This document shows positions 1 to 64,000 of a stretch of DNA of 64,000 nt, piece after piece. The number at the start of each line of letters is the position of its first letter. The first letter of the stretch is position 1. The DNA is from Bacillota bacterium (GTDB lineage: Bacteria; Bacillota; Halanaerobiia; B1SED10-174). Where the stretch lies: positions 6,170 through 70,169 of the forward strand of contig SKTZ01000014.1 of NCBI GenBank assembly GCA_007122335.1, in the 5' to 3' direction. Both the position numbers and the translations under genes were made by a program. The notes below the pieces were generated by a model, which was given only the letters and a program-made list of their open reading frames with translations, made no database searches and was not told the DNA's origin.

Positions 1-31
1 ATAAGTAGCTGGGGAGAGAGGAGGTGCCACC

Positions 32-574
32 ATGGCTGTGCTTAGAGAACAGTACAGAGAAGAAATCGTTCCCAATTTAATGGAGCGATTCAAATATAAG
101 AATGTGATGGAAGTTCCCAAGCTGGACAGGATTGTTGTTAATCTTGGAGTTGGCGAAGCCAAGGATGATGTTAAGGCACTTGATGATGCGGTCAGCCAAT
201 TGACCCAAATTACCGGGCAAAAGCCGGTAATTACCAAGGCCAAAAAATCCATAGCCAATTTTAAAATCAGGGCTGGAATGCCTGTAGGTTGCAAGGTTAC
301 CCTGCGGGGAGAATTAATGTATGAATTCTTTTACAAGCTGGTTACCGTCGCCCTGCCCCGGATTCGAGATTTTAGAGGAGTATCCACCCGGTCTTTTGAT
401 GGTCGTGGAAATTACTCACTTGGGATCAGGGAAATGACCGTGTTCCCGGAAATCGATATTGATAATATTGATAAGGTGCGAGGAATGGACATTATTATTG
501 TAACTTCCGCCCAAACCGACGAAGAAGCCCAGGAGCTTCTGGCCCGGTTGGGAATGCCTTTTAAGAAGGACTGA
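32..574 (+). CDS. rplE: 50S ribosomal protein L5
   Basis: 180-aa ORF with classic L5 sequence ([20 protein letters not shown]...). First gene of the spc-operon remnant in this window. A GGAGG ribosome-binding site lies upstream. Confidence 0.95.
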
Positions 575-588
575 AAGGGGGAAAACGT

Positions 589-774
589 GTGGCACGAAAG
601 AGCCAGATAGAGCGAGAAAAGCACGGCGAGAAATATGACACCCGCAAGGTTCGACGCTGCCGTCGCTGCGGTCGGGCCCGGGGAGTTCTCCGTAGATTTG
701 AAATATGCCGAATTTGTTTCCGTGAATTGGCCCATAAAGGGGAAATTCCCGGAGTCAAAAAGGCCAGCTGGTGA
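589..774 (+). CDS. rpsN: 30S ribosomal protein S14 type Z (zinc-binding)
   Basis: 61-aa ORF with a CxxC...CxxC zinc ribbon ([23 protein letters not shown]). It sits between L5 and S8 as in the spc operon. Confidence 0.9.
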
Positions 775-807
775 TTAATTTTATGAAAGAGAGGAGGTTG
801 GCATTAC

Positions 808-1209
808 ATGGCAATGACTGACCCCGTAGCTGATATGCTAACCAGGATTAGGAATGCAAATATGGCCCAGAAAGATAATGTTGATATCCCTACCTCCAAG
901 TTGAAGGCCAGAATTGCGGAAATCCTAAAAGAGGAAGGGTTTATCAAAAATTTCAAAGAAATTGAAGGAGGCAATCCTCAGGGGATTCTTCGCCTTCAAT
1001 TAAAATACGGCCCAGATGGAGAAAAAGTTATTACAGGTTTGAAAAGAATAAGTAAGCCGGGAATGCGTGTTTACGCCAAAAAAGATGAAATTCCCCGGGT
1101 ATTAGGCGGCCTGGGAATCGCAATAATTTCAACCAGCCAGGGAGTAGTGACCGATCGTGAAGCCCGGAAGATGGATCTGGGTGGAGAGGTCATCTGCTAT
1201 GTTTGGTAA
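808..1209 (+). CDS. rpsH: 30S ribosomal protein S8
   Basis: 133-aa ORF. The [15 protein letters not shown] motif is diagnostic of S8. Confidence 0.95.
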
Positions 1210-1223
1210 GGGAGGTGACTTAA

Positions 1224-1763
1224 TTGTCCCGTATTGGTAAAAAACCGATTCCTATTCCCGAGGGAGTAGAAGTGAAAATAAAAAAGGACAGTGTTGAAGT
1301 CAAGGGACCCAAAGGGACCCTTACCCAGTCCCTGCACCGGTACGCCAAGGTGAAAGAAGAAGATGGCCAGGTATTTGTAGAGGTTCCTGGTAAGGAAAAA
1401 CGGTTCCGAGCTATCCAGGGTTTGACCAGGAGCTTAATTTCCAGCATGATTGAAGGAGTAACCAAGGGTTACGAAAAGAGGCTGGAGATGGTAGGTACCG
1501 GTTACCGGGGAGCGATGAAAGGGAAAAACATTGAATTACAGCTCGGATTTTCTCATCCAGTTGTAATAGAACCACTTCATGGAATTGAACTGGCCATGGA
1601 AGGCAACACAAAAATTATTGTCAAGGGAATCGATAAACAAAAAGTGGGCCAGATGGCTGCCGATATACGCCAGATTCGCAAACCCAACCCCTATAGTGGC
1701 AAGGGTGTTCGTTATGAAGGCGAATATGTCCGGCGCAAGGTTGGTAAAGCCGGTGCCCAATAA
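1224..1763 (+). CDS. rplF: 50S ribosomal protein L6
   Basis: 179-aa ORF. MSRIGKKPIPIPEGVEV is a typical L6 N-terminus. Confidence 0.95.
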   Translation: MSRIGKKPIPIPEGVEVKIKKDSVEVKGPKGTLTQSLHRYAKVKEEDGQVFVEVPGKEKRFRAIQGLTRSLISSMIEGVTKGYEKRLEMVGTGYRGAMKGKNIELQLGFSHPVVIEPLHGIELAMEGNTKIIVKGIDKQKVGQMAADIRQIRKPNPYSGKGVRYEGEYVRRKVGKAGAQ

Positions 1764-1787
1764 GGTGTAGAAAAAGGAGTGAGGGCC

Positions 1788-2147
1788 ATGAAAAACAAGA
1801 GACAGATGCGGCACAGCCGGCATCTTAGAGTAAGAAATAAAGTAACAGGAACCCCCGAGCGGCCCCGCCTCAATGTCTACCGTAGCTTGAAAAATATCTA
1901 TGCCCAGATTATTGATGATGTTAGCGGACATACCCTGGTTGCAGCCTCTTCGATGGAGAACGGTGTAAAAGAGGGACTTGAAAAAACCGGGAATAAAGAC
2001 GCAGCAAAAAAAGTAGGCGAGTTAATCGCTGAAAGGGCAGTTGCTAAAGGTATTGAGCGGGTAGTATTTGACCGGGGAGGTAACCTCTACCACGGCCGGG
2101 TTAAAGCCCTGGCAGATGGAGCTCGTGAAAAAGGGCTTAAATTTTAA
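1788..2147 (+). CDS. rplR: 50S ribosomal protein L18
   Basis: The ORF track starts at GTG 1779. ATG 1788 ([16 protein letters not shown]...) has better spacing from the AAGGAG ribosome-binding site. Sequence is L18-like and the gene sits between L6 and S5. Confidence 0.9.
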
Positions 2148-2165
2148 GCGGAAGGAGGGTAATAT

Positions 2166-2666
2166 TTGACTGCAAAAGATGTTCAAGAAAAGGAATTTAT
2201 TGAAAAGGTAGTTAATATAAATCGGGTAGCAAAAGTTGTAAAAGGTGGACGCAGGTTTAGCTTTAGCGCCCTGGTTGTAGTAGGAGACGGAGAAGGCAAG
2301 GTTGGTGTTGGCCTGGGGAAAGCGAACGAAGTTCCCGATGCAATCAGAAAAGGCGTTGATGATGCAAAAAAAGAGATGGTCGAAGTTCCTATGATTGGAA
2401 CCACCATACCTCATGGAATTACCGGGCAGTTTGGAGCCGGGCGTGTCCTTTTAAAACCGGCCTCGAAAGGAACCGGTGTAATTGCTGGGGGAGCAGTGAG
2501 GGCGGTTCTTGAAGCAGCAGGAGTTTCAGATATCCTTACCAAATCTCTGGGTTCTGATAATCCGCTGAATATGGCTTCTGCAACCATGGAGGCCCTTCGC
2601 GGCCTTAAAAGACCTGAAGAAGTTGCCAAACTCCGCGGAAAAGAAATAAAAGACTTTATGGGTTAG
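2166..2666 (+). CDS. rpsE: 30S ribosomal protein S5
   Basis: 166-aa ORF with [24 protein letters not shown], which is diagnostic of S5. Confidence 0.95.
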
Positions 2667-2687
2667 TCCTAGAAGGAGGGGAAAGAA

Positions 2688-3125
2688 ATGCGAATTCATG
2701 ACCTTAAACCCCGTCCGGCTAGCCGAAAAAACAGGAAAAGGGTAGGCCGGGGAACCGGTTCCGGTCTGGGAACCCACGCCGGGCGCGGCGATGGAGGACA
2801 GAACTCCCGCGCTGGAGGTAGTGTTCGCCTGAGTTTTGAAGGTGGGCAAATGCCCCTGTTTAGGAGGTTGCCAAAAAGAGGTTTTAAGAATATTTTTGCC
2901 GATAAGTATTCGGCAGTGAATGTCCGGGCCCTGAACCGTTTCGAAGAGGGAACGGAAATTACTCCAGAAATTTTACTGGAGGCCGGACTTGTAAAAAGAA
3001 GGGACAAGGTAAAAATCCTGGGAGATGGTGAATTAAAACACTCCCTGACTATCAAAGCTCACAAATTCACCAAAGCTGCCCTGGAGAAAATTGAAGCAGC
3101 CGGTGGCAGGGCGGAGGTGCTATAA
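2688..3125 (+). CDS. rplO: 50S ribosomal protein L15
   Basis: 145-aa ORF with [18 protein letters not shown], the Gly-rich L15 motif. It follows S5 directly (21-nt gap), so no L30 gene is present. Confidence 0.95.
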
Positions 3126-4385
3126 ATGCTTACTGCACTCTCAAATGCATTAAAAGTAAAAGAACTCCGCAAGAAAATCCTGTTCATCTTTGCTATGATT
3201 ACTGTTTACCGGCTGGGTTCTTTTGTCCCGGTTCCGGGAGTAGATCCGGCCCAATTCCGGGAATTAATTGAAGCCGGCGGTATCCTTGGTTTACTTGACC
3301 TTTTTACCGGCGGTGCCCTGGCTCGTTTTACCATCTTCGCAATGGGGATCAGTCCCTATATTACCGCATCTATTATCATGCAGCTCCTTACGGCAGTTGT
3401 TCCCAAGCTGGAACAGCTTTCCAAGGAAGGGCCTGAGGGCAGGAAAATAATTGCCCAGTATACCCGTTATGCTACTGTTGTTCTTGGATTTGTCCAGGGT
3501 ATTGGTTTTACCATGTTTATTCAGAACATGGGAGCAATCCCGGATCCGAACATTGTTAGCCTGGGAATTATTGTCCTAACTCTTACCGCAGGAACTGCTT
3601 TCCTGATGTGGTTGGGAGAGCAAATTACGGAAAAAGGAATTGGAAATGGTATATCGATTCTGATTTTCACCTCGATTATTTCCGTTTATCCGAGCGTGTT
3701 CTTTGATACAATTGAGCGCTTCCAGCTCGGAACTGTATCTATCTGGAACCTCCTGATCTTTGTTGTTGCCGGGCTCGCCCTCGTGGCTGCAATTATCTTT
3801 GTTCAGCAGGGTGAGAGAAGGATACCGGTTCAATATTCCAAGCGGGTGGTAGGACGCCGTATTTACGGCGGGCGTTCAACACATATCCCGATGAAGGTAA
3901 ACCAGGCTGGTGTTATTCCTGTAATTTTTGCTTCCAGTGTGCTGGCTTTCCCAGTGACCATAGCCCAATTACTTCCCTTTGGATGGGCCCAGAGTCTGGC
4001 AGAAGCCCTGCAGCCTGAAGGAGCTCTTTATCTGGGAACTTTTGCTGCTATGATTATTTTCTTCACTTACTTTTATACAGCGATCACTTTCAACCCGCAG
4101 GAAGTATCAGATAACATTAAAAAATACGGTGGTTTTGTTCCGGGATTACGTCCGGGTCGTTCAACTGCCTCCTATATGGACCGAATTTTAACGAGAATAA
4201 CCCTGGCTGGGGCTGTCTTCCTGGCAATAGTTGCAATCCTGCCCAACTTTATGCTTCCGCTTACACGGATTAACATTGAATTTGGTGGAACATCACTGCT
4301 GATTGTAACAGGTGTCGCTCTTGAAACCATGAAGCAAATCGAATCTCACCTTCTCATGCGCCATTACGAAGGTTTTATGCGTTAG
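3126..4385 (+). CDS. secY: preprotein translocase subunit SecY
   Basis: 419-aa polytopic membrane protein with SecY signature segments, in the conserved position after rplO. Confidence 0.95.
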   Translation: MLTALSNALKVKELRKKILFIFAMITVYRLGSFVPVPGVDPAQFRELIEAGGILGLLDLFTGGALARFTIFAMGISPYITASIIMQLLTAVVPKLEQLSKEGPEGRKIIAQYTRYATVVLGFVQGIGFTMFIQNMGAIPDPNIVSLGIIVLTLTAGTAFLMWLGEQITEKGIGNGISILIFTSIISVYPSVFFDTIERFQLGTVSIWNLLIFVVAGLALVAAIIFVQQGERRIPVQYSKRVVGRRIYGGRSTHIPMKVNQAGVIPVIFASSVLAFPVTIAQLLPFGWAQSLAEALQPEGALYLGTFAAMIIFFTYFYTAITFNPQEVSDNIKKYGGFVPGLRPGRSTASYMDRILTRITLAGAVFLAIVAILPNFMLPLTRINIEFGGTSLLIVTGVALETMKQIESHLLMRHYEGFMR

Positions 4386-4395
4386 GAGGACTTTT

Positions 4396-5043
4396 ATGAA
4401 CATCGTTTTTTTGGGACTACCGGGAACGGGAAAAGGAACACAGGCAGAGGAACTTGCCGGCGAATTGAGGATCCCCCATATTGCCACGGGTGATATTTTT
4501 CGCCAGGCAATCAGTCAGGGAACCGACCTGGGAAAAAAGGCAAAAAAGTTCCTTGATTCTGGAGAGCTTGTTCCTGATGAAGTTACCTGTGGAATGGTTA
4601 AGGAAAGGTTGATGCAGGAAGATGCAGCTTCGGGTTTTATCCTTGACGGTTTCCCCCGAACCCTTCCCCAGGCCGAGGCTTTAGACCGGATAATGGATGA
4701 ACTGAACCGGGAACTGGAAAAGATTGTTTTCTTCTCCGCTCCCGAAGAGGTTCTGGTCATGAGACTTGCGGGCAGGCGAGTATGCTCAGAATGCGGAACT
4801 ACCTATCACATCGAGCATAATCCTCCCTCTCAGGAAGGGATTTGCGATAAATGTGGAGGGAAGCTGATCCAGCGCGAAGATGACCGGGAGGAAACTGTAG
4901 TCCGTCGACTCCAGGTAAACAGGGATAAAACTCAGCAACTGGTGAATTACTATGAAAAGCAAGGAAAACTGACTACAATCGATGCTGATCGTTCGCTGGA
5001 AGAAGTTAAAATACAACTAAAAGAAGCAGTGGCCTCCCCATGA
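4396..5043 (+). CDS. adk: adenylate kinase
   Basis: 215-aa ORF with a GLPGTGKGTQ P-loop and the CxxC...CxxC zinc lid (CSECG...CDKCG). Conserved position after secY. Confidence 0.95.
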   Translation: MNIVFLGLPGTGKGTQAEELAGELRIPHIATGDIFRQAISQGTDLGKKAKKFLDSGELVPDEVTCGMVKERLMQEDAASGFILDGFPRTLPQAEALDRIMDELNRELEKIVFFSAPEEVLVMRLAGRRVCSECGTTYHIEHNPPSQEGICDKCGGKLIQREDDREETVVRRLQVNRDKTQQLVNYYEKQGKLTTIDADRSLEEVKIQLKEAVASP

Positions 5044-5786
5044 TTATCTGTAAATCAAAGCGGGAAATCGATTATTTGCTGAAAGCTGGTTCCATTGCAG
5101 CCCAGGCCCAGGAGAAGATGGCTGAATTAATCGCTCCGGGAATAACTACAGGGGAAATTGATCGCCTGGCAGAAGAATTCATTTCTCGAAATGGTGCCCG
5201 ACCAGCCTTCAAAGGTTATCGGGGCTTCCCCGCAAGTGTATGTTCCTCAGTTAATGACCAAGTAGTCCACGGAATTCCAGGCGATCGAGTTTTAAAAGAA
5301 GGCGATATTGTAAGCCTGGATGTGGGAACAATAATGGACGGATTTTACGGAGATTGTGCTCGCACCGTTCCAGTGGGAAAGGTTAGCAGGGAAGCAGAAC
5401 AACTTATCGAGGTTACCCGTAAGAGCCTGGAAGAAGGAATTGCCAGGGCTCAAGAGGGAGGAAGACTTACTGATATTTCCCACGCCATTCAGAATTATGT
5501 TGAACAACATGGATATTCGGTTGTCAGGGATTATGTGGGACACGGTATTGGCAGGTCGATGCATGAAGCTCCCCAGATTCCAAACTTTGGGCCACCAAAC
5601 CGAGGACCCCGGCTGAAGAAGGGTATGACCCTGGCGATAGAACCCATGGTAAATTGCGGGAGCTATGAGGTTAAGACCCTGAAAGATGGTTGGACGGTTG
5701 TAACCTGTGATGGAAGTCTTTCTGCTCACTTTGAAGATTCCATTGCGATTGATGGTGACAGGGCCCAAATCCTGACCAAACCTTAA
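5040..5786 (+). CDS. map: type I methionine aminopeptidase
   Basis: 248-aa ORF. The DIVSLDVG and HGIG..MHE metal-ligand motifs match Map. It overlaps the adk stop by 4 nt. Confidence 0.93.
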   Translation: MIICKSKREIDYLLKAGSIAAQAQEKMAELIAPGITTGEIDRLAEEFISRNGARPAFKGYRGFPASVCSSVNDQVVHGIPGDRVLKEGDIVSLDVGTIMDGFYGDCARTVPVGKVSREAEQLIEVTRKSLEEGIARAQEGGRLTDISHAIQNYVEQHGYSVVRDYVGHGIGRSMHEAPQIPNFGPPNRGPRLKKGMTLAIEPMVNCGSYEVKTLKDGWTVVTCDGSLSAHFEDSIAIDGDRAQILTKP

Positions 5787-5787
5787 A

Positions 5788-5817
5788 TTGCATTATATGC
5801 TTTTGCTGTGTTATAAT
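5788..5817 (+). promoter_or_regulatory. sigma-A-type promoter
   Basis: TTGCAT at 5788-5793 (-35), an 18-nt spacer, and TGtTATAAT with -10 at 5812-5817. It lies upstream of the KOW-infA-rpmJ-rpsM-rpsK-rpsD-rpoA-rplQ block. Confidence 0.5.
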
Positions 5818-5837
5818 ATTTAGCTGAGGTGATTTAA

Positions 5838-6134
5838 ATGGCCAGCAATTTTTCGCTGGGCCAGGTTGTTCAGTCCAAAGCCGGGAGAGACAAAGAAAAA
5901 CTTTATGTTGTGGTTGACATTGAAGGGAACCAGAGCTTTCTTTATCTTGCAGATGGTGAAACCCGAAAAGTTGAAAAACCAAAGAAAAAAAATCCCAGGC
6001 ACCTGAATCGCCTCAACCTGGTTATTGAGGAAATCAAGGCCAAGGAAAAGGCCGGGATGAGAATTACCAACAGGGAAATTGCGAGTGCGCTGCAGAAGGT
6101 GCGGGAAAAAGATCACAATAATAAGGAGGTCTAG
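5838..6134 (+). CDS. KOW-domain RNA-binding protein (conserved Firmicutes gene between map and infA)
   Basis: 98-aa basic ORF ([23 protein letters not shown] is a KOW-like motif). Position is conserved in Clostridia and Bacilli. Confidence 0.7.
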
Positions 6135-6142
6135 CCGGCCCC

Positions 6143-6361
6143 ATGCCAAAAGAAGAGGCTATTGAAGTTGAAGGGACCGTTGTGGAGCCCTTACCCAACG
6201 CTATGTTTTGGGTAGAATTGAAAAATGGCCATAAGATACTGGCCCATGTTTCGGGTAAGATGCGAATGAATTTTATCCGGATTCTTCCCGGAGATCGGGT
6301 GACTGTTGAGCTGTCTCCCTATGATCTAACCCGGGGCAGAATAACCTACCGTCATAAGTAG
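6143..6361 (+). CDS. infA: translation initiation factor IF-1
   Basis: 72-aa [35 protein letters not shown] is near-identical to the IF-1 consensus. Confidence 0.97.
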
Positions 6362-6493
<132 letters not shown>

Positions 6494-6507
6494 AGAGGGG
6501 GTAAAGT

Positions 6508-6876
6508 ATGGCCAGAATAGAAGGTGTTGATCTGCCCAGAGATAAGCGAGTTGCAATCGGCCTTACCTATATATACGGGATTGGCAAGTCACTTGCCCAG
6601 ACAATCCTGGAAAGGGCCGAAATTGATCTTAATACCCGAGTTCGGGATCTAACCGAAGCTGAAATAACCCGGCTTCGCAAAGAAGTAGGAGAGTTGCAGG
6701 TTGAAGGAGAATTGCGGCGGGAAGTCCGCGGCAATATTAAACGCTTGATGGATATTGGAAGTTACCGCGGCCTGCGTCACCGGCGGAATGTTCCCGTAAG
6801 GGGACAGAGAACCAGAACTAATGCCCGGACCAGAAAAGGACCCAAGAAAACTGTTGGTGTCCGCAGGGGTCGCTAA
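6508..6876 (+). CDS. rpsM: 30S ribosomal protein S13
   Basis: 122-aa [29 protein letters not shown] is a typical S13 N-terminus. Confidence 0.95.
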
Positions 6877-6892
6877 AGGAGGTTGAGATATA

Positions 6893-7291
6893 ATGTCTAA
6901 AGGAAAATCCCGGAGTAGAAGAACCAAAAAGAAAGTAAGAAAAAATATAGAACGCGGTCAGGCACATATCAAGTCTACCTTTAACAATACCGTGGTAACT
7001 CTAACTGATATGGAAGGGAACGTTATTTCCTGGGCTTCTGGCGGCAATATGGGTTACAAGGGATCCAGAAAGAGTACTCCCTTTGCTGCCCAGATGGCTG
7101 CTGAAAAAGCGGCCAAGGATGCCATGGAGCACGGTTTAACCCAGGTAGAAGTATATGTGAAGGGCCCCGGAGCGGGAAGAGAATCTGCGATCAGGTCCCT
7201 GCAATCTGCAGGCCTGGAAGTAAGCCTGATCAAGGATGTTACTCCAATCCCTCACAACGGATGCCGTCCGCCGAAAAGGCGCCGTGTATAA
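6893..7291 (+). CDS. rpsK: 30S ribosomal protein S11
   Basis: 132-aa ORF with the S11 C-terminal motif [13 protein letters not shown]. Confidence 0.95.
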
Positions 7292-7309
7292 TACAATCGA
7301 GGAGGTGTA

Positions 7310-7942
7310 ATGATGGCTAGATATACCAAGGCAGTTTGTCGCCTTTGCAGGCGAGAAGGAACAAAACTTTATCTCAAAGGCGAACGCTGCTATACTGATA
7401 AATGTGCTATTACAAAAAGACCCGGGAAACCCGGCGAGCATACTCAGGAACGCAGAGGAAAAATGTCCGATCACGGCTTGCAGCTGCGGGAAAAACAAAA
7501 GGTTCGCCGCACCTATGGTCTGCAGGAAAAGCAATTCAGAAGATACTTTAAAGAAGCTGAAAGACAGCAGGGAATTACCGGCGAAAACTTCCTGAAAATT
7601 CTCGAGAGCAGGCTGGATAATGTAATTTATCGGCTAAACCTTGCTCGTTCCCGTCCCGAAGCTCGCCAGATTGTTCTGCACGGACACGTGCTGGTCAATA
7701 ACAGGCGGGTTAATATTCCTTCCTTTCTGGTAAAGGAGGGGGATGTAATCAGCATTAAGGAAAAAAGCCGGGGGCTGGCTCATATTAAAGAAATTCTGGA
7801 AACAAATGAAGGGCGAGGAGTTCCCTCCTGGCTCGAAGTTGATCTGGAAAAGGCAACTGGAAAAGTCCTCGGAGAACCGCGGCGTGAAGACCTTGACATG
7901 GAATTTGAGGAACACCTGATTGTTGAATACTACTCCCGTTAA
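7310..7942 (+). CDS. rpsD: 30S ribosomal protein S4
   Basis: 210-aa ORF ([16 protein letters not shown]...). An S4 domain is present. Confidence 0.95.
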
Positions 7943-7964
7943 ATTGTAAAGGAGGGGGAAATGG

Positions 7965-8906
7965 ATGATAGAAATAGAAAAGCCCCGTATTGAGGTTGTG
8001 GAGAGCACCCCGACGTACGGAAAGTTTGTAGTCACCCCATTAGAGCGGGGCTTTGGTATTACTCTTGGTAATGCCCTCCGCCGTGTTCTCCTTTCCTCGC
8101 TGCCCGGAGCTGCGGTGACCTCGGTCAAAATTGATGGAGTTCGCCACGAGTTTTCAACCATCCCCGGGGTGGTTGAGGATGTAACTGATATTGTTCTTAA
8201 CCTGAAAAACCTTGTCGTTAAGACATTTTCCGATGAACCCCAGACCTTAACTCTTGAAGCCAAGGGTTATGCCAAAGTTAAGGCGGAACAATTCACCTCT
8301 ACAGGGGATTTGGAGATAGTTAACCCTGATCTTTATATCGCAACTCTGAATGAAGATGCAGAATTACTGCTCGAAGTAACTGTAGAGAAAAACCGTGGTT
8401 ATGTTTCCGCAGAGGAACACAAATTGGAACAGGAACATGTAATAGGGATAATTCCCCTTGATGCTTCCTTCTCACCTGTTGAGAGGGTTAACTTCTCCGT
8501 TACAGATACCAGGGTTGGGCAGGTTACAGATTTTGACCGTCTGCAGGTTGAAGTTATGACCAACGGCAGTATACATCCTGAAGAAGCAGTTGCACTGGCA
8601 GCAAGGATTTTGCAGGAACATTTAAGCCTGTTTATTAATCTAACCAAAGAAGCCGGGGAAGTTGAGATTATGGTTGAAAAAGAAGAAGATGAGAAAGATA
8701 AAATTCTGGAGACAACCATTGAAGAACTTGAACTTTCGGTCCGTTCTTCCAATTGTCTCAAGCGAGCAGGGATAAATACCGTTGAACAGCTCACCAGTAA
8801 AACCGAGGAAGAATTAATGAAAGTTCGCAACCTTGGTAAAAAGTCTCTGGACGAGATAAAGGAAAAGCTCGAGAATTTAAATCTTTCTTTGCGTGAACCG
8901 GAATAA
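7965..8906 (+). CDS. rpoA: DNA-directed RNA polymerase alpha subunit
   Basis: 313-aa ORF with N-terminal and C-terminal domains typical of RpoA ([20 protein letters not shown] in the CTD). Confidence 0.95.
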
Positions 8907-8927
8907 TTGTAAGGGAGGTAAAGGCAG

Positions 8928-9269
8928 ATGGCTTACAGAAAATTAGGCGTTTCCAGTCCACACCGGCAGGCAATGCTGGCCAATATGGTTTGTTCTTTAA
9001 TTGAACATGGTCGGGTCACAACAACTCATTCCCGGGCCAAAGAGGCCAGTGCTGTAGCCGATAAAATGATAACTCTGGCCAAGGAAGGCAGTGCGCACTC
9101 TCGCAGGATTGCTTTCCGAACACTGCAGAACAAGAAAGCGGTTACAAACCTTTTTGATAATTTAAGCCCCAAATTTGCTGATCGTCAGGGTGGGTATACC
9201 CGGGTCCTTAAAATTGGCCCCCGTCGTGGAGACGGTGCTGAAATGGCCATCCTGGAACTGGTTGAATAA
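8928..9269 (+). CDS. rplQ: 50S ribosomal protein L17
   Basis: 113-aa ORF. MAYRKLGVSSPHRQAMLANM is a typical L17 start. Confidence 0.95.
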   Translation: MAYRKLGVSSPHRQAMLANMVCSLIEHGRVTTTHSRAKEASAVADKMITLAKEGSAHSRRIAFRTLQNKKAVTNLFDNLSPKFADRQGGYTRVLKIGPRRGDGAEMAILELVE

Positions 9270-9298
9270 TTTAAAAAGACCGCTGGGTGCGGTAGCAG

Positions 9299-10141
9299 GT
9301 GATCATTATGGCGTTTATTGAACTCAAAGATGTTTCCTATACCTATATTGAAGGGGATGAACCCCCGGTAACTGCTTTAAAAAACATCAATCTTTCCGTG
9401 GAAAAAGGAGAGATGATAGCCATAATTGGTCCCAATGGGTCGGGAAAGTCTACCCTGGCCAAGCTTTTTAACGGTCTTTTCCAACCAACTGAAGGCTCTG
9501 TTTCTGTTGGAGGTCTTAATACCAGTGATCAGGATAAAATATGGGATATCAGGCAGCAGGTAGGAATGGTTTTTCAAAATCCTGACAACCAGTTAATTGC
9601 AACCATGGTTGAAGAAGAAGTAGCTTTTGGCCCGGAAAACCTTGGTTTGCCTTCTGCTACTATTAAGGCAAGGGTGGACGAAGCCCTTGCCCTGGTTGGT
9701 CTGGAAGAATTCAGACAGGCCGCTCCGCACCACCTTTCGGGAGGACAAAAACAACGTGTGGCAATTGCCGGGATTTTTGCAATGCGCCCTGATTGTATTG
9801 TTTTTGATGAACCGACAGCGATGCTTGATCCCATGGGCCGTAAGGAAGTTATGGCTACAATCCAGAAATTGAGATCTGAAGGAAAAACCATTGTTTATAT
9901 AACCCATTTCATGGAAGAGGTTGTTGATTGTGACCGGGTTATCATCTTAAAAGAAGGTGAAAAAATCCTCGAAGGAACCCCCCTGGAAGTTTTTCAGGCC
10001 CGCGAATTGATAAAGGATGCTGACCTGGAATTGCCGGAAGTCCCTTACCTGGTCTACAGGTTGAGAGAGGCGGGGTTGCAACTTCCGGATGAAATCCTTA
10101 CCCCGGAAAGCCTGGTGGAAAAATTATGTTTGTTGAACTAA
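9299..10141 (+). CDS. ecfA1: ECF transporter ATPase subunit A1
   Basis: ABC ATPase with Walker A GPNGSGKST and signature LSGGQKQR. The true start is probably ATG 9308 (MAFIELKD). Position after rplQ is conserved. Confidence 0.9.
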   Translation: MIIMAFIELKDVSYTYIEGDEPPVTALKNINLSVEKGEMIAIIGPNGSGKSTLAKLFNGLFQPTEGSVSVGGLNTSDQDKIWDIRQQVGMVFQNPDNQLIATMVEEEVAFGPENLGLPSATIKARVDEALALVGLEEFRQAAPHHLSGGQKQRVAIAGIFAMRPDCIVFDEPTAMLDPMGRKEVMATIQKLRSEGKTIVYITHFMEEVVDCDRVIILKEGEKILEGTPLEVFQARELIKDADLELPEVPYLVYRLREAGLQLPDEILTPESLVEKLCLLN

Positions 10142-10983
10142 AAGATGTTTATTATCGTTACCAGGCAGGAGAAGAAGATATTTTACGCGGGGTCAACCTG
10201 GGAATAGAAAAGGGAGAATTTGTCGCCCTGGTCGGTCATACTGGCTCGGGTAAATCAACCCTGGTGCAGACTATTAATGGATTGCTGCGCCCTTCAAGCG
10301 GTCAGGTTTTGATTGAAGGCCGGGAAATTAAAGAGTGGGAGAGCCCTATCATGGTTCGGAAAAAGGTGGGGCTTGTTTTTCAGTACCCCGAACATCAACT
10401 TTTCGAGGAAACAGTTTTCAAGGATATTGCTTTTGGACCTAAAAACCTGGGCTGGTCAGAGAAGGAAATTAAGGAAAAAGTCAAACAGGCTATGGATTTT
10501 GTCCAGCTTGATTATGAAGAACTAAAAGACCGCTCTCCATTTGGTCTTTCAGGGGGCCAAAAAAGAAGAGCCGCCATTGCCGGCGTGCTGGCCATGGAAC
10601 CGGAACTTTTGATTCTGGATGAACCCATTGCGGGTTTGGACCCCCGGGGGCGAAGAAAACTTCTGGATAGGATCAACTGGCTTAACGAGGAACAGGGGAT
10701 AACTGTTCTTTTAATTTCGCACAGGATGGAAGACGCAGCCCGTAGAGCCCAAAAACTTTTTGTCATGAATCAGGGACAGATCGTTTTGCAGGGGTCTCCC
10801 CAGGAAATTTTTGAACAACGCGATGAATTATATGAAATTGGGCTGGAAATCCCCCCACTAAATGAGGTCCTCTGGCAACTGCGGAAGTGTGGGTATCCCG
10901 TTCGAACAGATATCTTTACCATTGAAGATGTTGAAGAAGAAATCCTCCGGCATTGGAGGGGATTTAGATGCTCAAAAATATAA
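10126..10983 (+). CDS. ecfA2: ECF transporter ATPase subunit A2
   Basis: Second ABC ATPase (GHTGSGKST, LSGGQKRR). It overlaps ecfA1 by 16 nt. Confidence 0.9.
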   Translation: MFVELKDVYYRYQAGEEDILRGVNLGIEKGEFVALVGHTGSGKSTLVQTINGLLRPSSGQVLIEGREIKEWESPIMVRKKVGLVFQYPEHQLFEETVFKDIAFGPKNLGWSEKEIKEKVKQAMDFVQLDYEELKDRSPFGLSGGQKRRAAIAGVLAMEPELLILDEPIAGLDPRGRRKLLDRINWLNEEQGITVLLISHRMEDAARRAQKLFVMNQGQIVLQGSPQEIFEQRDELYEIGLEIPPLNEVLWQLRKCGYPVRTDIFTIEDVEEEILRHWRGFRCSKI

Positions 10984-11759
10984 CCCTGGGGCAATATATT
11001 CTACGGGATTCATTGATTCACAGCCTTGATCCCCGAATGAAGATAATGATAACAATGCTCATTGTTATTGGACTTTTTTTCATCGGATCCTTCTGGGGTT
11101 TTTTGGTTGCCGCTGCCTATATCTTTACGATAATTGCCTTTTCTCACCTTTCCTGGAAAGTTGTTATCAGGGGCCTTAAACCTGTAATGTTTATTTTGAT
11201 TTTTACCCTGGTAATTCACCTTTTTTTCACCAGGGGTGGAGTTGTTCTTTTTGAGCTTGGTTTTTTGAGGATTGAAAGCGAGGGTCTTTTTACTGGCCTT
11301 TTTATGGCAGTTAGAATTATGCTTTTAATTAGCCTGACCTCCCTTTTAACATTGACCACATCGCCTATTCAGTTAACTGATGGGCTTGAATATTTGCTTA
11401 ATCCCTTTCGAAGGTTTGGATTGCCTGCCCATGAACTGGCAATGATGATGACTATTGCTCTTCGTTTTATTCCGACACTTTTGGAAGAGGCGGAAAAGAT
11501 AATGAAAGCTCAGCAGGCCCGTGGGGCAGACTTTGAATCCGGGAGTATTTTTAGAAGGGCTAAAAGTCTGGTGCCCCTTCTTGTTCCTTTGTTCCTCAGC
11601 GCCTTCCGGAGGGCAGATGACCTGGCAATGGCAATGGAAGCTCGTTGTTACAGGGGCGGAGAAGGGCGAACCAGGATGAAAGAACTTCACTTTTTGTCGC
11701 GGGACTGGCTGGCCCTTGGTTTCTCAGCGAGTTTTATTATCATTTTTATTATTCTTTAA
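10968..11759 (+). CDS. ecfT: ECF transporter transmembrane T subunit
   Basis: 263-aa polytopic membrane protein with an EcfT/CbiQ-like motif (ARGADFESG...). Confidence 0.88.
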   Translation: MLKNITLGQYILRDSLIHSLDPRMKIMITMLIVIGLFFIGSFWGFLVAAAYIFTIIAFSHLSWKVVIRGLKPVMFILIFTLVIHLFFTRGGVVLFELGFLRIESEGLFTGLFMAVRIMLLISLTSLLTLTTSPIQLTDGLEYLLNPFRRFGLPAHELAMMMTIALRFIPTLLEEAEKIMKAQQARGADFESGSIFRRAKSLVPLLVPLFLSAFRRADDLAMAMEARCYRGGEGRTRMKELHFLSRDWLALGFSASFIIIFIIL

Positions 11760-11771
11760 CAGGTGGGGTAA

Positions 11772-12509
11772 ATGTTTAAATACCGGGGAACTTTAGCTTA
11801 TGATGGGCGAAATTTATCAGGATGGCAGAGGCAGGCCAATACAGATAATACCATCCAGGAATGGATGGAAAGAGCAATTGCAAGAATTAGCCGGGAAAAA
11901 GTGCATGTCATCGGAGCAGGAAGAACTGATGCGGGTGTCCATGCGGAAGAACAGGTATTTCACTTTTCCCTTCGGGAGGAAATAGATGCCCGGAAGCTCC
12001 GGGGAGCAATTAACGGAAATATTCCCCGGGAAATCGCGGTCCTTTCTTTAGAGAGGACGGACAAAAACTTTCATGCTCTTCGTGATGCCCGGCAAAAATG
12101 GTATCGCTACCGGATTTTAAATCGCCCTGTTCGGTGCCCTTTGAGAGCTGGTTTTGTTCTTTTTTGCCCTTATCCGCTTGATCTTGAGTCCATGCAAAAA
12201 GGAGCTCAATTCCTTAAAGGAGAACATGATTTTGCTTCTTTTTGTGCTTCGCGAAGTGGTGCCAAAACCACCGTTCGCAACTTAAAAACTCTCGATTTTT
12301 TCCGTCAAGATGATGAGATCCATATTGATTTTATGGCCGAGGGCTTCCTTTATAAAATGGTCCGGAACATTACAGGGACACTGTTAGAAGTAGGTAGGGG
12401 CAAGTTACCCCCGGAATCTGCAGAAAAGATTTTGCAGGGGAGGGACCGGAGGTTTGCTGGGCCAACAGCACCCGGGTACGGCCTAATCCTGCTGAAAATT
12501 GATTACTGA
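11772..12509 (+). CDS. truA: tRNA pseudouridine(38-40) synthase
   Basis: 245-aa ORF with GAGRTDAGVHA, where the Asp is the catalytic residue. Conserved position after ecfT. Confidence 0.92.
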   Translation: MFKYRGTLAYDGRNLSGWQRQANTDNTIQEWMERAIARISREKVHVIGAGRTDAGVHAEEQVFHFSLREEIDARKLRGAINGNIPREIAVLSLERTDKNFHALRDARQKWYRYRILNRPVRCPLRAGFVLFCPYPLDLESMQKGAQFLKGEHDFASFCASRSGAKTTVRNLKTLDFFRQDDEIHIDFMAEGFLYKMVRNITGTLLEVGRGKLPPESAEKILQGRDRRFAGPTAPGYGLILLKIDY

Positions 12510-12526
12510 ATGAAAGGTTTGCAGGC

Positions 12527-12555
12527 TTGACAGTTTGTCCTTATTGTAATAAAAT
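12527..12555 (+). promoter_or_regulatory. sigma-A promoter for rplM-rpsI
   Basis: TTGACA at 12527-12532, a 17-nt spacer, and TAAAAT at 12550-12555. A roughly 70-nt leader follows before rplM, which may be the L13 leader. Confidence 0.6.
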
Positions 12556-12626
12556 ATCCTTTGGACGACTCATCCTTTCCTAGCCCCGGAAAAGGAGAGT
12601 ATCCGTGAAGATTGGAGGTAAATCGA

Positions 12627-13076
12627 ATGAAAACCTATATGCCCAAGGCAGAAGACATAGAACGTTCCTGGTATGTAGTCGATGCAACGGGAGTTCCTCT
12701 GGGACGCCTGGCTTCAGAAGTGGCGAAAATCCTTAGAGGGAAACACAAACCAACTTTTACTCCCCACCTGGATATGGGAGATTATGTAGTAATAACCAAC
12801 GCTGAAAAAGTTGTCCTTACCGGGAAAAAATGGGAAGAAAAAGTTTATTATCACCACAGCAATTATCCCGGTGGTTTGAAAGCCACCGTCTACAAAGAAA
12901 TGGCCAAGAAATTTCCCGAACGGGTTGTAGAACTTGCCGTTCGCAGGATGCTTCCCCAGAATAAATTGGGACGCAAAACCTTTAAAAAGCTGAAAGTTTA
13001 TCGGGGAGAAAATCATCCCCATGCCGGACAGAAACCCGAGACAATGGAAGTTCAGAAGTATAGAGAGGAGGAATAA
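12627..13076 (+). CDS. rplM: 50S ribosomal protein L13
   Basis: The ORF track begins at TTG 12612. ATG 12627 ([20 protein letters not shown]...) sits 8 nt after GGAGG. Sequence is canonical L13. Confidence 0.93.
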
Positions 13077-13079
13077 ACT

Positions 13080-13472
13080 TTGCAAAGAGATTACTATATT
13101 GGAACCGGTCGTAGAAAAGAATCAGTTGCCCGCGTTCGCCTCCTCCCGGGTAAAGGGGAAATTAAGATCAACGGAAAACCTTCCCCCGAATACTTCCATC
13201 GAAAAGCCCTGGAAAAGATGATTATTCAACCCCTGGAGATTACTGGAACTGCTGGCAATTTTGACGTAATAGTAAAAGTTCAAGGTGGGGGAATTTCAGG
13301 CCAGGCTGGAGCAGTCCGACACGGAATCGCTCGGGCGCTGCTTGATGCTGACGAAGATTACAGGGTTCCCCTGAAAAAAGCAGGGATGCTTACCCGCGAT
13401 CCCCGCATGGTAGAAAGAAAAAAATACGGTTTGAAAAAAGCAAGGAAGGCTCCTCAATTCTCCAAGCGTTAA
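13080..13472 (+). CDS. rpsI: 30S ribosomal protein S9
   Basis: 130-aa ORF ending in the conserved S9 tail ([17 protein letters not shown]). Confidence 0.95.
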
Positions 13473-13480
13473 AAACAACA

Positions 13481-13517
13481 ATCCTGGTCGTTTATGGCCA
13501 GGATTTTTATTTTTTTC
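13481..13517 (+). terminator. rho-independent terminator after rpsI
   Basis: Hairpin ATCCTGG-loop-CCAGGAT at 13481-13504 followed by TTTTTATTTTTTT. Confidence 0.8.
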
Positions 13518-13550
13518 ACGCAGGGAAAAGGACCGGGAATGTCAAAATTC

Positions 13551-13579
13551 TTGCATAAAGGAAAATAATTATTTAAAAG
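13551..13579 (+). promoter_or_regulatory. candidate promoter for the AmmeMemoRadiSam operon
   Basis: TTGCAT at 13551-13556, a 17-nt spacer, and TAAAAG at 13574-13579 (a weak -10). A GGGAGGG ribosome-binding site follows before ATG 13607. Confidence 0.4.
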
Positions 13580-13606
13580 GTAAAAAAAATCAGGGAGGGA
13601 AATAAA

Positions 13607-14941
13607 ATGCCCTTGGAAATTGCGGCTTTAGCGCCCCACCCGCCCATAATAATTCCCGAAATCGGGGGTGGCGAAAGGAATAAAGTTGCGAAGACTATTG
13701 AATCAATGGAAGAATTGGCCAGAATTTTTGTAGGTAAAGAACTAGATGTCCTAGTAACGATAAGTCCCCATGGTCCTGTTTTTTCTGATGTAATCAGCAG
13801 TCTCCACGTGAATCCCATCAGGGGTTCTTTTGCTGCCTTTGGCCACCCCCAGGTTAGCCTGACGCTGGAGCTTGAAGAAACACTTAGTGAAAATATTAAC
13901 CGGGAAATGGAAAGAGAAAAAATACCTTTTCGAAAACTTAGAGAAGAAGACTGCAAACGTTTCAGGATAACCCCTGAACTGGACCACGGCGTCCTTGTCC
14001 CCTTATATTTTCTTCAGGAGCAGGGAATTGATTTGCCCCTGGTTCCACTGAACATGGGTCTTTTAACCTATGCAGAATTAATTCAAGCAGGAAATGTTCT
14101 GCAGAGAGTTTTCGCTGATTACCCTGCCCGGATCGGAGTTATTGCCAGCGGTGATTTGTCCCATCGCCTCACAAAAAATGCTCCTGCGGGTTATAGTCCT
14201 CAGGGGCGGGAATTTGATGAAAAGGTTATGGAAATAATTGAAGGGGGGAACCTTTTAGAGTTAAAAGACCTTGACCCGATTCTTGTAGAAAGAGCAGGTG
14301 AATGCGGGCTGCGGCCTCTTTTAATTCTTGCCGGTGTTCTTTCCGGCAAACCAGTAAAAAGCCAGGTGCTCTCCTATGAAGGACCATTTGGAGTTGGCTA
14401 TGGAGTTGCCTGTTTTACCGAGGGAAGTGCTGCCCCTCCGGGCCTGGCCAGAAAAGCAGTAGAAGCATACCTGGAAAAAAAGGAAGTAATAGAACCTCCT
14501 GCTGAGCTTCCGGACCTGTTTAAAGTAATGGCTGGAGCCTTTGTTTCTATTAAAAAGCTTGATGGGTCTTTGCGTGGCTGTATCGGCACCCTGGAGCCTA
14601 CCCAAAAAAATCTTGCCCAGGAAATAATCAGGAATGCCATCCAGTCTGCCTTCAAAGATCCCCGCTTTCCCCCAGTCAGTAAGATGGAAATGGAAGAACT
14701 TGTTTTTTCCGTTGATGTAATTCATCCACCTGAACCAGTAGATAGTATTGCCGACCTGGACCACAAAAAATACGGTGTTATTGTTGAGAAAGGCGGGAAA
14801 AAGGGAGTTTTACTCCCGGACCTGGAGGGAATTAATTCTGTAGAGGAACAGGTGGAAATTGCTAAAATGAAGGCTGGGCTGGGAGGAACTCCTGATGTTT
14901 TCCTGAAAAGGTTCCAGGTTGAAAGATATATACAGGAGTGA
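13607..14941 (+). CDS. fusion protein: LigB/Memo-like extradiol-dioxygenase-fold domain + AMMECR1 domain (AmmeMemoRadiSam components A and B fused)
   Basis: 444-aa single ORF. The N-terminal roughly 270 aa shows class-III extradiol dioxygenase / Memo-clan motifs (APHPPIIIPEIGGGER, VTISPHGP, ASGDLSHRL). The C-terminal roughly 170 aa carries the AMMECR1 hallmark SLRGCIGTLEP. It sits immediately upstream of the cognate radical SAM gene. Confidence 0.75.
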   Translation: MPLEIAALAPHPPIIIPEIGGGERNKVAKTIESMEELARIFVGKELDVLVTISPHGPVFSDVISSLHVNPIRGSFAAFGHPQVSLTLELEETLSENINREMEREKIPFRKLREEDCKRFRITPELDHGVLVPLYFLQEQGIDLPLVPLNMGLLTYAELIQAGNVLQRVFADYPARIGVIASGDLSHRLTKNAPAGYSPQGREFDEKVMEIIEGGNLLELKDLDPILVERAGECGLRPLLILAGVLSGKPVKSQVLSYEGPFGVGYGVACFTEGSAAPPGLARKAVEAYLEKKEVIEPPAELPDLFKVMAGAFVSIKKLDGSLRGCIGTLEPTQKNLAQEIIRNAIQSAFKDPRFPPVSKMEMEELVFSVDVIHPPEPVDSIADLDHKKYGVIVEKGGKKGVLLPDLEGINSVEEQVEIAKMKAGLGGTPDVFLKRFQVERYIQE

Positions 14942-15012
14942 ATAATTTTTTCTATCTCAGGCAGGAAGATGAAAAAATTGAGGGAATATAATAATGTTGG
15001 GAGGAAAAATCC

Positions 15013-15993
15013 TTGCAGGAATCAGCTTATTATAAGCGGGAAGATAAAGGGTTCCGCTGTGAATTGTGTCCTCAATCCTGCTTTCTTGATACGGGTGCTG
15101 TGGGTCTCTGTGGGGTTAGAAAAAACATGGGAGAAAAGGTTGTTGCCTTAAATTACGGGAAGATCGCAGCCCTTGCCCTGGATCCCATTGAAAAAAAACC
15201 CCTGTATCATTTTTTCCCGGGGTCACATATTCTTTCGGTGGGAACCTTCGGTTGCAATTTTAACTGTGGTTTCTGTCAGAACTGGGCACTTGCCCAGGGG
15301 CATGCTCCAACCCAGGATACAACATGCTGGGACCTTATCTCCCGGGTCCAGAGGCCGGACAATATTGGTCTGGCCTTTACCTATGCTGAACCCCTGATGT
15401 GGTATGAATTTATCCGGGATATGCTTCCCAGGCTCAAAGAAAAAGGGCAGAAAACGGTTCTGGTAACCAACGGTTATATTAATCCTGCTCCCTTAGAAGA
15501 AATTCTACCCTATATAGATGCTGTTAACATTGATATCAAAACTTTTTCCAGCGGAACCTATTTCCGCTATTGCCAGGGAAATTTAAACCGGGTTTTGAAA
15601 AATACCCTGCTTTTTGCCCGTAACTGCCACGTTGAAATTACCACGCTGATAATTCCAGGTGTAAACGATAGTAATGCTGAAATAGGACGCCTGGTTGAAT
15701 GGATTTCAGAAGAAATCGGTCCTGAAACCCCATTTCACCTTTCCCGCTATTTTCCCGCATACAAGTTTACCACTCCTCCTACCAGCATTAAAAAATTAGA
15801 AGAACTGTATCACCTGGCCGGGGAAAAACTATCCTATGTTTACCTGGGGAATATATCGGACTTTCGTTATCAACACACCTACTGTTCTCAATGTGGGTTT
15901 ACGGTTATTAAAAGAGGTTTCCAGGTTACAGTTGATCTATATAAAGGAAACACCTGCCCGGAATGCGGGCAGTCCATCAATATAATAAACTGA
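15013..15993 (+). CDS. AmmeMemoRadiSam system radical SAM enzyme
   Basis: 326-aa ORF with an N-terminal Cys-rich segment (CELCPQSC...GLCGVR) and a CNFNCGFC radical SAM CxxxCxxC motif. It resembles PFL-activase-like radical SAM enzymes and sits in the conserved position beside the AMMECR1 gene. Confidence 0.8.
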   Translation: MQESAYYKREDKGFRCELCPQSCFLDTGAVGLCGVRKNMGEKVVALNYGKIAALALDPIEKKPLYHFFPGSHILSVGTFGCNFNCGFCQNWALAQGHAPTQDTTCWDLISRVQRPDNIGLAFTYAEPLMWYEFIRDMLPRLKEKGQKTVLVTNGYINPAPLEEILPYIDAVNIDIKTFSSGTYFRYCQGNLNRVLKNTLLFARNCHVEITTLIIPGVNDSNAEIGRLVEWISEEIGPETPFHLSRYFPAYKFTTPPTSIKKLEELYHLAGEKLSYVYLGNISDFRYQHTYCSQCGFTVIKRGFQVTVDLYKGNTCPECGQSINIIN

Positions 15994-16005
15994 GGAGGGA
16001 CTTAT

Positions 16006-17322
16006 ATGAAACAAAAAGTTCTAATTATGGGTGCAGCCGGAAGGGATTTTCATAATTTTAACACCTATTTCCGTGACAATGAAGATTACGAGGTGGTTGC
16101 TTTTACCGCCACCCAGATCCCTGATATTCACGGAAGAAAATATCCGGGGACACTGGCTGGTCCCCTTTATCCTGACGGGATACCTATTTATGATGAATCT
16201 GAACTGGTCAGGCTGATTAAAGAAAAAGATGTTGACCAGGTTGTTTTTGCGTACAGTGATATTTCCCACAAAGAAGTTATGAACAAAGGTTCTGTTGTTA
16301 TGGCTGCAGGTGCTGATTTTAGACTTATGGGACCCAATACAACCATGCTCAAGGCCAATGTTCCGGTTGTCGCTGTTTGTGCGGTTAGAACCGGTGTTGG
16401 AAAAAGCCAGACAACCCGTCGGGTGGCAAAGATCATGCAGGATGAAGGGAAAAAGATAGTTATAATCCGCCATCCCATGCCTTACGGTGATCTTGCCAAG
16501 CAAACCTGCCAGCGTTTTGCAACCTACGAGGACCTGGACAAACATGACTGCACAATTGAAGAAAGGGAAGAGTACGAACCCCATATTGACAACGGTTTCG
16601 TTGTTTTTGCTGGTGTTGACTACCAGGAAATTCTCAAGCAAGCAGAAAAGGAAGCAGATGTTATCCTCTGGGATGGAGGGAATAACGACCTGCCATTTTA
16701 TCTTCCTGACCTGCACATTACCCTTGTTGATCCCCACCGCCCTGGAGATGAGCTGGCCTACTATCCCGGCGAGACTAACCTCCGCATGGCTGATGTAGTT
16801 GTAATTAACAAGATCGAGACCAGTTATCCCGAAAAGGTTGAAGAAGTCCGGGTAAATGTCCGAAAAGCCAACCCTGAAGCCATTGTTGTGGAAGCGGCTT
16901 CCCCGATTTTTGTGGAAAAATCAAAAGAACTTACCGGGAAAAGAGTTCTGGTTGTAGAAGATGGGCCAACTTTAACTCACGGGAACATGGCCTATGGAGC
17001 CGGAGCTATTGCAGCCCGGAAATACGGCGCCAGTGAACTGGTTGACCCCCGTCCCTATGCTGTGGGATCACTTGTTGATACATTTGAAAAATATAGTCAC
17101 CTTTCTGATATCCTGCCAGCGATGGGTTACGGCCGGAAGCAGATGGATGAACTGGAAGAAACTATTTCTCGGGCCGAAGCAGATGCAGTCCTTATTGGAA
17201 CTCCTATTGATCTTCGCCGCCTGGTAAAAATTGATAAGCCCGCTTACCGAGTTCGTTACGAATTACAGGAAATTGGTGAACCAAATCTCAAGGATATCAT
17301 TCTGGAACGAGTGCTCAAGTAA
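16006..17322 (+). CDS. cyclic 2,3-diphosphoglycerate synthetase-like P-loop protein
   Basis: 438-aa ORF starting 12 nt after the radical SAM gene. A central P-loop (VRTGVGKSQTT) and overall architecture recall archaeal cDPG synthetase (CpgS) homologues found in some Clostridia. The call is made from memory of the family and is not verified. Confidence 0.45.
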   Translation: MKQKVLIMGAAGRDFHNFNTYFRDNEDYEVVAFTATQIPDIHGRKYPGTLAGPLYPDGIPIYDESELVRLIKEKDVDQVVFAYSDISHKEVMNKGSVVMAAGADFRLMGPNTTMLKANVPVVAVCAVRTGVGKSQTTRRVAKIMQDEGKKIVIIRHPMPYGDLAKQTCQRFATYEDLDKHDCTIEEREEYEPHIDNGFVVFAGVDYQEILKQAEKEADVILWDGGNNDLPFYLPDLHITLVDPHRPGDELAYYPGETNLRMADVVVINKIETSYPEKVEEVRVNVRKANPEAIVVEAASPIFVEKSKELTGKRVLVVEDGPTLTHGNMAYGAGAIAARKYGASELVDPRPYAVGSLVDTFEKYSHLSDILPAMGYGRKQMDELEETISRAEADAVLIGTPIDLRRLVKIDKPAYRVRYELQEIGEPNLKDIILERVLK

Positions 17323-17323
17323 A

Positions 17324-17360
17324 GAAAAAACCCTGCAGCCCTTTGCTGCAGGGTTTTTCT
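17324..17360. terminator. bidirectional rho-independent terminator
   Basis: AAAGAAAAAA, then CCCTGCAGC-loop-GCTGCAGGG, then TTTTTCTT. It separates the + operon from the convergent aldo/keto reductase gene. Confidence 0.85.
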
Positions 17361-18319
17361 TAACTGAATTTCTTGACAGACCGGTTAATCCGTGCCATTA
17401 CATCTTCGGTTAGCATTTCTTTTACTGAAATTGCCTTAATATTTTCCTCGATCTGATCCTTGTTAGTGGCCCCGATTACAACTGAATTGACCTTTGAATT
17501 TTTTAAACACCAGGCTACTGCAAGTTTTGCCAGCGTACTATCCAGGCTATGGGCAATTTCTTTTAATTCATCGATAATTTTTAGATTTTTTTCCTCCAGA
17601 TAACCTTCCTGAGAAAGCCACTGGAATTTTCCAATTCGGCTTCCCTTAGGTATGCCCTCCTGGTATTTTCCGGTAAGAACACCTGCATAAAGGGCATAGT
17701 AGGTAGTTAGCCCCATCCCGTATTTGGGATATAGAGGTGCGTATTCTTCTTCAACTCGCTTGCGAGAAAAAATATTGTATTTAACCTGCTCAACCAGAGG
17801 AGGAACTGCATTTAACTCCCGGGCTGCGTTATGAGCCTTTTCGATCTGGCTTCGCGACCACTCGGAAGTTCCCCAGTATCGGATTTTGCCTTCATGGACA
17901 AGGTGATCCATGGCCCGAACGGTTTCATGAATGGAGGTATCAGGATCATAACCATGGCAGTAGAGAATATCTACATAATCAGTCTGCAATCGGCGCAGGC
18001 TATTATGAAGGCCGTCAACAATGTGCTTGTGGTTTAACCCTTTTTGACTGGGTTTTGTTCCTCCGTACATAACCTTGGTTCCGATGATAAATTGATCTCG
18101 CGGAATATAGCGCATCAGTTCGCCTATTATTAGTTCCGCCTTTCCCAGGCCGTACTGTTCGGAGGTGTCGATGTAGTTGATTCCCCCGTTCAATGCTGCC
18201 GCCAAACATTCTTTAATAGTGTGAAGGTTATCATGCTGGCAGAAGAAACTGTACTGAGAAGAGCCCAGGCCCAGGGCGCTGGCCTTTAATCCCGACCTTC
18301 CTAAAGAATTATAGTCCAT
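17360..18319 (-). CDS. aldo/keto reductase family oxidoreductase
   Basis: 319-aa ORF with AKR family motifs (NYIDTSEQYG, IIGTK, HGYDPD); Kv-beta-like subfamily. Confidence 0.85.
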   Translation of the reverse strand: MDYNSLGRSGLKASALGLGSSQYSFFCQHDNLHTIKECLAAALNGGINYIDTSEQYGLGKAELIIGELMRYIPRDQFIIGTKVMYGGTKPSQKGLNHKHIVDGLHNSLRRLQTDYVDILYCHGYDPDTSIHETVRAMDHLVHEGKIRYWGTSEWSRSQIEKAHNAARELNAVPPLVEQVKYNIFSRKRVEEEYAPLYPKYGMGLTTYYALYAGVLTGKYQEGIPKGSRIGKFQWLSQEGYLEEKNLKIIDELKEIAHSLDSTLAKLAVAWCLKNSKVNSVVIGATNKDQIEENIKAISVKEMLTEDVMARINRSVKKFS

Positions 18320-18518
18320 AACAGCCTCCTTTTTGCAGGTTATAATTTATCTTATTAACTAAAAATCCAAAAAATCCTGTTTCCACTTGTAAAACTTATT
18401 AAAGGGTTTGCCCATTTTTTAACGTAATTATAAGCAGAGGGTTTGTGAGAAAAAGGCATATGATCCAGAAGGACCTGGCCTTCTTGCATCAATACTATGA
18501 GGTGAGGAGTGATTTTTT

Positions 18519-19556
18519 TTGGCAAAAACCATGAAAGCATTAATGAAGAAAAAATCAGCAGTAGGGGCTTCTCTGGAAGAGGTGCCCCTTCCCAAGATCA
18601 AAAACGGGGAAGTCATGGTAAAAGTCAAGGCAGCAGCAATATGTGGAACAGATGGACACATCTATTCCTGGGATCGCTGGGCTGAATCCCGGATTAAACC
18701 CCCTCTGATTTTTGGGCATGAGTTTTGTGGGGAAATAGTGGAAGTTGGTTCCGAAGTAAAAGATTTAAAAGTAGGGACAAAGGTTTCTGCCGAAGGCCAT
18801 TTTATCTGCGGAAAATGTTTTTTCTGCAGGACAGGTCAGGGGCATATCTGCCAGGATGTAGAAATAATTGGGGTGGATACCGATGGCTGTTTTGCGGAGT
18901 ACGTGCGGGTTCCTGCTGAGAATATCTGGGTTATGGACCCCAGTATTCCCGAAGAAATAGCTGCCATCCAGGATCCGGTAGGAAATGCGGTCCATGCTGC
19001 TCTGATTGATGAAATTGTCGGAAACAATGTCCTGATAACAGGATGCGGACCCATTGGCCTGGCTGCAGTTGCTATCTGCCGGTTTGCAGGGGCCAGGAAG
19101 ATTTTTGCAACTGATGTTAACCAGTACCGCCTGGATCTGGCCAGGAAACTGGGTGCAGATTTTGCCTATAATGCGGTTGAAACAGACCTGGTTAAAGAAG
19201 TCTTGAAAGAAACCCATGGATTGGGCGCAGATGTTTTCCTGGAAATGGCGGGGAAAGAAAAAGCCATTAATGATGGTTTCAAGGCCCTGCGTAAGGGGGG
19301 CTGGATTTCTCTCCTGGGAATTACGGATGGGAATGTAAGTCTTGATATTAACGATGGGCTGGTTTTCAAGGGGGCCAAACTATACGGGATCAATGGGCGG
19401 CTTATGTATGATACCTGGTACAAAATGGAAGCCCTGCTTTTGTCGGGACTTGATTTAAAGCCCCTTGTTACCCACTCTTTTTCTTTTGAAGAATTTGAAA
19501 AGGCCTTTGACCTGGTTCTTTCCGGGTCGTGTGGCAAAGTAATATTATATCCGTAA
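18519..19556 (+). CDS. tdh: L-threonine 3-dehydrogenase
   Basis: 345-aa zinc-dependent MDR alcohol dehydrogenase (CGTDGH, GHEFCG, a Cys-rich structural-zinc loop). It lies upstream of kbl, the classic tdh-kbl pair. Confidence 0.88.
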   Translation: MAKTMKALMKKKSAVGASLEEVPLPKIKNGEVMVKVKAAAICGTDGHIYSWDRWAESRIKPPLIFGHEFCGEIVEVGSEVKDLKVGTKVSAEGHFICGKCFFCRTGQGHICQDVEIIGVDTDGCFAEYVRVPAENIWVMDPSIPEEIAAIQDPVGNAVHAALIDEIVGNNVLITGCGPIGLAAVAICRFAGARKIFATDVNQYRLDLARKLGADFAYNAVETDLVKEVLKETHGLGADVFLEMAGKEKAINDGFKALRKGGWISLLGITDGNVSLDINDGLVFKGAKLYGINGRLMYDTWYKMEALLLSGLDLKPLVTHSFSFEEFEKAFDLVLSGSCGKVILYP

Positions 19557-19568
19557 GGAGGATCCAAG

Positions 19569-20747
19569 ATGACACAGGAGAAAATGAATTTTATCGATCG
19601 TGAACTACAGGAATTAAAAGATGAAGGTCTATATAAGGATATTAAAACCCTGGAAGGAGCCCAGGGCGCATGGGTGCAGATTAAAGGAGAAAAGGTTCTG
19701 AATTTCTGTTCCAATAATTACCTTGGGTTTGCTGCTGATTCAAGGATAAAGGAAGCAACAAAAAAAGCAATTGATAAATACGGGGTTGGGCCGGGTGCAG
19801 TTAGAACCATAGCGGGCACAATGACCATTCACAAAGAACTGGAAGAAGAACTCGCCAGATTTAAAGGGGTAGAAGCCACTCTGGTTTTGCAATCCGGCTT
19901 TATGGCAAATCTTGCCGCCATTCCAGCCCTTGCTGATAAAGGCGATACAATTATTAGCGATGAGCTCAACCACGCCAGCATTATTGATGGATCCAGGTTG
20001 AGCCGGGCCAATAAAAAGGTTTATCCCCACAACGATATGGAGGGTTTGGAGAAAGTTCTCAAAGAAACCCCCGAAGGGAAAAAGCTGATAATTACCGATG
20101 GGGTTTTCAGTATGGATGGTGATATTGCTCCTCTCCCGGGAATAGTTGAACTGGCTGAAAAATACGGGGCAATGACCTTCGTGGATGATGCCCATGGGGA
20201 AGGGGTAGTTGGCCGGGATGGCCGGGGGATTGTGGATCACTTCAACCTGCATGGGCGGGTTGATGTGGAAGTTGGGACTTTTTCAAAAGCCCTGGGAGTT
20301 ATGGGAGGAGTAATTGCAGGAAGTAAAAAGCTGGTGGAATACCTGGTTCAGAAAGCCCGTCCCTTTACCTTCAGTTCTGCTCTGACAGTGCCTGATACTG
20401 CGGCAACTCTTGAAGCGGTCCGGATTCTTTCCGAGAGCGGTGAACTGGTTGAAAAACTCTGGGATAACGCCCGTTATTTCCAGGAAGGTATCAAGGAGAT
20501 TGGCCTGGATACAGGAGTAACTGAAACTCCGATTACACCTGTAATGATTGGTGAAGCCCATCAGGCTGCAGAATTCAGCAAAAAACTTCTGGAGGAGAAA
20601 ATATTTGCCCAGTCAATTGGATTTCCTCTTGTTCCCCGTGGAAAAGCCAGGATCAGGGTCATGATTTCAGCGACTCACAGTAAATCAGATCTTGACTTTG
20701 CCCTGGACAAATTCAGGAAAATAGGAAAAGAGCTGAAACTGGTTTAA
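19569..20747 (+). CDS. kbl: glycine C-acetyltransferase (2-amino-3-ketobutyrate CoA ligase)
   Basis: 392-aa PLP-dependent class-II aminotransferase (SNNYLGFA..., FSKALG with the Lys). Adjacent to tdh. Confidence 0.9.
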
Positions 20748-20782
20748 AAAAAAGCGGGGTCAATTTCGATCCCGCTTTTTTA
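20746..20782. terminator. bidirectional terminator between kbl and the convergent CPBP gene
   Basis: AAAAAAAA, then GCGGGG-loop-CCCGC, then TTTTTTAT. Confidence 0.75.
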
Positions 20783-21490
20783 TATATTAAAATATTGCCA
20801 GCCGACTGCATACAAAGTCAGAACTGCTTTGACTAAGGAGAGATAAATAACTCCTGGCCAGAGGCTTTCCCGGCTGGTGTAACAATAATAAAGACCCAGG
20901 CCCAGAAGAAAATGAAAAAGAAGCCATCCAGGGTGCAGACCTGCCCAGACGATTGCAAAAAAAGCTGAACTGAGGGCAGCTGCACCAAAGGTTCCCAATT
21001 TACGGTGGAAATAGCTTGCTATTATTCCGCGGAAATACAGCTCTGTACCCAGTGCTGGAAGGAAAAACAATGTTGTGAAAAGGACCAGGTAGAGCAGGGA
21101 AGTTGTAAGCTGTTCCGCGTCAGTAATATAATAAAGGGGAGAAAAATTCAGGGAACTCTCTCGAGCAGCTAGGGGAAAATTAATCAGAAAAACGGCAAGC
21201 AAAATGAGAGGGATCCCAAGTTTCAATCCAAGAATAGTTCCACTTTTCAGTTTTTCTAATGTTAATCCAAGGTAAGGTGGAGGGACTTCATAAAGGAAAA
21301 ATAACCAGAAAAAAACAACTGCTAAAAACACCAGTTGCCCTCCTACTGGGAGCAGGAAGTTTAAAAAACTGTCCCCGGTAACCAGGACCTCCTGGCTCCA
21401 GCGAATTGCTTCCCGTAAAAGATAAAAAATAAATTGTAGGATAATTATATCTTTAATATTCCAGAGCGAATGTTTAGCTTTTTTGGCCAT
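20780..21490 (-). CDS. CPBP-family intramembrane glutamic endopeptidase (CAAX protease-like)
   Basis: 236-aa polytopic membrane protein with EL..R (TELYFRG) and FxxxH (FFAIVWAGLH) motifs characteristic of the Abi/CPBP family. Confidence 0.75.
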   Translation of the reverse strand: MAKKAKHSLWNIKDIIILQFIFYLLREAIRWSQEVLVTGDSFLNFLLPVGGQLVFLAVVFFWLFFLYEVPPPYLGLTLEKLKSGTILGLKLGIPLILLAVFLINFPLAARESSLNFSPLYYITDAEQLTTSLLYLVLFTTLFFLPALGTELYFRGIIASYFHRKLGTFGAAALSSAFFAIVWAGLHPGWLLFHFLLGLGLYYCYTSRESLWPGVIYLSLVKAVLTLYAVGWQYFNI

Positions 21491-21594
21491 TTTTTCACCT
21501 CAAAAAGAAGCTTAGACATCGGGGGTGGATTTCCCTTCTGAAAAGGACTTTTTAATAGCCATGTGGAAATAATTATTCAAAGGAGAAGGGTGCT

Positions 21595-22380
21595 ATGTTC
21601 TGGACTTCAGCAATCAGAGATATTATTGATGTTTTGATTGTGGCCTATATGTTCTATCGACTTATTTTACTTATCAAAGGGACGAGAGCGGTAGAGCTTC
21701 TTAAAGGTCTTGTTTTGCTATTTATTACTGCATTGCTAAGTGACCGGTTGGGTTTTACAACCATTAGCTGGATTCTACGAAATGTAATGACCTTTTTAGT
21801 TGTTGCTCTACCAATTGTTTTCCAGCCAGAGCTTAGAAGAGCCCTTGAACACCTCGGAAGAGGCAGGTTTTTCAATCCGGTAGCCGTGGACCGGGAAAAA
21901 ACGAGCCGAGAAATTTCTTCTGCAGCCTTCCGTTTATCGGAAAAGGGATGGGGAGGAATTATTGTTATCGAGAGAGAAACAGGTCTTAAAGATTTTATTG
22001 AAGAGGGTACCATTCTGGATAGCGTTATTTCAACCGAACTGCTTATTGGAATTTTTTCTCCTCAAAATCCTCTCCACGATGGGGCGGTAATTATTAGTGA
22101 TGGGAGAATTAAGGCTGCGTCCTGTGTTCTTCCCCTGGCTGAAACCAGCAAATTAAAAGGTTCTCTTGGCACCAGACATAGAGCTGGAATTGGAATTACC
22201 GAACACTCTGATGCCCTGGCTCTGGTTATTTCTGAAGAAACGGGAACTGTTAGCCTTATCGATTCTGGGAGGATGAGAAGATTCTTCGACCAGGATAGTT
22301 TACAGGAAAAGCTGCAGAGAGAAATGAAAAGAGTATTCGATGAAAAGAATATTTTTCGCCAGTGGAGGGTAAACGTATGA
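21595..22380 (+). CDS. cdaA: diadenylate cyclase CdaA (c-di-AMP synthase)
   Basis: 261-aa ORF with N-terminal TM helices and a DAC domain (DGAVIISDGRIKAASCVLPL, TRHRAGIGITE). Classic cdaA-cdaR-glmM neighbourhood. Confidence 0.92.
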   Translation: MFWTSAIRDIIDVLIVAYMFYRLILLIKGTRAVELLKGLVLLFITALLSDRLGFTTISWILRNVMTFLVVALPIVFQPELRRALEHLGRGRFFNPVAVDREKTSREISSAAFRLSEKGWGGIIVIERETGLKDFIEEGTILDSVISTELLIGIFSPQNPLHDGAVIISDGRIKAASCVLPLAETSKLKGSLGTRHRAGIGITEHSDALALVISEETGTVSLIDSGRMRRFFDQDSLQEKLQREMKRVFDEKNIFRQWRVNV

Positions 22381-22760
22381 CTGAGGATAGGAAGCTTAAA
22401 CTAACCGCCCTATTACTGGCTCTTCTTCTTTGGTTTTATGTCAGTGGTCCGGGCTGGCCTTTTCCCGGGCTGGTTGAAACTGAACCCGGAAGAACAGTTG
22501 TCAGTATATCGCTGGAAACAGTAAATATCCCTGAAAACCTTGAGGTCAATGCTCTCCCGGAAAAGGTCAGGGTCGGTTTAATCACTCCCGAATCCCCAGA
22601 AGAAGAAATCAGTGAACTATTAAACGCGTACCTTGATTTTGAGCATGTTGTCCCCGGGGTTTACTTGCTACCAGTGGTGCTAGATCATCCCCGGGAGTGG
22701 GAAATTGACTTTATTTCCCCTCAGAGTATTCAGGTGGATGTTCGGGAAGGAAATCAGTAA
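22362..22760 (+). CDS. cdaR: CdaR/YbbR-like protein (unusually short)
   Basis: 132-aa ORF overlapping cdaA by 19 nt. It has a TM helix near the N-terminus (LTALLLALLLWFYV) followed by about 90 aa. It is much shorter than typical 300-480-aa CdaR regulators. Confidence 0.5.
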   Translation: MEGKRMTEDRKLKLTALLLALLLWFYVSGPGWPFPGLVETEPGRTVVSISLETVNIPENLEVNALPEKVRVGLITPESPEEEISELLNAYLDFEHVVPGVYLLPVVLDHPREWEIDFISPQSIQVDVREGNQ

Positions 22761-22993
22761 TCTGGTTTATATCCCGGGATTTTCTGTCCTTGGTTAATTA
22801 ATTTCCAGACCTGAGAAAAAGGGTTCGCCAAAGAAAATTCGAAGTTATTGGGGATAAAGGAAAAAGCTTTCTGCCCGGGTTCAGAGGGAGAAACAAAATC
22901 TTTTTGGGTTCCCGCTGGTTAATTGATTTTATTTGGCGGGTATTTTTTCCGCCTATTACCCCTATGTAATATTAAATTTTTAGAAAGGGTGAT

Positions 22994-24343
22994 TTGATCT
23001 TGCCTTCAATATTTGGAACTGATGGAGTTCGTGGAGTTGCCAACAGGGAATTAACTCCTGAGCTTGCATTAAAATTAGGCCTCGCAGGAGGCAGATACTT
23101 ATTAGATAAGCAAATAAATCCGGGCAGGGGAAAAGTTTTAATAGGTCGAGATACCCGGCTTTCGGGAGATATGCTGGAATCTGCTCTCGTTGCAGGACTA
23201 ACTGCTGCGGGTTTGGATGTCCACCTCGGGGGGATTTTGCCTACCCCAGCAGTTGCCTACCTAACACGAACAGAAGATTTCTCTGGCGGGATCATGATTT
23301 CCGCTTCCCATAATCCAATTGCAGATAATGGGATCAAATTTTTTAATGCTGATGGGAACAAATTAACCGATAAACAGGAAAACCAAATCGAAACCTATCT
23401 GGAAAACGGTGAAAAATATGCCCGGCCTGAAGGCGAAGAGGTGGGTAAAAAAAGAGAAGCATTCCAGTTAAAAGAAAAGTACATGAATTTTTTGTGCAGC
23501 AAGGCTAATGGAGATTTTACTGGATATAAAGTTGTTCTGGATACCGCCTACGGGGCTGCATGGGAAATAGCTCCCCGGGTCTGGGAACTGCTTGGCGCAG
23601 ATGTTATCAGTCTCCACGATTCTCCTGCAGGAGAAAAAATTAACCATCAATGTGGCTCAACTTATCCCCAGGTAATCAGGGAAATCATCCTGGAAGCGGG
23701 AGCAGATTTTGGTTTTGCTTTTGATGGAGATGCCGACAGGGTAATTGCCATTGATGAAGAAGGCAACGAACTTGACGGTGATTTTATTATGGCTATTTGT
23801 GGTTGTCACCTATTAAAAACCGGGAGACTCGCTAACAGAACCTTAGTGGCAACCAAGTACAGTAACCAGGGCCTAAAAGAAGCTCTACAAAAAGAGGGGG
23901 GAGAGTTACTCCTCACTCAGAATGGTGATCGCTACGTTTTTGAGGCTCTAAAAGGGAAAAAATTAAATCTGGGAGGTGAAAAATCAGGTCATATAATTTT
24001 CCTTGAAGAAAATACTACAGGAGATGGTCTCCTTACCTCAATTATGCTCGCAAATGTGATATCTTCTGAGCATGATAAGCTTTCACAGCTGGCAAAGGTA
24101 ATGAAACCCTGGCCCCAGTTGTTAAGAAATGTTGAGGTTAAGGACAAAGGTTGGAAAGACAACCTGAAAATTCAGGAAGTGATTAAGAGGTCAGAAAATA
24201 CTCTGGGTGACCGGGGCCGAATTTTGGTCCGGGCATCGGGAACTGAACCCGTAATTAGAGTGATGGTGGAAGGAAAAGACGAAAAAATTCTTGGGAAAAT
24301 TCTGAATGGTGTTGTTGGGGTAATTGAAAAAGAACTCGGTTAA
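22994..24343 (+). CDS. glmM: phosphoglucosamine mutase
   Basis: 449-aa ORF with an active-site serine loop (SASHNP), GTDGVRG and FDGDADR motifs. Confidence 0.93.
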   Translation: MILPSIFGTDGVRGVANRELTPELALKLGLAGGRYLLDKQINPGRGKVLIGRDTRLSGDMLESALVAGLTAAGLDVHLGGILPTPAVAYLTRTEDFSGGIMISASHNPIADNGIKFFNADGNKLTDKQENQIETYLENGEKYARPEGEEVGKKREAFQLKEKYMNFLCSKANGDFTGYKVVLDTAYGAAWEIAPRVWELLGADVISLHDSPAGEKINHQCGSTYPQVIREIILEAGADFGFAFDGDADRVIAIDEEGNELDGDFIMAICGCHLLKTGRLANRTLVATKYSNQGLKEALQKEGGELLLTQNGDRYVFEALKGKKLNLGGEKSGHIIFLEENTTGDGLLTSIMLANVISSEHDKLSQLAKVMKPWPQLLRNVEVKDKGWKDNLKIQEVIKRSENTLGDRGRILVRASGTEPVIRVMVEGKDEKILGKILNGVVGVIEKELG

Positions 24344-24344
24344 T

Positions 24345-24505
24345 CAAGCGCCTGGTCTTGGCTCAAGCCAAGTTGACGAGGTAGAGGTTTATCGAATTAT
24401 CGGCGGATGCCTCTAGGCCTGCTACCGGTCTTGAGCCAGTCTTTAAAACTTGCAAGTGATTGTAAGGCAAAGAGGCTGGTAGGTGGCTAAAGCAGTTGAA
24501 TGGAA
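24345..24505 (+). ncRNA. glmS leader: glmS ribozyme (GlcN6P-responsive self-cleaving riboswitch)
   Basis: Core sequence ...AAGCGCCUGG...GCUCAAGCCAAGUUGACGAGGUAGAGGUUUAUCGAAUUAUCGGCGGAUGCCUCU... matches the conserved glmS ribozyme core (GUUGACGAGG..UUAUCGAAUU.UCGGCGGAUGCCUCC). It lies directly upstream of glmS. Confidence 0.9.
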
Positions 24506-24517
24506 GGGGAGAAGTTA

Positions 24518-26341
24518 ATGTGTGGAATAGTTGGATATATAGGGCCTAAAGGGGCCGTTCCAATATTGCTTGAAGGTTTGAAAAAACTGGAGTACCGTGG
24601 TTATGATTCTGCTGGAATTGCGGTAATTGAAGATAAAAACCTTGAGCTTCGTAAAGCAGAAGGGAAACTAAAGGTCCTAGATGATAAACTCAGCCTGGAA
24701 AAATTTAAGGGAAATATTGGACTTGGGCATACCCGCTGGGCAACTCATGGCAGGCCTTCAGATGAAAATGCACACCCTCACCAGGATTGTGGGGGAAAAC
24801 TGGCCCTGGTTCATAACGGGATAATCGAAAACTTCCAGGAAATAAAAAGGAATCTTGAAAAAGAAGGACATACCTTTTCTTCGGAAACGGATACGGAAGT
24901 TGTGGTGCACCTGGTTGAAAAATTCTTTTCGGGAAATCTTTCCGAAGCAGTGCAGAAGGCGACAGCCCTACTTGAAGGTTCTTATGCAATTGCTGTAATC
25001 AACCAGGAGAACCCCGATCAAATTGTAGCTTACCGCCAGGACAGTCCCCTTATTCTGGGAATAGGCGAAGGAGAATATTATCTTGCGTCAGATATTCCGG
25101 CCCTTTTACCTTATACCCGCAGAGTAATAATCCTGGAGGACGGTGAAATGGTGGAATTGAACCGGGAAAACTATAGGGTTATTGGCCCTGGTGGAGAACT
25201 GCTGAATAAGGAAATTGAAGAAATAGACTGGGACCTGGAAATGGCCGAGAAAAAAGGTTTTCCGCATTACATGTTAAAAGAAATTCATGAGCAACCTGAT
25301 GTTATGCGGCAATTGCTGGAAAAGCCTCTTAGGGGGAGCGAAATCGAACTTCCGGAAATTGATGCCATTCTCAAGAGCCAGGAGAAAATCGAGAAAATTT
25401 TTATTGTGGCCTGTGGAACCGCATATCACTCGGGTTTAATTGGTAAAGCCTTATTGGAAAAGGCAACCGGGATTCCCGTGGAAGTTGATATGGCGTCTGA
25501 ATTCCGTTATCGTTCTCCTCTGATTGGAGAAAATTCCCTTGTTATTGTGGTCAGCCAGTCGGGAGAAACGGCTGATACGCTGGCAGCTCTCCGCCATGCC
25601 CGGGATAAAAGAGCAAAAACCTTAGGAATAGTAAATGTCCAGGGCAGTACAATAGCCAGGGAGGCAGACCAGTTATTATTAATAGAAGCAGGGCTGGAGA
25701 TTGCTGTTGCTTCTACCAAAGCCTATTTAAATATGCTGACTGCTTTTAACCTCCTTGCCCTTAAAATGGGTGATGGTGATATCGCCGGGAATGAAAATGG
25801 CGAATTGCTTCATCTTCTAAGAGAAATACCTGCTCAGGTGGAAAAAACCCTGCTCAGGATGGAGAAGCCAGTTCGCAAAGCGGCAGAGTATATCAAAAAC
25901 TGGGATAATGCTTTTTTTGTGGGGAGGGGGCTGGATTTCAGCCTTGCCCTGGAAGGGGCTTTGAAATTAAAAGAAATTTCATATATTCACGCCGAGGCCT
26001 ATGCAGCAGGGGAATTAAAACATGGAACCCTGGCCTTAATCGAGGAAGGAATTCCCGTTGTTGCCCTCCTAACCCAGGAGAGCCTTTTAGAGAAGATGAT
26101 TAGCAATATCCAGGAAATCAGAGCCCGTGGTGGCTATGTATTTGGTATTACTCAGGACAGATTTGCTTCCCGCGTGGCAGAGGAAGTTGATTTCCTTTTT
26201 AAAATACCCAATACTGCTGATATTTTTGCTCCTCTGCTGGGAACTGTTCCCCTGCAACTACTCTCCTATTTCACAGCGGATTTCCGGGATTGCCCGATAG
26301 ATCAACCCCGGAATCTGGCAAAAAGCGTTACAGTTGAATGA
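24518..26341 (+). CDS. glmS: glutamine--fructose-6-phosphate aminotransferase
   Basis: The true start is MCGIVGY (Cys nucleophile) at 24518; the ORF track starts upstream at 24500. GATase-2 and two SIS domains are present. Confidence 0.95.
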   Translation: MCGIVGYIGPKGAVPILLEGLKKLEYRGYDSAGIAVIEDKNLELRKAEGKLKVLDDKLSLEKFKGNIGLGHTRWATHGRPSDENAHPHQDCGGKLALVHNGIIENFQEIKRNLEKEGHTFSSETDTEVVVHLVEKFFSGNLSEAVQKATALLEGSYAIAVINQENPDQIVAYRQDSPLILGIGEGEYYLASDIPALLPYTRRVIILEDGEMVELNRENYRVIGPGGELLNKEIEEIDWDLEMAEKKGFPHYMLKEIHEQPDVMRQLLEKPLRGSEIELPEIDAILKSQEKIEKIFIVACGTAYHSGLIGKALLEKATGIPVEVDMASEFRYRSPLIGENSLVIVVSQSGETADTLAALRHARDKRAKTLGIVNVQGSTIAREADQLLLIEAGLEIAVASTKAYLNMLTAFNLLALKMGDGDIAGNENGELLHLLREIPAQVEKTLLRMEKPVRKAAEYIKNWDNAFFVGRGLDFSLALEGALKLKEISYIHAEAYAAGELKHGTLALIEEGIPVVALLTQESLLEKMISNIQEIRARGGYVFGITQDRFASRVAEEVDFLFKIPNTADIFAPLLGTVPLQLLSYFTADFRDCPIDQPRNLAKSVTVE

Positions 26342-26353
26342 GGTGGTTCAACA

Positions 26354-26737
26354 TTGATTGAAGGTATTGGTGTTGATATAGTTTCGGTAGAGAGGATTAA
26401 TTTGGTTTATAAAAAACATGGTAACAGATTCCTGCAGAAAATTTTCACTCCAGGAGAAATTGAGTACTGTAAAACAAAGAAAAAACCTGCTGAGCACTTT
26501 GCTGCAAGATTTGCGGCTAAAGAAGCCCTGGCGAAAGCATTAAATACTGCCAAAAAACCCGGGTGGCAGCAGGTTGAAATCCTGCCGGGTAATGATGGAC
26601 CGGAAATAAAAATAAAAGAGAGCTTTTTGGACCCTGATTTGGATATTAAACTATCAATGTCCCACGAACGAAGGTGGGCGGTAGCCATGGTTATAATCTC
26701 TAAGGAGGTTGGGAAAAGTGAAACTGGTAACCGGTGA
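26354..26737 (+). CDS. acpS: holo-[acyl-carrier-protein] synthase
   Basis: 127-aa ORF with the MIEGIGVDIVSVERI N-terminus typical of AcpS. Confidence 0.9.
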   Translation: MIEGIGVDIVSVERINLVYKKHGNRFLQKIFTPGEIEYCKTKKKPAEHFAARFAAKEALAKALNTAKKPGWQQVEILPGNDGPEIKIKESFLDPDLDIKLSMSHERRWAVAMVIISKEVGKSETGNR

Positions 26738-28259
26738 AGTAATGGCAGAAATTGATCGCCGAACAATTGAAGAAGCCGGGATTCCGGGGACAATACTCAT
26801 GGAAAAAGCAGGCCAGGGGGTTGCTGACAAAGCAATTTCAATGCTCGGGCCAGAGGAAAAAAGGATTATGATTATCTGTGGGACAGGTAATAATGGAGGA
26901 GATGGTTTTGTAGCTGCACGAATTCTTGCTCACAGAGGGTATCTTGTTCATGTTTTTCTGGTTGGAAGTATTCCTCAAGAGGGAGAGGCGGCATTAAATT
27001 ACAATATTCTCAGTAATATTGGGTTGGAGGTAATCGACCTGAAAGATGCTGAGACTCTCTGGCAGGTTACCAGGGAGAGGGAATATGATCTGATAATTGA
27101 TGCTTTGCTGGGAACAGGGCTTAAAGGAGAAGTTCGGGGACTGGCTGAAGAAGCAATTAGCTTTATAAATAGTCATGAAATCCCGGTTCTAAGCGTAGAT
27201 ATCCCCTCCGGCCTGGATAGCAGCAGCGGAAAAATTCTGGGGCAGGCAGTTGAAGCCAATGTAACTGTAACTTTTGGATTGCCGAAAGTGGGGCTCCAGG
27301 TTTACCCGGGTTGTGTTTACAGCGGAGAGGTCGAGATAATCGATATTGGCATTCCCCATTACATTACCGAAGAAGCTGAAACCAGTGCAGTAATGCTTGA
27401 AGAAAACTGGGCCTCACAGCATTATCCTTTTCGGTCAATAGAAGCTTATAAGGGTAGTTGTGGGAGAATATTTATTGTTGGTGGATCCCGGGGCATGACA
27501 GGAGCCCCTCTGCTTGCTGCCCAGGCGGCTTTCCGCTCCGGAGCTGGAGTGGTTACCCTGGGGGTTCCGGCCAGCCTTAACGATATTATTGAAATTAAGG
27601 CCACAGAGGTTATAAGCTGTCCTCTTCCCGAGAGCACTCCCGGCCTTCTTGGTAGTGCAGCCCTTCCTGTAATTATGGATAGAGCCCAAAACAATGATTT
27701 CCTTGTCCTGGGGCCGGGATTGGGGCGAGGCAAAGAAATTGAGCGGCTTGTTGAGGGTATGCTTAAAGAAAGCAACCTTCCGATAATTCTGGACGCTGAC
27801 GGAATAAATTCGCTTCCAGGGCCCCAGATATTAAAAGATCGTCGGGCCCGGACCATACTCACCCCCCATTATGGAGAAATGGCCAGACTTTTAGGGGTTT
27901 CCAAAGAAGAGGTACTTACCGCTCCTTTTGAAATAGCCAGGTCGTTTGCCCAACAATGGGAAGTTATTCTGGTCTTAAAAGGTCCTCACAGCCTGGTTGC
28001 TCTTCCGGACGGGAATATGTATGTTAATACTTCTGGCAATCCCGGGCTGGCAACGGCAGGTTCGGGGGATGTTTTAACTGGAGTTATTGCCGGTATCATG
28101 GGGCAGACCCTTTCTCTGACGGAAGCAGTAGCAATGGGAGTTTATCTGCATGGGAAATCCGGTGATCTGGCTGTAGAACAAAAGGGGATATATGGAATTA
28201 ATGCTGGAGACCTGGTAGAGTTCCTACCGCAGGCCTGGAAAGTCATACAGGAGGGTTGA
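26709..28259 (+). CDS. nnr: bifunctional NAD(P)H-hydrate epimerase / ADP-dependent dehydratase
   Basis: 516-aa ORF with an N-terminal YjeF-N domain (CGTGNNGGDG) and a C-terminal carbohydrate-kinase-like dehydratase domain (GGSRGMTGAPLLAA..., GSGDVLTG). Confidence 0.88.
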   Translation: MGKVKLVTGEVMAEIDRRTIEEAGIPGTILMEKAGQGVADKAISMLGPEEKRIMIICGTGNNGGDGFVAARILAHRGYLVHVFLVGSIPQEGEAALNYNILSNIGLEVIDLKDAETLWQVTREREYDLIIDALLGTGLKGEVRGLAEEAISFINSHEIPVLSVDIPSGLDSSSGKILGQAVEANVTVTFGLPKVGLQVYPGCVYSGEVEIIDIGIPHYITEEAETSAVMLEENWASQHYPFRSIEAYKGSCGRIFIVGGSRGMTGAPLLAAQAAFRSGAGVVTLGVPASLNDIIEIKATEVISCPLPESTPGLLGSAALPVIMDRAQNNDFLVLGPGLGRGKEIERLVEGMLKESNLPIILDADGINSLPGPQILKDRRARTILTPHYGEMARLLGVSKEEVLTAPFEIARSFAQQWEVILVLKGPHSLVALPDGNMYVNTSGNPGLATAGSGDVLTGVIAGIMGQTLSLTEAVAMGVYLHGKSGDLAVEQKGIYGINAGDLVEFLPQAWKVIQEG

Positions 28260-29395
28260 AGAAAAAGATGAACTTAATTAACCGACCAGTCTGGGTTGAA
28301 ATCAACACGAAAAAATATGCTTACAATCTCCAACAGGTAAGGGAAAGAATTGGCGAGGGACCACTGATTATGGCTGTTGTAAAGGCGGATGCTTATGGGC
28401 ATGGTAGTTTGCCTATGGCAGAACAGGCAGTAAAAGCAGGGGCCGACCGTTTGGGCGTGGCCCTTGTTGAAGAGGGAGTGGAACTGCGTCAGGGAGGAAT
28501 AGAAGTCCCAATTCAGGCCATGAGCGGGTTTCTTCCCGCTCAAATTGAGGCTGCCCTTGAGCATGATATTATTCTGACCATTGGAAATGAAGTTATAGCA
28601 GGAGAGGTAGCGAAAAAGGCTCGTTCTCTGGGAAAAAGGGCAGTTGTTCACGTAAAAGTTGATACCGGAATGGGCAGACTGGGACCTTTGCCCGACAAGG
28701 CAATTGGTCTTGCCCGAAAAGTCAGCAAAATGGAGGGAATAAAACTTGAGGGGTTAATGTCCCACATGTCTTCTGCGGATGAACCGGATAAAGCATATTC
28801 TCAAGAGCAATTCCGGCGTTTCCAGGAAGTGATTTCTGGTCTTAAGGGTCAGGGATTAGAGGTGCCTCTATGCCATATTGCCAACAGTGCTACAATTATT
28901 GATCTCCCGGAAATGGCCCTGGATATGGTTCGACCCGGCATAATGAGTTACGGCTTATGGCCTTCAGGGGATGTCAATAAGAAGGAAATTTCTTTACAGC
29001 CAGTCCTGCAGTGGAAGGCAAGACTGGTTCAGGTGAAAGAAATGCCTCCCGGGAGTTTTATAAGTTATGGTCGAACTTATGAAACTGCCAGGGAGCAAAA
29101 GCTTGCTTTACTTCCCCTTGGTTACGCCGATGGCTTCAATCGTCTTTTATCAAATAATGGAGAGGTTTTAATTAGAGGACAAAGAGCTCCTGTTCGGGGA
29201 AGGGTTTGCATGGACCAGGTTGTGGTGGATGTTTCAGCCATCCCCGGGGCAGAGGTTGGAGACGAGGTTGTGATCATTGGGAAACAGGGTGAACAGGAAA
29301 TAACAGTTGATGAGATTGCCCAAAAAATTAATACCATTAATTACGAAGTTGTTTGCATGATAAATAAAAGAGTTCCCAGATTTTTGCAATCATAG
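28256..29395 (+). CDS. alr: alanine racemase
   Basis: 379-aa ORF with the PLP-binding Lys motif AVVKADAYGHG and the C-terminal Alr domain. Confidence 0.92.
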   Translation: MKKKMNLINRPVWVEINTKKYAYNLQQVRERIGEGPLIMAVVKADAYGHGSLPMAEQAVKAGADRLGVALVEEGVELRQGGIEVPIQAMSGFLPAQIEAALEHDIILTIGNEVIAGEVAKKARSLGKRAVVHVKVDTGMGRLGPLPDKAIGLARKVSKMEGIKLEGLMSHMSSADEPDKAYSQEQFRRFQEVISGLKGQGLEVPLCHIANSATIIDLPEMALDMVRPGIMSYGLWPSGDVNKKEISLQPVLQWKARLVQVKEMPPGSFISYGRTYETAREQKLALLPLGYADGFNRLLSNNGEVLIRGQRAPVRGRVCMDQVVVDVSAIPGAEVGDEVVIIGKQGEQEITVDEIAQKINTINYEVVCMINKRVPRFLQS

Positions 29396-29668
29396 AGCTG
29401 AGAAGGCTATTTAAGCTCATTTTTCAAATTGGGGTTGTAAGGGTGATGAATATCAAGATAATACTATAAAAAAGGAGGAAATTCCGCCGGGCTAAAAATT
29501 TTGCCACTATTTAACGGATTACCGGCAGGAGTATTTTCTTCGATGTATAAAAGAATATATATCATTAGCTATATCTTTTTGTCTCCTGTAAAAACAATCG
29601 ATTTTTAATTGTAGAAATTGTGTTCCTTATTGTTTCACCAAAACAAATCGGACCGGGAGGAGATTGTT

Positions 29669-29962
29669 ATGGATAATTTGAAGCGGGTGATGGTCAGCCT
29701 GCCCGAGAGTTTACTGGATGAAGTGGACTGGCTTGTGCAGCAGGAAAGCTGGAACAGGAGCCAGTTTATCCGGGAAGCAATGAAGCTGTATCTGGCTGAT
29801 CTTCGCCGGCGAGAACTTCGGGAAGAGATGAAACGGGGCTATGAGGAAATGGCAGATTTTAATCTCCAAGTTGCTCACGAGCATAATTGTAAAGATGAGC
29901 TGAATATTTTGGAGAAATACGAACAAGGCCTGGTGGATGGCGATGGCAGTCGTGGTTCGTAG
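29669..29962 (+). CDS. ndoAI: EndoAI/MazE-like ribbon-helix-helix antitoxin
   Basis: Start taken at ATG 29669, after a GGGAGG ribosome-binding site ([20 protein letters not shown]... is an RHH motif). It overlaps the downstream toxin gene. The alr-antitoxin-toxin arrangement matches B. subtilis alr-ndoAI-ndoA. Confidence 0.8.
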
Positions 29963-30299
29963 AGGCGACGTTTTTTACGCGGACCTGAATCCGGTAATCG
30001 GGTCCGAGCAGGGAGGGGTTAGGCCCGTCCTTGTGGTTCAAAATGATATTGGTAATAAGTACAGCCCCACCGTTATTATAGCGGCTATTACTTCCCGGAT
30101 TAAAAAAGCAAAGCTTCCAACTCATGTAGAAATAAAAACACATGAGAGTAATCTGGAGGTTGATTCAGTTATTCTCCTGGAACAGGTCCGGACAATCGAT
30201 AAAAAAAGATTGCAACGCCAGGTTGCTCATCTTGATCCTGAGATTATGAGCAAAGTAAATACCGCTCTGGAAATTAGCCTGGGTTTAATCGATTTATGA
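29943..30299 (+). CDS. ndoA: EndoA/MazF-family mRNA interferase toxin
   Basis: [60 protein letters not shown]... is highly similar to B. subtilis EndoA (MazF/PemK fold). Confidence 0.9.
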
Positions 30300-30386
30300 A
30301 CCTTGAGTTTTTTGCTTGAGGTTTATATTTTTGTTTGGGGATTAAAAAGAAAAGATAAACCAGCTTGATTTTTTTATTTTCAATTA

Positions 30387-31442
30387 ATGAGGAGGAATAA
30401 GATGGTAACAGTTCCTTTAGTAAACGTTGTTCGCGGTCCCCTTGTTGAATCAACCCATCGAGGTGTTCTGGCCCTTGTGGACGTGGAAGGTAATGTTTTA
30501 GGCAAGCTGGGCCTTCCCGGTGGGAAATCTTATATCAGATCTTCTGCCAAACCAATTCAGGCTTTACCCCTCCTGGTTCTGGGAGCAGCAGAAAGATTTA
30601 ACCTTACAGACCGAGAACTTGCTTTAATGTGTGCTTCCCACAATGGGGAGGATATCCATGTGGAAACTGCCCGGGGAATTTTGCAGAAAGCAGGTTTAAC
30701 TGAGAAAGATCTGGAATGTGGAACCCACCTGCCTTACGATAAGGAATCAGCCCGGGCCTTAATGGCTCGAGGGGATGAAGTTTCTCCCCTATATAACAAT
30801 TGTTCTGGTAAACATGCTGGAATGCTGCTTCTCTGTCAGCACATGGGCTGGCAAACAAAAGGGTATGTCCAGGCAGAACATCCCCTCCAACAATTAATGC
30901 ATGAAACTATTGCCGAACTTTCTGAAATGGCTCCTGAGAAAGTAGATAGGGGTATTGATGGTTGTGGAGTGGTTGTTTTCGGTTTGCCGGTAGCAAAGAT
31001 GGCCTTTCTATTTGCTCGCCTTGCCAATCCCGAAAAACTTCCGCCTTCTTACCAGGAAGCAGCCCAGAGAGTGACACAGGCCATGGAGAAGGAATCCTAC
31101 ATGGTTGCAGGAAGGAACAGGCTATGTACGGATTTAATGCAGGCTACTTCCGGGAAACTAGTAGCAAAAGGAGGAGCAGAGGGAGTTTATTGTATAGGAT
31201 TGCATGGCCGGGACCAGGGACTTGCAGTTAAAATTGAGGATGGCAATAGCCGTGGTTTGGGAACAATTGTCTACCATACCCTTGATTCCCTGGGGATCTT
31301 AAATGATCAGGAAAAAGAAGCACTGGGCAAATACAGATTACCCCTAATTAAAAACCGGCGGGGCGATGAAGTAGGGAGGATTAAAGCCTGTTTTGATTCT
31401 AAAGATATCATAAAGGAGTTGCCGGAATGGACCAAGAAATAA
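30387..31442 (+). CDS. L-asparaginase II family protein (PF06089-like)
   Basis: 351-aa ORF with a VESTHRG N-terminal motif and the overall pattern of the asparaginase_II family. Assignment is from memory of the family. Confidence 0.55.
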   Translation: MRRNKMVTVPLVNVVRGPLVESTHRGVLALVDVEGNVLGKLGLPGGKSYIRSSAKPIQALPLLVLGAAERFNLTDRELALMCASHNGEDIHVETARGILQKAGLTEKDLECGTHLPYDKESARALMARGDEVSPLYNNCSGKHAGMLLLCQHMGWQTKGYVQAEHPLQQLMHETIAELSEMAPEKVDRGIDGCGVVVFGLPVAKMAFLFARLANPEKLPPSYQEAAQRVTQAMEKESYMVAGRNRLCTDLMQATSGKLVAKGGAEGVYCIGLHGRDQGLAVKIEDGNSRGLGTIVYHTLDSLGILNDQEKEALGKYRLPLIKNRRGDEVGRIKACFDSKDIIKELPEWTKK

Positions 31443-32680
31443 TAAAAGCGATAAATAACCTTGTCGAAAAATTTGCAGAAGAAACCATCTCCCTTAGAAG
31501 AGATCTTCACATGGAACCCGAACTGGGTTTTGCCGAAGAAAAAACTGCAGCCCGGGTTGCGGAAGAATTGGAGAAGATGGGTCTGGAAGTTCAGACTGGA
31601 ATTGCTAAGACAGGAGTTTTGGGCCTGCTCAGGGGAGAACAGGAGGGGCCCACAATTTTACTCCGGGCAGATATGGATGCTCTTCCTATCCAGGATAAAA
31701 AGGAAGTTCCCTATGCTTCCCGGCGGGAAGGAGTCATGCACGCCTGCGGACACGATGCCCATACGGCCATTCTTGTTGGAACGGCCAGGGTTCTAAGTGG
31801 TTTGCGTAATCACCTTAAAGGGAACATTAAGTTTCTCTTTCAACCGGCAGAAGAAGGCCCTGGAGGGGCAGCACCCATGATTGAGGAAGGAGTAATGAAA
31901 GAGCCCGAAGTCAAAGCAGCCCTGGCCCTGCATGTTGATTCTTCTTACGCCCCGGGAGAAATTGCTCTGGGAACGGGCCCGATTAACGCCAACGCTGATG
32001 AGATCAATTTGACCATAATCGGCAAAGGGGGACATGGAGCCCGACCCCACAGCACCGTTGATGCCCTGGCTGTTTCCGGGCAGGTTATTGTGGCCCTGCA
32101 GCAAATTATTAGCAGGATGGTAAACCCCTGTGAGGACATGGTGCTTACCTTTGGAAAGATTGAGGGAGGTTATCGCCGCAACGTTATCGCTGACCGGGTT
32201 AAAATGGAAGGGACCCTTCGCACAAGAAGTGATGAACTTCGTGCCGAAATGCCAGGTTTAATTGAACAGGTTTTAAATGGGGTAACTTCTGCATTTGGGG
32301 CAACCTATTCCCTGGAAATTGATCCAAGCTACCCGGCGTTAATCAATGACCCCGGTATGGCAAAAATACTCGAAGATGCGGTTGGCCAATTGAATCAGGG
32401 CTTTCATGTTAATAAAGATTTTACACCTTCTATGGGGGGAGAGGATTTTTCCTACTTTTCCCGGCTGGTCCCGTCAGTAATGTTCAGGCTTGGAACCGGT
32501 TCTGATGAGCGGACAAAATGTTCGGCCCACAACTCATTTTTCGATATTGATGAAAGCGCAATTCCAGTTGGAATGAAAATTTTTGCCTCTGCTGTTTGCA
32601 ATTACCTGGAGGGGGAATTGGATGGAAAAAATAGAAATGAGGGTGAAAAATCAAAAACAGACAGCTTTCCTGGCCAGTAG
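31427..32680 (+). CDS. M20-family amidohydrolase (aminoacylase / hippurate hydrolase-like)
   Basis: 417-aa ORF with MHACGHDAHTA and M20D dimetal-ligand motifs. It overlaps the upstream gene by 16 nt. Confidence 0.8.
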   Translation: MDQEIIKAINNLVEKFAEETISLRRDLHMEPELGFAEEKTAARVAEELEKMGLEVQTGIAKTGVLGLLRGEQEGPTILLRADMDALPIQDKKEVPYASRREGVMHACGHDAHTAILVGTARVLSGLRNHLKGNIKFLFQPAEEGPGGAAPMIEEGVMKEPEVKAALALHVDSSYAPGEIALGTGPINANADEINLTIIGKGGHGARPHSTVDALAVSGQVIVALQQIISRMVNPCEDMVLTFGKIEGGYRRNVIADRVKMEGTLRTRSDELRAEMPGLIEQVLNGVTSAFGATYSLEIDPSYPALINDPGMAKILEDAVGQLNQGFHVNKDFTPSMGGEDFSYFSRLVPSVMFRLGTGSDERTKCSAHNSFFDIDESAIPVGMKIFASAVCNYLEGELDGKNRNEGEKSKTDSFPGQ

Positions 32681-33080
32681 GATTGCTGAAAAACTTGAGG
32701 GCGGTGAAATCATATTTCTGCAGGGACAACTGGGAGCAGGGAAAACTTTCCTGGCCCGGTCAATACTAAAAGCCCTGGGCTACGAGGATGAGGTTGTTAG
32801 CCCCACTTTTATCCTGCAGTGTGAGTACCAGGCCCGTTTTCCCGTTCTGCACCTGGATCTGTATCGCCTGGAATATAGCGAAGAAATTGATGGCCTGGGG
32901 CTGGAGGAATATCTGGATCGATATGTCTGGCTGGTTGAATGGGCCGATCGGTTTCCCCAGAAACTGCCAGCCCCTGACCTGGTTATTTCCCTTTTTATTG
33001 AAGGTGAAGAAGAAAGAAAGATTGTTATGGAAGGCAAATCCTGGATAAGGAGTTTGGAAAAAGATGATTTTGGGGATTGA
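32622..33080 (+). CDS. tsaE: tRNA threonylcarbamoyladenosine biosynthesis ATPase TsaE
   Basis: P-loop GQLGAGKT and YjeE family. The ORF track starts at 32583, but the start is probably an internal ATG (32622 or 32637). It overlaps the 3' end of the M20 gene. Confidence 0.85.
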   Translation: MEKIEMRVKNQKQTAFLASRIAEKLEGGEIIFLQGQLGAGKTFLARSILKALGYEDEVVSPTFILQCEYQARFPVLHLDLYRLEYSEEIDGLGLEEYLDRYVWLVEWADRFPQKLPAPDLVISLFIEGEEERKIVMEGKSWIRSLEKDDFGD

Positions 33081-33735
33081 TACTGCAACTTCAACGGGTG
33101 TAATGGGAATTTTTCAGGGTAAAAAAGGTATAAGAGGAGAAATATCCTTCCAGGTTGAGCGTGGTCACGGTAGGATATTAAATCCCCTCCTGGATGAACT
33201 GTTTTGGCGCCTGGGATTAAAACCCGTGGATCTGACAGGAATTGTTGTTGGTCTTGGACCGGGTTCTTTTACCGGAACCAGGGTGGGAATAACCCTGGCC
33301 AGGTCTCTGGCTCTCGCTATGGATATTCCTCTCTGGGGTCTATCCACATTACAGGCCCTTGCTTTTAATTGTCCCCAGGGACAACCTGTTCTCAGCCTTC
33401 TTGATGCTCGCAACGAGAGAGTTTACTGGGGTCTTTATTCCTGGGAACAGGAAAAACCTGTTGCTATGATCAGGGACGGGGCAGGAAAGGCCAGTGATCT
33501 GGGTGCGGAAATTGAAGCTTATTGTGCCAACGTGGTCGTAGTTGGAGAATACCCCGACCATTACCTGGAAATTTTAAGGCGGGGTTTTTCGGGATCAATT
33601 TCGACTCCACCTGTTTTTAATAACCAGCTGCGGGGAGGTGCAGTGGCTTACGCCGGGTACTTGCTCAGCAAAGAAAATCCAGAAGGAGAAAGTTTGGAAA
33701 AAATTGTCCCCCGCTACATGAAAAAAGCAGTTTAA
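33064..33735 (+). CDS. tsaB: tRNA t6A biosynthesis protein TsaB
   Basis: 223-aa YeaZ-type inactive Kae1 paralogue (MILGIDTATS...GPGSFTGTRVG). Confidence 0.88.
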   Translation: MILGIDTATSTGVMGIFQGKKGIRGEISFQVERGHGRILNPLLDELFWRLGLKPVDLTGIVVGLGPGSFTGTRVGITLARSLALAMDIPLWGLSTLQALAFNCPQGQPVLSLLDARNERVYWGLYSWEQEKPVAMIRDGAGKASDLGAEIEAYCANVVVVGEYPDHYLEILRRGFSGSISTPPVFNNQLRGGAVAYAGYLLSKENPEGESLEKIVPRYMKKAV

Positions 33736-33740
33736 TTGAG

Positions 33741-34229
33741 GTGGTTAAACTGGATATTAGACTGATGAAGTTTTCTGATCTTCCCCGAATTATGGAGATT
33801 GAAAAAAAATCGTTTCGTTCCCCCTGGTCGGAGAGGCTTTTTCGTCATGAACTGTCCCGCAACCGCCGGGCCAGTTATTTGGTCTTCGAGGACCAGGATT
33901 TAATTATAGGTTATGTAGGAATGTGGTTTTTGCCCGGTGAAATCCACATTACCAGTCTGGCAGTCGCTCCAGAGTACCGCCGTAAGGGTATTGCTTCCCG
34001 GCTAATTGAAGAGGTTTATAAAGCCGCCCAGGAAAAAAAGGTTTATCGAATTACACTGGAGGTAAGAGCCTCCAATAAAGTAGCACGTCAACTGTACAAA
34101 AAAGAAGGCTTTGCGGAAACGGGAATTAAACCCTGTTATTACAGTGATAACCGGGAAGACGCTGTAATAATGACCAGGAAATTGGAAGGAGGCGGAGATA
34201 ATGGGCACGGATTTAATTTTAGGAATTGA
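33741..34229 (+). CDS. rimI: ribosomal-protein-alanine N-acetyltransferase
   Basis: GNAT fold (acetyl-CoA motif RRKGIASRLI). Conserved position between tsaB and tsaD. Confidence 0.85.
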   Translation: MVKLDIRLMKFSDLPRIMEIEKKSFRSPWSERLFRHELSRNRRASYLVFEDQDLIIGYVGMWFLPGEIHITSLAVAPEYRRKGIASRLIEEVYKAAQEKKVYRITLEVRASNKVARQLYKKEGFAETGIKPCYYSDNREDAVIMTRKLEGGGDNGHGFNFRN

Positions 34230-35211
34230 AACCTCCTGTGATGAAACTTCGGCTGCTGTAGTGGATAAAGGAAGATATGTGAAGAGCAATATAATTGCTT
34301 CTCAGATTAACCTGCACCGGGAATTTGGTGGTGTAGTTCCTGAACTGGCTTCTCGAAAACACCTGGAATTATTGGATCGGGTGATAAAAAGAGCTCTGGA
34401 AAAAGCGGAAGTCAACTTCTCGGATCTGCAGGGAATAGCAGTAACCTACGGTCCTGGTCTGGTAGGCAGTTTACTGATAGGGATTGTTGCTGCCAAAACC
34501 CTCTCCTGGGCCCTGGGTTTGCCTCTGATAGGAGTTAACCATATTCTGGGCCATATCTACTCCAATCTTCTGGAACACCCGGAACTAAAGCCTCCTCTGC
34601 TTTGTCTTACGGTATCAGGGGGTCATACCGACCTTTTATATACTGAAGAATGGGGCCAGTATCAAATTCTGGGAAGAACCAGGGATGATGCTGCCGGGGA
34701 ATCTTTTGATAAGGTTGCACGCTTCCTTGGCCTGGGTTACCCGGGAGGGCCTGCTATTGAAAGAATTGCCGAAACAGGAAATTCCGAAAGATTTCCTCTC
34801 CCCAGGCCAGATCTGGGTGAGGACAGGTATGGTTTTTCTTTTAGTGGTTTAAAAACTGCTGTCATCAACCTGGCTCACAACCTTGAACAGAGAGAGGGAA
34901 ATATTCCTGAAGCAGATATAGCCGCTTCGTTTCAAAAGACGGTTGTTGATATTCTCCTGGAAAGGGTTGAAAGGGCCTTAAAGGATTTTCCTGTGGACAA
35001 GGTCCTTCTTGCAGGGGGCGTTGCTGCAAATAAGTATCTGCGCAGGCGCCTGGAAGAAATGCTAAAAGAGAAAAGGGCCAGTCTGTACTACCCATCACTT
35101 GAATACTGTACCGATAATGCTGCAATGATTGCAGGGGCTGGTTACTTCCTGCTAAAACAGGGAAAAACCAGCATGCTGGATTTAGACGCCCATCCGCAAT
35201 TGAAATTATAG
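34201..35211 (+). CDS. tsaD: tRNA N6-adenosine threonylcarbamoyltransferase
   Basis: 336-aa Kae1/Gcp (GIETSCDETS..., HILGHIY metal site). Confidence 0.93.
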   Translation: MGTDLILGIETSCDETSAAVVDKGRYVKSNIIASQINLHREFGGVVPELASRKHLELLDRVIKRALEKAEVNFSDLQGIAVTYGPGLVGSLLIGIVAAKTLSWALGLPLIGVNHILGHIYSNLLEHPELKPPLLCLTVSGGHTDLLYTEEWGQYQILGRTRDDAAGESFDKVARFLGLGYPGGPAIERIAETGNSERFPLPRPDLGEDRYGFSFSGLKTAVINLAHNLEQREGNIPEADIAASFQKTVVDILLERVERALKDFPVDKVLLAGGVAANKYLRRRLEEMLKEKRASLYYPSLEYCTDNAAMIAGAGYFLLKQGKTSMLDLDAHPQLKL

Positions 35212-35238
35212 CCTGTGAGTTTTTTCGCACTGGCGAAT

Positions 35239-35415
35239 TGTGGAAAATGTGGAAAAACCCTTTCCTCCTCATGCCGGGAAGGGTTTTTCTGTGGACATAA
35301 AAAGGTAAAAAATGTAATCGGAAATGGAAATTTTAAGAAAACCTGTGGATAAGTTCGATGGTTTTCGGCCTTCAGGTGATCTAAGTGTGGATAAGTCTGT
35401 GGATACTGTGGATAT
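35239..35415 (+). promoter_or_regulatory. cluster of DnaA boxes (7 same-orientation TGTGGAnAA motifs)
   Basis: There are two perfect reverse-complement DnaA boxes TGTGGATAA (35344-35352, 35386-35394). Two tandem one-mismatch boxes are TGTGGATAC (35398-35406) and TGTGGATAT (35407-35415). Further one- or two-mismatch boxes are TGTGGAAAA (35239-35247, 35248-35256) and TGTGGACAT (35290-35298). The cluster lies between tsaD (gcp) and the next gene. Confidence 0.75.
35256..35290 (+). terminator. rho-independent terminator after tsaD
   Basis: AAAAACCCTTTCC-loop-GGAAGGGTTTTTCT. The stem is slightly imperfect. Confidence 0.7.
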
Positions 35416-35430
35416 AGGAGGAGGCGGGAA

Positions 35431-36750
35431 ATGATAAAAAAATGGGAACAGTTAATCGTGGAAAGTTATAGCAGAGATAATATCCTCCATCTGACCTCTA
35501 TATGTACCCAGAAATGTGTCTTTTGCAGCCACCGATTCAACCCTCCTGAAATAGAAGTTTTTTCTCCTGGCCACCTGCCTTTGCCTTTTATTAAGGAGAT
35601 GATGGATTTTTTAGATCCCGGGAGAACGGTCAGGACGGGAGAATCTGTAAGCAGAGTAATTGAAGGAGAACCCTTCTGTCATCCTGATTTTTTCGAGATT
35701 ATAGAGTTATTCCGATCCTGCTATCCGGATACTCCCCTGGAAATTGTAACCGGAGGGGATCGGCTGGACGAGGATAAGATAAAACGGCTTGCAGAACTTA
35801 AACCCTTGAGTTTAAAATTTTCGCTTAATCTGGTTGACCCAATTTTGAGAGGGAGGTTTCTTTCGGCAAAAAAAGAAAAAATTGAGCCAGTTTTAAACAG
35901 CCTGCAGATTGAGGGAATCCCCTATTCAGTAACTGCTGTTGCTATTCCACATTTAACCGGGTGGGAGGCCCTTGATAAAACCATTAACCTTGCTTCAAGG
36001 TATGGGCCTGAAGATATTACAGTTTACCGCCCCGCATTTTCCGGGAAAGCTCCAGGGAATTTAATCCCTGCTCCAGCCCAGGATGAGGAACTGGAAAAAC
36101 ACCTTGAAGCTCTATCGGCTCAAATTAAAACCCCACTTTTGCTTGAACCTGCCAGGCTTTACGATTTTATTCCCAGAGTTGTTGGGGTTCGGGAACAAAG
36201 TCCTGCTGGGAAAGCTGGACTACAAACTGGAGATGTTATTGTTTCTGTAGACGGAGTAAAACCCTGGTCCCGAGTAGAAGCACATCTTGCCCTGAACAAG
36301 GCGGGAGGAAAAAGGCTTTTGATCCAGAGAGCGGGAAAAGAAAAGGAATTATTTTTGCAGAATGGAAGTAATTCCTGCAGTGGAGCAATTTTCTATCGGG
36401 ATATCGATTTCAGGATTATCGAGGAAATAAAGGAAACTGGAGCAAGAGAAAAAGTTGGTGTTGTAACATCTTATGGAGCTTTTCCCCTTTTACAGGGGGG
36501 TTTATCGGGAAGTGAAATCGAATTATTTCCAGTTGCCAATAGAGGATTTGGCGGGAATTTGAATTCTGCAGGCCTTTTGGGGGTTAGAGATATTCTTCAG
36601 CAAGCCGGAAAAGCTTTTGTGGAGAAAGAACTGGAGAAAATAATCCTTCCGGGGGTTATGTTTGATAGGCGGGGTCGAGACCTCTGGGGTCTAAATATTA
36701 CTGAGCTTGAAGAAAGGGTTGGCATTCCCTGTTTGGAATTTTCTGGTTGA
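35431..36750 (+). CDS. DUF512-type protein: radical SAM-like N-terminal domain + PDZ domain
   Basis: 439-aa ORF with CTQKCVFC (CxxxCxxC) near the N-terminus and a PDZ-like segment (GVREQSPAGKAGLQTGDVIVSVDG). Confidence 0.6.
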   Translation: MIKKWEQLIVESYSRDNILHLTSICTQKCVFCSHRFNPPEIEVFSPGHLPLPFIKEMMDFLDPGRTVRTGESVSRVIEGEPFCHPDFFEIIELFRSCYPDTPLEIVTGGDRLDEDKIKRLAELKPLSLKFSLNLVDPILRGRFLSAKKEKIEPVLNSLQIEGIPYSVTAVAIPHLTGWEALDKTINLASRYGPEDITVYRPAFSGKAPGNLIPAPAQDEELEKHLEALSAQIKTPLLLEPARLYDFIPRVVGVREQSPAGKAGLQTGDVIVSVDGVKPWSRVEAHLALNKAGGKRLLIQRAGKEKELFLQNGSNSCSGAIFYRDIDFRIIEEIKETGAREKVGVVTSYGAFPLLQGGLSGSEIELFPVANRGFGGNLNSAGLLGVRDILQQAGKAFVEKELEKIILPGVMFDRRGRDLWGLNITELEERVGIPCLEFSG

Positions 36751-36902
36751 GATATTTGATGGGGAAATAAAAATAATAACTATTTGAAGAAAAAAGAAGC
36801 TTATCTTTGTTTTTTAGATTTAAACAACGTAGATAGCCAAATTTTGCCTGTGGAAGTGTTTGATTTTAATTGCTTTCTTGATTATTATAATCTGTGTGAA
36901 CA

Positions 36903-36929
36903 TTAGCACTCGGCTAAGATGAGTGCTAA
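36903..36929 (+). promoter_or_regulatory. CIRCE operator (HrcA binding site)
   Basis: Perfect inverted repeat TTAGCACTC-N9-GAGTGCTAA, about 40 nt upstream of groES. A TATAAT -10 at 36886-36891 is just upstream. Confidence 0.95.
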
Positions 36930-36966
36930 CAATTTTATACTAATTATTTTTAAAGGGGGTATTGTA

Positions 36967-37257
36967 GTGAACATAAAGCCATTGGGTGATCGCGTGGTCA
37001 TCAAGCCCATAGAAAAAGAGGAGATGACCAAGAGCGGGATCGTTCTCCCTGATACTGCAAAGGAAAAGCCGCAGGAAGGGGAAGTAATCGCTATTGGTGA
37101 AGGTCGCATGCTTGAGAACGGAGAAAAGGTTGACCTTAGCGTAAAAGTAGGAGATAAAGTAATCTATGCAAAATACGCAGGGACCGAATTAAAAAGAGAT
37201 GACCAGGAATATCTGATTATCAGTGAAAAAGATATTCTGGCCATAGTAAACGACTAA
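36967..37257 (+). CDS. groES: co-chaperonin GroES
   Basis: The ORF track starts at 36919 (spurious extension). GTG 36967, after an AAAGGGGG ribosome-binding site, gives the canonical 96-aa [19 protein letters not shown]... GroES. Confidence 0.93.
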
Positions 37258-37274
37258 AAAAAATGGGGAGGTAG

Positions 37275-38906
<1,632 letters not shown>

Positions 38907-38956
38907 AAAACTTACCCTCTTGTTAAAAGAGGGTTAGAAAATAAAAGATAACTATA

Positions 38957-38986
38957 AGCCCCGCCTTGAGCGGGGTTTATAGTTTT
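38957..38986 (+). terminator. rho-independent terminator after groEL
   Basis: AGCCCCGC-CTTGAG-CGGGGTTT followed by ATAGTTTT. An upstream hairpin at 38914-38934 lacks a T-tract. Confidence 0.7.
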
Positions 38987-39163
38987 CACCTCAAAAAAAT
39001 TGCGACTCTCAAAATGGCTAAAATAGAGGAGTTTTTAAAATTTTACAGAAGAAAAGATTTAGCAGGAAATCTGCTTTGATTTCTTAACAAATTGGGGCTT
39101 TGCAGGAGGAACTTCCAATAAAAAGTTGAAATTTCTGGGTGCAAAGAAAAATGAGGTGAAAAA

Positions 39164-40156
39164 ATGTGGCAAAAAAATTTCCCAAAAATTAAACTCACAA
39201 CAACACCTACTCCTCTGGAGAAAATGGAGCGTTTGAGTAAGGACCTGAAAGGTGTGGAGATATATATGAAAAGAGATGACCTTACAGGCCTTGCTTTTGG
39301 TGGCAATAAGGCTCGCAAGCTGGAATTTCTTCTGGGAGAAGGGCAGGAAAAAGGATCCAGAACAGTTATTACCCAGGGAGGGGCTCAGTCCAACCATGCC
39401 CGGATGACTGCAGCAGCAGCAGCCAAACTGGGCTGGGAAGCAGTCCTGGTTCTGGCAGGCCACCCTCCTCAGAATGAGCAGGGCAATGTCCTGATTGACA
39501 CTCTTCTGGGAGCCAAAATTATCTGGACTGGGGGAGAAAAGAGAAGTGAGGTAGTTAAAAGAGAAATAGAAAGTTTAAAAAAGGAAGAAAAGAAGGTTTG
39601 CAATATTCCCACAGGAGGCTCAACTCCTCTTGGTTCTCTTGGATATTTGCAGGCTGCAGAAGAGATTTATAACCAGGAGAAGGATTTGGGGGTAAATTTT
39701 GATTATATTGTTGCTCCAGTTGGCTCCGGAGGAACCCACGCCGGCTTGCTTTTTGGTAAATATATGTATGGGTTAAAGGCGAAAATAATGGGGGTCGCTG
39801 CCGATGATCAGGATTTTTCACCGGTTATCGGTGACCTTTTCCGGGGTATTGCAGAACTTACAGGAATAGCTTATCAAAGAGAAGAGGGAGACCTGATTTT
39901 GACCCAGGACTATGTTGGCCCTGGGTATGGAGAAGTTGACGAACCGACCCTCAAGGCGGTTAAATATCTGGCCCTGCAAGAAGGAATTATTGTTGGCCCG
40001 GTTTATACCGGAAAAGCCCTGGCCGGAGTTCTGGATCTGGCCTTAAAAGGATTTTTTCCACAGGGTAGCAAGGTTCTTTTTATTCACACCGGGGGAAATC
40101 CGGAGATTTTCGCTTATAATCAGGAATTGGGAGGACAGAAAAATGCTATCCAATGA
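39164..40156 (+). CDS. dcyD: PLP-dependent D-cysteine desulfhydrase / ACC deaminase family protein
   Basis: 330-aa ORF with [11 protein letters not shown] (PLP Lys) and the fold-type-II family pattern. Confidence 0.8.
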
Positions 40157-41681
40157 AACAGTTGTAGTAATTGACTTTGGGGCCCAGTATAATCAATTGA
40201 TTGTCCGCCGGATCCGGGAAGCCAATGTTTTTGCCCGGCTTTTACCTCATAATACTCCTGTTGAAGAAATAAGAAAAATTAACCCCAAGGCAATTATTCT
40301 TTCCGGTGGTCCCAACAGTGTATATTCGCCGGGAGCCCCCCGGGTTGACCAGCGAATTTTTAATGAGGGAGTTCCGATTTTAGGGATTTGTTATGGAATG
40401 CAATTAATGGCCTATCAGTTAGGAGGAAGAGTCCGGAGGTCTGAGAAAAGGGAATATGGGCCAGCTTATTTAGAAATTCTCAAAGATTCTCCTCTCTTTG
40501 CTGGTACAAAAAAAGGGCTCGATGTCTGGATGAGCCATGGTGACCAGGTGCTCTCCCTTCCCCAGGGTTTTAAACCCATCGGGCGAACGGAAAATACTTC
40601 CCTGGCTGCAGTAGGAGATGCTGAAAGAAATTTTTACGGGGTTCAATTCCACCCCGAGGTAGCCCACACGCCCGAGGGCCAGAAAATAATAACCAATTTT
40701 TTATTTGAAATCGCGGGTTGTTCAGGAGACTGGACTGAAGAAAATATAATAGGGGAAAAAATTACAGCCATCAAAGAACGGGTAAAAAACGGAATTGCCA
40801 TTTGCGGTTTGTCAGGAGGTGTGGATTCTGCTGTTGCCGCACGCCTGGTGCAAAAAGCCATTGGAGATCGATTATACTGCATTTTCATTAATCATGGTTT
40901 ATTGAGAGCAGATGAGGCCGAAGAAATTGAAGAAACCTTTAACCGGGAGTTCCAGGCCAAACTAATTGTGGTTGATGCCCGGAAAAGGTTTTTGGACAAG
41001 CTCGCCGGGGTAAAAGATCCTGAAGAAAAGCGCCGGGTTATTGGCCACGAATTTATTGCTGTTTTTGAAGAAGAAGCAGCAAAATTGCCTGACGCAGATT
41101 TCCTGGTTCAGGGGACAGTCTATTCCGATGTTATCGAGAGTGGTTTCGGGGAAGCTTCCCGGATTAAATCTCATCATAACGTGGGGGGCCTTCCGGATCG
41201 GATGAACCTCAATCTTGTGGAGCCCCTGCGGGAACTCTTTAAAGATGAAGTCCGTAGAATTGGAGATATGCTTGGTTTGCCTCCATCCCTTGTCTGGCGC
41301 CAACCATTCCCCGGTCCCGGTCTGGCGGTAAGGATAATAGGAGAAATTACTGAAGAAAGGCTGGAAACTGTTAGACTTGCTGATCAGATTCTTCGCCAGG
41401 AAATAAAAAAGGCCGGACTGGAAAGAGAAGTCTGGCAGGCATTTGCAGTCCTGCCCGGTGAACTGCGCAGTGTGGGGGTAATGGGGGATGAAAGAACCTA
41501 CGGGTCAGCAGTAGTTTTGCGGGCAGTAACCAGTGAAGATGCCATGACTGCGGACTGGGCCAGGTTACCCTATGAAGTTTTGGACCGGGTTTCGGGACGT
41601 ATCACCAATGAGGTAGAGAGGGTTAATCGGGTTGTTTATGATATTACCTCAAAACCTCCGGGAACCATTGAGTGGGAGTAG
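40143..41681 (+). CDS. guaA: GMP synthase (glutamine-hydrolysing)
   Basis: 512-aa ORF with GATase (GICYGMQ) and ATP-PPase (SGGVDS) motifs, ending ...TIEWE. Confidence 0.95.
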
Positions 41682-41760
41682 GATAACCCCAAATCCTTCT
41701 TTTGTTTAAAGAAGGATTGTTTAAAAGGAAAGAGAATAACTAAAAGAGGAGACCTTAAAT

Positions 41761-42372
41761 ATGGCCTGGATTGTTTTACTGGGTGCTTTCCTTCTGGGAA
41801 GCATACCGGGGGCAGTGCTGGTTGGCCGCAGTCGGGGGGTTCAGGTAACCAGGGAAGGAAGTACCAACCCCGGAACGGCAAATATCCTCAGGCTCCTGGG
41901 CCGGGGACCGGCCTTGATCTGTCTTTTGATAGATTTAGGAAAGGGAATTATTGCAGTTGTTTTAGGTGGCCTGTTAGGTTTTAGCCTCCTTGCTGCTGCA
42001 GGAGTGATTGCAGGTCATAACTGGTCAGTGTTTTTGAAAGGTAAAGGAGGCAAGGGAATTGCCACCATGGCGGGAACGTTATTGGTTCTCAGCCCTTTAA
42101 TTATACCTGTTTTGATAATTACTTTTCTTGCAATCAATTTTTTGACATCATATATTGCTTTAAGCAGTGTTATTACTGGTTTTTTTCTCCCGCTTCTCCT
42201 GGGATGGCAGCTGGGAATTAGTGGTGCTTGCCTGGGATTTGCCATCGCAATCATGTTGCTTCTCAAGCACTGGAAGAATTTAAATTTAACTTTTAAAGGT
42301 AAAGAAGAAAAGAAAAACTTAATAAAAGCGATAATTCCTAAAGGAGGTGAGTTTGATGAACGGAAGAATTAA
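41761..42372 (+). CDS. plsY: glycerol-3-phosphate acyltransferase PlsY
   Basis: 203-aa membrane protein with a GSTNPGTANILR motif (PlsY GSGNxGATN-like). Confidence 0.85.
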   Translation: MAWIVLLGAFLLGSIPGAVLVGRSRGVQVTREGSTNPGTANILRLLGRGPALICLLIDLGKGIIAVVLGGLLGFSLLAAAGVIAGHNWSVFLKGKGGKGIATMAGTLLVLSPLIIPVLIITFLAINFLTSYIALSSVITGFFLPLLLGWQLGISGACLGFAIAIMLLLKHWKNLNLTFKGKEEKKNLIKAIIPKGGEFDERKN

Positions 42373-42655
42373 AGATGATATGACCGACCAACTTTTTAAG
42401 GCGGTACTGACCTTACGGAACATTGAAGAAGCGTATTCTTTCTTTGAGGATGCCTGTACGATTAACGAAATTAAGGCAATGGCTCAGAGGCTAGAGGTTG
42501 CCCGGATGTTAAGGGCTGGAGCCACATATGAAGAAGTGGCTGATGCAACGGGAGCAAGCACTGCGACAATCAGCCGGGTGAAACGCTACTTAAATTACGG
42601 TTCAGACGGCTATCGTCTGGTCCTGGACCGTTTAAAGGAAGATGATAGGAAGTAA
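42347..42655 (+). CDS. YerC/YecD-family TrpR-like DNA-binding protein
   Basis: About 95-aa ORF with a helix-turn-helix (TYEEVADATGASTATISRVKR) typical of YerC/YecD. The start is probably ATG 42359 or 42380. Confidence 0.75.
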   Translation: MSLMNGRIKDDMTDQLFKAVLTLRNIEEAYSFFEDACTINEIKAMAQRLEVARMLRAGATYEEVADATGASTATISRVKRYLNYGSDGYRLVLDRLKEDDRK

Positions 42656-42679
42656 GGAAAGGCTAATAATAAAATAAAA

Positions 42680-42710
42680 AAGGAAAGGGGGAACCCCCTT
42701 TCCTTTTTTG
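42680..42710 (+). terminator. rho-independent terminator after yerC-like gene
   Basis: AAGGAAAGGGGG-AA-CCCCCTTTCCTT followed by TTTTGG. Confidence 0.85.
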
Positions 42711-42738
42711 GGTAACATTTGGTGGGAGGAGATCGTTT

Positions 42739-43173
42739 TTGAAAATTGCAATAATTGATGGGCTGGGAGGGGGCCTGGGAAGCCAGATCGCCCGGAAGAT
42801 TTCTGCCCGGCTTCCGGATGGGGTCGCTTTATTTTTGCTGGGCACCAATGGAATTGCTACCCAGAAAATGTTAGAAGGGACCTCTGGTCTTGGAGTTAGT
42901 GGGGAAAAGGCAATAATTTATAATCTGGGAGATATAGATTTAATTACAGGCCCCATGGGGATAATTATTCCCCATGCCATGCGGGGAGAAATTACTCCCG
43001 AACTGGCCACCGCAATTGCCAGGTCACCGGCCAGAAAAATTTTGATTCCCCTGGAACAGCCTCATGTTCACCTTGTTGGCAGGCAGACCTCCAATCTTGC
43101 AAGCCTAATTGAAGAAACAGTGGAATTGATTCTGAAATTCTGTGGGGAGGGGGGCCATGATGAGCGGTTATGA
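42739..43173 (+). CDS. DUF3842-like small protein
   Basis: 144-aa ORF with a TTG start after a GGGAGGA ribosome-binding site (MKIAIIDGLGGGLG... is a Gly-rich N-terminus). Family assignment is from memory and is tentative. Confidence 0.45.
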   Translation: MKIAIIDGLGGGLGSQIARKISARLPDGVALFLLGTNGIATQKMLEGTSGLGVSGEKAIIYNLGDIDLITGPMGIIIPHAMRGEITPELATAIARSPARKILIPLEQPHVHLVGRQTSNLASLIEETVELILKFCGEGGHDERL

Positions 43174-44539
43174 TGTAATAATTGTTGGGGCCGGACCTGC
43201 GGGAATTTTTTGTGCCCTGCAGTTAATGGATACTGATAACAGCATCCTTATTATCGAAAAAGGTAAATCTTTAGAGAAAAGATACTGTCCCGCCAAGGAA
43301 AAAGGAGGACGCTGCCTGCAGTGTGAAAATTGTTCTATTGTTTGCGGCTGGGGTGGGGCAGGAGCATACAGTGACGGTAAGCTCACACTTTCAGGGGATG
43401 TAGGGGGTAATCTGGCCCAGTACCTGGGAAGTAACAGGCTGGATAGGTTAATCGGGGAAGTTGATTCTATCTACCAGGAATTCGGTGCGCCGAAGCGTAT
43501 CTTTGGGGCTGCCCCGGAAAAAGTTGAACAGCTCCAGAAAAAAGCCCTGATGGCAGAAATGAAATTTGTAGCAGCTCCTCTCCGCCACCTGGGGACTGGT
43601 TATAGTCGAGAGATTCTCCAGAAGATGTATGATCGTCTCCGGGAAAATGGCGTTGACATAATGACAAACACCAGGGTTAATAGTTTTCAGGTTGAAAAAG
43701 GCAAAGTTATAGGAGTTGTTACCGGAAAAGGCGAAAAAATCCAGGCCAGGTATGTCATGGTTGCTCCCGGAAGGGAAAACTCCGAATGGTTTGAGTCCGA
43801 AGCAAACCGGCTTAAGATGGAACTTTCCGTTAATCCAGTTGATATTGGTATCCGGGTTGAAGTTCCCTCGGTAGTTACAGATGATATTACCAGGGACATA
43901 TATGAACCCAAACTGCTTTATTTCTCCAAAACTTTTGATGACCGGGTTAGGACTTTTTGTATGTGTCCCAATGGGGAAGTTGTCCAGGAAAATAACCAGG
44001 GCTTAATAACTGTGAATGGGCACAGCCACTCGGATTATAAGACCAAGAATACCAATTTTGCCCTGCTTGTAAGCAAAAGTTTTACTGAGCCGTTTAAAGA
44101 ACCGATTAAATATGGACGCTATATTGCCCGCCTTGCTAACCTGTTAGGCGGCGGGGTGCTTGTCCAGAGACTGGGAGACCTCCTTGCAGGACGGCGATCC
44201 ACCGAGCAGAGGATTATCCGAGGGCAAGTAGAACCCACGCTTACCGATGCGACTCCTGGTGATTTGAGTTTGGTCCTGCCATACAGGCATTTAAAATCCC
44301 TTATTGAAATGCTGGAGGCTCTTGATAAAATGGCTCCGGGAATTTATTCCAGAAACACCCTTTTATATGGTGTGGAAGTAAAATTTTATTCTTCCTGTAT
44401 TGAAGTCTCGCCGGAACTTGAGACCAGGATTACCAATTTGTTTGCGGGCGGAGATGGAGCAGGAATAACCCGCGGATTAATGCAGGCCTCCGTTTCCGGA
44501 TGGGTAATAGGCCAGGAAATTAAAAAGAGATTGCAATAA
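43157..44539 (+). CDS. FAD-dependent dehydrogenase (COG2509-like)
   Basis: YDVIIVGAGPAG Rossmann dinucleotide motif and a Cys-rich CLQCENCSIVCGWGG segment. It overlaps the upstream DUF3842 gene. Confidence 0.65.
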   Translation: MMSGYDVIIVGAGPAGIFCALQLMDTDNSILIIEKGKSLEKRYCPAKEKGGRCLQCENCSIVCGWGGAGAYSDGKLTLSGDVGGNLAQYLGSNRLDRLIGEVDSIYQEFGAPKRIFGAAPEKVEQLQKKALMAEMKFVAAPLRHLGTGYSREILQKMYDRLRENGVDIMTNTRVNSFQVEKGKVIGVVTGKGEKIQARYVMVAPGRENSEWFESEANRLKMELSVNPVDIGIRVEVPSVVTDDITRDIYEPKLLYFSKTFDDRVRTFCMCPNGEVVQENNQGLITVNGHSHSDYKTKNTNFALLVSKSFTEPFKEPIKYGRYIARLANLLGGGVLVQRLGDLLAGRRSTEQRIIRGQVEPTLTDATPGDLSLVLPYRHLKSLIEMLEALDKMAPGIYSRNTLLYGVEVKFYSSCIEVSPELETRITNLFAGGDGAGITRGLMQASVSGWVIGQEIKKRLQ

Positions 44540-44557
44540 AGAAGGGAAGTTTTCATT

Positions 44558-45778
44558 GTGGTAAAGCAATATATTAATTCCCTGGGTCAGGCCAGTCCAA
44601 ATATTAAGAGGATGTTCCTGGCCCTCTGCCTTTCTGCTATGGCCCGGGGTGTCCACATGGTTATATTTAATCTTTACCTGCGGGACCTTGGTTTTACCGA
44701 GGCTTTTGTGGGTCAAACAGTTTCTCTAAAAGCCCTGGCTGCAGTCCTGGTCCTTATTCCCGCGGGAATAGTAAGTGATAATAAAGGCCGAAGGCTGGTC
44801 ATGTCCGGGGGAGTCCTTCTGGTTGGGATGGGTTTAATTGGAGTGGCCATGGTAGAAACCAATTTCCCAATCCTGATTTTCTCTTTTACTTTTGGTTTGG
44901 GACAGGCAATTTTTATGGTAACCAACCCTCCCTTTATTTCAGAAAACGCCGGGCCCCGGGAAAGAATGCACCTTTTTAGCCTGAGCTGGTCATTGATGAT
45001 GTTTTCCTCAATGCTGGGTAATGTGGGTGGAGGCTGGCTTGCAGATTCTTTAGAAGTCATTATTGGAATGACTCCAGTCTGGAGCAAACAGGTTACCCTA
45101 ATAATTGCTGGAGTCTTATCCATTGTAGCCCTTTTTCCCCTGGCAAAAATCAGGGAGAAAAAGCACGGAGGAAAGCAGAGCTGGACGAGCTTTGGCCGTC
45201 GCTTAAAAGAAACACCCGAGAAAAAGACGATCTTTAAATTTGTGCTTGCCTCTCTGCTTTTGGGCCTGGGAGCAGGCCTGATTGTCCCTTACTTTAACCT
45301 TTACTTTGCCCATGTTTTTGGGCTTACCACAGGAAGAATTGGAACTATAATGGCTGGTGGGCAGGCAGTTATGGCTACGGCCATGCTAATCGGACCTCCT
45401 CTGGCGCAAAAGGTGGGGAGGGTCCCGGCGATCTGCACCCTGCAGGGATTATCCATAGTTTTTCTTCTGATACTGGGCAATACCCATTTACTAATCCTGG
45501 CCTTAATTGCCTTTCTTTTCCGCGGGGGATTGATGAATTCGGCCAATCCCATAACGATGAACCTGATGATGGATAATGTTTCGGATAAAATGAAAGGAAC
45601 TGCGACCAGTCTCCACCAGCTTGTATTTCAGCTTGGCTGGACGATCTGTGGTCCCATAAGCGGTATGCTGATCGCCGGTTTCAGTTATCAGTTTGTTTTC
45701 CAGATAGCTGCAGTTTTTTACACTTTCTCAACGATATTCTTTTACTTCATGTTCCGTAGCCTGGAAAAACAGGGATAG
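44558..45778 (+). CDS. MFS transporter
   Basis: 406-aa ORF with 12 predicted TM helices and an MFS motif-A-like GRRL... loop. GTG start. Confidence 0.75.
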   Translation: MVKQYINSLGQASPNIKRMFLALCLSAMARGVHMVIFNLYLRDLGFTEAFVGQTVSLKALAAVLVLIPAGIVSDNKGRRLVMSGGVLLVGMGLIGVAMVETNFPILIFSFTFGLGQAIFMVTNPPFISENAGPRERMHLFSLSWSLMMFSSMLGNVGGGWLADSLEVIIGMTPVWSKQVTLIIAGVLSIVALFPLAKIREKKHGGKQSWTSFGRRLKETPEKKTIFKFVLASLLLGLGAGLIVPYFNLYFAHVFGLTTGRIGTIMAGGQAVMATAMLIGPPLAQKVGRVPAICTLQGLSIVFLLILGNTHLLILALIAFLFRGGLMNSANPITMNLMMDNVSDKMKGTATSLHQLVFQLGWTICGPISGMLIAGFSYQFVFQIAAVFYTFSTIFFYFMFRSLEKQG

Positions 45779-45865
45779 GAGAAAGAGATATTGTAGGAAA
45801 ATATTACTTTACAAACCCCCCAGAAAGGGCTAAACTAAGAGGAGAAAAAGGAGGGGGAGACCGGT

Positions 45866-46774
45866 TTGAAAAGAAAAATTTTGTTTGTTCTTATACTTTT
45901 ATTCTTGTTTTCTGGTTTGGCCCAGGCCAATGGAGGAGTAACTTTTGGAGGAAGCAGGCTAGTTGCTCCCGGTGAAACTATCCGGGGGGATATAGTAATT
46001 TTTGGAGGAAGGGTTGAAATCCTGGGGACTCTTGAAGGAGACCTGGTCTGTATCGGGGGAAATGGTACTGTCGAAGGAAGAATAACCGGTGATCTGATAA
46101 GTGTTGGCAGCAGCCTTAACCTGGAAAGAGGTGCCAGCATTGGGGGAGACCTGGTTCAGGTTGGAGGGTCAATCTGGAGAGATCAGGAAGTTCAGATTGG
46201 GGGAATTTTTCGAACTGTAAGTTATATGGAGCCATTTCGGATAGGATTTCCGGGTTGGGTTTTTCGACCGGTAATATCCCTCTGGGGTTCTGTTTTAGGC
46301 TTTTTTTACCAGTTACTGTTTACCCTGCTTGTTGCCTTTTTATTTGCGAACAATGTAAAGGGAGTGGCTTCAACAATTAAAGGGGAGTGGGGATTATCTC
46401 TCCTGGTGGGCTTCCTTGGGTTTATTCTCCTGTTTCCAGTAGTAATTTTCCTTTTAATAACCATCCTTGGTATTCCCCTGGCTCTGGTGGTTTTACTCGG
46501 TTATTACCTCGCGGTTATTCTGGGCCAGGTAGGCATATTTTACATCCTGGGCGATTGGTTAATGGATAGATTTGGGCGGAAGCAGGATAAGGTGATTGGT
46601 ACTGCTGTAGTAGGACTGCTGGCAATATTTATTATCCGCCTGCTGATCAGAATAATCCCTTTTATTGGCGGACCTATCCACATGGTAATAATGGCTCTGA
46701 TTTACATGCTTGCTCTCGGAGTTACCCTTAAGAGCCGTTTTGGAACCAATAAACCCTGGATTGCCCGGGGTTAA
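45866..46774 (+). CDS. membrane protein with signal peptide, beta-helical (bactofilin/DUF4097-like) repeat domain and C-terminal 4-TM domain
   Basis: 302-aa ORF. After the signal peptide MKRKILFVLILLFLFSGLAQA there are repeating G-D-[LIV]-x-[IV]-x-G-G units (GDIVIFGGRVEILGTLEGDLVCIGGNGTVEGRITGDLISVGSSL...). The C-terminal half is hydrophobic. Confidence 0.55.
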   Translation: MKRKILFVLILLFLFSGLAQANGGVTFGGSRLVAPGETIRGDIVIFGGRVEILGTLEGDLVCIGGNGTVEGRITGDLISVGSSLNLERGASIGGDLVQVGGSIWRDQEVQIGGIFRTVSYMEPFRIGFPGWVFRPVISLWGSVLGFFYQLLFTLLVAFLFANNVKGVASTIKGEWGLSLLVGFLGFILLFPVVIFLLITILGIPLALVVLLGYYLAVILGQVGIFYILGDWLMDRFGRKQDKVIGTAVVGLLAIFIIRLLIRIIPFIGGPIHMVIMALIYMLALGVTLKSRFGTNKPWIARG

Positions 46775-46809
46775 AAACAAAAAATCCCCGGCCCACCATT
46801 GGGCCGGGG
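46772..46809 (-). terminator. terminator for minus-strand tRNA-Pro
   Basis: Hairpin CCCCGGCCCACCATTGGGCCGGGG (46786-46809) followed on the minus strand by ATTTTTTGTTTTT. Confidence 0.7.
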
Positions 46810-46820
46810 ATAACTATCAG

Positions 46821-46897
46821 TGGTCGGAGCGCCGGGATTTGAACCCGGGACCTCTGCCTCCCGAAGACAGCGCGCTTCCAAGCTGCGCTACGCTCCG
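46821..46897 (-). tRNA. trnP: tRNA-Pro (anticodon CGG)
   Basis: The reverse complement folds as a canonical cloverleaf. The parts are: acceptor CGGAGCG/CGCTCCG, D-arm GCGC-AGCTTGGAA-GCGC, anticodon arm CTGTC-TTCGGGA-GGCAG with anticodon CGG, T-arm CCGGG-TTCAAAT-CCCGG, discriminator A, and an encoded CCA. Confidence 0.9.
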
Positions 46898-46960
46898 CAT
46901 TCTCATATTAGAGTATACCATTTGCGAAAGTATTTGTAAAGGGAAGGAGTTTGCAGGGTT

Positions 46961-49678
46961 ATGCTAAAAACATTTCTTTTTTCCCTGGTTTTGCTGGTTG
47001 TTTTTGTTCAGCCTGCCCAAGGTGCCATGTTTTTTAACTGGCAGCAAATAGACACCGAGAATTTCAGGGTTTATTTTCCTGCTGGCCTGGAAGAACAGGC
47101 CAATCAGGCTGCAGAAATTGCGGAAGAAGTTCATGTTGAACTTACGGAGTTTTTAAGCTACGAACCTAAGAAAAAGACCGATCTAATTTTATATGCCCAA
47201 AGGGATACTGCTGGAGGGTGGGCAGATATTTCCTGGGATCGCCGGATCGGGATTTATCTTGGGCATTTTAACCTTGAGGGTGGCTTCGGTGAATATGAAA
47301 GCATGCTCCGGTTAATTATTGCCCATGAATATGCCCATATTCTCCAGCTTTCCCTGCCCCCGGAAAATCTTTTGCCCTGGGGTTGGCTTTCCCAGATATT
47401 CCCTCCGATTTTATTGCAGCCTTACTGGTTTATTGAAGGTTTTGCTATGACCGTGGAAACAGACCTTACCGAAGGGGGTAGGGCTGATAGCCCGATTATT
47501 GGAGCAATGCTTAGAGCCCAGGCTGATGCTGATGAAATGTACCATTTTGACCAGATCCAGGGGTTGTACAACCTGGAGTCCTGGCCCGGGGCAATGGCCG
47601 CCTACAATTATGGAGCCTGGTTTATGGCCTACCTAATTGACGTATATGGCGAAAACCTAATAGTTGATCTGGCACGAAAATATCCGGAAAATCCTTTAAG
47701 GGGTATTTCCGGCTGGTTTAATTATCTGACCGGCGATAACCTGCAGGAGGTTTATCTTGAATGGCAGGATAAATTAGATTCAATTGGCAGAGTTGAGCAA
47801 CCCGAAACCATTACTTCTGCCTGGGGTTACAATCAAAACATTGCTACCTGCCCGCAAACAGACCGGGTATTGTATTTTCATCAGGGGGAGCTTTTTCCTT
47901 CCCTGAGGCTTTCTGATGGAGAAAAGGATGAACAGGTCCTTGCTGTTGCCGGGATTAATGGGGGTAGGCCCACATGGTCGCCTGATGGAGAAAAAATAGC
48001 CTTTGCCCGGCTGCGGCCGGAAGGCTTAAAGGAAATGTACCACCAGATTTTTATATTCGATTTAGACACCGGGGAACAAAAACAAGTAACCTCCGGTCGG
48101 GGCGGGAGGCATCCTGCCTGGTCTTCCCAGGGGGAATTGGCCTATGTAGAAAATTTAATGGGCGGGAACCAAATAGTACTCTACGATGTGGAAACCGGGC
48201 AGAAGGAAACCCTGTTTTTTAGCCGGCCCGAAATTGATTACGGATCGCTGGCCTGGGATCCCGCAGGTGAAAAACTTGCTATTGAGGTCTGGATAGAAGG
48301 GGGCGCAAGGGGGATTTGGATTTACGATACAAAAAGCGGCTACCTGGAAACTCTTTTTGCCCGGGAGGGAAATTTCCATCGGCCAGTCTGGTCGGCAAGT
48401 GGGTCCTTCCTTTATACAGTAGGCAGTATTGGAGGGCCTCCCCAAATATTTGCCTATAATTTGGAATCGGACAGGTTCTGGCAGGTCACATCCAATCCCT
48501 ATGGAACTTTTGATATTGGCCCGGGAATAGAAAAAGACTTCTTTGTAGTTTTAACTTCCCGGGGTTATCAGATTAAAGAGGAAAAAATTGGGTTAGAGGA
48601 ATGGCTTCCCAGACAACTAACCCGGTTTGTTCCCCGGGAAGATGAAGAGCTCAGGGAAATGAGGGAGGTGCGGAGGTCAAGTCGCAACTATCCCCTTTTC
48701 AGCAGATTAACACCCCGCCTGGTTATTCCCTGGTCAGGAGAAGGAGTTGTGGGGGTGAATATGTTTGGCTGGGATCCCCTGCAACTGGTTTACTATGAAG
48801 CCAGCATTGTTTCTGGTCTTCCCATTGCTCCCGCTTACAACATCTATACTGGTATTTATCCCGACCAGGGGAGGTTCGGTTTAATTGAAACCCTGCTGCA
48901 GGGTGGGTGGACTTCCCGGGTGGGTCCCGTTGAATACGAGAACCCCCGCCGGTTTGACGGGGGACAATTTCTCCTGCATATCCCGGTGCAGCGGGAATAT
49001 TTATCAGCCGGAACCCTGAGGCTGGGAGGGGGAGCATATTTCCTTCCTGACATGGTGTATCCAGGTGTTCACCTGGGTTGGACCCAGCAGTTTATCCGGG
49101 GCCAGGACAGGCTTAACGTAAATTTTGCCTACGCCCTTGATGGATCTACCTGGTATGTTGAAGGCTGGGATACTCAGTTGATCGGGCAGGGGCTAATGCG
49201 GATCAGCCCCTGGCGGGGAAGTAGCATTGGGTTATCCACTCTGGCCGGGGTAGCCCCCGGAGACTACCAGGTCAGCACCTCCATGAGGAGTTTTTCCGCT
49301 CCCCTGCAGGGGGAATTGATCTGGCTCAATCGGGTGGAATTTACCCAGCGGATCCTTGATATTAAAAGGGGAAGAGGGGAAATACCGATTTTTCTGGATA
49401 GTCTACAGGCCCGCCCCTATTTTGAAGCAGGTTCAGCCTGGGCAGGCGATATCCAGTTGAACAGGTACGGGGGAGGCCTGGAAGGAATTCTTGATGTAGA
49501 ACTGCTCCAGGGCCGGATCCCTCTTGAATTGGTTGGAGGCGTATCCTACAACACTGAGGAAAACCTGAGGGCCTACTTCCGCTTTAACCTGGGAGGTTTT
49601 GTCAGGACGATTGGTGAAAAGTACTTTTCTAGCCCCGTCGAGCAAGATAATTTAAAACCAGATAGAGACCAACAATAA
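46961..49678 (+). CDS. secreted multidomain protein: zincin-like metallopeptidase (HEYAH) + TolB-like beta-propeller + C-terminal Gly/aromatic-rich beta domain
   Basis: 905-aa ORF with signal peptide MLKTFLFSLVLLVVFVQPAQGA and an HExxH motif (IIAHEYAHILQ) plus a downstream E. Four or more PD40/TolB-type blades are present (PTWSPDGEKIAF, PAWSSQGELAYV, LAWDPAGEKLAI, PVWSASGSFLYTV). The C-terminal roughly 350 aa is beta-strand-like and Gly/Tyr/Trp-rich. Confidence 0.6.
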   Translation: MLKTFLFSLVLLVVFVQPAQGAMFFNWQQIDTENFRVYFPAGLEEQANQAAEIAEEVHVELTEFLSYEPKKKTDLILYAQRDTAGGWADISWDRRIGIYLGHFNLEGGFGEYESMLRLIIAHEYAHILQLSLPPENLLPWGWLSQIFPPILLQPYWFIEGFAMTVETDLTEGGRADSPIIGAMLRAQADADEMYHFDQIQGLYNLESWPGAMAAYNYGAWFMAYLIDVYGENLIVDLARKYPENPLRGISGWFNYLTGDNLQEVYLEWQDKLDSIGRVEQPETITSAWGYNQNIATCPQTDRVLYFHQGELFPSLRLSDGEKDEQVLAVAGINGGRPTWSPDGEKIAFARLRPEGLKEMYHQIFIFDLDTGEQKQVTSGRGGRHPAWSSQGELAYVENLMGGNQIVLYDVETGQKETLFFSRPEIDYGSLAWDPAGEKLAIEVWIEGGARGIWIYDTKSGYLETLFAREGNFHRPVWSASGSFLYTVGSIGGPPQIFAYNLESDRFWQVTSNPYGTFDIGPGIEKDFFVVLTSRGYQIKEEKIGLEEWLPRQLTRFVPREDEELREMREVRRSSRNYPLFSRLTPRLVIPWSGEGVVGVNMFGWDPLQLVYYEASIVSGLPIAPAYNIYTGIYPDQGRFGLIETLLQGGWTSRVGPVEYENPRRFDGGQFLLHIPVQREYLSAGTLRLGGGAYFLPDMVYPGVHLGWTQQFIRGQDRLNVNFAYALDGSTWYVEGWDTQLIGQGLMRISPWRGSSIGLSTLAGVAPGDYQVSTSMRSFSAPLQGELIWLNRVEFTQRILDIKRGRGEIPIFLDSLQARPYFEAGSAWAGDIQLNRYGGGLEGILDVELLQGRIPLELVGGVSYNTEENLRAYFRFNLGGFVRTIGEKYFSSPVEQDNLKPDRDQQ

Positions 49679-50219
49679 TCAGGGCAAAAGGCCACAGTAG
49701 ATCAAAACGCTGTAAAATAGCAACCGGAAGAATTTCTGTATCAAGTAGATAAATTAAAACTCCCGTTCCGAATAGTATGGCCGCGGGATAAAAAGGCCAG
49801 TTCCGCCTTTTCTTTTCCTGAAAGGTGCGGGTATGAAAAATAAAAACCAGAACAAAGGCCAGACTCAAAAGGTGAAAAAAAAGAGTCTGGTCTAAAAATG
49901 GGGGTAGCTTTACCTGGCGGGGAAGATAAGTTGTTCCAGCCAGGGAAAGAATGATTAGCCCGGTTACCAGGTAACCCTGGGTTCTGGCTGAAAGCAGATA
50001 AAAAAGGAAAAATAAAAAGGAAGATAAAAAAAGGAAGGTTTCGGTACTGTATAGAAAGGGGAATTGTTCCCAGAGGCCCAGGGTTCTGCTGAGCAAAAAA
50101 AGACCGGAAAACAAAAGGAAAATTCCAATGTAAGGGAGTCTTAATCCTTTGGCCAAAACAACCATTCCTTTCAAAAACATGTTACTAATAAGTTTACTTC
50201 CCTCACCTTGTAAAGTCAA
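49629..50219 (-). CDS. hypothetical polytopic membrane protein (about 6 TM)
   Basis: 196-aa ORF with six strongly hydrophobic segments. It overlaps the 3' end of the convergent 905-aa gene by 50 nt. The start is probably an internal Met (MFLKG.. or MVVLAKG..) because pcrA starts 27 nt beyond the annotated start. Confidence 0.45.
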   Translation of the reverse strand: MTLQGEGSKLISNMFLKGMVVLAKGLRLPYIGIFLLFSGLFLLSRTLGLWEQFPFLYSTETFLFLSSFLFFLFYLLSARTQGYLVTGLIILSLAGTTYLPRQVKLPPFLDQTLFFHLLSLAFVLVFIFHTRTFQEKKRRNWPFYPAAILFGTGVLIYLLDTEILPVAILQRFDLLWPFALIIVGLYLVLNYLARRG

Positions 50220-50246
50220 GGCATGGGCAAAGGAGTGTAGGGAAAA

Positions 50247-52400
50247 ATGAGTATACTGAAAAATTTAAACCCGCCACAAAAAAAAGCGGTTATCCATGGT
50301 GAAGGACCTTTATTGATTCTCGCTGGAGCTGGTAGCGGAAAAACCAGGGTTTTAACCCACCGTATTTCCTACCTGGTAGGGGAAAGGGGAATTTCTCCAA
50401 AAAACATAATGGGTGTTACCTTTACCAATAAAGCGGCGGAAGAAATGAAGAACAGGATCAGAAGATTAATTGGCCTGGGAACTGCTGATCTATGGATGGG
50501 AACCTTCCATGCTCTCTCGGTTCGAATCCTCCGCAGGGAGGCGGAAAGAGTCGGTTTTTCCAGCAACTTTGTAATATATGATACCCAGGAATCAAGGACC
50601 CTGATAAAAAACATAATGAAAAAAATTGGTTTGGACCCCAAGGAAATTAACCCGGCTGCTATCCAGCAGGAAATATCCCGCTTGAAAAGCGAACTAAAAG
50701 AACCCCACCAGATGGGCTCCACTGTTCACGATTTTTTCCGGGAAAATGTATACAAAGCTTACACCGAGTACCAAAAAGAACTCAAAAAAGCCAATGCCAT
50801 GGACTTTGATGACCTGATTATGATTACAGTAAAACTCCTTTTAGAGGAGCCAGAAATCCGTTCCCGTTACCAGTCCAGGTTTAGATATATCCTCGTTGAT
50901 GAGTACCAGGATGTTAATCATGCTCAGTACCGCTGGATTAACCTGCTCGCCGGTGACCAGGGCAACCTTACCGTAGTTGGAGATCCGGACCAGGGGATTT
51001 ATGGTTTCCGGGGGGCTGATATTAACAATATATTGAGCTTTGAAAAAGATTATCCCCGGGCCGAGGTTATTAAACTGGAAGAAAATTATCGTTCCTACCA
51101 GAATATTTTAAGCGGTGCACAGGGGGTAATTGCAGCGAATTCCCGCCGCAAGGAAAAAGATCTGTGGACAAGCAAGGGCAAAGGAAACCCCATAAACCTT
51201 CGGGAGTTTTACAACGGTGAAGAAGAAGCTGCCTTTATTGCCCAGGAGGTTCAGAATCTGCAGGAGAAGGATATCCTGGCCCGAGATATTGCTGTTTTTT
51301 ACCGGACCAACGCCCAGTCCCGGATCATAGAAACAGCCCTGACCCAGGCGGGAATCCCCTATAAAATAGTGGGGGGCATGAGGTTTTATGATCGGAAGGA
51401 AATTAAGGATCTTCTGGCCTACCTTAAGTTGATATATAACCGGGACGATACCATGAGTTTTTTGCGGGTGATTAACATGCCGCGCCGGGGCATCGGCCAG
51501 GCAACTATTGAAAAGGTGGAAAAAGAGGCCCTGCAGAGGGGAACGACTCTTTACAGGGTTTTAAGCCAGGTCGAGGAATTTTCCCTGGGCCCCCGGCAGC
51601 GAAAATCCCTGGCTGGTTTTTACAGGATGATTGAAGAATTGAGGAGTGAAGCTGAAAAACTGTTTCCTGGAGATCTATTGCAGGAAATCCTGGAAAGGAC
51701 AGGTTACTGGGCAGAACTTGCTGAAAGTGACAGCATTGAAGCCCAGGTCCGAATGGAAAATATCCAGGAGCTATTCAATGTATTGGAGGATATCCCCGAG
51801 GAAGGCTGGGAAGGTTTAGAAAACTTTCTTGCAGAAGTTTCACTGCTTTCCGACATTGACCTTTACGAGGAAGAACAGGGTGGTGTAACTTTAATGACCC
51901 TGCATACCGCCAAGGGTTTGGAATTCCCTGTTGTTTTTATGGTCGGCATGGAAGAGGGTTTTTGTCCACATAATAGGTCCATGGAAAATCCAGAAGAAAT
52001 AGAAGAAGAACGACGGTTATGCTATGTTGGTATGACCAGAGCCCAGGAAATATTATATATAACCTGGGCTCAGCAAAGGCAAATCTTTGGGACTAATGTT
52101 TTCCGGAAACCGTCCCAGTTTTTGCAGTGTATACCAGCGGAGAACTGTGCTGAAGTGGAAGAAGAGGAAAAGATTGATGATTTTCTTTCGGGAGAAAATA
52201 AAGGGGAAGAAAAAGAGGCCCCGGATGAGCCCCGGCACAACAATTTTGTTCTGGGACAGAAAGTTCGCCACCCCAAGTGGGGAGTGGGCCGGATTGTCAA
52301 CAAGACAGGAACGGGAAAGGATTTAAAACTTACTCTGGCTTTCGAGGGTCAGGGATTAAAAGAAATTTTAGTTGAATATGTAAACCTGGAAAAAATTTGA
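50247..52400 (+). CDS. pcrA: ATP-dependent DNA helicase PcrA (UvrD family)
   Basis: 717-aa ORF with the full SF1 motif set (AGAGSGKT, DEYQD, TLHTAKGLEF, VGMTRA). Confidence 0.93.
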   Translation: MSILKNLNPPQKKAVIHGEGPLLILAGAGSGKTRVLTHRISYLVGERGISPKNIMGVTFTNKAAEEMKNRIRRLIGLGTADLWMGTFHALSVRILRREAERVGFSSNFVIYDTQESRTLIKNIMKKIGLDPKEINPAAIQQEISRLKSELKEPHQMGSTVHDFFRENVYKAYTEYQKELKKANAMDFDDLIMITVKLLLEEPEIRSRYQSRFRYILVDEYQDVNHAQYRWINLLAGDQGNLTVVGDPDQGIYGFRGADINNILSFEKDYPRAEVIKLEENYRSYQNILSGAQGVIAANSRRKEKDLWTSKGKGNPINLREFYNGEEEAAFIAQEVQNLQEKDILARDIAVFYRTNAQSRIIETALTQAGIPYKIVGGMRFYDRKEIKDLLAYLKLIYNRDDTMSFLRVINMPRRGIGQATIEKVEKEALQRGTTLYRVLSQVEEFSLGPRQRKSLAGFYRMIEELRSEAEKLFPGDLLQEILERTGYWAELAESDSIEAQVRMENIQELFNVLEDIPEEGWEGLENFLAEVSLLSDIDLYEEEQGGVTLMTLHTAKGLEFPVVFMVGMEEGFCPHNRSMENPEEIEEERRLCYVGMTRAQEILYITWAQQRQIFGTNVFRKPSQFLQCIPAENCAEVEEEEKIDDFLSGENKGEEKEAPDEPRHNNFVLGQKVRHPKWGVGRIVNKTGTGKDLKLTLAFEGQGLKEILVEYVNLEKI

Positions 52401-52404
52401 CCGG

Positions 52405-52436
52405 GAGGGCAGCTTTATGCTGCCCTTTTCTTATTT
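52405..52436 (+). terminator. rho-independent terminator after pcrA
   Basis: GGGCAGC-TTTAT-GCTGCCC followed by TTTTCTTATTT. Confidence 0.85.
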
Positions 52437-52547
52437 CGAGAGTTTTTGGTGAAAGAAAGGAATCGGAAGTTTATCAGAAGAAATAAGAAGTTGAGGTAAA
52501 AATTATTCTCGCATGGTTTTTGTTTTTGTTAAAAGGGTTAAGAATAA

Positions 52548-54548
<2,001 letters not shown>

Positions 54549-54552
54549 AAAA

Positions 54553-54789
54553 GTGGAAAAAGAATTGGCCCGAATAACAGCCCTGGGAGAGGAAGATATC
54601 AAACTGGAATTACTCAGGAGTCAACTAGATGATATCAGGCTTTTTCTATCTCAAGGAGAAAAAGGGTTCGGGGAAGTTTTTAATTATAATTTCCTGACTT
54701 GGGAAAACCTCAGGGTTGATTGTCCCCAAGCAGAAGTAAGGGAAGCAGGAATAACCTTTAGGGTGGTTGAAATGCGGCAAAGGAGTTGA
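54553..54789 (+). CDS. gatC: Asp/Glu-tRNA amidotransferase subunit C (short)
   Basis: 78-aa ORF with a GTG start, immediately upstream of gatA. It shows GatC-like LxEE..(x)LDDI patterning (LGEEDIKLELLRSQLDDIRLF) and is shorter than the usual roughly 95 aa. Confidence 0.6.
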   Translation: MEKELARITALGEEDIKLELLRSQLDDIRLFLSQGEKGFGEVFNYNFLTWENLRVDCPQAEVREAGITFRVVEMRQRS

Positions 54790-56273
54790 GTTTTTTGAGC
54801 CTGGAAAATAAAAGCGCATCCTATATTTTCCACTTACTAAAAAAGGGAGGAATTTCCGCTCGTGAATTATTAAAAGATTGCAGGGAAAGGTTTAACGAGC
54901 GGGATCATAAACTTAATGCCTTCGTGGCAACCTCCTGGAAGCGGGCTGAAAAAAAAGCAAAAAAAATTGATGAAAAAAGGAAGGCGGGAGAGGAATTACC
55001 CCCTTTGAGCGGCATCCCCATTGCCATTAAGGATAATATGGCAAGGCGAAGGGATACAATGACCTGTTGTTCCAATTTTTTAGCCGATTTCTACCCGGGG
55101 TATTCTGCAACTGTGGTGGAAAAGCTGGAAAAGGCGGGAGCCGTAATAATAGGACGAACCAATATGGACGAAATGGCCATGGGTTCAACCACAGAAAAAT
55201 CAGCTTATTTCCCTACTCGAAATCCTCATGACCTGCATCGAGTTCCAGGAGGTTCATCAGGTGGTTCTGCTGCCGCAGTAGGTGGTGGAATTGTCCCGCT
55301 TGCCCTGGGCAGTGAGACGGGCGGTTCCATTCGCCAGCCAGCCTCTTTCTGCGGAGTTTATGGATTGCGGCCAACCTATGGAAGAGTTTCCCGTTTCGGG
55401 TTGGTTGCATATGCTTCTTCTTTAGACCAGATTGGGCCTTTTGCGGCTGACCTTGATGACCTCTGGTTGATTTTTTGCCACCTGGCAGGGAAAGATGAAC
55501 GGGACCAGACAACTTTTGCGGGCAAGGATCTAAAAAGAATGGGAGAAAATTTTGATCCCCCTGGTTTACGGGTAGCGCTGCCCCGAGAATACTTAGAAAA
55601 GGTTGAAGATGAGGAAATCAGCAAAAGATTGGAGCATGTTTGTGTTAGCCTGGAAAAAGCGGGGGTTAAAATTGAGGAAGTGTCTCTAATTGATCCCATC
55701 AGGGCTCTTGCAGTTTATTCTGTAATTGCAACTGCTGAAGCCAGCTCTAACCTGGCCCGTTTCGATGGGATTAGATTTGGACCTGAACCGGAAGGAGTCG
55801 ATAACTGGGAGGATTTTATAAAGAAAAGCCGGGCAGAGGGGTTTGGCGAGGAAGTGAAAAACAGGATTGCTCTGGGGGCCCTGGTTTTAAGTTCTGAGTA
55901 CCGGAAGGATTATTTTGACAGGGCCTTAATGGTCCGGGAGGAAATCCGCAAGGAACTGGAAGAACTGTGGCAAAGGTTTGATTTGATCCTGTCGCCGGCG
56001 ACCCCAACTCCTGCCTTCGAACTGGGGAGTGGTATGGAGATCTCTCTGCAGAAATATATGAGCGATATTCTTGCTATCCCCGCGAGTCTGGCGGGGATGC
56101 CTGCTATTTCATTACCTGCTGGGCTTAATGAAGACGGGTTGCCCCTGGGTTTGCAACTTATGGGACCCATGTGGTCAGAACCCCTGTTGATAGATTTTGC
56201 TGAATTTATTAAGCAAATAACGGGCTTTGGCGCCGAGGTTAAATTCAGGGCTGAAGGAGGTAGCGGATCATGA
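54786..56273 (+). CDS. gatA: Glu-tRNA(Gln) amidotransferase subunit A
   Basis: 495-aa amidase-signature enzyme (GGSSGGSAAAV, the Ser-cisSer-Lys triad region). Confidence 0.93.
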   Translation: MSFLSLENKSASYIFHLLKKGGISARELLKDCRERFNERDHKLNAFVATSWKRAEKKAKKIDEKRKAGEELPPLSGIPIAIKDNMARRRDTMTCCSNFLADFYPGYSATVVEKLEKAGAVIIGRTNMDEMAMGSTTEKSAYFPTRNPHDLHRVPGGSSGGSAAAVGGGIVPLALGSETGGSIRQPASFCGVYGLRPTYGRVSRFGLVAYASSLDQIGPFAADLDDLWLIFCHLAGKDERDQTTFAGKDLKRMGENFDPPGLRVALPREYLEKVEDEEISKRLEHVCVSLEKAGVKIEEVSLIDPIRALAVYSVIATAEASSNLARFDGIRFGPEPEGVDNWEDFIKKSRAEGFGEEVKNRIALGALVLSSEYRKDYFDRALMVREEIRKELEELWQRFDLILSPATPTPAFELGSGMEISLQKYMSDILAIPASLAGMPAISLPAGLNEDGLPLGLQLMGPMWSEPLLIDFAEFIKQITGFGAEVKFRAEGGSGS

Positions 56274-57679
56274 GCAGGGCTTTAGGGATGGTTGTGGGGC
56301 TGGAGATCCACCTGCAGTTAAAAACCAATTCCAAGATGTTTTGTTCCTGTTCAACAGAATTTGCTGCTCCTGCTAATACCAACACCTGCCCGATTTGCTT
56401 GGGCTGGCCGGGAACCCTGCCTTCTCTGAATCAGCGGGCTGTTTTTTTTGGCCTGCAGGGGGCTCTGGGGTTAAATTGCGATATTAACCTTGAGAGCTGG
56501 TTTGACCGGAAAAATTATTTTTACCCCGATTTACCTAAAGGTTATCAAATCACCCAGTACCAAAAACCTCTGGGCTATAATGGTACTTTCCGGGTGGGGA
56601 AAAAGGATTTTGCAATTCAGAAGGTTCACCTGGAAGAGGATGCAGGGAAAATAAATTACATTAATGGAAATATGGAAATCGATTTCAACAGGGCGGGTAT
56701 TCCCCTGCTGGAGATAGTTACTGAACCCGAAATAAGCAGTCCTGAACAGGCACGGAATTTTCTCCGCGAACTGCGGTTGTTTTTTCTGTACCTGGAGATA
56801 TCTGACTGCAATATGCAGGAAGGTTCTCTCCGCTGTGATGCCAATATATCCATGAGAAAGGTTGGAGAAGAATTATCTCCGAACCAGGTTGAATTAAAGA
56901 ATATGAATTCTTTCCAGGCCGTTGCTCGGGCTCTGGAGTATGAAGGAAAAAGACAGAGCAAAATCTTAAACGAGGGAGGATTAATAAAAAGAGAAACCCG
57001 AGGCTGGGATGGAGGAAAACAAAAAACATATTTCCTCCGCAGCAAGGAACAGGGTGTTGATTACCGTTATTTCTCAGAACCTGATCTTCCACCAGTTTTG
57101 CTAAAGCAAGAATTTGTTAATTCAGTTATGGGAAATTTACCCCGACAACCCGTTGAAAGACAGAAAAAATGGACCGAAGAGTGGGAAATTGGAGAAGAGG
57201 AAGCAGCAGTTCTAATTGCCCAAAAACCCCGGGCTGAATATTTTGAAAAAACTGCCTGCTTCGCTCCTCCTCAAGAAGTAGCAAAGTGGATTAAAGAAAA
57301 TCTTCTGCAATTTGATTTCCCCCTGGAAATACCACCAGAAGACCTGGCGGACATTATTAACCGGGTTGGAGTGGGAGAATTGAGCTCAACCAAGGGTAAG
57401 GAAGTTTTACAACTTGCCCTGGAAACCCGGAAAAAACCCGGAGAAATAATTCGAGAAAAAGGTTGGAAGCAGGTAAGCGACGAGGAATTTATTAAGCAAA
57501 TTGTTGAAAAGGTATTGCAGGAAAATCCTGAGGTTGTCCAGGATTACCTTTCCGGTAAGGAAAAGGCGATCCAGAATTTAATTGGGAAGGCCATGAAGAT
57601 CAGCGAGGGAAGGGCCAATCCCCGGCTTGTTGGAAACTTTCTGGCCAGCAAGTTAAAGGAGAGGGAGAACAATGGTTGA
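56270..57679 (+). CDS. gatB: Asp/Glu-tRNA amidotransferase subunit B
   Basis: 469-aa ORF (MVVGLEIHLQLKTNSKMFCSC...), a canonical GatB N-terminus, with a C-terminal YqeY-like domain. Confidence 0.93.
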   Translation: MSRALGMVVGLEIHLQLKTNSKMFCSCSTEFAAPANTNTCPICLGWPGTLPSLNQRAVFFGLQGALGLNCDINLESWFDRKNYFYPDLPKGYQITQYQKPLGYNGTFRVGKKDFAIQKVHLEEDAGKINYINGNMEIDFNRAGIPLLEIVTEPEISSPEQARNFLRELRLFFLYLEISDCNMQEGSLRCDANISMRKVGEELSPNQVELKNMNSFQAVARALEYEGKRQSKILNEGGLIKRETRGWDGGKQKTYFLRSKEQGVDYRYFSEPDLPPVLLKQEFVNSVMGNLPRQPVERQKKWTEEWEIGEEEAAVLIAQKPRAEYFEKTACFAPPQEVAKWIKENLLQFDFPLEIPPEDLADIINRVGVGELSSTKGKEVLQLALETRKKPGEIIREKGWKQVSDEEFIKQIVEKVLQENPEVVQDYLSGKEKAIQNLIGKAMKISEGRANPRLVGNFLASKLKERENNG

Positions 57680-58952
57680 AGAAATAATACCTGAATTGAA
57701 AATTAATGACCTGGGACATGATGGCCGGGGAGTTGGTAAGCTTAATGGCTATACCGTTTTTATACCTGGAACTCTACCCGGGGAGAGAGTCAGGGCCCGG
57801 CTTGTAAAAAAGAAAAAGCGTTTTGGAGAAGCCCTACTGGAAGAAGTTCTTGATGCATCACCCCACCGTAGAAAACCTCCCTGCCCTGTTTACTCCGAAT
57901 GCGGGGGGTGCCAACTGCAGCACATGGATTATTCTTTTCAGGTAGAATTTAAACAGGACCGATTGGTTCAGGCATTATACAGAATAGGTGAGGCTCAGGA
58001 TTTTCCTGCTCCCCGAATTCATGCTGCAGGAAAGGAATGGAATTACCGAAATAAAGCAACCTACCATCTTCAGGGAAGCCAGGTAGGTTTTTTCAGCCGC
58101 CAATCCCGCAGGGTAATTCCTCACGAGGAATGTGCTCTTTTGCCCCAGGAGGTCAACCAAATCAAAAAGAGCCTGGCAGATCTTTTAAAACAGAAGATTA
58201 TAACCTCGGGAAAAAATTTCACTGTAAGAACGAGTTTTTCCCATCAGCAGAGTCTCTTAATCCTCGACCAATCAGTAAAACCAGGGTCCTCCTGGGAGAA
58301 GGTTACAACTATTTTGCGGAAGGAAAACCCGGAACTTTTAGGGATCTATCAGCAGGGCAAGGGAAAAAGAGAGGGAAGAGGAATCTGGGGAAAGAGCATG
58401 ATTAAAGAAAAAATGGGTGATTATACTTTTGAGCTCGGACCGGCGACTTTTTTTCAGGTGAATTCGGAGCAGAGAGAAGTCCTTTTGGAGAGGGCGAAAA
58501 AAATTGTCCTGGACCTAAACTGTAGAAATATTGGCGACTTATACGCTGGTGCTGGTGTTTTCGGGATAAATCTGGCCAAACACGTTGACAGAGTTCTGGC
58601 AATCGAAATTTCGAGAGAGGCAGTAGCTGAAGGGAAAAGGAAGGCCCAGCATGCAGGACTTGATAATATTGAATTCCACAGAGGTGAGGTGGAAAGGGTT
58701 TTTGCTAAAATGCCCCGGGAATTGGATTGTGTTTTGCTTGATCCTCCCCGGGAAGGCTGCCACCCCAATTTGTGGCAGTTAATTGAAGAGAAAAAAGTAA
58801 AAAATATCGTTTATATTTCCTGTAACCCGGCCACCCTGGCCAGGGATATTGCTGAACTCCAACCCCTGGGCTACAGAATAGAGACCCTTGATCTTATTGA
58901 TATGTTCCCCCAGACTTATCACGTAGAATGTTTGGTACGACTATGTCGGTAA
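57672..58952 (+). CDS. rlmD: 23S rRNA (uracil-C5)-methyltransferase, RlmD/RumA family
   Basis: 426-aa ORF with an N-terminal TRAM domain, a 4-Cys cluster (C..C..CGGC), a SAM-MTase fold and the C-terminal catalytic Cys (ISCNP). Confidence 0.85.
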   Translation: MVEEIIPELKINDLGHDGRGVGKLNGYTVFIPGTLPGERVRARLVKKKKRFGEALLEEVLDASPHRRKPPCPVYSECGGCQLQHMDYSFQVEFKQDRLVQALYRIGEAQDFPAPRIHAAGKEWNYRNKATYHLQGSQVGFFSRQSRRVIPHEECALLPQEVNQIKKSLADLLKQKIITSGKNFTVRTSFSHQQSLLILDQSVKPGSSWEKVTTILRKENPELLGIYQQGKGKREGRGIWGKSMIKEKMGDYTFELGPATFFQVNSEQREVLLERAKKIVLDLNCRNIGDLYAGAGVFGINLAKHVDRVLAIEISREAVAEGKRKAQHAGLDNIEFHRGEVERVFAKMPRELDCVLLDPPREGCHPNLWQLIEEKKVKNIVYISCNPATLARDIAELQPLGYRIETLDLIDMFPQTYHVECLVRLCR

Positions 58953-59721
58953 AAATGCTTGTAATAATTGTGTTTTAGATGTTTTGCGGACTTTATACTT
59001 TTAGTAAGAATGAACAGAATTTCGAAAATAAATGGTTAATGGACAGCCTGAAAGTGAAAATAGGGTATGACCTCGTCTGCGGAGGTAGGTGTCTTTTTAA
59101 CAGTAATACTGGACCAACCATAATAAAAAAACCCACAGAACAAGGCTTGAGAGTAAATACCTGTTTGGTGGGAGCTCTTGGCTTCAAATTTACGGGGAGG
59201 AAATTTCAGGGCTCGTCCAAGATTTACTTACATATATAGAGCGAATAATATTTACGGAAAAGTGTGTTAATAAAGGGTTTATAGCCATCGGTTAGCAAGG
59301 GATAATAAACATAACTTCCAGCATGTCCGCTGTTTTATAATACTTATCAAAATTCCGGGCGGTAATTGGCCGGATATTATCATATTAAGCAACTGATTTG
59401 CCTTCTTTGGGTAGCCGGATGATAATGATGATTATTTAATAACATTTTCTGATACGCTATAGAATTCTATTGCATGTGAAAGAGCTGAGCGAACAATCAT
59501 AAGTCTTTCGTTAACATACCTGATGTAATTGTGATTTTTTGTTGTTATTTTAGAGGGATGGAGGGTAAAATGACTGATCGAAGAGGCAGGTAGGGAAGGG
59601 GTTAATCTAAATCAGTAATGGGTATATTTGTTAGGTAAAGAGACAGGAAAAGGGAGTAGAGTCTGGGTAAACAGAAAACCTTTAGAAGTTATGTAACTGA
59701 CCCTTTATCTATTTGAAGGGA

Positions 59722-60675
59722 CTACAGGGGTTTTCTTGGCTTTTTCAAGCATAGCTCAATTAGATCGCTGACGTTTGCTGTTCCCACACACATCACTTTG
59801 TCTGCCCCGCCCCAATAGATTTTTACTGTGCCATCTTTTTCAGGGACTGCCCCACAGGTAAACACCACATTATGCACATATCCGGTTAACTCCCAGGGGT
59901 CTTCAGGTTCAAGGATCCATTCATCAGCTACCCCGAGAATCCGCGATGGATCCCTCAGATCATGAAGCATTGCTCCAAGTCTGTAAACAGCTCCGTCCAT
60001 GGTGCGAAAGACCCCATGATAGATGTGCAGCCAGCCGCTATCGGTTCTGAAAGGGGTAGCTCCGGGGCCAATTTTCATTTCATCCCAATGGTAGGTTTCT
60101 GGTTTGACAATCAACTTTGAGTCTCCCCAGTGAATTAAATCGGGAGAATAGGAAATCCAGATGGACCAGGGGTTGATTTCCGTATGGGGACGATCCAGGC
60201 GGACATAACGTCCAGCAAACTTTTCTGGGAAAAGAACTACGTTACGCTGGTCTGCCTGTGTAATAAGAGAGATCCTTTCCACTGTTTCAAAATCCCGAGT
60301 TTTGGCTAAAGCAATCCTTACCCCGTGCTTGGAATAGGCACTGTATGTAATGAAGAAATCCTCATCTATTTTGCAGATTCTGGGGTCTTCAATACCATAT
60401 TTCTCATATTCAGCAAAAATGCTTTCTTGGGCCGGAGTCATAAAAGGCTTGGACTTGACCGCGAACCGGTAACCGTCTGAACTTTCTGCTATTCCCAGAA
60501 TAGAACGCCCGTTATGAAGATGTGACCGAAAAATCATCAAATAGCGCCCATCTGTCTTGATTACTCCAGCGTTGTGCACCGTAACTACCGGGTATGGCAC
60601 ATCGTTTTTGGTGAGGATGGGATTTTTTTTATATCTCTTAAGAATTGGTTCCCGTTTTTGCACAATTAACAACAT
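59722..60675 (-). CDS. glycoside hydrolase family 130 protein (beta-mannoside phosphorylase-like)
   Basis: 317-aa ORF with GH130/DUF377 hallmarks (EDPRI, YSAYS, WGGAD near the C-terminus, five-bladed propeller pattern). Confidence 0.8.
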   Translation of the reverse strand: MLLIVQKREPILKRYKKNPILTKNDVPYPVVTVHNAGVIKTDGRYLMIFRSHLHNGRSILGIAESSDGYRFAVKSKPFMTPAQESIFAEYEKYGIEDPRICKIDEDFFITYSAYSKHGVRIALAKTRDFETVERISLITQADQRNVVLFPEKFAGRYVRLDRPHTEINPWSIWISYSPDLIHWGDSKLIVKPETYHWDEMKIGPGATPFRTDSGWLHIYHGVFRTMDGAVYRLGAMLHDLRDPSRILGVADEWILEPEDPWELTGYVHNVVFTCGAVPEKDGTVKIYWGGADKVMCVGTANVSDLIELCLKKPRKPL

Positions 60676-60705
60676 CCTTCCGGTTTACTTAAACACTCGG
60701 CTCCA

Positions 60706-61719
60706 TTAAGTTTTTTCTATTATCCGCCGGTATACTGACAGATAATTTTCCACCATTTGATCTTGTGAGAATTTTTCTTCTACTACTCTCCTGCACTTAT
60801 GACGTGATATGGTTTTTATATTCCCTATTGCATCTACTGCAGAAGAAACATCGTTAACAAGAAAGCCGTTTTCGCCATCACTAATTAACTCCGGCATCGA
60901 GCCTTTGTTAAAAGCCACCACCGGTGTTCCACAGGCGTTGGCTTCCACAACAGACAAGCCGAAAGGCTCATTAAAATTGATTGAATGGATAAAACCAAGG
61001 GCACTCCCTAATAACTTATCTCTCAACTCGGGACCGACGGGACCTACAAACTTGACCTGGTCATCGTCAAGAAAAGGTTCAATTTGTTCTTTGAAATAAG
61101 CCTCATCCTGAATAATTCCGGCCATGATCAGCTTCATGCCCGCTTTACGGGCAATCTGAATTGCTTCACCGGCACCTTTATCGTGATGGATGCGCCCTAA
61201 GAAAAGCAGATAATCTTCAGGGGTTTCCTTAAACGTAAAGTTCTCAATATCGATACCATGATAAACAGTATCGATGTAGTTCAGTTCTGGTGAGCGATCG
61301 GCGTTGCTAATAGACACATAAAAAGTTGTGTCGTTATACTTCTTGTAAACGGGAATAATTTTCAAACTGGAAAAACCGTGGATAGTTGTTAGGACAGGCG
61401 TTTTTGTAAGACTTGAGTAGGTAAGTGGCAAAAAGTCGAAATGGTTATGGATTAGATCAAAATTTTCTGCCCTTTCAAATACCTCAGATATATGAAGACT
61501 CTCCCATACCTTGATATCAAAAGACCTGTCCTCCTCATAGGGGTGTGGCACTACAGCATGGAGCTTTCCCTTTGTGACTGAATCAGCTGTGGCAAACAAT
61601 GTAACATCTATCCCTCTCTTAACAAGCCCTTCTGTGATTAATGAAACTACCCGTTCCCACGGCCCATATTTCCGGGGCGGGGTCCTCCAGGCTATAGGAG
61701 AAAGCATGGCTATTTTCAT
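60706..61719 (-). CDS. glycosyltransferase family 4 (GT-B, retaining) protein
   Basis: 337-aa ORF with an N-terminal IAWRTPPRKYGPWERVV motif and a C-terminal E-x7-E region (EPFGLSVVEANACGTPVV) typical of GT4. Confidence 0.75.
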   Translation of the reverse strand: MKIAMLSPIAWRTPPRKYGPWERVVSLITEGLVKRGIDVTLFATADSVTKGKLHAVVPHPYEEDRSFDIKVWESLHISEVFERAENFDLIHNHFDFLPLTYSSLTKTPVLTTIHGFSSLKIIPVYKKYNDTTFYVSISNADRSPELNYIDTVYHGIDIENFTFKETPEDYLLFLGRIHHDKGAGEAIQIARKAGMKLIMAGIIQDEAYFKEQIEPFLDDDQVKFVGPVGPELRDKLLGSALGFIHSINFNEPFGLSVVEANACGTPVVAFNKGSMPELISDGENGFLVNDVSSAVDAIGNIKTISRHKCRRVVEEKFSQDQMVENYLSVYRRIIEKT

Positions 61720-61781
61720 TTAATATATTCCTCCTTCCTAGAAAAAAATTATGATTTCTCCCCTAAGGCAGAGGCCGCTTC

Positions 61782-64000
61782 TTATTTACCGCGGTAACGG
61801 GAGGGAATAAGCGTCGAAACACTGGCGGTAGCGACGCCGATTACTGTGTCTGCTCCGCCGTAATAAACCAGAATTTCATCGTCTTCATCCAAGACGTTTT
61901 TGTCAAGGAGGGGGACGGCACCGCAGGTGAAGACCACGTTTGGCACCCAGCTCTCTCCGGAAACGCCTATCTCGTAAGATGTATCCGGTTCCAGGATGGG
62001 ATTGGGAGAGCGGTAGATAAGCTTGGCCGGGTCATCTAAAGAGGTAAGGAAAACACCGAGCCGGTATCGCAACCCGTAGTCCACTCCATGGTAGATATGA
62101 AGCCAGCCGAAGCGGGTTTTCAAAGGCTGGGCACCTGCTCCGATCTTGATCGCATCCCACATCATTCCGGAACGTGAACCCATAATAATCTTGTGGCCTT
62201 CCCGGGGCCATGGGGTGTCGAAGGTGGGAGAGTAAGTTACCCAAATACTGGGAGCGATACGATGGTACATGGCTAACTTACCGTTAAATCTTTCCGGGAA
62301 TAAGACGGCATCCTTATTGGAAAAACCGGGAAAAACCAATCCGTGGCGGTGCCAGTGCTGCCAGCGCTGGTGGATTAGATCGTCCTCGGCGATAGATGCC
62401 AGGGCGATTTGAGGGGTAACTCCGTCGTAGGCGGTGTAAAGCATGTAGATGCGGCCTTCGATAGCGATAAGGCGGGGGTCTTCGCAGCCCATTTTTTCAC
62501 TTTCATGGGCGGGAGCGAAAACCGGTTCGGGCAGCCGTTCGTCCACGCGCAGACCGTTTTTGCTTAAAGCCAGGCCAATACGGGAAATGCCGTCCTCACC
62601 AACAGCCCGGTAGAAGATGTGAACATCCCCATTGACACGAATGGCGCCGCAGTTTAAAACATATTTAGACTCCCAATTACTATCTGCGATTGGGGTTAGG
62701 ATAGGATTGAAATCGGAACGAACCAGTTTGCCCGCGGGAGGTAGTTCTTTGTCCATATTCTGTTCAACAATAACAGCCGCCCTGTCGGAATGGGCTCCAA
62801 GGAGCATCACGGCCAGGTCTTCATTTTCTTTACCTTGTCCCATCAGTTCAGCGATTTTTGGAAAAATGTTTTCGCGTTTTCCTCCCACTTGCTCATAGCA
62901 GCGGTAAAAAAGTTCGGCACTGAACCATCTCCGCTCTACCATGAGGGAAAGGGGGGAAGGTATGCCTTTGCCGCCTTTAAAGCTGTAACTGGCCCAACTC
63001 CACAGGGAGCAGGTGACAAAATGGCCATCAGGAAGGGTTATACCTAAGTGGTATACTGAGGCCATTAGTGCAAGGCGTTTGCGGAACCTTACCGTGTCCG
63101 GGTCTGCAGAGCCCCAGTCCTGATTGGTAATTTCCAGAAGTTTGTCTCTAAGGGTTTGCTGCTGAAGGTTTTCAAAAATACTGTGGGCAGAAAACATGTG
63201 ATAACCCGAGTGCCCTTCAATGGAATTTACCACCTTTTGGCCGAAGTCTTTGCCTGAATTGTTTTTAAAGGATTCCCAGATGACGCCGAACTGCTGTGCG
63301 TCGATGATGTTTTTTAAAATTATGGTCAGGAAACGAGCCTTGGGGAAACTACCGCCGCTCTCCTTACGGAGATAACTGATGACGACACGGCTGGTGAGAT
63401 GGTTCAGGGATGAAGATTCCCGCATGCCTGCTAAGGCGGGGAAATCTAGATAACTGACGAATAAAGGGCGGATGGGGGACAGTTCAAAATGTTCCGGTCG
63501 CAGGTTTTCGCGCAGCCACTCGTTGTTCCAGGCACTGTACCGAGCGGGCTCGGACCAGGTGGAGAGGGCTAGAACATCCAAAGGATTGTGGTTGGCCAGG
63601 AGTTCATCGGTATTGCGGTAACCCCAAAGGGTAATAAGGTTGCGGGGCGGTTGTTTCCGCAGCAGCCGTTCCGCAACTTCTTCTTTCAGAGAGAAGCTGA
63701 TAGGGGTGGGATAGAGATTAAAAATCCTTTCTGCCACCTGTTGAATGCCTGAGCTGGTGTGTAAGTCACCAGGCAAAAGGATAGTGTCCAAACCTTTTTC
63801 TACTTCTTCCATCAGTTCTTTGATGGCCTGGCCTAGCTTTTCAAAGCCGTCCTGGGGAGAAAGGTCTAACTGACGGCGGGCGAAGCCTTCAAACCCTTCT
63901 TTGTATTCTTTCAGCAGTTGTTCGTAGATTTCTGATACCCGGGCGGTTTTGCCTGAGGCTGAACGGACTGTGTGGGGCAGTATGATGGGAACGCCGGGGA
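61782..64000 (-). CDS. large fusion protein: unknown N-terminal domain (at least 490 aa) + C-terminal GH130 domain; 5' end beyond window
   Basis: The ORF track lists 61782-63812, but the same frame stays open (62 more sense codons, no stop) to the window edge, so the true start is upstream of 64000. The C-terminal roughly 300 aa is clearly GH130 (EDPRLIA, YTAYDG, YYGGADTV). The N-terminal region has no family recognised by inspection. Confidence 0.7.
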   Translation of the reverse strand, partial: PGVPIILPHTVRSASGKTARVSEIYEQLLKEYKEGFEGFARRQLDLSPQDGFEKLGQAIKELMEEVEKGLDTILLPGDLHTSSGIQQVAERIFNLYPTPISFSLKEEVAERLLRKQPPRNLITLWGYRNTDELLANHNPLDVLALSTWSEPARYSAWNNEWLRENLRPEHFELSPIRPLFVSYLDFPALAGMRESSSLNHLTSRVVISYLRKESGGSFPKARFLTIILKNIIDAQQFGVIWESFKNNSGKDFGQKVVNSIEGHSGYHMFSAHSIFENLQQQTLRDKLLEITNQDWGSADPDTVRFRKRLALMASVYHLGITLPDGHFVTCSLWSWASYSFKGGKGIPSPLSLMVERRWFSAELFYRCYEQVGGKRENIFPKIAELMGQGKENEDLAVMLLGAHSDRAAVIVEQNMDKELPPAGKLVRSDFNPILTPIADSNWESKYVLNCGAIRVNGDVHIFYRAVGEDGISRIGLALSKNGLRVDERLPEPVFAPAHESEKMGCEDPRLIAIEGRIYMLYTAYDGVTPQIALASIAEDDLIHQRWQHWHRHGLVFPGFSNKDAVLFPERFNGKLAMYHRIAPSIWVTYSPTFDTPWPREGHKIIMGSRSGMMWDAIKIGAGAQPLKTRFGWLHIYHGVDYGLRYRLGVFLTSLDDPAKLIYRSPNPILEPDTSYEIGVSGESWVPNVVFTCGAVPLLDKNVLDEDDEILVYYGGADTVIGVATASVSTLIPSRYRGK

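Follow-up and report, generated by a model that had tools for sequence, protein, structure and literature searches.

We conclude that the three adjacent genes described here are likely to represent two functionally separate modules within one probable transcription unit: an AmmeMemoRadiSam pair (genes 1 and 2) and a gene of the ArcE arginine synthetase type (gene 3). The functional independence of the two modules is what we infer from the family assignments and gene contexts presented below, and the adjacency of the radical SAM (rSAM) gene and arcE is no sign that the AmmeMemoRadiSam proteins act on phosphoglycerates. The genes lie in a 64,000-nucleotide stretch of Bacillota DNA, the whole of which is referred to as the window.

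Organization and transcription of the locus

The features of the locus are as follows.

13480-13505, plus strand: intrinsic terminator after rpsI, with an 11-bp stem and a T-run
13607-14941, plus strand: gene 1, a fusion protein of 444 residues
13622-14407, plus strand: LigB/Memo-superfamily domain of gene 1 (residues 6-267; Pfam LigB, E 2e-39)
14444-14926, plus strand: AMMECR1 domain of gene 1 (residues 280-440; Pfam AMMECR1, E 3e-46)
14919-14946, plus strand: promoter-like TTGAAA-16-AATAAT (10 of 12 consensus matches) at the 3' end of gene 1
15013-15993, plus strand: gene 2, a radical SAM enzyme of 326 residues
16006-17322, plus strand: gene 3, a P-loop protein of 438 residues
17325-17359, both strands: bidirectional intrinsic terminator, with a 15-bp stem and T-runs on each strand

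The reading frames, their lengths, and the gaps of 71 nt (14941 to 15013) and 12 nt (15993 to 16006) between them agree with those of an earlier, sequence-only reading of this DNA, and a Shine-Dalgarno-like GGAGG lies 5' of each of the three. The terminator after rpsI, whose hairpin is also kept in a 93%-related genome (L085), sets the ribosomal-protein operon apart from the three-gene set. At the other end, the strong bidirectional terminator reported by that reading was recovered at 17325-17359, where it is common to gene 3 and a convergent aldo-keto reductase gene (17360-18319, minus strand). Sub-threshold Rfam Thr_leader matches at the same position are terminator look-alikes. The candidate promoter placed before the set fared less well, as a sigma-70 consensus scan gave no match at about 13551, although a block, ATGTCAAAAT(T/C)CTTGCA, is kept there in L085.

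Genes 1 to 3 probably form one transcription unit, as proposed earlier; co-transcription is suggested by the layout, with three genes on the same strand, short gaps, and no plus-strand terminator-like hairpin found between 14941 and 16006. These same observations argue against the alternative that genes 2 and 3, or gene 3 by itself, are transcribed apart from gene 1, giving two units between the two terminators. Such an arrangement, which we regard as rather unlikely, would draw on the promoter-like site at 14919-14946 and on a TATAAT-containing block in the 71-nt junction that is fully conserved relative to L085, and because of these an internal start for genes 2 and 3 is possible; consensus promoter matches in the region nevertheless number 16, against 9.5 +/- 2.7 expected from shuffled sequences.

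The AmmeMemoRadiSam pair

Gene 2 encodes the radical SAM enzyme of the AmmeMemoRadiSam system, a relative of the pyruvate formate-lyase (PFL) activases, as had been recognized from the sequence. It scores 291.5 bits with TIGR04337 (cutoff 220), matches Pfam Radical_SAM, and carries the CX3CX2C cluster motif as C81-x3-C85-x2-C88, with further cysteines in an N-terminal cluster (C16, C19, C23 and C33) and a C-terminal CxxC...CxxC. The rSAM gene directly adjoins the fusion gene in 44 of the 54 fusion loci that have enough flanking sequence.

The fusion of a LigB/Memo-clan domain to AMMECR1 in gene 1 is likewise borne out. The C-terminal part (residues 280-441) exceeds the cutoff for AmmeMemoRadiSam protein A (TIGR04335, 133.6 bits, cutoff 99), contains the LRGCIG motif at residues 322-327, and resembles PH0010 (PDB 1vaj) both in sequence (E 2e-19) and in fold (Foldseek rmsd 1.7). 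The choice between Memo and LigB for the N-terminal domain, which the sequence-only reading had left to profile searches, falls towards LigB. The TIGR04336 model for protein B scores 24.7 bits, just under its cutoff of 26, and among 32 fused homologues this model matches 30 at E<1e-3 whereas HpaD/LigB-type models match all 32, the best E values being 6.8e-11 and 8e-18, respectively. The best match to the domain in both sequence (E 1e-16) and structure is TK2203 of Thermococcus kodakarensis (PDB 5hee; TMt 0.85, rmsd 2.6 A, 25% identity), followed in the Foldseek comparison by extradiol dioxygenases (TMt 0.7-0.79), against 0.50-0.55 for MEMO1. The N-terminal domain thus resembles TK2203 and the class III extradiol dioxygenases more closely than it does MEMO1, and a LigB-type, TK2203-like domain occupies the place of protein B in gene 1. 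Residues H11, H55, D126-H127, D183, H186 and C233 are invariant in the 32 fused homologues, and C233 may map onto the Glu position of the dioxygenase His/His/Glu iron triad, as in Memo. TK2203 itself differs in being a stand-alone protein without the AMMECR1 fusion and in having an Asp aligned to Cys233.

An association of Memo, AMMECR1 and radical SAM proteins is described by Burroughs et al. (2019, J Biol Chem), and genes 1 and 2 conform to the AmmeMemoRadiSam system in that both proteins, AMMECR1 and rSAM, exceed their curated cutoffs, their genes neighbour each other on one strand, and a LigB/Memo-superfamily domain accompanies protein A. They depart from it in having protein B fused to A, with a LigB-type sequence below the TIGR04336 cutoff and a fold closer to the extradiol dioxygenases than to MEMO1. 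The fusion had been put forward as a possible clue to the substrate, but it is not a new one, because the fused A/B form is widespread in Bacillota and already annotated: the best 120 database matches to gene 1 all combine PF02900 and PF01871, and many of them are already named "AmmeMemoRadiSam system protein A" or "A/B" by NCBI and JGI. The earlier reading stated that the trio has no biochemically defined function, and in agreement our literature search found no paper that defines one.

Family assignment of gene 3

From its sequence relationships and predicted fold, we place gene 3 in the ArcE family of arginine synthetases; this family and cDPG synthetase (cyclic 2,3-diphosphoglycerate synthetase) are sisters within one P-loop superfamily. 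The protein carries the Walker A motif G130-x-G-K-S134, its predicted structure has a pLDDT of 89.6, and it matches no Pfam or NCBIfam family at or over its cutoff. Over its full length it is 48% identical to a protein of Hyperthermus butylicus and 46% to one of Pyrodictium occultum; its identity to a protein of Thermosediminibacter oceani is 72%. All three genera are named among those carrying arcE (PMC11032458). ArcE, described from TK2200 of T. kodakarensis by Michimori, Yokooji and Atomi (PNAS 2024, PMC11032458) and the subject of a follow-up paper (PMC13260591), catalyses the reaction Arg + ADP + Pi <-> citrulline + NH3 + ATP. Gene 3 resembles TK2200 in its length of about 440 residues, its P-loop fold, its low similarity to cDPG synthase and the 'putative GTPase' label in public records. 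The two also share a structural neighbour, LpxK: 4ehy is given for TK2200 (PMC11032458), and 4ehx, 4ehy and 4lkv follow the cDPG synthetases among the Foldseek matches to the gene 3 model.

Gene context at the level of the family, whose members share 64-80% identity across phyla, is consistent with this assignment. At species level, 80 loci of the gene 3 family were compared: the carbamate kinase gene (arcC) directly follows in 16 of them, an OTC gene is nearby in 9 and argS directly precedes in 19. Proximity of arcE homologues to arcB and/or arcC in some genomes was observed when arcE was proposed (PMC11032458). Gene 3 itself departs from this pattern, as neither arcB, arcC nor argS was found within the 64-kb window; it is placed instead after the AmmeMemoRadiSam rSAM gene and before tdh-kbl. 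Orthology to the assayed TK2200 is argued by way of a chain of homology, the family-level gene context and the published genus list, and ArcE activity of the gene 3 protein is predicted on the same grounds; our search of the ArcE literature found no assay of a bacterial family member.

The sequence-only reading had taken gene 3 for a cDPG synthetase-like enzyme acting on phosphoglycerates, which would suggest that the AmmeMemoRadiSam proteins have a phosphoglycerate-type substrate. The resemblance on which this was based is real, in that the best solved-structure matches by both sequence and fold are cDPG synthetases, with gene 3 falling in the same P-loop superfamily as the Methanothermus fervidus enzyme (8ork/8oru). 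It is nonetheless weak and partial: the match to structure 9sxb (E 6e-7) covers 123 residues, that to the M. fervidus enzyme (E 0.026, 16.8 bits) only residues 216-329, or 114 residues, and the best PDB fold match (Foldseek E 5e-17) has 14-15% identity and a TM score of 0.44-0.47. Public records name relatives of gene 3 'GTPase' or 'cyclic 2,3-diphosphoglycerate synthase', the latter label being given to several close homologues by the NCBI pipeline. Against a function in phosphoglycerate metabolism, the family neighbours are arcC, OTC and argS rather than glycolytic or 2-phosphoglycerate kinase genes, the family is spread over a wide range of bacterial and archaeal phyla, and in the ArcE study homologues of cDPG synthase serve as a low-similarity outgroup (PMC11032458). 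The taxonomic range also differs, cDPG being known from hyperthermophilic methanogens. We thus consider the phosphoglycerate reading highly improbable. The suggestion that linkage to gene 3 hints at a phosphoglycerate substrate falls with it, because gene 3 belongs to the ArcE family and because the linkage is restricted to a few Bacillota lineages.

Linkage of the pair to arcE and other arginine genes

A census for a recurrent third gene beside the pair had been proposed, and such recurrence holds for a few related Bacillota lineages but not more generally. Of 80 arcE loci, 2 have any AmmeMemoRadiSam component within 8 kb, and of 45 fusion loci extending at least 4.5 kb downstream, 1 includes arcE. 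Linkage was seen in the clade of the window (L085 and L088), in L093, in Anoxybacter fermentans (L092), in L125 and in L010; the pair is not beside arcE in the close arcE relatives P0012 and P0013 (81%), P0021 (78%), P0050 (77%), and P0036 and P0064 (76%), and the T. oceani fusion gene has no arcE next to it. In a conserved Bacillota backbone, truA-rplM-rpsI-(cwlD) is followed by the A/B fusion and rSAM genes and then either by arginine genes (argCJBD or arcCBE), which are often found there, or by cdaA-glmM. The arrangements, of which at least six place A/B and/or rSAM genes beside arginine genes, are as follows.

Window and L093: fusion-rSAM-arcE-tdh-kbl after rpsI
Anoxybacter (L092): fusion-rSAM-arcE-tdh-kbl near the chromosome start
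L125: fusion-rSAM-arcC-arcB-arcE, in a tight row on the same strand
L010: SPL-rSAM-arcC-GT2-arcE
L096, L098, L130, L132, L147 and L156: fusion-rSAM, with argCJBD further on
L148: fusion, with argCJBD further on and no rSAM match in the census
L155: unfused LigB and AMMECR1, then argCJB within 100 nt, with glmM upstream on the opposite strand

These arrangements raise the alternative that the pair has a role in the metabolism of arginine, citrulline or ornithine in Bacillota, for instance by modifying or activating an enzyme of the arginine pathway or by using a guanidino, ureido or ornithine-type metabolite as substrate. In that case the placement of the pair beside arcE would reflect an operon in a functional sense as well. 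There may be such a tie, because just 12 nt (window) or 5 nt (L093) separate the rSAM and arcE genes, because of the row in L125, and because arginine genes follow the pair in about one-quarter of fusion loci with enough downstream DNA; in addition, TK2203 is, by locus tag, three from TK2200 in T. kodakarensis. We nevertheless judge the coupling improbable. The association is missing from 78 of the 80 arcE loci and from most fusion loci, argCJBD lies 0.5-2.2 kb from the rSAM gene, and the other downstream neighbour, cdaA-ybbR-glmM, is equally unrelated. Moreover, in a neighbor-joining tree the rSAM genes linked to arcE fall into only about three groups, in 10 other archaeal loci no LigB-like ORF was found close to arcE, and the loci joining the pair to arginine genes are not independent events, since most share the truA-rplM-rpsI-cwlD backbone.

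Discussion

In the reading that we prefer, two modules side by side, genes 1 and 2 constitute the standard two-gene AmmeMemoRadiSam form of Bacillota, a LigB-type/AMMECR1 fusion with an rSAM partner. The radical SAM enzyme could generate a 5'-deoxyadenosyl radical acting on a substrate in the AMMECR1 cleft, and an accompanying step of redox or ring chemistry might take place at the LigB-like metal site (His11/His55/His186/Cys233). Gene 3 would encode an ArcE-type arginine synthetase, reversibly converting arginine, ADP and Pi to citrulline, NH3 and ATP, and its partners in arginine catabolism, ornithine carbamoyltransferase and carbamate kinase, would have their genes elsewhere in the genome. 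The pair and arcE presumably became neighbours inside the conserved Bacillota backbone.

With an ArcE-type neighbour, the locus provides no phosphoglycerate clue to the function of the pair. Homologues of the AMMECR1 and Memo components occur in archaea, bacteria and humans, and the tie to arginine metabolism, if true, would be the first substrate-class lead for the trio of AMMECR1, Memo/LigB-like and radical SAM proteins.

Gene organization and transcription

The three open reading frames of the locus have the coordinates, lengths and gaps that the sequence-only reading assigned to them, and each is provided with a GGAGG-type ribosome-binding site. Genes 1 and 2, a LigB/AMMECR1 (A/B) fusion and its radical SAM partner, are separated by 71 nt and are referred to here as the pair; gene 3, arcE, begins 12 nt after gene 2.

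Features of the three-gene locus
13480-13505, terminator after rpsI, 11-bp stem
13607-14941, plus strand, gene 1, A/B fusion, 444 aa
14919-14946, promoter-like site from a sigma-70 consensus scan
15013-15993, plus strand, gene 2, radical SAM partner, 326 aa, TTG start
16006-17322, plus strand, gene 3, ArcE-family arginine synthetase homologue, 438 aa
17325-17359, bidirectional terminator, 15-bp stem, common to gene 3 and a convergent aldo-keto reductase gene

Because neither junction (14942-15012 and 15994-16005) contains a terminator-like plus-strand hairpin – weak matches exist in coding regions – the three genes are likely to be co-transcribed. A promoter proposed near 13551 has no consensus match in the sigma-70 scan. 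The promoter-like site at 14919-14946, together with a conserved TATAAT block in the gene 1/gene 2 junction, suggests that a transcription start may lie at that junction, inside the three-gene set. An Rfam scan of 12400-18700 gave nothing above gathering score; sub-threshold Thr_leader matches on both strands at 17291-17407 coincide with the bidirectional terminator hairpin and are almost certainly a terminator look-alike. Identical copies of the locus are found in soda-lake sediment metagenomes and metagenome-assembled genomes (MAGs).

The fused A/B protein and its radical SAM partner

Pfam places a LigB domain at residues 6-267 of gene 1 (E 2e-39) and an AMMECR1 domain at residues 280-440 (E 3e-46). 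The protein passes the model for AmmeMemoRadiSam protein A (TIGR04335; 133.6 bits, cutoff 99) and falls slightly below that for protein B (TIGR04336; 24.7 bits, cutoff 26), while gene 2, with its CX3CX2C motif, passes TIGR04337 (291.5 bits, cutoff 220). The choice between Memo and LigB for the N-terminal domain had been left to profile searches, and these prefer LigB/HpaD-type models, the Memo signal being weak. The closest solved relative is TK2203 (5hee; E 1e-16), and in a confident structure model (pLDDT 92.8) the domain superposes better on TK2203 (TMt 0.85) than on class III extradiol dioxygenases (0.7-0.79) or MEMO1 (0.50-0.55). On these three grounds it is classed with the LigB-type proteins of the LigB/Memo superfamily, occupying the B position. 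Residues H11, H55, D126-H127, D183, H186 and C233 are invariant across the fused family, in which a Memo-like His/His/Cys site is predicted.

The fused architecture is the norm in Bacillota and is not unusual. Both the LigB and AMMECR1 domains are present in all 120 best matches from a collection of 5.8 billion proteins, many of which also match Memo, and NCBI and JGI already name the homologues 'AmmeMemoRadiSam system protein A' or 'A/B'. At 444 aa the fusion protein is some 20-25 residues shorter than most homologues in our alignment A2 (465-475 aa). Of the 54 metagenomic fusion loci whose flanks are long enough, 44 have the radical SAM gene directly beside the fusion. That the function of the trio is undefined, as the sequence-only reading held, agrees with our literature search, which found incidental mentions alone and no paper defining its biochemistry. 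A comparative study of the PCAD/Memo families by Burroughs et al. (JBC, 2019) is said to have proposed nucleotide-base or isoprenoid modification for the system.

Gene 3 belongs to the ArcE family

Gene 3 exceeds no family cutoff in Pfam or NCBIfam, with sub-threshold cobW and ATP_bind_1 matches in the former and no matches in the latter. Conservation in its family is very strong, members from Bacillota, Chloroflexota, Thermotogota, Acidobacteriota, Bathyarchaeia and other groups being 64-80% identical. Among 80 species-level loci, carbamate kinase lies directly downstream in 16, ornithine carbamoyltransferase nearby in nine, and arginyl-tRNA synthetase directly upstream in 19, nearly all of them Chloroflexota; the identities of these neighbours were confirmed with NCBIfam. 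Neighbours of this kind are characteristic of ArcE, an arginine synthetase (TK2200) described in 2024 from Thermococcus kodakarensis, which catalyses Arg + ADP + Pi <-> Cit + NH3 + ATP (PMC11032458). According to its authors, homologues lie near arcB and/or arcC in some genomes, are annotated 'putative GTPase', and combine low similarity to cyclic 2,3-diphosphoglycerate (cDPG) synthase with an LpxK-like structure (4EHY); Hyperthermus, Pyrodictium and Thermosediminibacter are among the genera they name (PMC11032458). Compared along the whole protein, gene 3 shares 48% identity with the Hyperthermus butylicus homologue and 46% with that of Pyrodictium occultum; its identity to the Thermosediminibacter oceani protein is 72%. 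With a Thermoproteota homologue as query, the matches came from Hyperthermus, Pyrodictium and Ignisphaera and none from Thermococcus; orthology of gene 3 to the assayed TK2200 is inferred from homology, the gene context of the family and the genera that the authors name.

The sequence-only reading had likened gene 3 to cDPG synthetase and drawn from it a hint of a phosphoglycerate substrate. We reject this reading because the gene 3 sequence resembles such enzymes only marginally (E 0.026 against the characterised enzyme of M. fervidus and E 6e-7, across 123 residues, against 9sxb), because a confident structure model of gene 3 (pLDDT 89.6) matches them at 14-15% identity, followed by LpxK including 4ehy, and because the family's neighbours are arginine genes; the substrate hint falls with it. 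No arcB, arcC or argS is present in the 64-kb window.

Many ArcE-family proteins (P0040, P0045, P0055, P0062, P0088, P0403, P0411, P0487 and others) bear the NCBI pipeline name 'cyclic 2,3-diphosphoglycerate synthase', which is probably a systematic misannotation. Other public names are 'GTPase' and 'cobalamin synthesis protein P47K'; the clusters of ten deep representatives yield no name but 'predicted GTPase', and NCBIfam release 20 has no model matching the family. Such labels misled the first reading of this locus and will mislead other inferences from gene context.

Some family members are far longer (P0246, 766 aa; P0247, 655 aa; P0263, 651 aa; P0348, 806 aa), and their ArcE-like region lies C-terminally, which suggests fusion to N-terminal domains. 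In Chloroflexota (Anaerolineae), arginyl-tRNA synthetase precedes arcE directly on the same strand (loci L013, L019, L021, L026, L027, L030, L033, L036, L037, L040, L045, L049, L051, L054, L057, L065, L066 and L075), an association not mentioned in the ArcE passages of PMC11032458.

Linkage of arcE to the pair

Placement of arcE after the radical SAM gene does recur in a few Bacillota lineages, but it is rare overall: phmmer and our own HMMs find an AmmeMemoRadiSam component within 8 kb of arcE in 2/80 arcE loci, and arcE is present in one of the 45 fusion loci whose downstream sequence extends to 4.5 kb or more. Among Bacillota with a closely related arcE, the order is seen in the window's own clade (L085 and L088; arcE 93% and 89% identical) and in another soda-lake MAG (L093; arcE 80%, fusion 54%). 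Anoxybacter fermentans (L092; arcE 73%, fusion 48%) has fusion-EamA-CYTH-rSAM-arcE-tdh-kbl. The rSAM-arcE order is absent from six further lineages, whose arcE is 76-81% identical, and from beside the T. oceani fusion. Locus L010 reads SPL-rSAM-arcC-glycosyltransferase-arcE. Numbers of independent linkage events cannot be read reliably from a neighbor-joining tree of the radical SAM proteins, whose branches are long and star-like. Beyond arcE the window has tdh (L-threonine 3-dehydrogenase) and a BioF/Kbl-family acyltransferase, probably glycine C-acetyltransferase (kbl), at 18519-20747; L092 and L093 have the order arcE-tdh-kbl too, with no aldo-keto reductase gene in between, and the three genes form a small amino-acid catabolism block.

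A census of neighbours at 83 fusion loci reveals a conserved Bacillota backbone, truA-rplM-rpsI-(cwlD)-[fusion-rSAM], followed by argC-argJ-argB-argD, usually past a gap of 0.5-2.2 kb (L096, L098, L130, L132, L147, L148, L156), or else by cdaA-ybbR-glmM. The window fits this backbone, with truA-rplM-rpsI-fusion-rSAM-arcE, the opposed aldo-keto reductase gene, tdh-kbl and, further on, cdaA and glmM-glmS. At L125 (7941-13657) the order is fusion-rSAM-arcC-arcB-arcE. Arginine genes, biosynthetic or catabolic, would hold a syntenic position after the pair, which arcE may have entered, or whose occupant it may have replaced, the tight spacing being secondary. At present this is the simplest account of the adjacency, and backbone synteny best explains the recurrent arginine neighbours. 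A functional link between the pair and arginine genes has a low probability; it is kept alive by the variety of arrangements and by locus L155 (1336-5958), where separate genes for a LigB-like protein (262 aa) and AMMECR1 (186 aa), 3 nt apart, are followed within ~100 nt by argC-argJ-argB in a different upstream context, with glmM upstream on the opposite strand. The 9-kb L155 contig has no radical SAM gene. In T. kodakarensis, TK2203 is three locus tags from arcE (TK2200); ten other archaeal loci have no LigB-like open reading frame near arcE.

Conclusions

The locus consists of an AmmeMemoRadiSam pair of the ordinary, fused A/B kind and an arcE gene. The AmmeMemoRadiSam pair, the A/B fusion and a probable single transcript survive from the sequence-only reading, but the phosphoglycerate enzyme and its substrate hint do not. 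The significance of the locus is small, as the families of both modules have been described and the fusion is normal in Bacillota. The one lead that is left is a possible, unproven association between arginine genes and the pair; the recurrence of these genes beside it offers a cheaply testable hypothesis. AMMECR1 still stands in a published list of top-priority uncharacterised conserved archaeal proteins, and a genomic coupling of it, if real, would therefore be valuable.

Follow-up and report, generated by a model that had tools for sequence, protein, structure and literature searches.

A seven-box, probably DnaA-docking array in the tsaD 3' spacer of a Halanaerobiales-like bacterium, at the position of the Bacillus subtilis gcp-ydiF cluster

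Does the run of TGTGGA repeats that follows tsaD (gcp) in a Halanaerobiales-like bacterium belong to the same kind of element as the DnaA-box cluster behind gcp in Bacillus subtilis, and what might such an element do for the cell? The B. subtilis gcp-ydiF cluster is one of six DnaA-box clusters (DBCs) that lie outside oriC, and it binds DnaA stably in vivo (Ishikawa 2007, PMC2533591); a cluster downstream of gcp has already been reported as conserved in Bacillus, Geobacillus and Oceanobacillus (PMC2533591). We investigated the equivalent spacer in a 64,000-nucleotide stretch of DNA, referred to below as the window, in which the original prediction had placed a cluster of DnaA boxes after the genes tsaE-tsaB-rimI-tsaD and near groESL. 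Pfam and NCBIfam searches confirmed this arrangement, with the gene order asparaginase II, M20 peptidase, tsaE, tsaB, rimI, tsaD, the cluster, a radical-SAM/PDZ/DUF512 gene and groES-groEL. The tsaD gene itself (34201-35211, + strand; Pfam TsaD, 2.8e-100; NCBIfam equivalog TIGR03723, 444.7 bits versus a cut-off of 296) is the last of the tsaE-tsaB-rimI-tsaD run, and the cluster starts 28 nt past its stop codon. The radical-SAM/PDZ/DUF512 gene (35431-36750, + strand) is co-directional with tsaD and was identified from its Pfam domains (Radical_SAM, 1.6e-13; PDZ_6, 8.6e-09; DUF512, 3.5e-06), with no match in NCBIfam; reading of the sequence places its RBS, AGGAGGAGG, at 35416-35424 and its ATG at 35431-35433.

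The spacer between tsaD and this next gene measures 219 bp and holds, within 177 bp (35239-35415), seven co-oriented DnaA boxes with a TGTGGA core. The cores start at 35239, 35248, 35290, 35344, 35386, 35398 and 35407, and the consensus TTATCCACA reads on the - strand. Seven TGTGGAnAA motifs in one orientation within about 180 bp had been predicted; the seven co-oriented cores are indeed there, but the literal TGTGGAnAA pattern is matched by only four of them, the other three reading TGTGGACAT, TGTGGATAC and TGTGGATAT. Two boxes, at 35344 and 35386, match TTATCCACA fully, in agreement with the claim of two perfect motifs, four more carry a single mismatch and one (35290) carries two. On the - strand the imperfect boxes read TTTTCCACA (twice), GTATCCACA and ATATCCACA, with one mismatch each, and ATGTCCACA, with two.

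Box 1 (35239-35247, - strand; TTTTCCACA, or TGTGGAAAA on the + strand) has a core that is invariant at 85-100% TsaD identity, with one box column differing in a single relative of that set (L092). It is abutted by box 2 (35248-35256, - strand, TTTTCCACA) to form a 9-bp pair, and box 2 in turn overlaps the 5' arm of the terminator hairpin. Box 3 (35290-35298, - strand, ATGTCCACA) follows 42 bp from box 2 and in relatives keeps an invariant TGTGGA core with variable final three positions. The spacer between boxes 3 and 4 (35299-35343) is conserved in composition and drifts in sequence, being A-rich in every close relative with short A-runs at roughly helical spacing; these A-runs could make the DNA intrinsically bent where the cluster's two halves meet. 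The perfect box 4 (35344-35352, - strand) then opens a four-box module (35344-35415) in which it is followed by the equally perfect box 5 (35386-35394, - strand), by box 6 (35398-35406, - strand, GTATCCACA) and by box 7 (35407-35415, - strand, ATATCCACA), at start-to-start spacings of 42, 12 and 9 bp, and which ends 1 nt before the RBS of the downstream gene. At the other end of the spacer, a CTGTGA (35213-35218) directly follows the tsaD stop and does not vary among any of the relatives at 85-100% identity (TGTGAGTTT / TGTGAATTT). With two to three mismatches it could represent an eighth, degenerate box; it is out of helical phase with the others.

An intrinsic terminator of tsaD (35251-35290, + strand) lies inside the cluster, with a stem formed by 35251-35265 and 35276-35290, a loop at 35266-35275 and a T-run at 35284-35288 in the RNA fold. 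Its GC core (35258-35265 and 35276-35283) reads CCCTTTCC/GGGAAGGG and is followed by TTTTT, and the inverted repeat of 14 nt is 93% complementary. Boxes 1 and 2 lie before the hairpin or overlap its 5' arm and boxes 3-7 come after it, so that the boxes straddle the terminator ahead of the next gene, just as first described. In relatives, 95% of the cells in the stem alignment are paired, through one-sided changes only, and we found no compensatory covariation among the aligned relatives; the terminator call therefore rests on folding energy and the T-run.

The concentration of boxes in this spacer stands out within the window. Both perfect 9-mers of the 64 kb fall in the cluster, as do 6 of the 29 sites within one mismatch, and outside it the list of positions, read by eye, shows at most two cores per 180 bp. 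A first-order Markov simulation of the window (n=300) gave one to four cores in its densest 180 bp versus the seven observed, and a Poisson estimate for a seven-core cluster is about 4e-8 window-wide. Chance or a low-complexity repeat was ruled out by this simulation together with the phylogenetic footprint described below, the only repeated units being the 9-11-nt boxes. Measured against the density of a DBC, that is, several boxes matching TTATNCACA with at most one mismatch in about 200 bp of intergenic DNA, the spacer contains six such boxes and one with two mismatches in 177 bp.

We then compared the spacers of contigs whose TsaD proteins are 100, 94, 90, 88 and 85% identical to that of the window. 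In the relatives at 85-94% identity, all 42 core columns and 57 of the 63 box columns are invariant, versus 71 of the 142 other spacer columns (Fisher, 8e-9). The boxes are thus kept while the flanking spacer drifts, which supports reading the motifs as DnaA boxes under selection. The exact TsaD protein also occurs on contigs of two soda-lake sediment assemblies (GCA_007126785.1 and GCA_003557885.1) and of one JGI soda-lake sediment sample, and the closest TsaD proteins from named organisms belong to Halanaerobiales, at about 60-62% identity. In the relative at 94% identity (L087, GCA_003554585.1) the radical-SAM/PDZ/DUF512 gene (4231-5550) is called as two pieces of 118 and 237 aa, reflecting either a frameshift or pseudogene or an assembly error.

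The array extends to more distant relatives. Two metagenomic loci, L094 and L095 (65 and 66% TsaD identity), share the gene order of the window and retain six to eight boxes, of which the last four are spaced 42, 12 and 9 bp start-to-start, identical to the window. The cultured Anoxybacter fermentans (Halanaerobiales incertae sedis, 60% TsaD identity) shares the order tsaD, radical-SAM gene, groESL, and its 127-bp spacer holds five boxes of one orientation with at most one mismatch, including three perfect ones, and two more TGTGGA cores are visible. No cluster follows tsaD in three other Halanaerobiales, namely Halobacteroides halobius, Natroniella and one further genome. A broad genome scan with TsaD, in which a cluster was scored within 600 bp of the gene, gave 77 usable loci among the matches listed; 4 of these 77 carried a cluster (Pseudalkalibacillus, Aliicoccus and two Clostridia MAGs, L022 and L044), and none was present in any sampled locus of Lachnospiraceae (36 by labels assigned from record titles, again among the matches listed). 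Because it is absent from three Halanaerobiales and from all sampled Lachnospiraceae loci, the cluster is either dispensable or has been gained and lost repeatedly.

The two Clostridia MAGs bear the same four-box module as the window, with spacings of 43/12/9 bp in L022, where the module sits between convergent genes, and 42/12/9 bp in L044. Scanning metagenomes with the triple-box pattern TGTGGAnAA-N3-TGTGGA-N3-TGTGGA returned at least 120 loci (L098-L217), and in at least 10 of them tsaD lies directly upstream on the same strand. The array recurs 3' of tsaD in unrelated Clostridia (L022, L044 and at least 10 metagenome contigs) whichever gene follows, and its orientation relative to tsaD is constant. 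A specific association of the triple-box array with tsaD was rejected, as it recurs near other genes and only the version with a fourth box is tsaD-linked: 7 of 10 tsaD-linked sites have this additional box, 41-46 bp ahead of the triple, versus 4 of 114 other sites (all among the matches listed). Because it recurs near so many other genes, the triple is a generic DnaA array. On Clostridia-like contigs it is also found after an acyl-ACP thioesterase gene (at least 11 loci) and before a SpoU/RlmB-type methylase gene (at least 10), as well as after an HtrA-type protease gene (at least 10) and before mnmE (at least 8), the MnmE identity of the ORF cluster beside the array being confirmed by Pfam; it further occurs near class-II aldolase, gyrB, recF and a sigma-factor gene among the metagenome matches listed. 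These counts are non-independent, many of the contigs being gut-derived and possibly related. Within the module the spacer is kept in length and not in sequence, which points to shared ancestry or to a shared geometric constraint at the tsaD position. Where other genes lie between tsaD and ydiF in Bacillales, the boxes remain beside the 3' end of ydiF, as in two Paenibacillus (L037, 7793-8040; L076, 7554-7800) and a Jeotgalicoccus (L058, 5166-5304), in which they are some 2.5 kb away from tsaD. In Bacillales the element thus goes with ydiF, and in Clostridia with tsaD.

The box starts are also in phase with the DNA helix. At a period of 10.5 bp, the phasing of the window boxes (R=0.85, P about 0.002), of L095 (R=0.92, P 0.0004) and of the co-oriented boxes of the B. 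subtilis group (R=0.84, P 0.008) was assessed with a test picked after the spacings had been seen. The window boxes occupy one face of the DNA.

The surroundings of the cluster give an indication of its place on the chromosome. The window begins with secY, adk, rpoA, an ABC ATPase gene and truA, of which secY-adk-rpoA-truA lie at 3-12.5 kb and secY-rpoA 26-32 kb upstream of the cluster. Of the large ORFs, 38 of 41 are on the + strand, and GC skew is positive in all 2-kb bins but one, which is slightly negative, near 60-62 kb and 25 kb from the cluster. Because of this gene-strand bias and positive skew, the locus is on the leading strand and probably origin-proximal, with the origin probably outside the window; no dnaA signature motifs were found in six frames of the 64 kb. 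In complete records, counted from the record start, the orthologous locus lies at about 88 kb in Anoxybacter fermentans (CP016379.1, tsaD at about 87.8-88.8 kb) and at 98 kb in Natroniella. Elsewhere in the window we observed a single tRNA gene on the - strand (46824-46897), a glmS ribozyme (24336-24490, + strand; Rfam RF00234, 101 bits) directly upstream of glmS (24500-26341, with SIS and GATase domains), and a fused LigB-type (Memo-like) and AMMECR1 protein (13607-14941), which we take to belong to the AmmeMemoRadiSam system.

Taken together, we consider it highly probable that the array is a chromosomal non-origin DBC, a cooperative docking array for ATP-DnaA in the tsaD 3' spacer. DnaA binding and a preference for the ATP form would be expected at the window cluster by analogy with its B. 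subtilis counterpart, for which a Kd of 0.15 uM was measured with ATP-DnaA versus 0.33 uM with ADP, along with 16-fold more recovery with ATP-DnaA at 55 nM (Smith & Grossman 2015, PMC4447404). The host dnaA lies outside the window, so that the specificity of the boxes is taken from how DnaA domain IV is conserved in general; this point, the absence of the cluster from other Halanaerobiales and Lachnospiraceae, and the single-deletion result in B. subtilis given below all weigh against the reading. In the mechanism we propose, domain IV would dock on the two perfect and four near-perfect boxes, with the perfect boxes nucleating binding, and the tight spacings (9, 12 and 9 bp) together with the 42-bp, four-turn gaps would allow contact between neighbouring ATP-DnaA protomers. 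The whole spacer could then be filled cooperatively, with ATP-DnaA favoured, at low ATP-DnaA concentrations, as measured for gcp-ydiF. Such an array would be a high-affinity DnaA docking site which, jointly with other clusters of its kind, probably buffers free ATP-DnaA near the origin. Both this buffering and a transcriptional effect are inferred for the window cluster, and the cluster could plausibly help to buffer free DnaA only in concert with others of its kind.

A less probable reading, which nevertheless merits attention, is that the primary job of the array is transcriptional, DnaA acting as a repressor or roadblock (or an activator) of the radical-SAM/PDZ/DUF512 gene and linking expression of that gene to the state of replication. 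In the window clade, in L094 and L095 and in Anoxybacter fermentans, the array runs right up to the RBS of this gene, and in L094 and L095 promoter-like matches located 22-31 bp ahead of box 4 would put boxes 4-7 in the 5' leader; in B. subtilis, DnaA controls sda, ywlC and yydA through clusters of a comparable kind (PMC2533591). Within the window, a scan for sigma-70-like promoters gave no match in the tsaD spacer, which counts against this reading, and the sole plausible -10 candidate for the radical-SAM gene that we could read is a weak TGTAAT (35313-35318). There is also no promoter to serve where the four-box module lies between convergent genes, as in L022 and likewise in the B. subtilis-group cluster, and the gene and the boxes are found apart: the radical-SAM gene of Halobacteroides lies elsewhere without boxes, and that of Natroniella follows tsaD without boxes. 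Because the same module also occurs between convergent genes, control of the radical-SAM gene is not its general role. An effect of DnaA on the adjacent gene in this clade is plausible as a secondary, local one that is compatible with the docking array: with boxes 4-7 lying between the likely promoter region and the RBS, an occupied array would hinder transcription into the radical-SAM/PDZ/DUF512 gene. The suggestion that DnaA might regulate groESL found no support, as groES has a promoter-like site of its own and a CIRCE operator at 36903-36929. This perfect CIRCE-type inverted repeat, TTAGCACTC-N9-GAGTGCTAA, lies just upstream of groES and had been labelled 'terminator-like' by the scan; it presumably places groESL under its own HrcA-type control. 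The likely groES start is at about 36967, according to gene callers on identical contigs, rather than at the ATG at 36919 given in the list of ORFs.

E. coli datA works by IHF-dependent stimulation of ATP-DnaA hydrolysis. That the window array is a datA-like initiation-timing element, one which alone measurably delays initiation by titrating DnaA or by stimulating hydrolysis of ATP-DnaA, we regard as unlikely. The cluster is dense and probably of high affinity, its locus is probably origin-proximal, as judged from secY-rpoA upstream and from the position of the Anoxybacter orthologue, and joint removal of all six B. subtilis clusters advances initiation, raising ori/ter to 1.37 times that of wild type (Okumura 2012, PMC3245932). 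The orthologous B. subtilis cluster, however, has no effect alone: its single deletion leaves ori/ter at 0.99 of wild type, and re-inserting gcp-ydiF into the six-fold deletion gives 1.35, that is, no rescue (PMC3245932). The premise that the B. subtilis cluster modulates initiation is therefore not borne out for gcp-ydiF in particular. The datA mechanism needs IHF, which a review lists among the factors absent from B. subtilis, and a ten-fold overproduction of DnaA gives no over-initiation in that organism (review). According to reviews, none of the B. subtilis DBCs has been found to play a significant role of its own, and later ones still cite the clusters solely in support of the view that free DnaA is sensed by initiation. 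The proposal of a datA-like DnaA sink conserved in this lineage is consequently borne out for the conservation of the cluster, in the close relatives and in Anoxybacter fermentans, and overstated for a sink that modulates initiation.

A 36-codon ORF (35324-35434) that spans boxes 4-7, ends in an ATGA with the radical-SAM start and is annotated on some contigs was considered as a leader or precursor peptide of the radical-SAM enzyme and rejected, since conservation tracks the boxes and not the codons and the frame is broken in L087 (by a stop) and in L090 and L092 (no ATG). An origin or unwinding element was likewise rejected: the window contains no dnaA signature, there is no skew switch at the cluster, and no DnaA-trio-like repeat was seen by eye after the last box in any lineage examined. 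We find it very improbable that the repeats are something other than DnaA sites, be it operators of another TGTGGA-binding regulator, a fragment of some repeat element, a feature of coding sequence, or an origin that is secondary or a relic. This ORF and the AT-rich spacer between boxes 3 and 4 might suggest as much, but the repeats stop at 9-11 nt, each genome has two to three copies that match the DnaA box at 9/9 positions, it is the 9-mers and not a reading frame that are under selection, and the module is also present where no gene follows.

Returning to the docking array, its wider interest lies in the fact that gcp-ydiF is among the strongest DnaA sites of B. subtilis, is flanked by the ends of two genes and can be deleted on its own with no resulting phenotype. 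Boxes under selection at the same position in distant Bacillota, with base-pair-exact spacing and on one face of the helix, argue that the site is functional, and that selection keeps geometry rather than box number. We tentatively raise the idea, which we hold to be more doubtful than not by some distance, that the tsaD 3' array is an ancient, fixed-geometry Bacillota element that spans Bacilli, several Clostridia and Halanaerobiales-like bacteria, has been lost repeatedly and has a conserved role tied to its locus and not to bulk titration. If true, such a role might couple ATP-DnaA status to the expression or termination of operons for tRNA anticodon-loop modification, together with the clusters at ywlC (which we take to correspond to tsaC) and mnmE; alternatively, the array might be a DnaA-dependent structural anchor of an origin-proximal domain. 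The cultured Anoxybacter fermentans offers a new test system, as do lineages in which the array abuts a gene start and hence provides a read-out. What our analysis adds is the depth of conservation, a module exact to the base pair and a species in culture to work with; it leaves the picture of replication control unchanged.

For the comparison with known systems we used a TsaD probe sequence, which gave a match (P0121) 99% identical to it. The P0121 locus has the order thiL-tsaE-tsaB-rimI-tsaD-(ydiF, convergent)-moaC-rex-tatA, and the label 'B. subtilis group' used here rests on the match to this probe and on this gene order. We fetched the locus since the supplements of PMC4447404 give no box sequences for gcp-ydiF. 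Its spacer contains nine to ten boxes, in agreement with the 8-10 sites reported for the gcp-ydiF cluster (PMC2533591, PMC4447404): six to seven share the orientation of the tsaD sense strand and include two abutting 9-bp pairs and 41-45-bp gaps, and three are in one orientation at 11-bp spacing.

The window cluster is thus a positional counterpart of the B. subtilis gcp-ydiF cluster, directly 3' of tsaD after tsaE-tsaB-rimI, as the original prediction held. Both arrays are of similar size (seven boxes in the window, 8-10 in B. subtilis, with two to three perfect), have most boxes co-oriented with the tsaD sense strand, share abutting 9-bp pairs, gaps of about 42-45 bp and the use of one helical face, and contain a terminator. 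They differ in orientation, which is the same for all seven window boxes while B. subtilis adds an inverted trio spaced by 11 bp, and in that the 42/12/9 four-box module is absent from B. subtilis. The next gene is the co-directional radical-SAM/PDZ/DUF512 gene in the window and the convergent ABC-F gene ydiF in B. subtilis, so that a transcriptional effect is possible in the former, unlike beside convergent ydiF. Placement between the convergent 3' ends of tsaD and ydiF is accordingly not found in the window, being a trait of the Bacillales version and not of DBCs generally. The host also differs, belonging to a Halanaerobiales-like soda-lake lineage and not to Bacillaceae. Our literature search, which covered few subscription journals, found no paper on a tsaD-adjacent cluster in Clostridia or Halanaerobiales, nor any that mentions the soda-lake assembly accessions. 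With E. coli datA the array shares the character of a non-origin DnaA-box cluster that might lower initiation potential; there is no positional or sequence relationship, and the resemblance is conceptual only. Other B. subtilis DnaA clusters lie beside tRNA-modification genes, upstream of ywlC and of trmE/thdF (mnmE), where ywlC is repressed by DnaA and DnaA-dependent expression of the thdF operon is only suggested (PMC2533591). These are elements of the same kind, and the triple array also lies upstream of mnmE in the Clostridia-like metagenome loci, but they are located in promoter regions whereas the tsaD cluster is at a 3' end. The window cluster is therefore a further case of the known non-oriC DnaA-box cluster type, for which the idea of conservation had already been published in Bacillaceae.

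Follow-up and report, generated by a model that had tools for sequence, protein, structure and literature searches.

A divergent WD40-like Omp85 protein with a predicted zinc peptidase and a beta-propeller in a soda-lake Halobacteroidaceae bacterium

The 905-aa protein encoded at 46961..49678 (+) of the window, that is, of the whole 64,000-nucleotide stretch of DNA analysed here, belongs to the 'WD40-like' Omp85 subfamily as a divergent representative, combining an aminopeptidase-like zincin and a TolB-like propeller with a C-terminal domain that is modelled as a 16-stranded barrel. With a probability of about 0.6, we favour a protein anchored in the outer membrane by this barrel, with the zincin located in the periplasm together with a propeller that would control the access of substrates. 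The subfamily was catalogued computationally by Heinz and Lithgow in 2014 (Front Microbiol 5:370; PMC4104836), and what is new is a cryptic family member in diderm Firmicutes, missed by the Pfam Omp85 model. All four segments called in an earlier note on this DNA (signal peptide, MA-clan HExxH domain, TolB/PD40 propeller and beta-rich C-terminal domain) hold, and in itself the finding is ordinary, namely an architecture that had been read correctly and already stood in the catalogue.

Omp85 proteins are core machines of outer-membrane building, and the Halanaerobiales are among the few Firmicute lineages that have retained an outer membrane. Between 36.9 and 58.9 kb the window is collinear with Halobacteroidaceae MAG contigs, and the host is a soda-lake Halobacteroidaceae bacterium (Halanaerobiales) and hence belongs to a diderm Firmicute lineage. 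For Halanaerobiales, LPS outer membranes and a single BamA homologue were reported, while homologues of BamB-E are absent from diderm Firmicutes (PMC5007114). Of the two placements offered in the earlier note, the outer-membrane one, made conditional on a diderm organism, is thus probably the correct alternative.

The gene, its peptidase domain and its propeller

The open reading frame (905 codons plus stop) starts with ATG and is present exactly as first described, with a GGAGG-like ribosome-binding site located ~10 nt upstream. A 100% identical protein (P0001) occurs in soda-lake metagenomes, and as the collinear Halobacteroidaceae contigs carry identical or 77-90% identical versions, this is clearly not a chance reading frame but a real gene. 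Its full-length AlphaFold2 (AF2) model reached a pLDDT of 87.3 and a pTM of 0.88, and all features described below lie on the + strand.

The N-terminus, MLKTFLFSLVLLVVFVQPAQG followed by AMFF, contains the sole strongly hydrophobic segment of the protein (a 19-mer) and an A-x-G cleavage site, in agreement with the cleavable signal peptide proposed earlier. This Sec signal peptide comprises aa 1-21 (46961..47023), with cleavage predicted between AQG and A; residues 2-23 are helical in the full-length model, and hydrophobic N-termini are found throughout the family alignment. As the signal peptide has no lipobox and no cysteine, the protein is not a lipoprotein.

Directly behind the signal peptide, aa 24-285 (47030..47815) form a gluzincin (clan MA(E)) peptidase domain, an assignment based on profile searches against the PDB and on Pfam matches in relatives. 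The profile of this domain matched the peptidase domain of the collagenase ColG (M9) with an E-value of 5e-5, confined to the catalytic subdomain (profile positions 100-243), and M1 aminopeptidases at E ~1e-3, so that the likeness to both families is stated at marginal E-values. Pfam Peptidase_MA_2 (PF13485) was matched by 15 of 33 relatives; the zincin region of the 905-aa protein itself yielded no Pfam match, Peptidase_MA_2 included. The motif IIAHEYAHILQ is present as described, with H122, E123 and H126 (HEYAH, 47324..47338) invariant in all 152 relatives of the family alignment. Equally invariant are E159 (47435..47437) and G160 within WFIEG, and E159 aligns with the glutamate of WFDEG in ColG, which we take from M9 collagenase structures to be the third zinc ligand. 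The lack of such a downstream glutamate across orthologues had been named in the earlier note as evidence against a zincin; it is conserved instead without exception. In the model, two successive helices (115-130 and 155-169) carry the HExxH motif and this glutamate, respectively, as in gluzincins. Furthermore, Y215 (47603..47605), a tyrosine in 150 of the 152 relatives, aligns with the tyrosine of FYNYG in ColG and is, by analogy to M1 and M9 gluzincins, a candidate for a catalytic, transition-state-stabilising role.

Because the HExxH motif, the third-ligand glutamate and the putative catalytic tyrosine are all conserved, the zincin is predicted to be a competent, apparently active metallopeptidase. 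Despite the W-F-x-E-G motif and the conserved tyrosine shared with both families, it is neither a canonical M1 nor a typical M9 enzyme. The exopeptidase motif GxMEN of M1 aminopeptidases was found in none of the 152 relatives within their first 350 residues, where D-x-x-D-x-A-N-G-x-A is conserved upstream of the active site instead, so that M1 identity is ruled out and an endo- or oligopeptidase seems more likely. M9 collagenases carry an activator domain before and collagen-binding or PKD domains after the catalytic domain, whereas here only ~95 residues precede HExxH, neither an activator nor a collagen-binding domain is present, and the propeller follows.

The propeller occupies aa 286-552 (47816..48616). 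PD40 was the sole Pfam family above threshold in the 905-aa protein (333-353, E 6e-7), accompanied by TolB matches from NCBIfam and from PDB sequences (E 3e-8). In Foldseek searches, TolB matched the propeller with an E-value of 3e-12 (TMt 0.43-0.51), and the best 50 matches to the full-length model were propellers only. According to DSSP, the model contains 23 short strands between residues 289 and 551, which corresponds to about six blades and not just four, consistent with the "at least four" counted from the sequence. Although the propeller of TolB (Tol-Pal), likewise of the PD40 type with about six blades, is the best match in both sequence and fold, its N-terminal (alpha/beta) domain is absent here, and the TIGR02800 model scored 66.9 bits, aligning only with the propeller part, against an equivalog cut-off of 343.15; a TolB orthologue is thereby ruled out. 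Also among the matches were the S9 prolyl oligopeptidase/DPP-IV family and tricorn, which follow the same logic of propeller plus peptidase, with a serine hydrolase in the place of the zincin.

Predicted barrel fold and Omp85 homology

Between propeller and C-terminal domain lies a linker of ~31 aa (48617..48709) with one short helix (562-568) before the first barrel strand at residue 584, as assigned by DSSP. POTRA domains comprise ~75 aa, and the linker is therefore too short to hold one; the Pfam listings of the relatives do not include POTRA (PF07244) either.

The C-terminal domain (aa 584-880, 48710..49600) is, as judged from predicted structures, a 16-stranded Omp85-type outer-membrane beta-barrel. 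The full-length and the barrel-only model, two independent and confident predictions (pLDDT 85-87), both show 16 long strands of 7-23 residues at aa 584-876. The multiple alignment used for AF2 included canonical Omp85 members, so that the modelled barrel does not count as wholly separate evidence from the sequence homology. Additional propeller blades, the outcome that the earlier note had set against its own proposal of a beta-barrel in this beta-rich region of ~350 aa, are seen in neither model. When the barrel alone was submitted to Foldseek, 49 of the 50 best PDB matches were FhaC, BamA, Sam50, TamA or CdiB, all Omp85/TpsB proteins, with modest E-values of 1e-5 to 1e-3 and a TM of about 0.5. 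The family profile matched TamA barrels (E 2e-14), whereas a profile restricted to the close clade retrieved TolB only and no Omp85 structure from the PDB. Similarly, the Pfam Omp85 model (PF01103) did not match the 905-aa protein even at E <= 1, while 9 of 33 relatives were matched, the best with E 4e-15. Alignment of C-terminal domains alone by hhalign connected the protein to these Pfam-positive relatives through an intermediate group, with probabilities of 98.9% and then 98.4%. When the barrel of its own clade was compared directly with the Pfam-positive group, the match fell short of significance (0.5% probability), and reached 69% with three extra intermediates. Omp85 homology thus rests on the intermediate group and the predicted structure.

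Two hallmark motifs of Omp85 proteins seem to survive in conservative form. In the model, loop 6 is the long loop 765-785 between strands 11 and 12, and its family columns read [LVIM]-R-G-Y/F (R in 147, G in 148 and Y/F in 145 of 152); the 905-aa protein has M-R-S-F (49283..49294) as a variant of (V/I)RG(Y/F), keeping the arginine and the aromatic residue and replacing glycine by a serine that is found in only 3 of 152. On strand 13 (809-828), it has Y-F-E-A-G (49418..49432) as a variant of (F/G)xDxG, where the family columns contain F (130) or Y (11), D (132) or E (19), and G (136 of 152); its Y and E are conservative replacements found also in these 11 and 19 relatives. BamA and TamA share with the 905-aa protein the 16 strands, a last strand rich in aromatics and, with the two hallmark motifs in variant form here, the long loop 6 with an Arg-x-aromatic motif and the acidic-x-Gly motif on strand 13; they differ in possessing POTRA domains and in lacking the N-terminal enzyme and propeller, and the similarity is apparent only at the profile level.

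The description of the C-terminal region as rich in Gly, Tyr and Trp applies to glycine (12.9%), whereas Tyr and Trp are no more frequent than in the N-terminal domain. Likewise, the alternation of aromatic and hydrophobic residues noted for its end is real for the last strand, YFRFNLGGF, but does not describe the true C-terminus, as this beta-signal-like strand is followed by a polar tail of 25 residues (aa 881-905, 49601..49675). The pLDDT of residues 882-905 is below 50. A terminal F, W or Y, as in classical outer-membrane proteins, is present in 120 of 152 relatives (79%), while tails of 11-33 aa characterise the close Halanaerobiales-type clade that comprises the 905-aa protein and P0002-P0006. 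Substrates of the barrel assembly machinery do not typically extend beyond the terminal aromatic strand by a tail such as these 25 aa.

A widespread family and its cryptic member

When a library of 1.84 billion proteins was searched, almost every one of the 150 best-scoring cluster representatives had the same three-domain layout from end to end, and the diverged clusters sharing it over their full length number at least about 145 and come from many diderm phyla. The full-length alignment joins the 905-aa protein to relatives carrying PF01103, PF07676 and PF13485. A search for related loci with the 8 closest sequences placed relatives in Nitrospirota, Geobacter, Thermoanaerobaculia, Gammaproteobacteria and other groups, at odds with the suggestion that orthologues might be limited to diderm Firmicutes. 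Nor is the architecture unusual, as had been thought from the single sequence: besides being this common, it corresponds to the subfamily described in 2014, for which Table S3 of Heinz and Lithgow lists Phyre matches of the barrel to BamA (4k3b) and TamA (4c00), of the propeller to TolB (2w8b, 2ivz), and of an aminopeptidase-like zincin to 1z5h and 4kxd (PMC4104836). Like the 905-aa protein, members of this subfamily combine barrel, propeller and zincin, have no POTRA and are spread over many diderm phyla, and Omp85 subfamilies devoid of POTRA were accepted by the same authors (PMC4104836). In our search of the literature, we found no experimental work on the WD40-like subfamily.

Several differences set the 905-aa protein apart. 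The WD40-like set was defined by a detectable Omp85 barrel sequence, whereas this protein escapes PF01103; the examples from that survey considered here are non-Firmicute, whereas it belongs to Halanaerobiales; and it shows MRSF instead of VRGY/F, YFEAG instead of FxDxG, a compact barrel of 297 aa and the polar tail. At least some Halanaerobiales therefore carry a second barrel of the Omp85 superfamily that standard domain models leave undetected, for which reason censuses based on PF01103 will undercount such paralogues in Terrabacteria. Beyond this lineage, a large and widespread family appears to mount on an Omp85 barrel a propeller together with a zinc peptidase that is conserved and seems active. 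Knowing its topology and substrates would extend the Omp85 superfamily by a further functional class, as did PlpD, the patatin-like Omp85 protein of Pseudomonas aeruginosa, in which an N-terminal hydrolase is similarly fused to the barrel, but which is a homodimer with a lipase and one POTRA instead of zincin and propeller.

Topology and possible functions at the outer membrane

In the mechanism that we favour, the protein would be exported by Sec, its signal peptide cleaved, and its C-terminal Omp85-type barrel integrated in the LPS outer membrane. Since the strands of an Omp85 barrel are even in number and its N-terminus begins on the periplasmic side, the gluzincin and the propeller most likely project into the periplasm, suspended from the inner side of this membrane. 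This orientation is also favoured by PlpD, whose non-POTRA N-terminal enzyme domain has been placed in the periplasm by experiment (PMC11116518). There, the propeller may filter substrates or offer them a platform for binding, in the manner of prolyl oligopeptidases, DPP-IV and the tricorn protease, and cleavage at the outer membrane would then be limited to polypeptides that are unfolded or extended, such as peptides or envelope proteins that have assembled incorrectly.

Alternatively, the barrel might export its own zincin-propeller module to the cell surface in a type Vd-like or two-partner-like manner, where it would cleave extracellular proteins for nutrition. This resembles the surface-anchored, substrate-capturing protease of the earlier note, which is possible but not the favoured topology, and we consider it rather unlikely. 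The structures that the barrel matches best include TpsB transporters, for instance FhaC, whose function is to carry partner proteins through the outer membrane. The idea was raised by Heinz and Lithgow for enzyme-carrying Omp85 proteins in general (PMC4104836), and yet PlpD, its prototype, keeps the enzyme domain in the periplasm. Moreover, a folded module of ~530 aa seems large for passage through a 16-stranded barrel, and the linker between propeller and barrel is only ~31 aa long. The mature protein is poor in lysine (1.9% K versus 5.8% in the other proteins of the window), as might be expected of a protein exposed to brine of pH ~10; however, lysine is scarcest in the barrel (1 K versus 28 R) and less depleted in the propeller (3.8% K), and the N-terminal module is thus not singled out.

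Somewhat less probable still, the barrel could insert or translocate other outer-membrane proteins, as BamA or TamA do, assisted by the propeller as a built-in BamB-like scaffold, a reading proposed by Heinz and Lithgow (PMC4104836), and by the zincin as a BepA-like quality-control enzyme or chaperone for substrates that have stalled. The homology of the barrel to BamA and TamA, the family-wide conservation of the loop-6 and strand-13 motifs, which are important for BamA function, and the lack of BamB-E in diderm Firmicutes all agree with such a role, and the zinc metalloprotease BepA is reported to act at the BAM complex in E. coli. On the other hand, POTRA domains are absent, the zincin is an M1/M9-like gluzincin whereas BepA belongs to M48, the gene is located outside the BamA/TamB/Skp cluster described for Halanaerobiales, and in the clade of the 905-aa protein the barrel motifs are weakened and the tail adjoins the seam between strands 1 and 16.

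A more speculative idea, to which we likewise assign a low probability, is a self-contained proteolytic machine of the outer membrane, in which the barrel would recognise beta-signals or open laterally, and outer-membrane proteins that had stalled or misfolded, or else peptides on their way through the barrel, would be handed to the propeller and from there to the zincin. If this were true, a BamA-BamB-BepA-like quality-control unit would be united within one polypeptide, and Terrabacteria lacking BamB-E, such as Halanaerobiales, would possess a second, cryptic Omp85 paralogue for envelope biogenesis, which would bear on how the Firmicute outer membrane evolved.

Finally, a soluble secreted or S-layer-associated protease, with an extra propeller or a non-membrane beta-sandwich at its C-terminus, is very improbable and already largely refuted: while the missing Pfam Omp85 match and a polar tail in place of a terminal aromatic residue would fit it, the 16 strands are far from four-stranded blades, the fold matches are Omp85/TpsB barrels, the homology chain leads to Pfam Omp85-positive relatives, and neither the protein nor its relatives matched an SLH or S-layer family in Pfam, which leaves the S-layer-associated domain suggested earlier unsupported.

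Returning to the locus, the genomic surroundings give no functional clue, as no neighbour is conserved across phyla: among 34 loci compared, only synteny within lineages and no conserved partner gene was found. The neighbours within the window have no connection with the envelope and encode an FAD oxidoreductase, an MFS transporter, a LiaF-TM-like membrane protein, PcrA and LigA. The tRNA-Pro(CGG) gene at 46821-46897, which had been pointed out as immediately preceding the protein, lies on the opposite strand (-) with a promoter-like site and a terminator hairpin of its own; it thus forms a separate transcription unit and is a positional neighbour only, a functional link being unsupported.

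A gluzincin, a propeller and a barrel

The open reading frame (ORF) at 46961-49678 on the forward strand is present as the earlier note described it (ATG start, 905 aa), and a GGAGG-like ribosome-binding site lies 5' of it. The single strongly hydrophobic segment of the protein is its N-terminus, MLKTFLFSLVLLVVFVQPAQG|AMFF, which has no lipobox cysteine and looks like a Sec signal peptide cleaved by signal peptidase I. The secreted protein carries an intact gluzincin domain, a TolB-like propeller and an Omp85-type barrel.

The HExxH motif lies at H122-E123-Y-A-H126. A profile of residues 24-285 (family alignment A3) matched the peptidase domain of the clostridial collagenase ColG (M9; E 5e-5) and M1 aminopeptidases (E about 1e-3), the HEYTH and WFDEGTAEF of ColG aligning to the family HExxH and WFIEG. 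H122, E123, H126, E159 and G160 are invariant in the 152 relatives aligned to the family profile. By sequence, the conserved residues are the gluzincin set, namely two His ligands, the catalytic Glu and a Glu as third ligand, so that the zincin proposed in the earlier note keeps its third ligand, E159, in 152/152 relatives and the enzyme looks active. Y215 (150/152) probably stabilises the transition state, as its counterparts do in M1 and M9 enzymes, and the GxMEN motif of M1 exopeptidases occurs in none of the 152.

Pfam detects a single feature in the protein, one PD40 repeat (333-353, E 6e-7), and the protein escapes the Pfam models for both Peptidase_MA_2 and Omp85. NCBIfam TolB matches stay below threshold (66.9 bits, cut-off 343), and among PDB sequences TolB was found over residues 333-465 (E 3e-8). 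In the full-length AlphaFold2 model (mean pLDDT 87.3, pTM 0.88; pLDDT below 50 at residues 882-905 only), residues 289-551 form 23 short strands, which would correspond to about six four-stranded, TolB-like blades. Foldseek placed TolB structures first for this model (E 3e-12, target-normalised TM 0.43-0.51), followed by the propellers of S9 peptidases and tricorn protease.

An Omp85-type barrel in a lineage with an outer membrane

After a linker of ~31 residues with one short helix, residues 584-876 are modelled as 16 long strands with a long loop (765-785) between strands 11 and 12, and a barrel-only model (pLDDT 85.3, pTM 0.78) gave the same 16 strands; the C-terminal region is not a run of further propeller blades. 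Omp85/TpsB barrels made up 49 of the best 50 Foldseek matches of the barrel-only model, including FhaC (E 1.7e-5), Deinococcus radiodurans BamA, Sam50, TamA, E. coli BamA and CdiB. Furthermore, a profile of 33 full-length relatives (A1) matched TamA barrels at E 2e-14, and a profile of the closest relatives alone found no Omp85 structure in the PDB. With hhalign on the C-terminal domain, the clade of the protein was not significantly linked to the Pfam-positive group directly; it aligned to an intermediate group (98.9% probability, E 4e-17, 297 columns), which in turn aligned to the Pfam-positive group (98.4%).

The family loop 6 motif [LVIM]-R-G-[YF] is M-R-S-F here, and the strand 13 motif F-x-D-x-G is Y-F-E-A-G; read from the alignment, both Omp85 hallmarks are conserved family-wide and variant in this protein. 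Of the 152 relatives, 120 end in F, W or Y, as classical outer-membrane proteins do, whereas in the clade of the protein the last strand is followed by a polar tail (11-33 aa). One homologue (L011, 9788-12838), from an unclassified, Arg/Ala-rich 'Bacillota bacterium' metagenome-assembled genome (MAG) of an anaerobic digester, has canonical motifs (TVRGF, FLDAG, C-terminal SSEF) and is still without a PF01103 match.

Soda-lake sediment metagenome contigs (JGI SL_8KL_010_SED, SL_9KL_010_SED) carry a gene for an identical protein, P0001, flanked by the same genes, and Halobacteroidaceae MAG contigs are collinear with 36.9-58.9 kb of the window, at nucleotide identities of 87.7% (L001) and 75-77% (L002 and L003). 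Halobacteroidaceae belong to the Halanaerobiales (Bacillota), Firmicutes whose outer membrane contains LPS and which carry a BamA/TamB/Skp cluster, with a single BamA homologue reported (PMC5007114). The host lineage thus possesses an outer membrane, and of the locations offered earlier, the outer-membrane protein is probably the correct one.

Lysine is scarce in the barrel region (48626-49600; 1 Lys and 28 Arg in 325 residues) and in the mature protein (~1.9%, compared with 5.8% for 16 other proteins of the window). The depletion is common to the closest relatives, not to those of other phyla (8-12% Lys in, for instance, P0011 and P0012), and may reflect how an extracytoplasmic protein has adapted to the pH of soda lakes.

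Topology, role and family

We infer that the barrel sits in the outer membrane and that zincin and propeller face the periplasm, the latter because Omp85 barrels begin on that side and because in PlpD, the sole enzyme-carrying Omp85 protein with tested topology, the enzyme domain stays periplasmic (PMC11116518). Display of the protease module on the cell surface is a less likely reading. If it works as in S9 peptidases and tricorn protease, the propeller would keep all but unfolded or short substrates from the zincin, and the periplasmic module might turn over envelope proteins or peptides at the outer membrane. Less likely still is that the protein acts in assembly as BamA does, with a protease of the BepA type; Heinz and Lithgow suggested that the propeller of the subfamily might function as a fused BamB (PMC4104836).

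The architecture, called unusual in the earlier note, is neither unusual nor new. Among the ten subfamilies of the Omp85/TpsB superfamily catalogued in 2014, one is "WD40-like", with PF01103 and PD40 repeats, and Table S3 gives BamA or TamA, TolB and M1 aminopeptidases as best fold matches of its members (Heinz and Lithgow 2014, PMC4104836); a 2024 paper characterises the group by its "divergent WD40 and peptidase domains" (PMC11358297). Our search of the literature found no experimental work on this subfamily.

Homology search with the protein gave 66 relatives, with identities of 77-78% (P0002, P0003), ~39% (P0004-P0006) and 20-30% (many proteins of 900-1080 aa). Among the 33 aligned full-length relatives, Pfam detects PD40 in 32, Peptidase_MA_2 in 15, BSP peptidase in 12 and Omp85 (PF01103) in nine. 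Searching 1.84 billion cluster representatives with the A1 profile gave 150 best matches that all had E < 1e-208 and nearly all ran end to end (890-1250 aa); thus, the three-domain layout defines a large, widespread family. Its carriers among species-representative genomes include Halanaerobiaceae, unclassified Bacillota MAGs, Nitrospirota, Geobacter and other Desulfuromonadales, Thermoanaerobaculia and Gammaproteobacteria, and its members go under database names such as "hypothetical", "Tol biopolymer transport system component" and "peptidase S9". What is new, modestly, is a strongly diverged Halanaerobiales member outside the Pfam Omp85 and Peptidase_MA_2 models, its barrel motifs altered and its C-terminus extended by a tail. 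It adds an Omp85-superfamily paralogue to the BamA of these diderm Firmicutes.

Genomic setting

The tRNA-Pro(CGG) said to precede the gene (46821-46897) is indeed adjacent and the sole tRNA of the 64-kb window, but it is transcribed from the minus strand, away from the protease gene, with its own promoter-like site (46940-46912, minus; score 10/12, TG extension) and terminator hairpin (46811-46784, minus; 12 bp, GC-rich), and is therefore a positional neighbour only. In another Halanaerobiales MAG (L004), the homologue is preceded at the matching position by a tRNA of 96% identity. Further upstream, a 302-aa ORF without a Pfam match (45866-46774, plus), kept in place in all soda-lake contigs with the protease gene, encodes a signal-like N-terminal segment, Gly/Asp-rich repeats (GGxV...GDL motifs) and a polytopic-looking C-terminal half. 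Convergent to the protease gene, the 3' end of an ORF for a LiaF-TM-like membrane protein (49629-50219, minus, as delimited in the ORF list) overlaps its final 50 nt, which encode the polar tail, as likewise seen in metagenome contig gene calls. Immediately downstream of the locus follow pcrA (UvrD-type helicase, PcrA tudor domain) and ligA (NAD-dependent DNA ligase; 50247-54548, plus), a pair characteristic of Firmicutes and so in keeping with the taxonomic assignment. Since the neighbours in the window are unrelated to the envelope and comparison of homologous loci found none conserved across phyla, gene context cannot separate the rival readings.

A radical SAM/SPASM protein (493 aa) is encoded in the 7-9 kb neighbourhood of the homologue in L005, L008, L034, L011 and L012 (Halanaerobiaceae MAGs and two unclassified Bacillota MAGs), in L005 just downstream of it (5039-6520), and is absent from the window's own protease locus; common descent of the Firmicute copies could explain the association, as could a connection with peptide maturation.

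Follow-up and report, generated by a model that had tools for sequence, protein, structure and literature searches.

The closest characterised gene cluster to the locus described here is Teth514_1785-1796 of Thermoanaerobacter sp. X-514, which holds two beta-1,2 GH130s, a mannose-1-P guanylyltransferase and a GT4 together with five ABC-transporter genes and a GH5, and for which a salvage pathway has been proposed (PMC4264767). GH130s of the Teth514_1788 type accept GDP-mannose, a weak transferase activity that its authors call "possibly a curiosity" (PMC12814180). Phosphate-dependent GH130s are cytoplasmic enzymes, and modular "GH130-GT81" sequences in CAZy are mentioned in the same account (PMC7660257, section 22). 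PMC10913872 describes the mannogen cycle of Leishmania, which relies on GT108 mannosyltransferase/phosphorylases (MTPs) with bacterial relatives such as AsGT (Sernee et al. 2019, cited there).

We analysed a 64,000-nucleotide stretch of a Bacillota genome (GCA_007122335.1, contig SKTZ01000014.1), referred to below as the window. Three genes at its right-hand end form the 3' part of a conserved, transporter-free bacterial operon. Three co-directional minus-strand genes behind a 770-nt AT-rich spacer had been described in an earlier note on this DNA, and both were recovered:

58953-59721, no strand: AT-rich non-coding spacer, with the standalone GH130 gene on one side and a convergent TRAM/U5-methyltransferase gene on the other
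59722-60675, minus strand: standalone GH130 gene, 317 aa, Pfam PF04041
60706-61719, minus strand: small GT4 gene, 337 aa, Pfam PF00534 and PF13439
61782-64000, minus strand: 3' two-thirds of the large-protein open reading frame, codons 458-1195 plus stop
61785-62729, minus strand: GH130 domain encoded by the same frame, residues 881-1195 of the full-length large protein
62775-63992, minus strand: middle domain encoded by the same frame, residues ~460-865 of the full-length large protein

The three genes are separated by gaps of 62 and 30 nt, an operon-like arrangement. The spacer measures 769 nt, with a GC content of 0.36-0.38 against 0.43-0.53 within genes. It gave no Rfam match at E<=1, contains no repeat family (a 12-nt palindrome is the sole repeat), and has terminator-like sites no commoner than in shuffled sequence. 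The large-protein frame, which ends at 61782, is open to the window edge, with 738 codons inside the window. Sequence past the edge was taken from L001, a soda-lake MAG contig (sediment sample SL_3KL_010_SED) that shares 12 kb with the window at 99.9% identity and in which window position 64000 is position 7720. There the full gene occupies 6351-9938 and encodes 1195 aa, in the order GT-A domain, ~400-aa middle domain and C-terminal GH130 domain; the first 457 codons, encoding the GT-A domain, fall past the window edge. The earlier note had proposed a protein of more than 738 aa with a C-terminal GH130 domain behind an unrecognised N-terminal part of about 490 aa or more. The GH130 domain stands, as does a large extra part (880 aa at full length), but about 423 aa of that part lie inside the window, and only the ~400-aa middle domain is without a match, the remainder being a decayed MGS/GpgS-like GT-A domain.

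In both GH130s the proton-donor Asp is retained, as are the residues of the +1 subsite and the Arg/His pair that binds phosphate, contrary to the possibility, raised earlier, that they have lost such residues and are non-enzymatic. Within the 738-codon fragment, Pfam places the fused domain at residues 445-730 (E 1.7e-51) and the match to PDB 9fj8 places it at 424-726; its top PDB matches are 9fj8 (Teth514_1788, 1e-57) and 7fip (Teth514_1789, 4.5e-54). Its diagnostic residues, R921 (FYRAV), E963-D964 (CEDPR, window 62472-62486), K1019 (SNKDA), R1037 (YHRIA), H1094 (IYHGV) and D1174 (GGADT), are invariant or nearly so across 26 homologues. Under the linkage-signature rule of PMC7660257, Table 2 (E/K, beta-1,2; E/R, beta-1,3), its E/K signature predicts a mannoside phosphorylase of beta-1,2 type. 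The L2 loop is short, of the same length as in Teth514_1788, and the domain lacks the lid loop and W120 block that hold GH130 relatives to DP 2-3 (PMC12814180), and so fits longer chains. The standalone protein, already called a 317-aa GH130 in the earlier note, matches Glyco_hydro_130 (PF04041) at 197.8 bits (cut-off 26; E 2.9e-58), with TM1225 (1vkd, 2.2e-57) as its top PDB match. Its residue set is intact: R50 (IFRSH), E96-D97 (IEDPR, window 60379-60393), R144-N145 (DQRNV), R162 (RLDRP), H220 (IYHGV) and D292 (GGADK). No hydrophobic segment was found in it, and we predict a cytoplasmic beta-mannoside phosphorylase with an E/R, beta-1,3-type, +1-subsite signature. The two GH130s thus differ in linkage signature.

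MGS (GT78, R. marinus; PDB 2bo4, 2y4m) is matched over its full length, GT-A and helical domains included, by residues ~1-445 of the large protein (Foldseek E 8e-9; TM 0.74, target-normalised), although the identity of the GT-A domain to its fold relatives is only 12-13%. The window protein gave no MGS_GT and no GT2 match in Pfam, and standalone relatives match GpgS (GT81; PDB 3e26) below threshold. The motifs of the GT-A domain are decayed: DxD, RQPIGG[DE] and K-x-H, retained by active relatives, are replaced by DPN, RGFPHAGM and KPE. Because these catalytic motifs are replaced, the GT-A domain in this clade is probably not an active transferase, and with the motifs lost a scaffold or binding role is most likely. 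Being apparently inactive, it would add no transferase step.

The middle domain is about 400 aa long, mostly helical and strongly conserved. It has no match in Pfam or, by phmmer or profile, in PDB, and is absent from the Foldseek-PDB top 50; its predicted model has pLDDT values mostly of 80-95. Four motifs are invariant: PPxNL (window 63636-63650), GGxFPKxR (63333-63359), FSAHxxFE (63168-63194) and WSWASYSxKGG (62979-63002). We infer that the domain may contribute some binding or catalytic function. Of the large protein as a whole 63 homologues were found, nearly all of 1180-1240 aa, and every one except two fragments carries the GH130 Pfam match.

The small GT4 passes the Pfam cut-offs for Glycos_transf_1 (PF00534, 86.5 bits) and Glyco_transf_4 (PF13439, 40.1 bits), aligns over residues 1-335 with TeGSS (PDB 7fg9/8x3q; E 3e-81, 276 bits) and has the E-x7-E motif (E251...E259, EPFGLSVVE, window 60955-60969), which upholds its earlier assignment as a retaining GT4 transferase. 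From this likeness it is predicted to be of the glucosylsucrose-synthase type, acting on soluble acceptors. Its donor sugar is not fixed by homology, since TeGSS, its nearest characterised relative, is a glucosyltransferase that uses UDP-glucose, not GDP-mannose (PMC9909042); this was counted against the cycle proposed below. Homologues of 65-87% identity occur in several phyla, many of them fused to a mannose-6-P-isomerase-type cupin (PF01050), a frequent pairing that was counted in its favour. Directly past the window edge L001 encodes a 758-aa protein in which a GT4 is joined to an (alpha/alpha)6-like domain. It also encodes a PMI/GMP/PMM fusion, predicted to make GDP-mannose, that matches GMP_PMI at 541 bits (cut-off 373) as well as PGM/PMM. 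The upstream search suggested earlier thus yielded a second GT4 and GDP-mannose synthesis, and the L001 extension holds none of the ordinary mannan-utilisation genes that would have made this a standard catabolic cluster.

Neighbourhoods of the large protein were compiled for 45 species loci, 24 of them with enough flank for counting. Among these 24 the big GT4 is present in 22/24, ManC in 18/24 and PMM in 14/24, the small GT4 in 6/24 and the standalone GH130 in 2/24. The large protein and the 758-aa GT4 make up the conserved core, to which the small GT4 and standalone GH130 are accessory. Orthologues of the latter (72-89% identity) adjoin the small GT4 in L006, L008, L031, L051 and L053. At L053, which lacks the fusion, the big GT4, another GT4, an E/K GH130, a small GT4-cupin fusion and an E/R GH130 lie together, and this recurrence of the enzyme set was counted for the cycle. 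In unbiased clustering of neighbours across 48 loci only the GH130, GT4 and ManC/PMM families occurred in more than 7 loci, the next commonest clusters being unrelated housekeeping genes. No transporter, binding protein or secreted glycosidase recurred within +/-10 kb in the 48 loci, in the 45 species loci the large protein was never accompanied by transporters or secreted mannanases, and no transporter, binding protein or secreted glycosidase was found near L004/L005 or L051/L053. The absence of a transporter or regulator among the locus genes inside the window, as first reported, was confirmed.

The reading we favour, at roughly an even chance, is that the operon serves to make a soluble oligo- or polysaccharide containing mannose and then to phosphorolyse it in the cytoplasm. 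An endogenous cycle is preferred because the GH130s are intact, GDP-mannose genes lie upstream and no transporter or secreted glycosidase recurs; of the beta-mannoside cycle first suggested, these parts hold, and we infer the cycle itself, with its sugars, direction of flux and product, from gene context. The PMI/GMP/PMM fusion would supply mannose-1-P and GDP-mannose from fructose-6-P. Retaining GT4s may place alpha-linked sugars on a soluble acceptor as primer or decoration; one of them is the 758-aa GT4-(alpha/alpha)6 protein, joined in this clade by the small TeGSS-like enzyme. The fused GH130 could then add beta-1,2-mannose from mannose-1-P by reverse phosphorolysis, or from GDP-mannose by the documented side activity; with phosphate it would cleave the chain back to mannose-1-P, thus conserving the bond energy. 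The standalone GH130 may act likewise on a beta-1,3-type linkage. Phosphorylases are normally degradative in vivo, which was counted against this cycle, as were the weak GDP-mannose activity of GH130s (PMC12814180), the apparent inactivity of the GT-A domain and the reading of the Thermoanaerobacter cluster as salvage of imported mannosides (PMC4264767 for the latter).

That salvage route, in which imported beta-mannosides pass through mannose-1-P to GDP-mannose (ManC) for GT4-dependent glycosylation, is unlikely here, even though phosphorylases are usually catabolic, the Thermoanaerobacter enzymes are the closest match of the fused GH130 domain and both clusters have two GH130s, a GT4 and mannose-1-P guanylyltransferase. 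Thermoanaerobacter has five ABC-transporter genes and a GH5, whereas no transporter, binding protein or secreted glycosidase recurs in the neighbourhoods surveyed above, and the operon's PMI and PMM give mannose-1-P de novo from fructose-6-P, which salvage would not need.

Rather improbable is a small compatible solute, a di- to tetrasaccharide or glycosyl-glycerate-type glycoside instead of a polymer, made under salt or heat stress and phosphorolysed on down-shock. The soda-lake source fits it, as do many haloalkaliphile carriers (Dethiobacter, Anoxynatronum, Halanaerobiales), but Syntrophomonas, Thermovenabulum and Sumerlaeota, from digesters and the subsurface, are non-halophile carriers. 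The GT-A fold relatives MGS, GpgS and MPGS all produce compatible solutes, standalone relatives carry a fused HAD phosphatase, the arrangement seen in two-step solute pathways, a sister architecture has a TreT-like trehalose synthase in place of GH130, and glucosylsucrose, the TeGSS product, accumulates in salt-stressed cyanobacteria (PMC9909042); against these stand the lost GT-A motifs and a fused GH130 suited to longer chains. Cultured carriers are Anoxynatronum buryatiense, A. sibiricum and Syntrophomonas zehnderi. Very unlikely is a mannose-containing surface glycan, be it an S-layer glycan, a glycolipid or a secondary wall polymer, in which the GH130s would trim the product or serve as beta-mannosyltransferases: surface-glycan loci typically hold GDP-mannose genes and GT4s, GH130s of this type can use GDP-mannose, and NCBIfam EPS and LPS GT4 families gave weak matches, but these were far under their cut-offs, membrane segments are missing from all four proteins (no 19-residue window with mean Kyte-Doolittle hydropathy >1.6), the neighbours in the 48 loci include no recurrent polyprenyl-phosphate transferase, flippase, polymerase or exporter, and phosphate-dependent GH130s are cytoplasmic.

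Returning to the synthesis/phosphorolysis cycle, MGS, GpgS, TeGSS and TreT, the relatives of its component parts, all make soluble glycosides, and the locus points to an internal mannose-sugar store or solute rather than to food digestion. In cyclic beta-1,2-glucan synthase, Cgs, a single polypeptide carries a transferase, a cyclase in the middle and a GH94 phosphorylase at the C-terminus. By analogy only, the large protein has the same layout of transferase fold, middle domain and C-terminal inverting beta-1,2 phosphorylase, but it is soluble where Cgs is membrane-bound, it has a decayed GT domain and its sugar would be of mannose type, not glucose; the two share no sequence kinship and no credible one in fold (Foldseek 8rf9, 8rf0: probability 0.38-0.47, TM 0.13-0.17). 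The CAZy GH130-GT81 sequences, listed but never characterised, pair a GT81-like GT-A domain with GH130 and are very likely the same protein family; the paper that names them makes no mention of the ~400-aa middle domain, the GT-A motif decay or the conserved operon. With TeGSS (alr1000) the small GT4 aligns end to end and shares size, solubility and E-x7-E, whereas its genomic partners are GH130s and mannose-pathway genes instead of sucrose-phosphate synthase, and its close homologues carry the PMI-type cupin.

In common with the Thermoanaerobacter cluster the locus has a pair of GH130s alongside a GT4 and a mannose-1-P guanylyltransferase, proteins without signal peptides and, in the fused GH130 (closest to the GH130_6 enzymes Teth514_1788 and Teth514_1789), the D/R/H/R/E/K/D residue set and short L2 loop. 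It differs in lacking the ABC transporter and GH5, in the 880 extra residues fused to its beta-1,2 GH130, in a second GH130 of beta-1,3-type signature where Thermoanaerobacter has another beta-1,2 enzyme, and in a second GT4 with an (alpha/alpha)6 domain, plus PMI and PMM; NCBIfam equivalog cut-offs are missed as well (246.9 against 450). The proposed principle is that of Leishmania mannogen, a cytosolic beta-1,2-mannan that would be made from GDP-mannose or mannose-1-P and degraded by phosphorolysis, the enzymes being five-bladed propellers whose active site is GH130-like; those described here are GH130s by Pfam PF04041, bacterial, multidomain and accompanied by retaining GT4s.

Three co-directional genes occupy the minus strand at the end of the window, with ORFs at the positions the earlier note had claimed and gaps of 62 and 30 nt between them:

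59722–60675, minus strand: standalone GH130, 317 aa (Pfam Glyco_hydro_130, 197.8 bits)
60706–61719, minus strand: small GT4, 337 aa (Glycos_transf_1 and Glyco_transf_4)
frame ending at 61782 and open to base 63998, minus strand: large protein, partial, 738 codons, GH130 at the C-terminus
62775–63992, minus strand: middle domain of the large protein (residues ~460–865), confidently modelled and mostly helical

The large protein does end in a GH130 domain as proposed (Pfam Glyco_hydro_130, 175.5 bits; cut-off 26), and its non-GH130 part within the window is ~423 aa, slightly below the estimated ~490 aa. The ORF listing gives this gene as a complete 676-aa ORF from an ATG at 63812 (61782–63812), but the frame is actually open to the edge, and the listed size would mislead anyone relying on it. 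The AT-rich spacer, put at 770 nt, measures 769 nt (GC 0.36–0.38) and lies downstream of the genes; scans of it returned no real Rfam family, with repeats and terminator-like sites at background. A housekeeping block on the plus strand (50247–58952) runs into the spacer, convergent with the glycan genes. It comprises a UvrD/PcrA helicase, an NAD-dependent DNA ligase, a 78-aa ORF with no Pfam match, an amidase-family GatA-type protein, gatB and a TRAM/U5 RNA methyltransferase, with Pfam assignments taken from the 99.9%-identical contig L001 (soda-lake MAG GCA_007126785.1, SLAQ01000069.1). Elsewhere in the window, a glmS ribozyme/riboswitch (24336–24490, plus strand; 101 bits, E 1.8e-22) lies immediately 5′ of a 613-aa ORF (24500–26341), the usual arrangement in Bacillota, and the sole tRNA, a tRNA-Pro (CGG; 46821–46897, minus strand), is opposite in strand to both flanking ORFs (45866–46774 and 46961–49678, both plus).

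The locus was found on L001 by an exact-protein look-up with the GT4. Because the window's last 12 kb and L001 are 99.9% identical (12 mismatches), L001 is a valid extension of the window. There the gene for the large protein is complete (L001:6351–9938, 1195 aa), and two genes diverge from it, encoding a 758-aa GT4 (the big GT4) and a 1057-aa protein. The latter passes TIGR01479 (mannose-1-P guanylyltransferase/mannose-6-P isomerase) with 541 bits against a curated cut-off of 373 and runs on into a PGM/PMM domain, so that GDP-mannose synthesis genes, which the earlier note suggested looking for upstream of 64000, are indeed present; in place of the mannan-utilisation set that might have continued there, L001 carries the GT4 and GDP-mannose genes. 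The intergenic region between the divergent 758-aa GT4 and 1195-aa genes (L001 5315–6350) is 1036 nt, unusually long for a promoter region; Rfam matches nothing in it, and all its ORFs are short.

Both GH130s were assessed by the residue rule of PMC7660257 (Table 2; Uhgb_MP numbering), applied via alignments to solved structures. The rule specifies the proton donor (D104), phosphate-binding residues (R168, H231) and +1-subsite residues (R59, Y/E103, R/K150, D304), and the residues at these seven positions, in that order, are:

fused GH130: D964, R1037, H1094, R921, E963, K1019, D1174; predicted beta-1,2 phosphorylase
standalone GH130: D97, R162, H220, R50, E96, R144, D292; predicted beta-1,3 phosphorylase

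The catalytic Asp and phosphate-binding residues, singled out earlier as the points to check, are thus complete in both proteins in the alignments to solved structures. In the fused domain, D964 (within CEDPR) corresponds to the Asp of EDPR in Teth514_1788 and, like the phosphate pair R1037/H1094, is invariant in 26 homologues, across which all diagnostic residues are invariant or nearly so; in the standalone enzyme, D97, R162 and H220 align with TM1225. The N-terminus of the large protein is not hydrophobic, and the protein is free of membrane segments, in keeping with the lack of a signal peptide that the phosphorylase criteria (PMC7660257) require. By its residues and the lack of a signal peptide, the fused GH130 is predicted to be a phosphorylase rather than a hydrolase, with E963 and K1019 (in an NKD motif) indicating a beta-1,2-mannoside phosphorylase type (GH130_4/_6-like). 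By the same sequence rule, E96 and R144 make the standalone enzyme a predicted beta-1,3-mannoside phosphorylase (meta-nodes C5/UC7). Neither GH130 reached any NCBIfam equivalog cut-off; for NF052550 (beta-1,2-mannobiose phosphorylase, 450 bits) the scores were 246.9 (fused) and 214.1 (standalone). Both domains score as GH130; the MTPs of mannogen belong to CAZy family GT108.

The closest solved structures to the fused GH130 are Teth514_1788 (1e-57) and Teth514_1789 (4.5e-54). Its L2 loop, after R1037, equals that of Teth514_1788 in length, and the Teth514_1788-like L2-loop class is able to accept GDP-mannose (PMC12814180); the loop of the standalone enzyme is five residues longer. The fused domain has neither the long GH130_4 lid loop nor a counterpart of the subsite +3-blocking Trp found in Teth514_1789, features whose absence would be compatible with longer chains.

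The N-terminal region of the large protein had been described as unrecognised. Sequence searches of residues 1–880 against Pfam and the PDB gave no match, but a Foldseek search of the PDB with an AlphaFold model of these residues (pLDDT 82) revealed a GT-A fold in residues ~1–445. This part can be superposed on mannosylglycerate synthase 2y4m over its full extent (E 8e-9; target-normalised TM 0.74; 13% identity), and the model includes both the GT-A fold and the C-terminal helical domain of the retaining GT78/GT81 enzymes. The next matches were glucosyl-3-phosphoglycerate synthase, mannosyl-3-phosphoglycerate synthase and GtrB-type GT-A enzymes. A profile search covering 1.84 billion representatives placed the GT-A part in a large family of standalone ~400–440-aa proteins, which match GpgS at sub-threshold scores and in some cases are fused to a HAD phosphatase. 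Aligned with these relatives, the window protein lacks the DxD and the other motifs of active GT78/GT81 enzymes:

D[SA]D in relatives: DPN in the window protein
RQPIGG[DE] in relatives: RGFPHAGM in the window protein
K-x-H in relatives: KPE in the window protein
YNxxxT after strand 1 in relatives: LSINKDT in the window protein

Other fusion members have EPx, KSQ or SAN at the DxD position, and R104 is the sole invariant polar residue of the domain across the fusion family. Since the conserved motifs are gone and only R104 is invariant among polar residues, the GT-A domain in this clade is probably a pseudo-glycosyltransferase, and an active mannosylglycerate-synthase-like N-terminus was dropped for the clade on the same comparison. 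E-A-D or D-A-D is still seen in some deeper-branching fusion members, and the fusion may therefore have started out active. The same GT-A family is also embedded, with its DxD kept, in three giant proteins (P0234, 3487 aa; P0238, 1807 aa; P0287, 2720 aa). P0234 and P0238 have a HAD phosphatase directly after the GT-A domain, pairs that look like fused two-step glycoside-phosphate pathways, and P0234 additionally contains domains of methyltransferase and GlnD-like nucleotidyltransferase type.

Within the N-terminal part, invariant motifs are densest in the middle domain (PPxNL, GGxFPKxR, FSAHxxFE and WSWASYSxKGG..P.PL....E). It matched nothing in Pfam, in profile comparison with the PDB or in the Foldseek top 50, nor did it match the C-terminal domain of the big GT4; duplication of that (alpha/alpha)6 domain was rejected on an hhalign probability of 0.1. 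The middle domain also occurs in other architectures, joined to GH130 without the GT-A domain or as GH130-GH130-middle, and P0191 and P0208 represent a sister architecture, in which the GT-A+middle module carries a TreT-like trehalose-synthase GT4 in place of GH130. Because its partners are GH130 or a TreT-like GT4, the middle domain is found alongside reversible enzymes whose products are soluble glycosides.

The small GT4 passes two Pfam GT-B models (Glycos_transf_1, 86.5 bits; Glyco_transf_4, 40.1 bits) and has an E-x7-E motif (E251-x7-E259 in the translation). It aligns end to end (E 3e-81) with the glucosylsucrose synthase TeGSS (7fg9/8x3q), a soluble retaining GT4 with a disaccharide acceptor (PMC9909042); that the two share a function is doubtful because the genomic context of the small GT4 is mannose-related. 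Homologues 65–87% identical occur in Bacillota, Desulfomonile-type bacteria and Eisenbacteria, and many bear a C-terminal PMI-type cupin, fusions that tie the family to mannose metabolism. The C-terminal domain of the big GT4 is a glycan-acting fold of (alpha/alpha)6 type, based on a profile match to YPO2471 (7tem, 3e-15) and weak profile links to GH76 alpha-mannanases, cellobiose 2-epimerase, C5-epimerase, GH127 and GH88.

A scan limited to one genome per species yielded 45 loci. Hosts include Dethiobacter/Dethiobacteria, Anoxynatronum (two cultured species), Halanaerobiales, Syntrophomonas (including S. zehnderi OL-4), Thermovenabulum, Sumerlaeota, Desulfovibrionaceae and Dehalococcoidales. 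In the 24 loci that have sufficient flanking sequence, the 758-aa-type GT4 was a neighbour in 22, ManC in 18, PMM in 14, the small GT4 in 6 and the standalone GH130 in 2. When all neighbouring ORFs of 48 loci were clustered, only three families occurred in more than 7 loci (GH130/fusion, GT4 and ManC/PMM); the next clusters were peptidase M3, metallo-beta-lactamase, PcrB, radical SAM, sensor kinase and topoisomerase. All parts are consecutive on a Peptococcaceae contig (ManC, PMI, small GT4, GH130, big GT4, 1200-aa protein), and a contig without the fusion keeps the big GT4, another GT4, a GH130 with the beta-1,2-type E/K signature, a small GT4 fused to cupin and a GH130 with the beta-1,3-type E/R signature. 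The earlier note saw no transporter in the window, and this extends further: the window and L001 have neither a linked transporter nor a secreted endo-mannanase or glycosidase, none of these recurs among the neighbours in the 48 loci, and the locus qualifies as neither a PUL-like nor an ABC-type mannan-utilisation cluster. The four proteins are all free of membrane segments, and none gave a PADLOC match that would point to phage defence. We regard as established the domain identities, the intact or decayed state of the motifs, the gene order, its conservation, and the absence of transporters and membrane segments.

An assembly artefact as the source of the fusion was rejected, the ~1190-aa ORF being intact in dozens of independent assemblies and split only in the related locus L052. 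L052 and L051 (both 11512–15041) have the same called genes, with the large gene split (591 + 611 aa) in one and intact (1200 aa) in the other, which is probably due to a frameshift or assembly error. A 7.3-kb contig binned as "Thermoplasmata archaeon" (JAUSPR010000152.1) has the gene order of the window, with 80% (large gene), 86% (small GT4) and 89% (standalone GH130) identity; mis-binning of a bacterial contig is the most likely explanation, and a recent transfer is less likely.

The best-supported reading, which we hold with moderate confidence, is an endogenous cytoplasmic cycle of mannoside synthesis and phosphorolysis. Mannose-1-P and GDP-mannose would be formed de novo, the retaining GT4s would provide alpha-linked priming or decoration, and the GH130s would lengthen the product with beta-mannose and regenerate mannose-1-P from it by phosphorolysis. 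A soluble oligo- or polysaccharide, used as reserve or solute, would result. Here we infer which sugars are involved, which way the flux runs, what is made and what the pseudo-GT-A and middle domains do. For Thermoanaerobacter, salvage of imported mannosides has been proposed; it is unlikely for this locus, which is missing the transporter and GH5 of the Thermoanaerobacter cluster. Several parts have compatible-solute ancestry and the source is a soda lake, so a small-glycoside osmolyte might be made rather than a polymer, but carriers include non-halophiles and we judge this quite improbable. Synthesis of an envelope glycan is very improbable, with no membrane-linked step of any sort. It is a speculative and rather improbable extension that these anaerobes hold a mannogen-like cytosolic beta-mannan reserve, with the 1195-aa protein as a self-contained synthase/phosphorylase, the middle domain as a new catalytic fold and GDP-mannose transfer by GH130 as a physiological synthesis. 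Like the cyclase in cyclic-glucan synthase, the middle domain might then act, for example, as a transglycosylase, as a branching module or as one that sets chain length.

More than 99% of GH130s are single-module (PMC7660257), and the phosphorylases have been treated almost wholly as catabolic single-module enzymes. CAZy lists a few modular "GH130-GT81" sequences, none characterised (PMC7660257), and the discoverers of GDP-mannose transferase activity in GH130 could not say whether it is relevant in cells or possibly a curiosity (PMC12814180). Nothing that we found in the literature describes the middle domain, the decayed GT-A motifs, a beta-1,2-type GH130 paired with a beta-1,3-type one, the GT4-(alpha/alpha)6 partner or the conserved transporter-free operon. 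The locus offers a natural test case: in ~45 anaerobe species, one polypeptide unites a beta-1,2-type GH130 with a nucleotide-sugar-transferase fold, and its gene is linked to the full GDP-mannose pathway and a pair of retaining GT4s but to no uptake system. Three of these are in culture, and its main value is that the physiological role of GDP-mannose-dependent synthesis by GH130 (PMC12814180) becomes testable in organisms at hand. If the synthesis/phosphorolysis cycle is true, it would give a function to a conserved 400-residue domain without a recognised fold and provide new enzymes for beta-mannosides, which are hard to make chemically. GH130 phosphorylases, GT4s and the GH130/ManC/GT4 cluster of Thermoanaerobacter are already known; such a cycle would be a bacterial counterpart of the mannogen reserve of Leishmania, or represent a new class of mannoside osmolyte.
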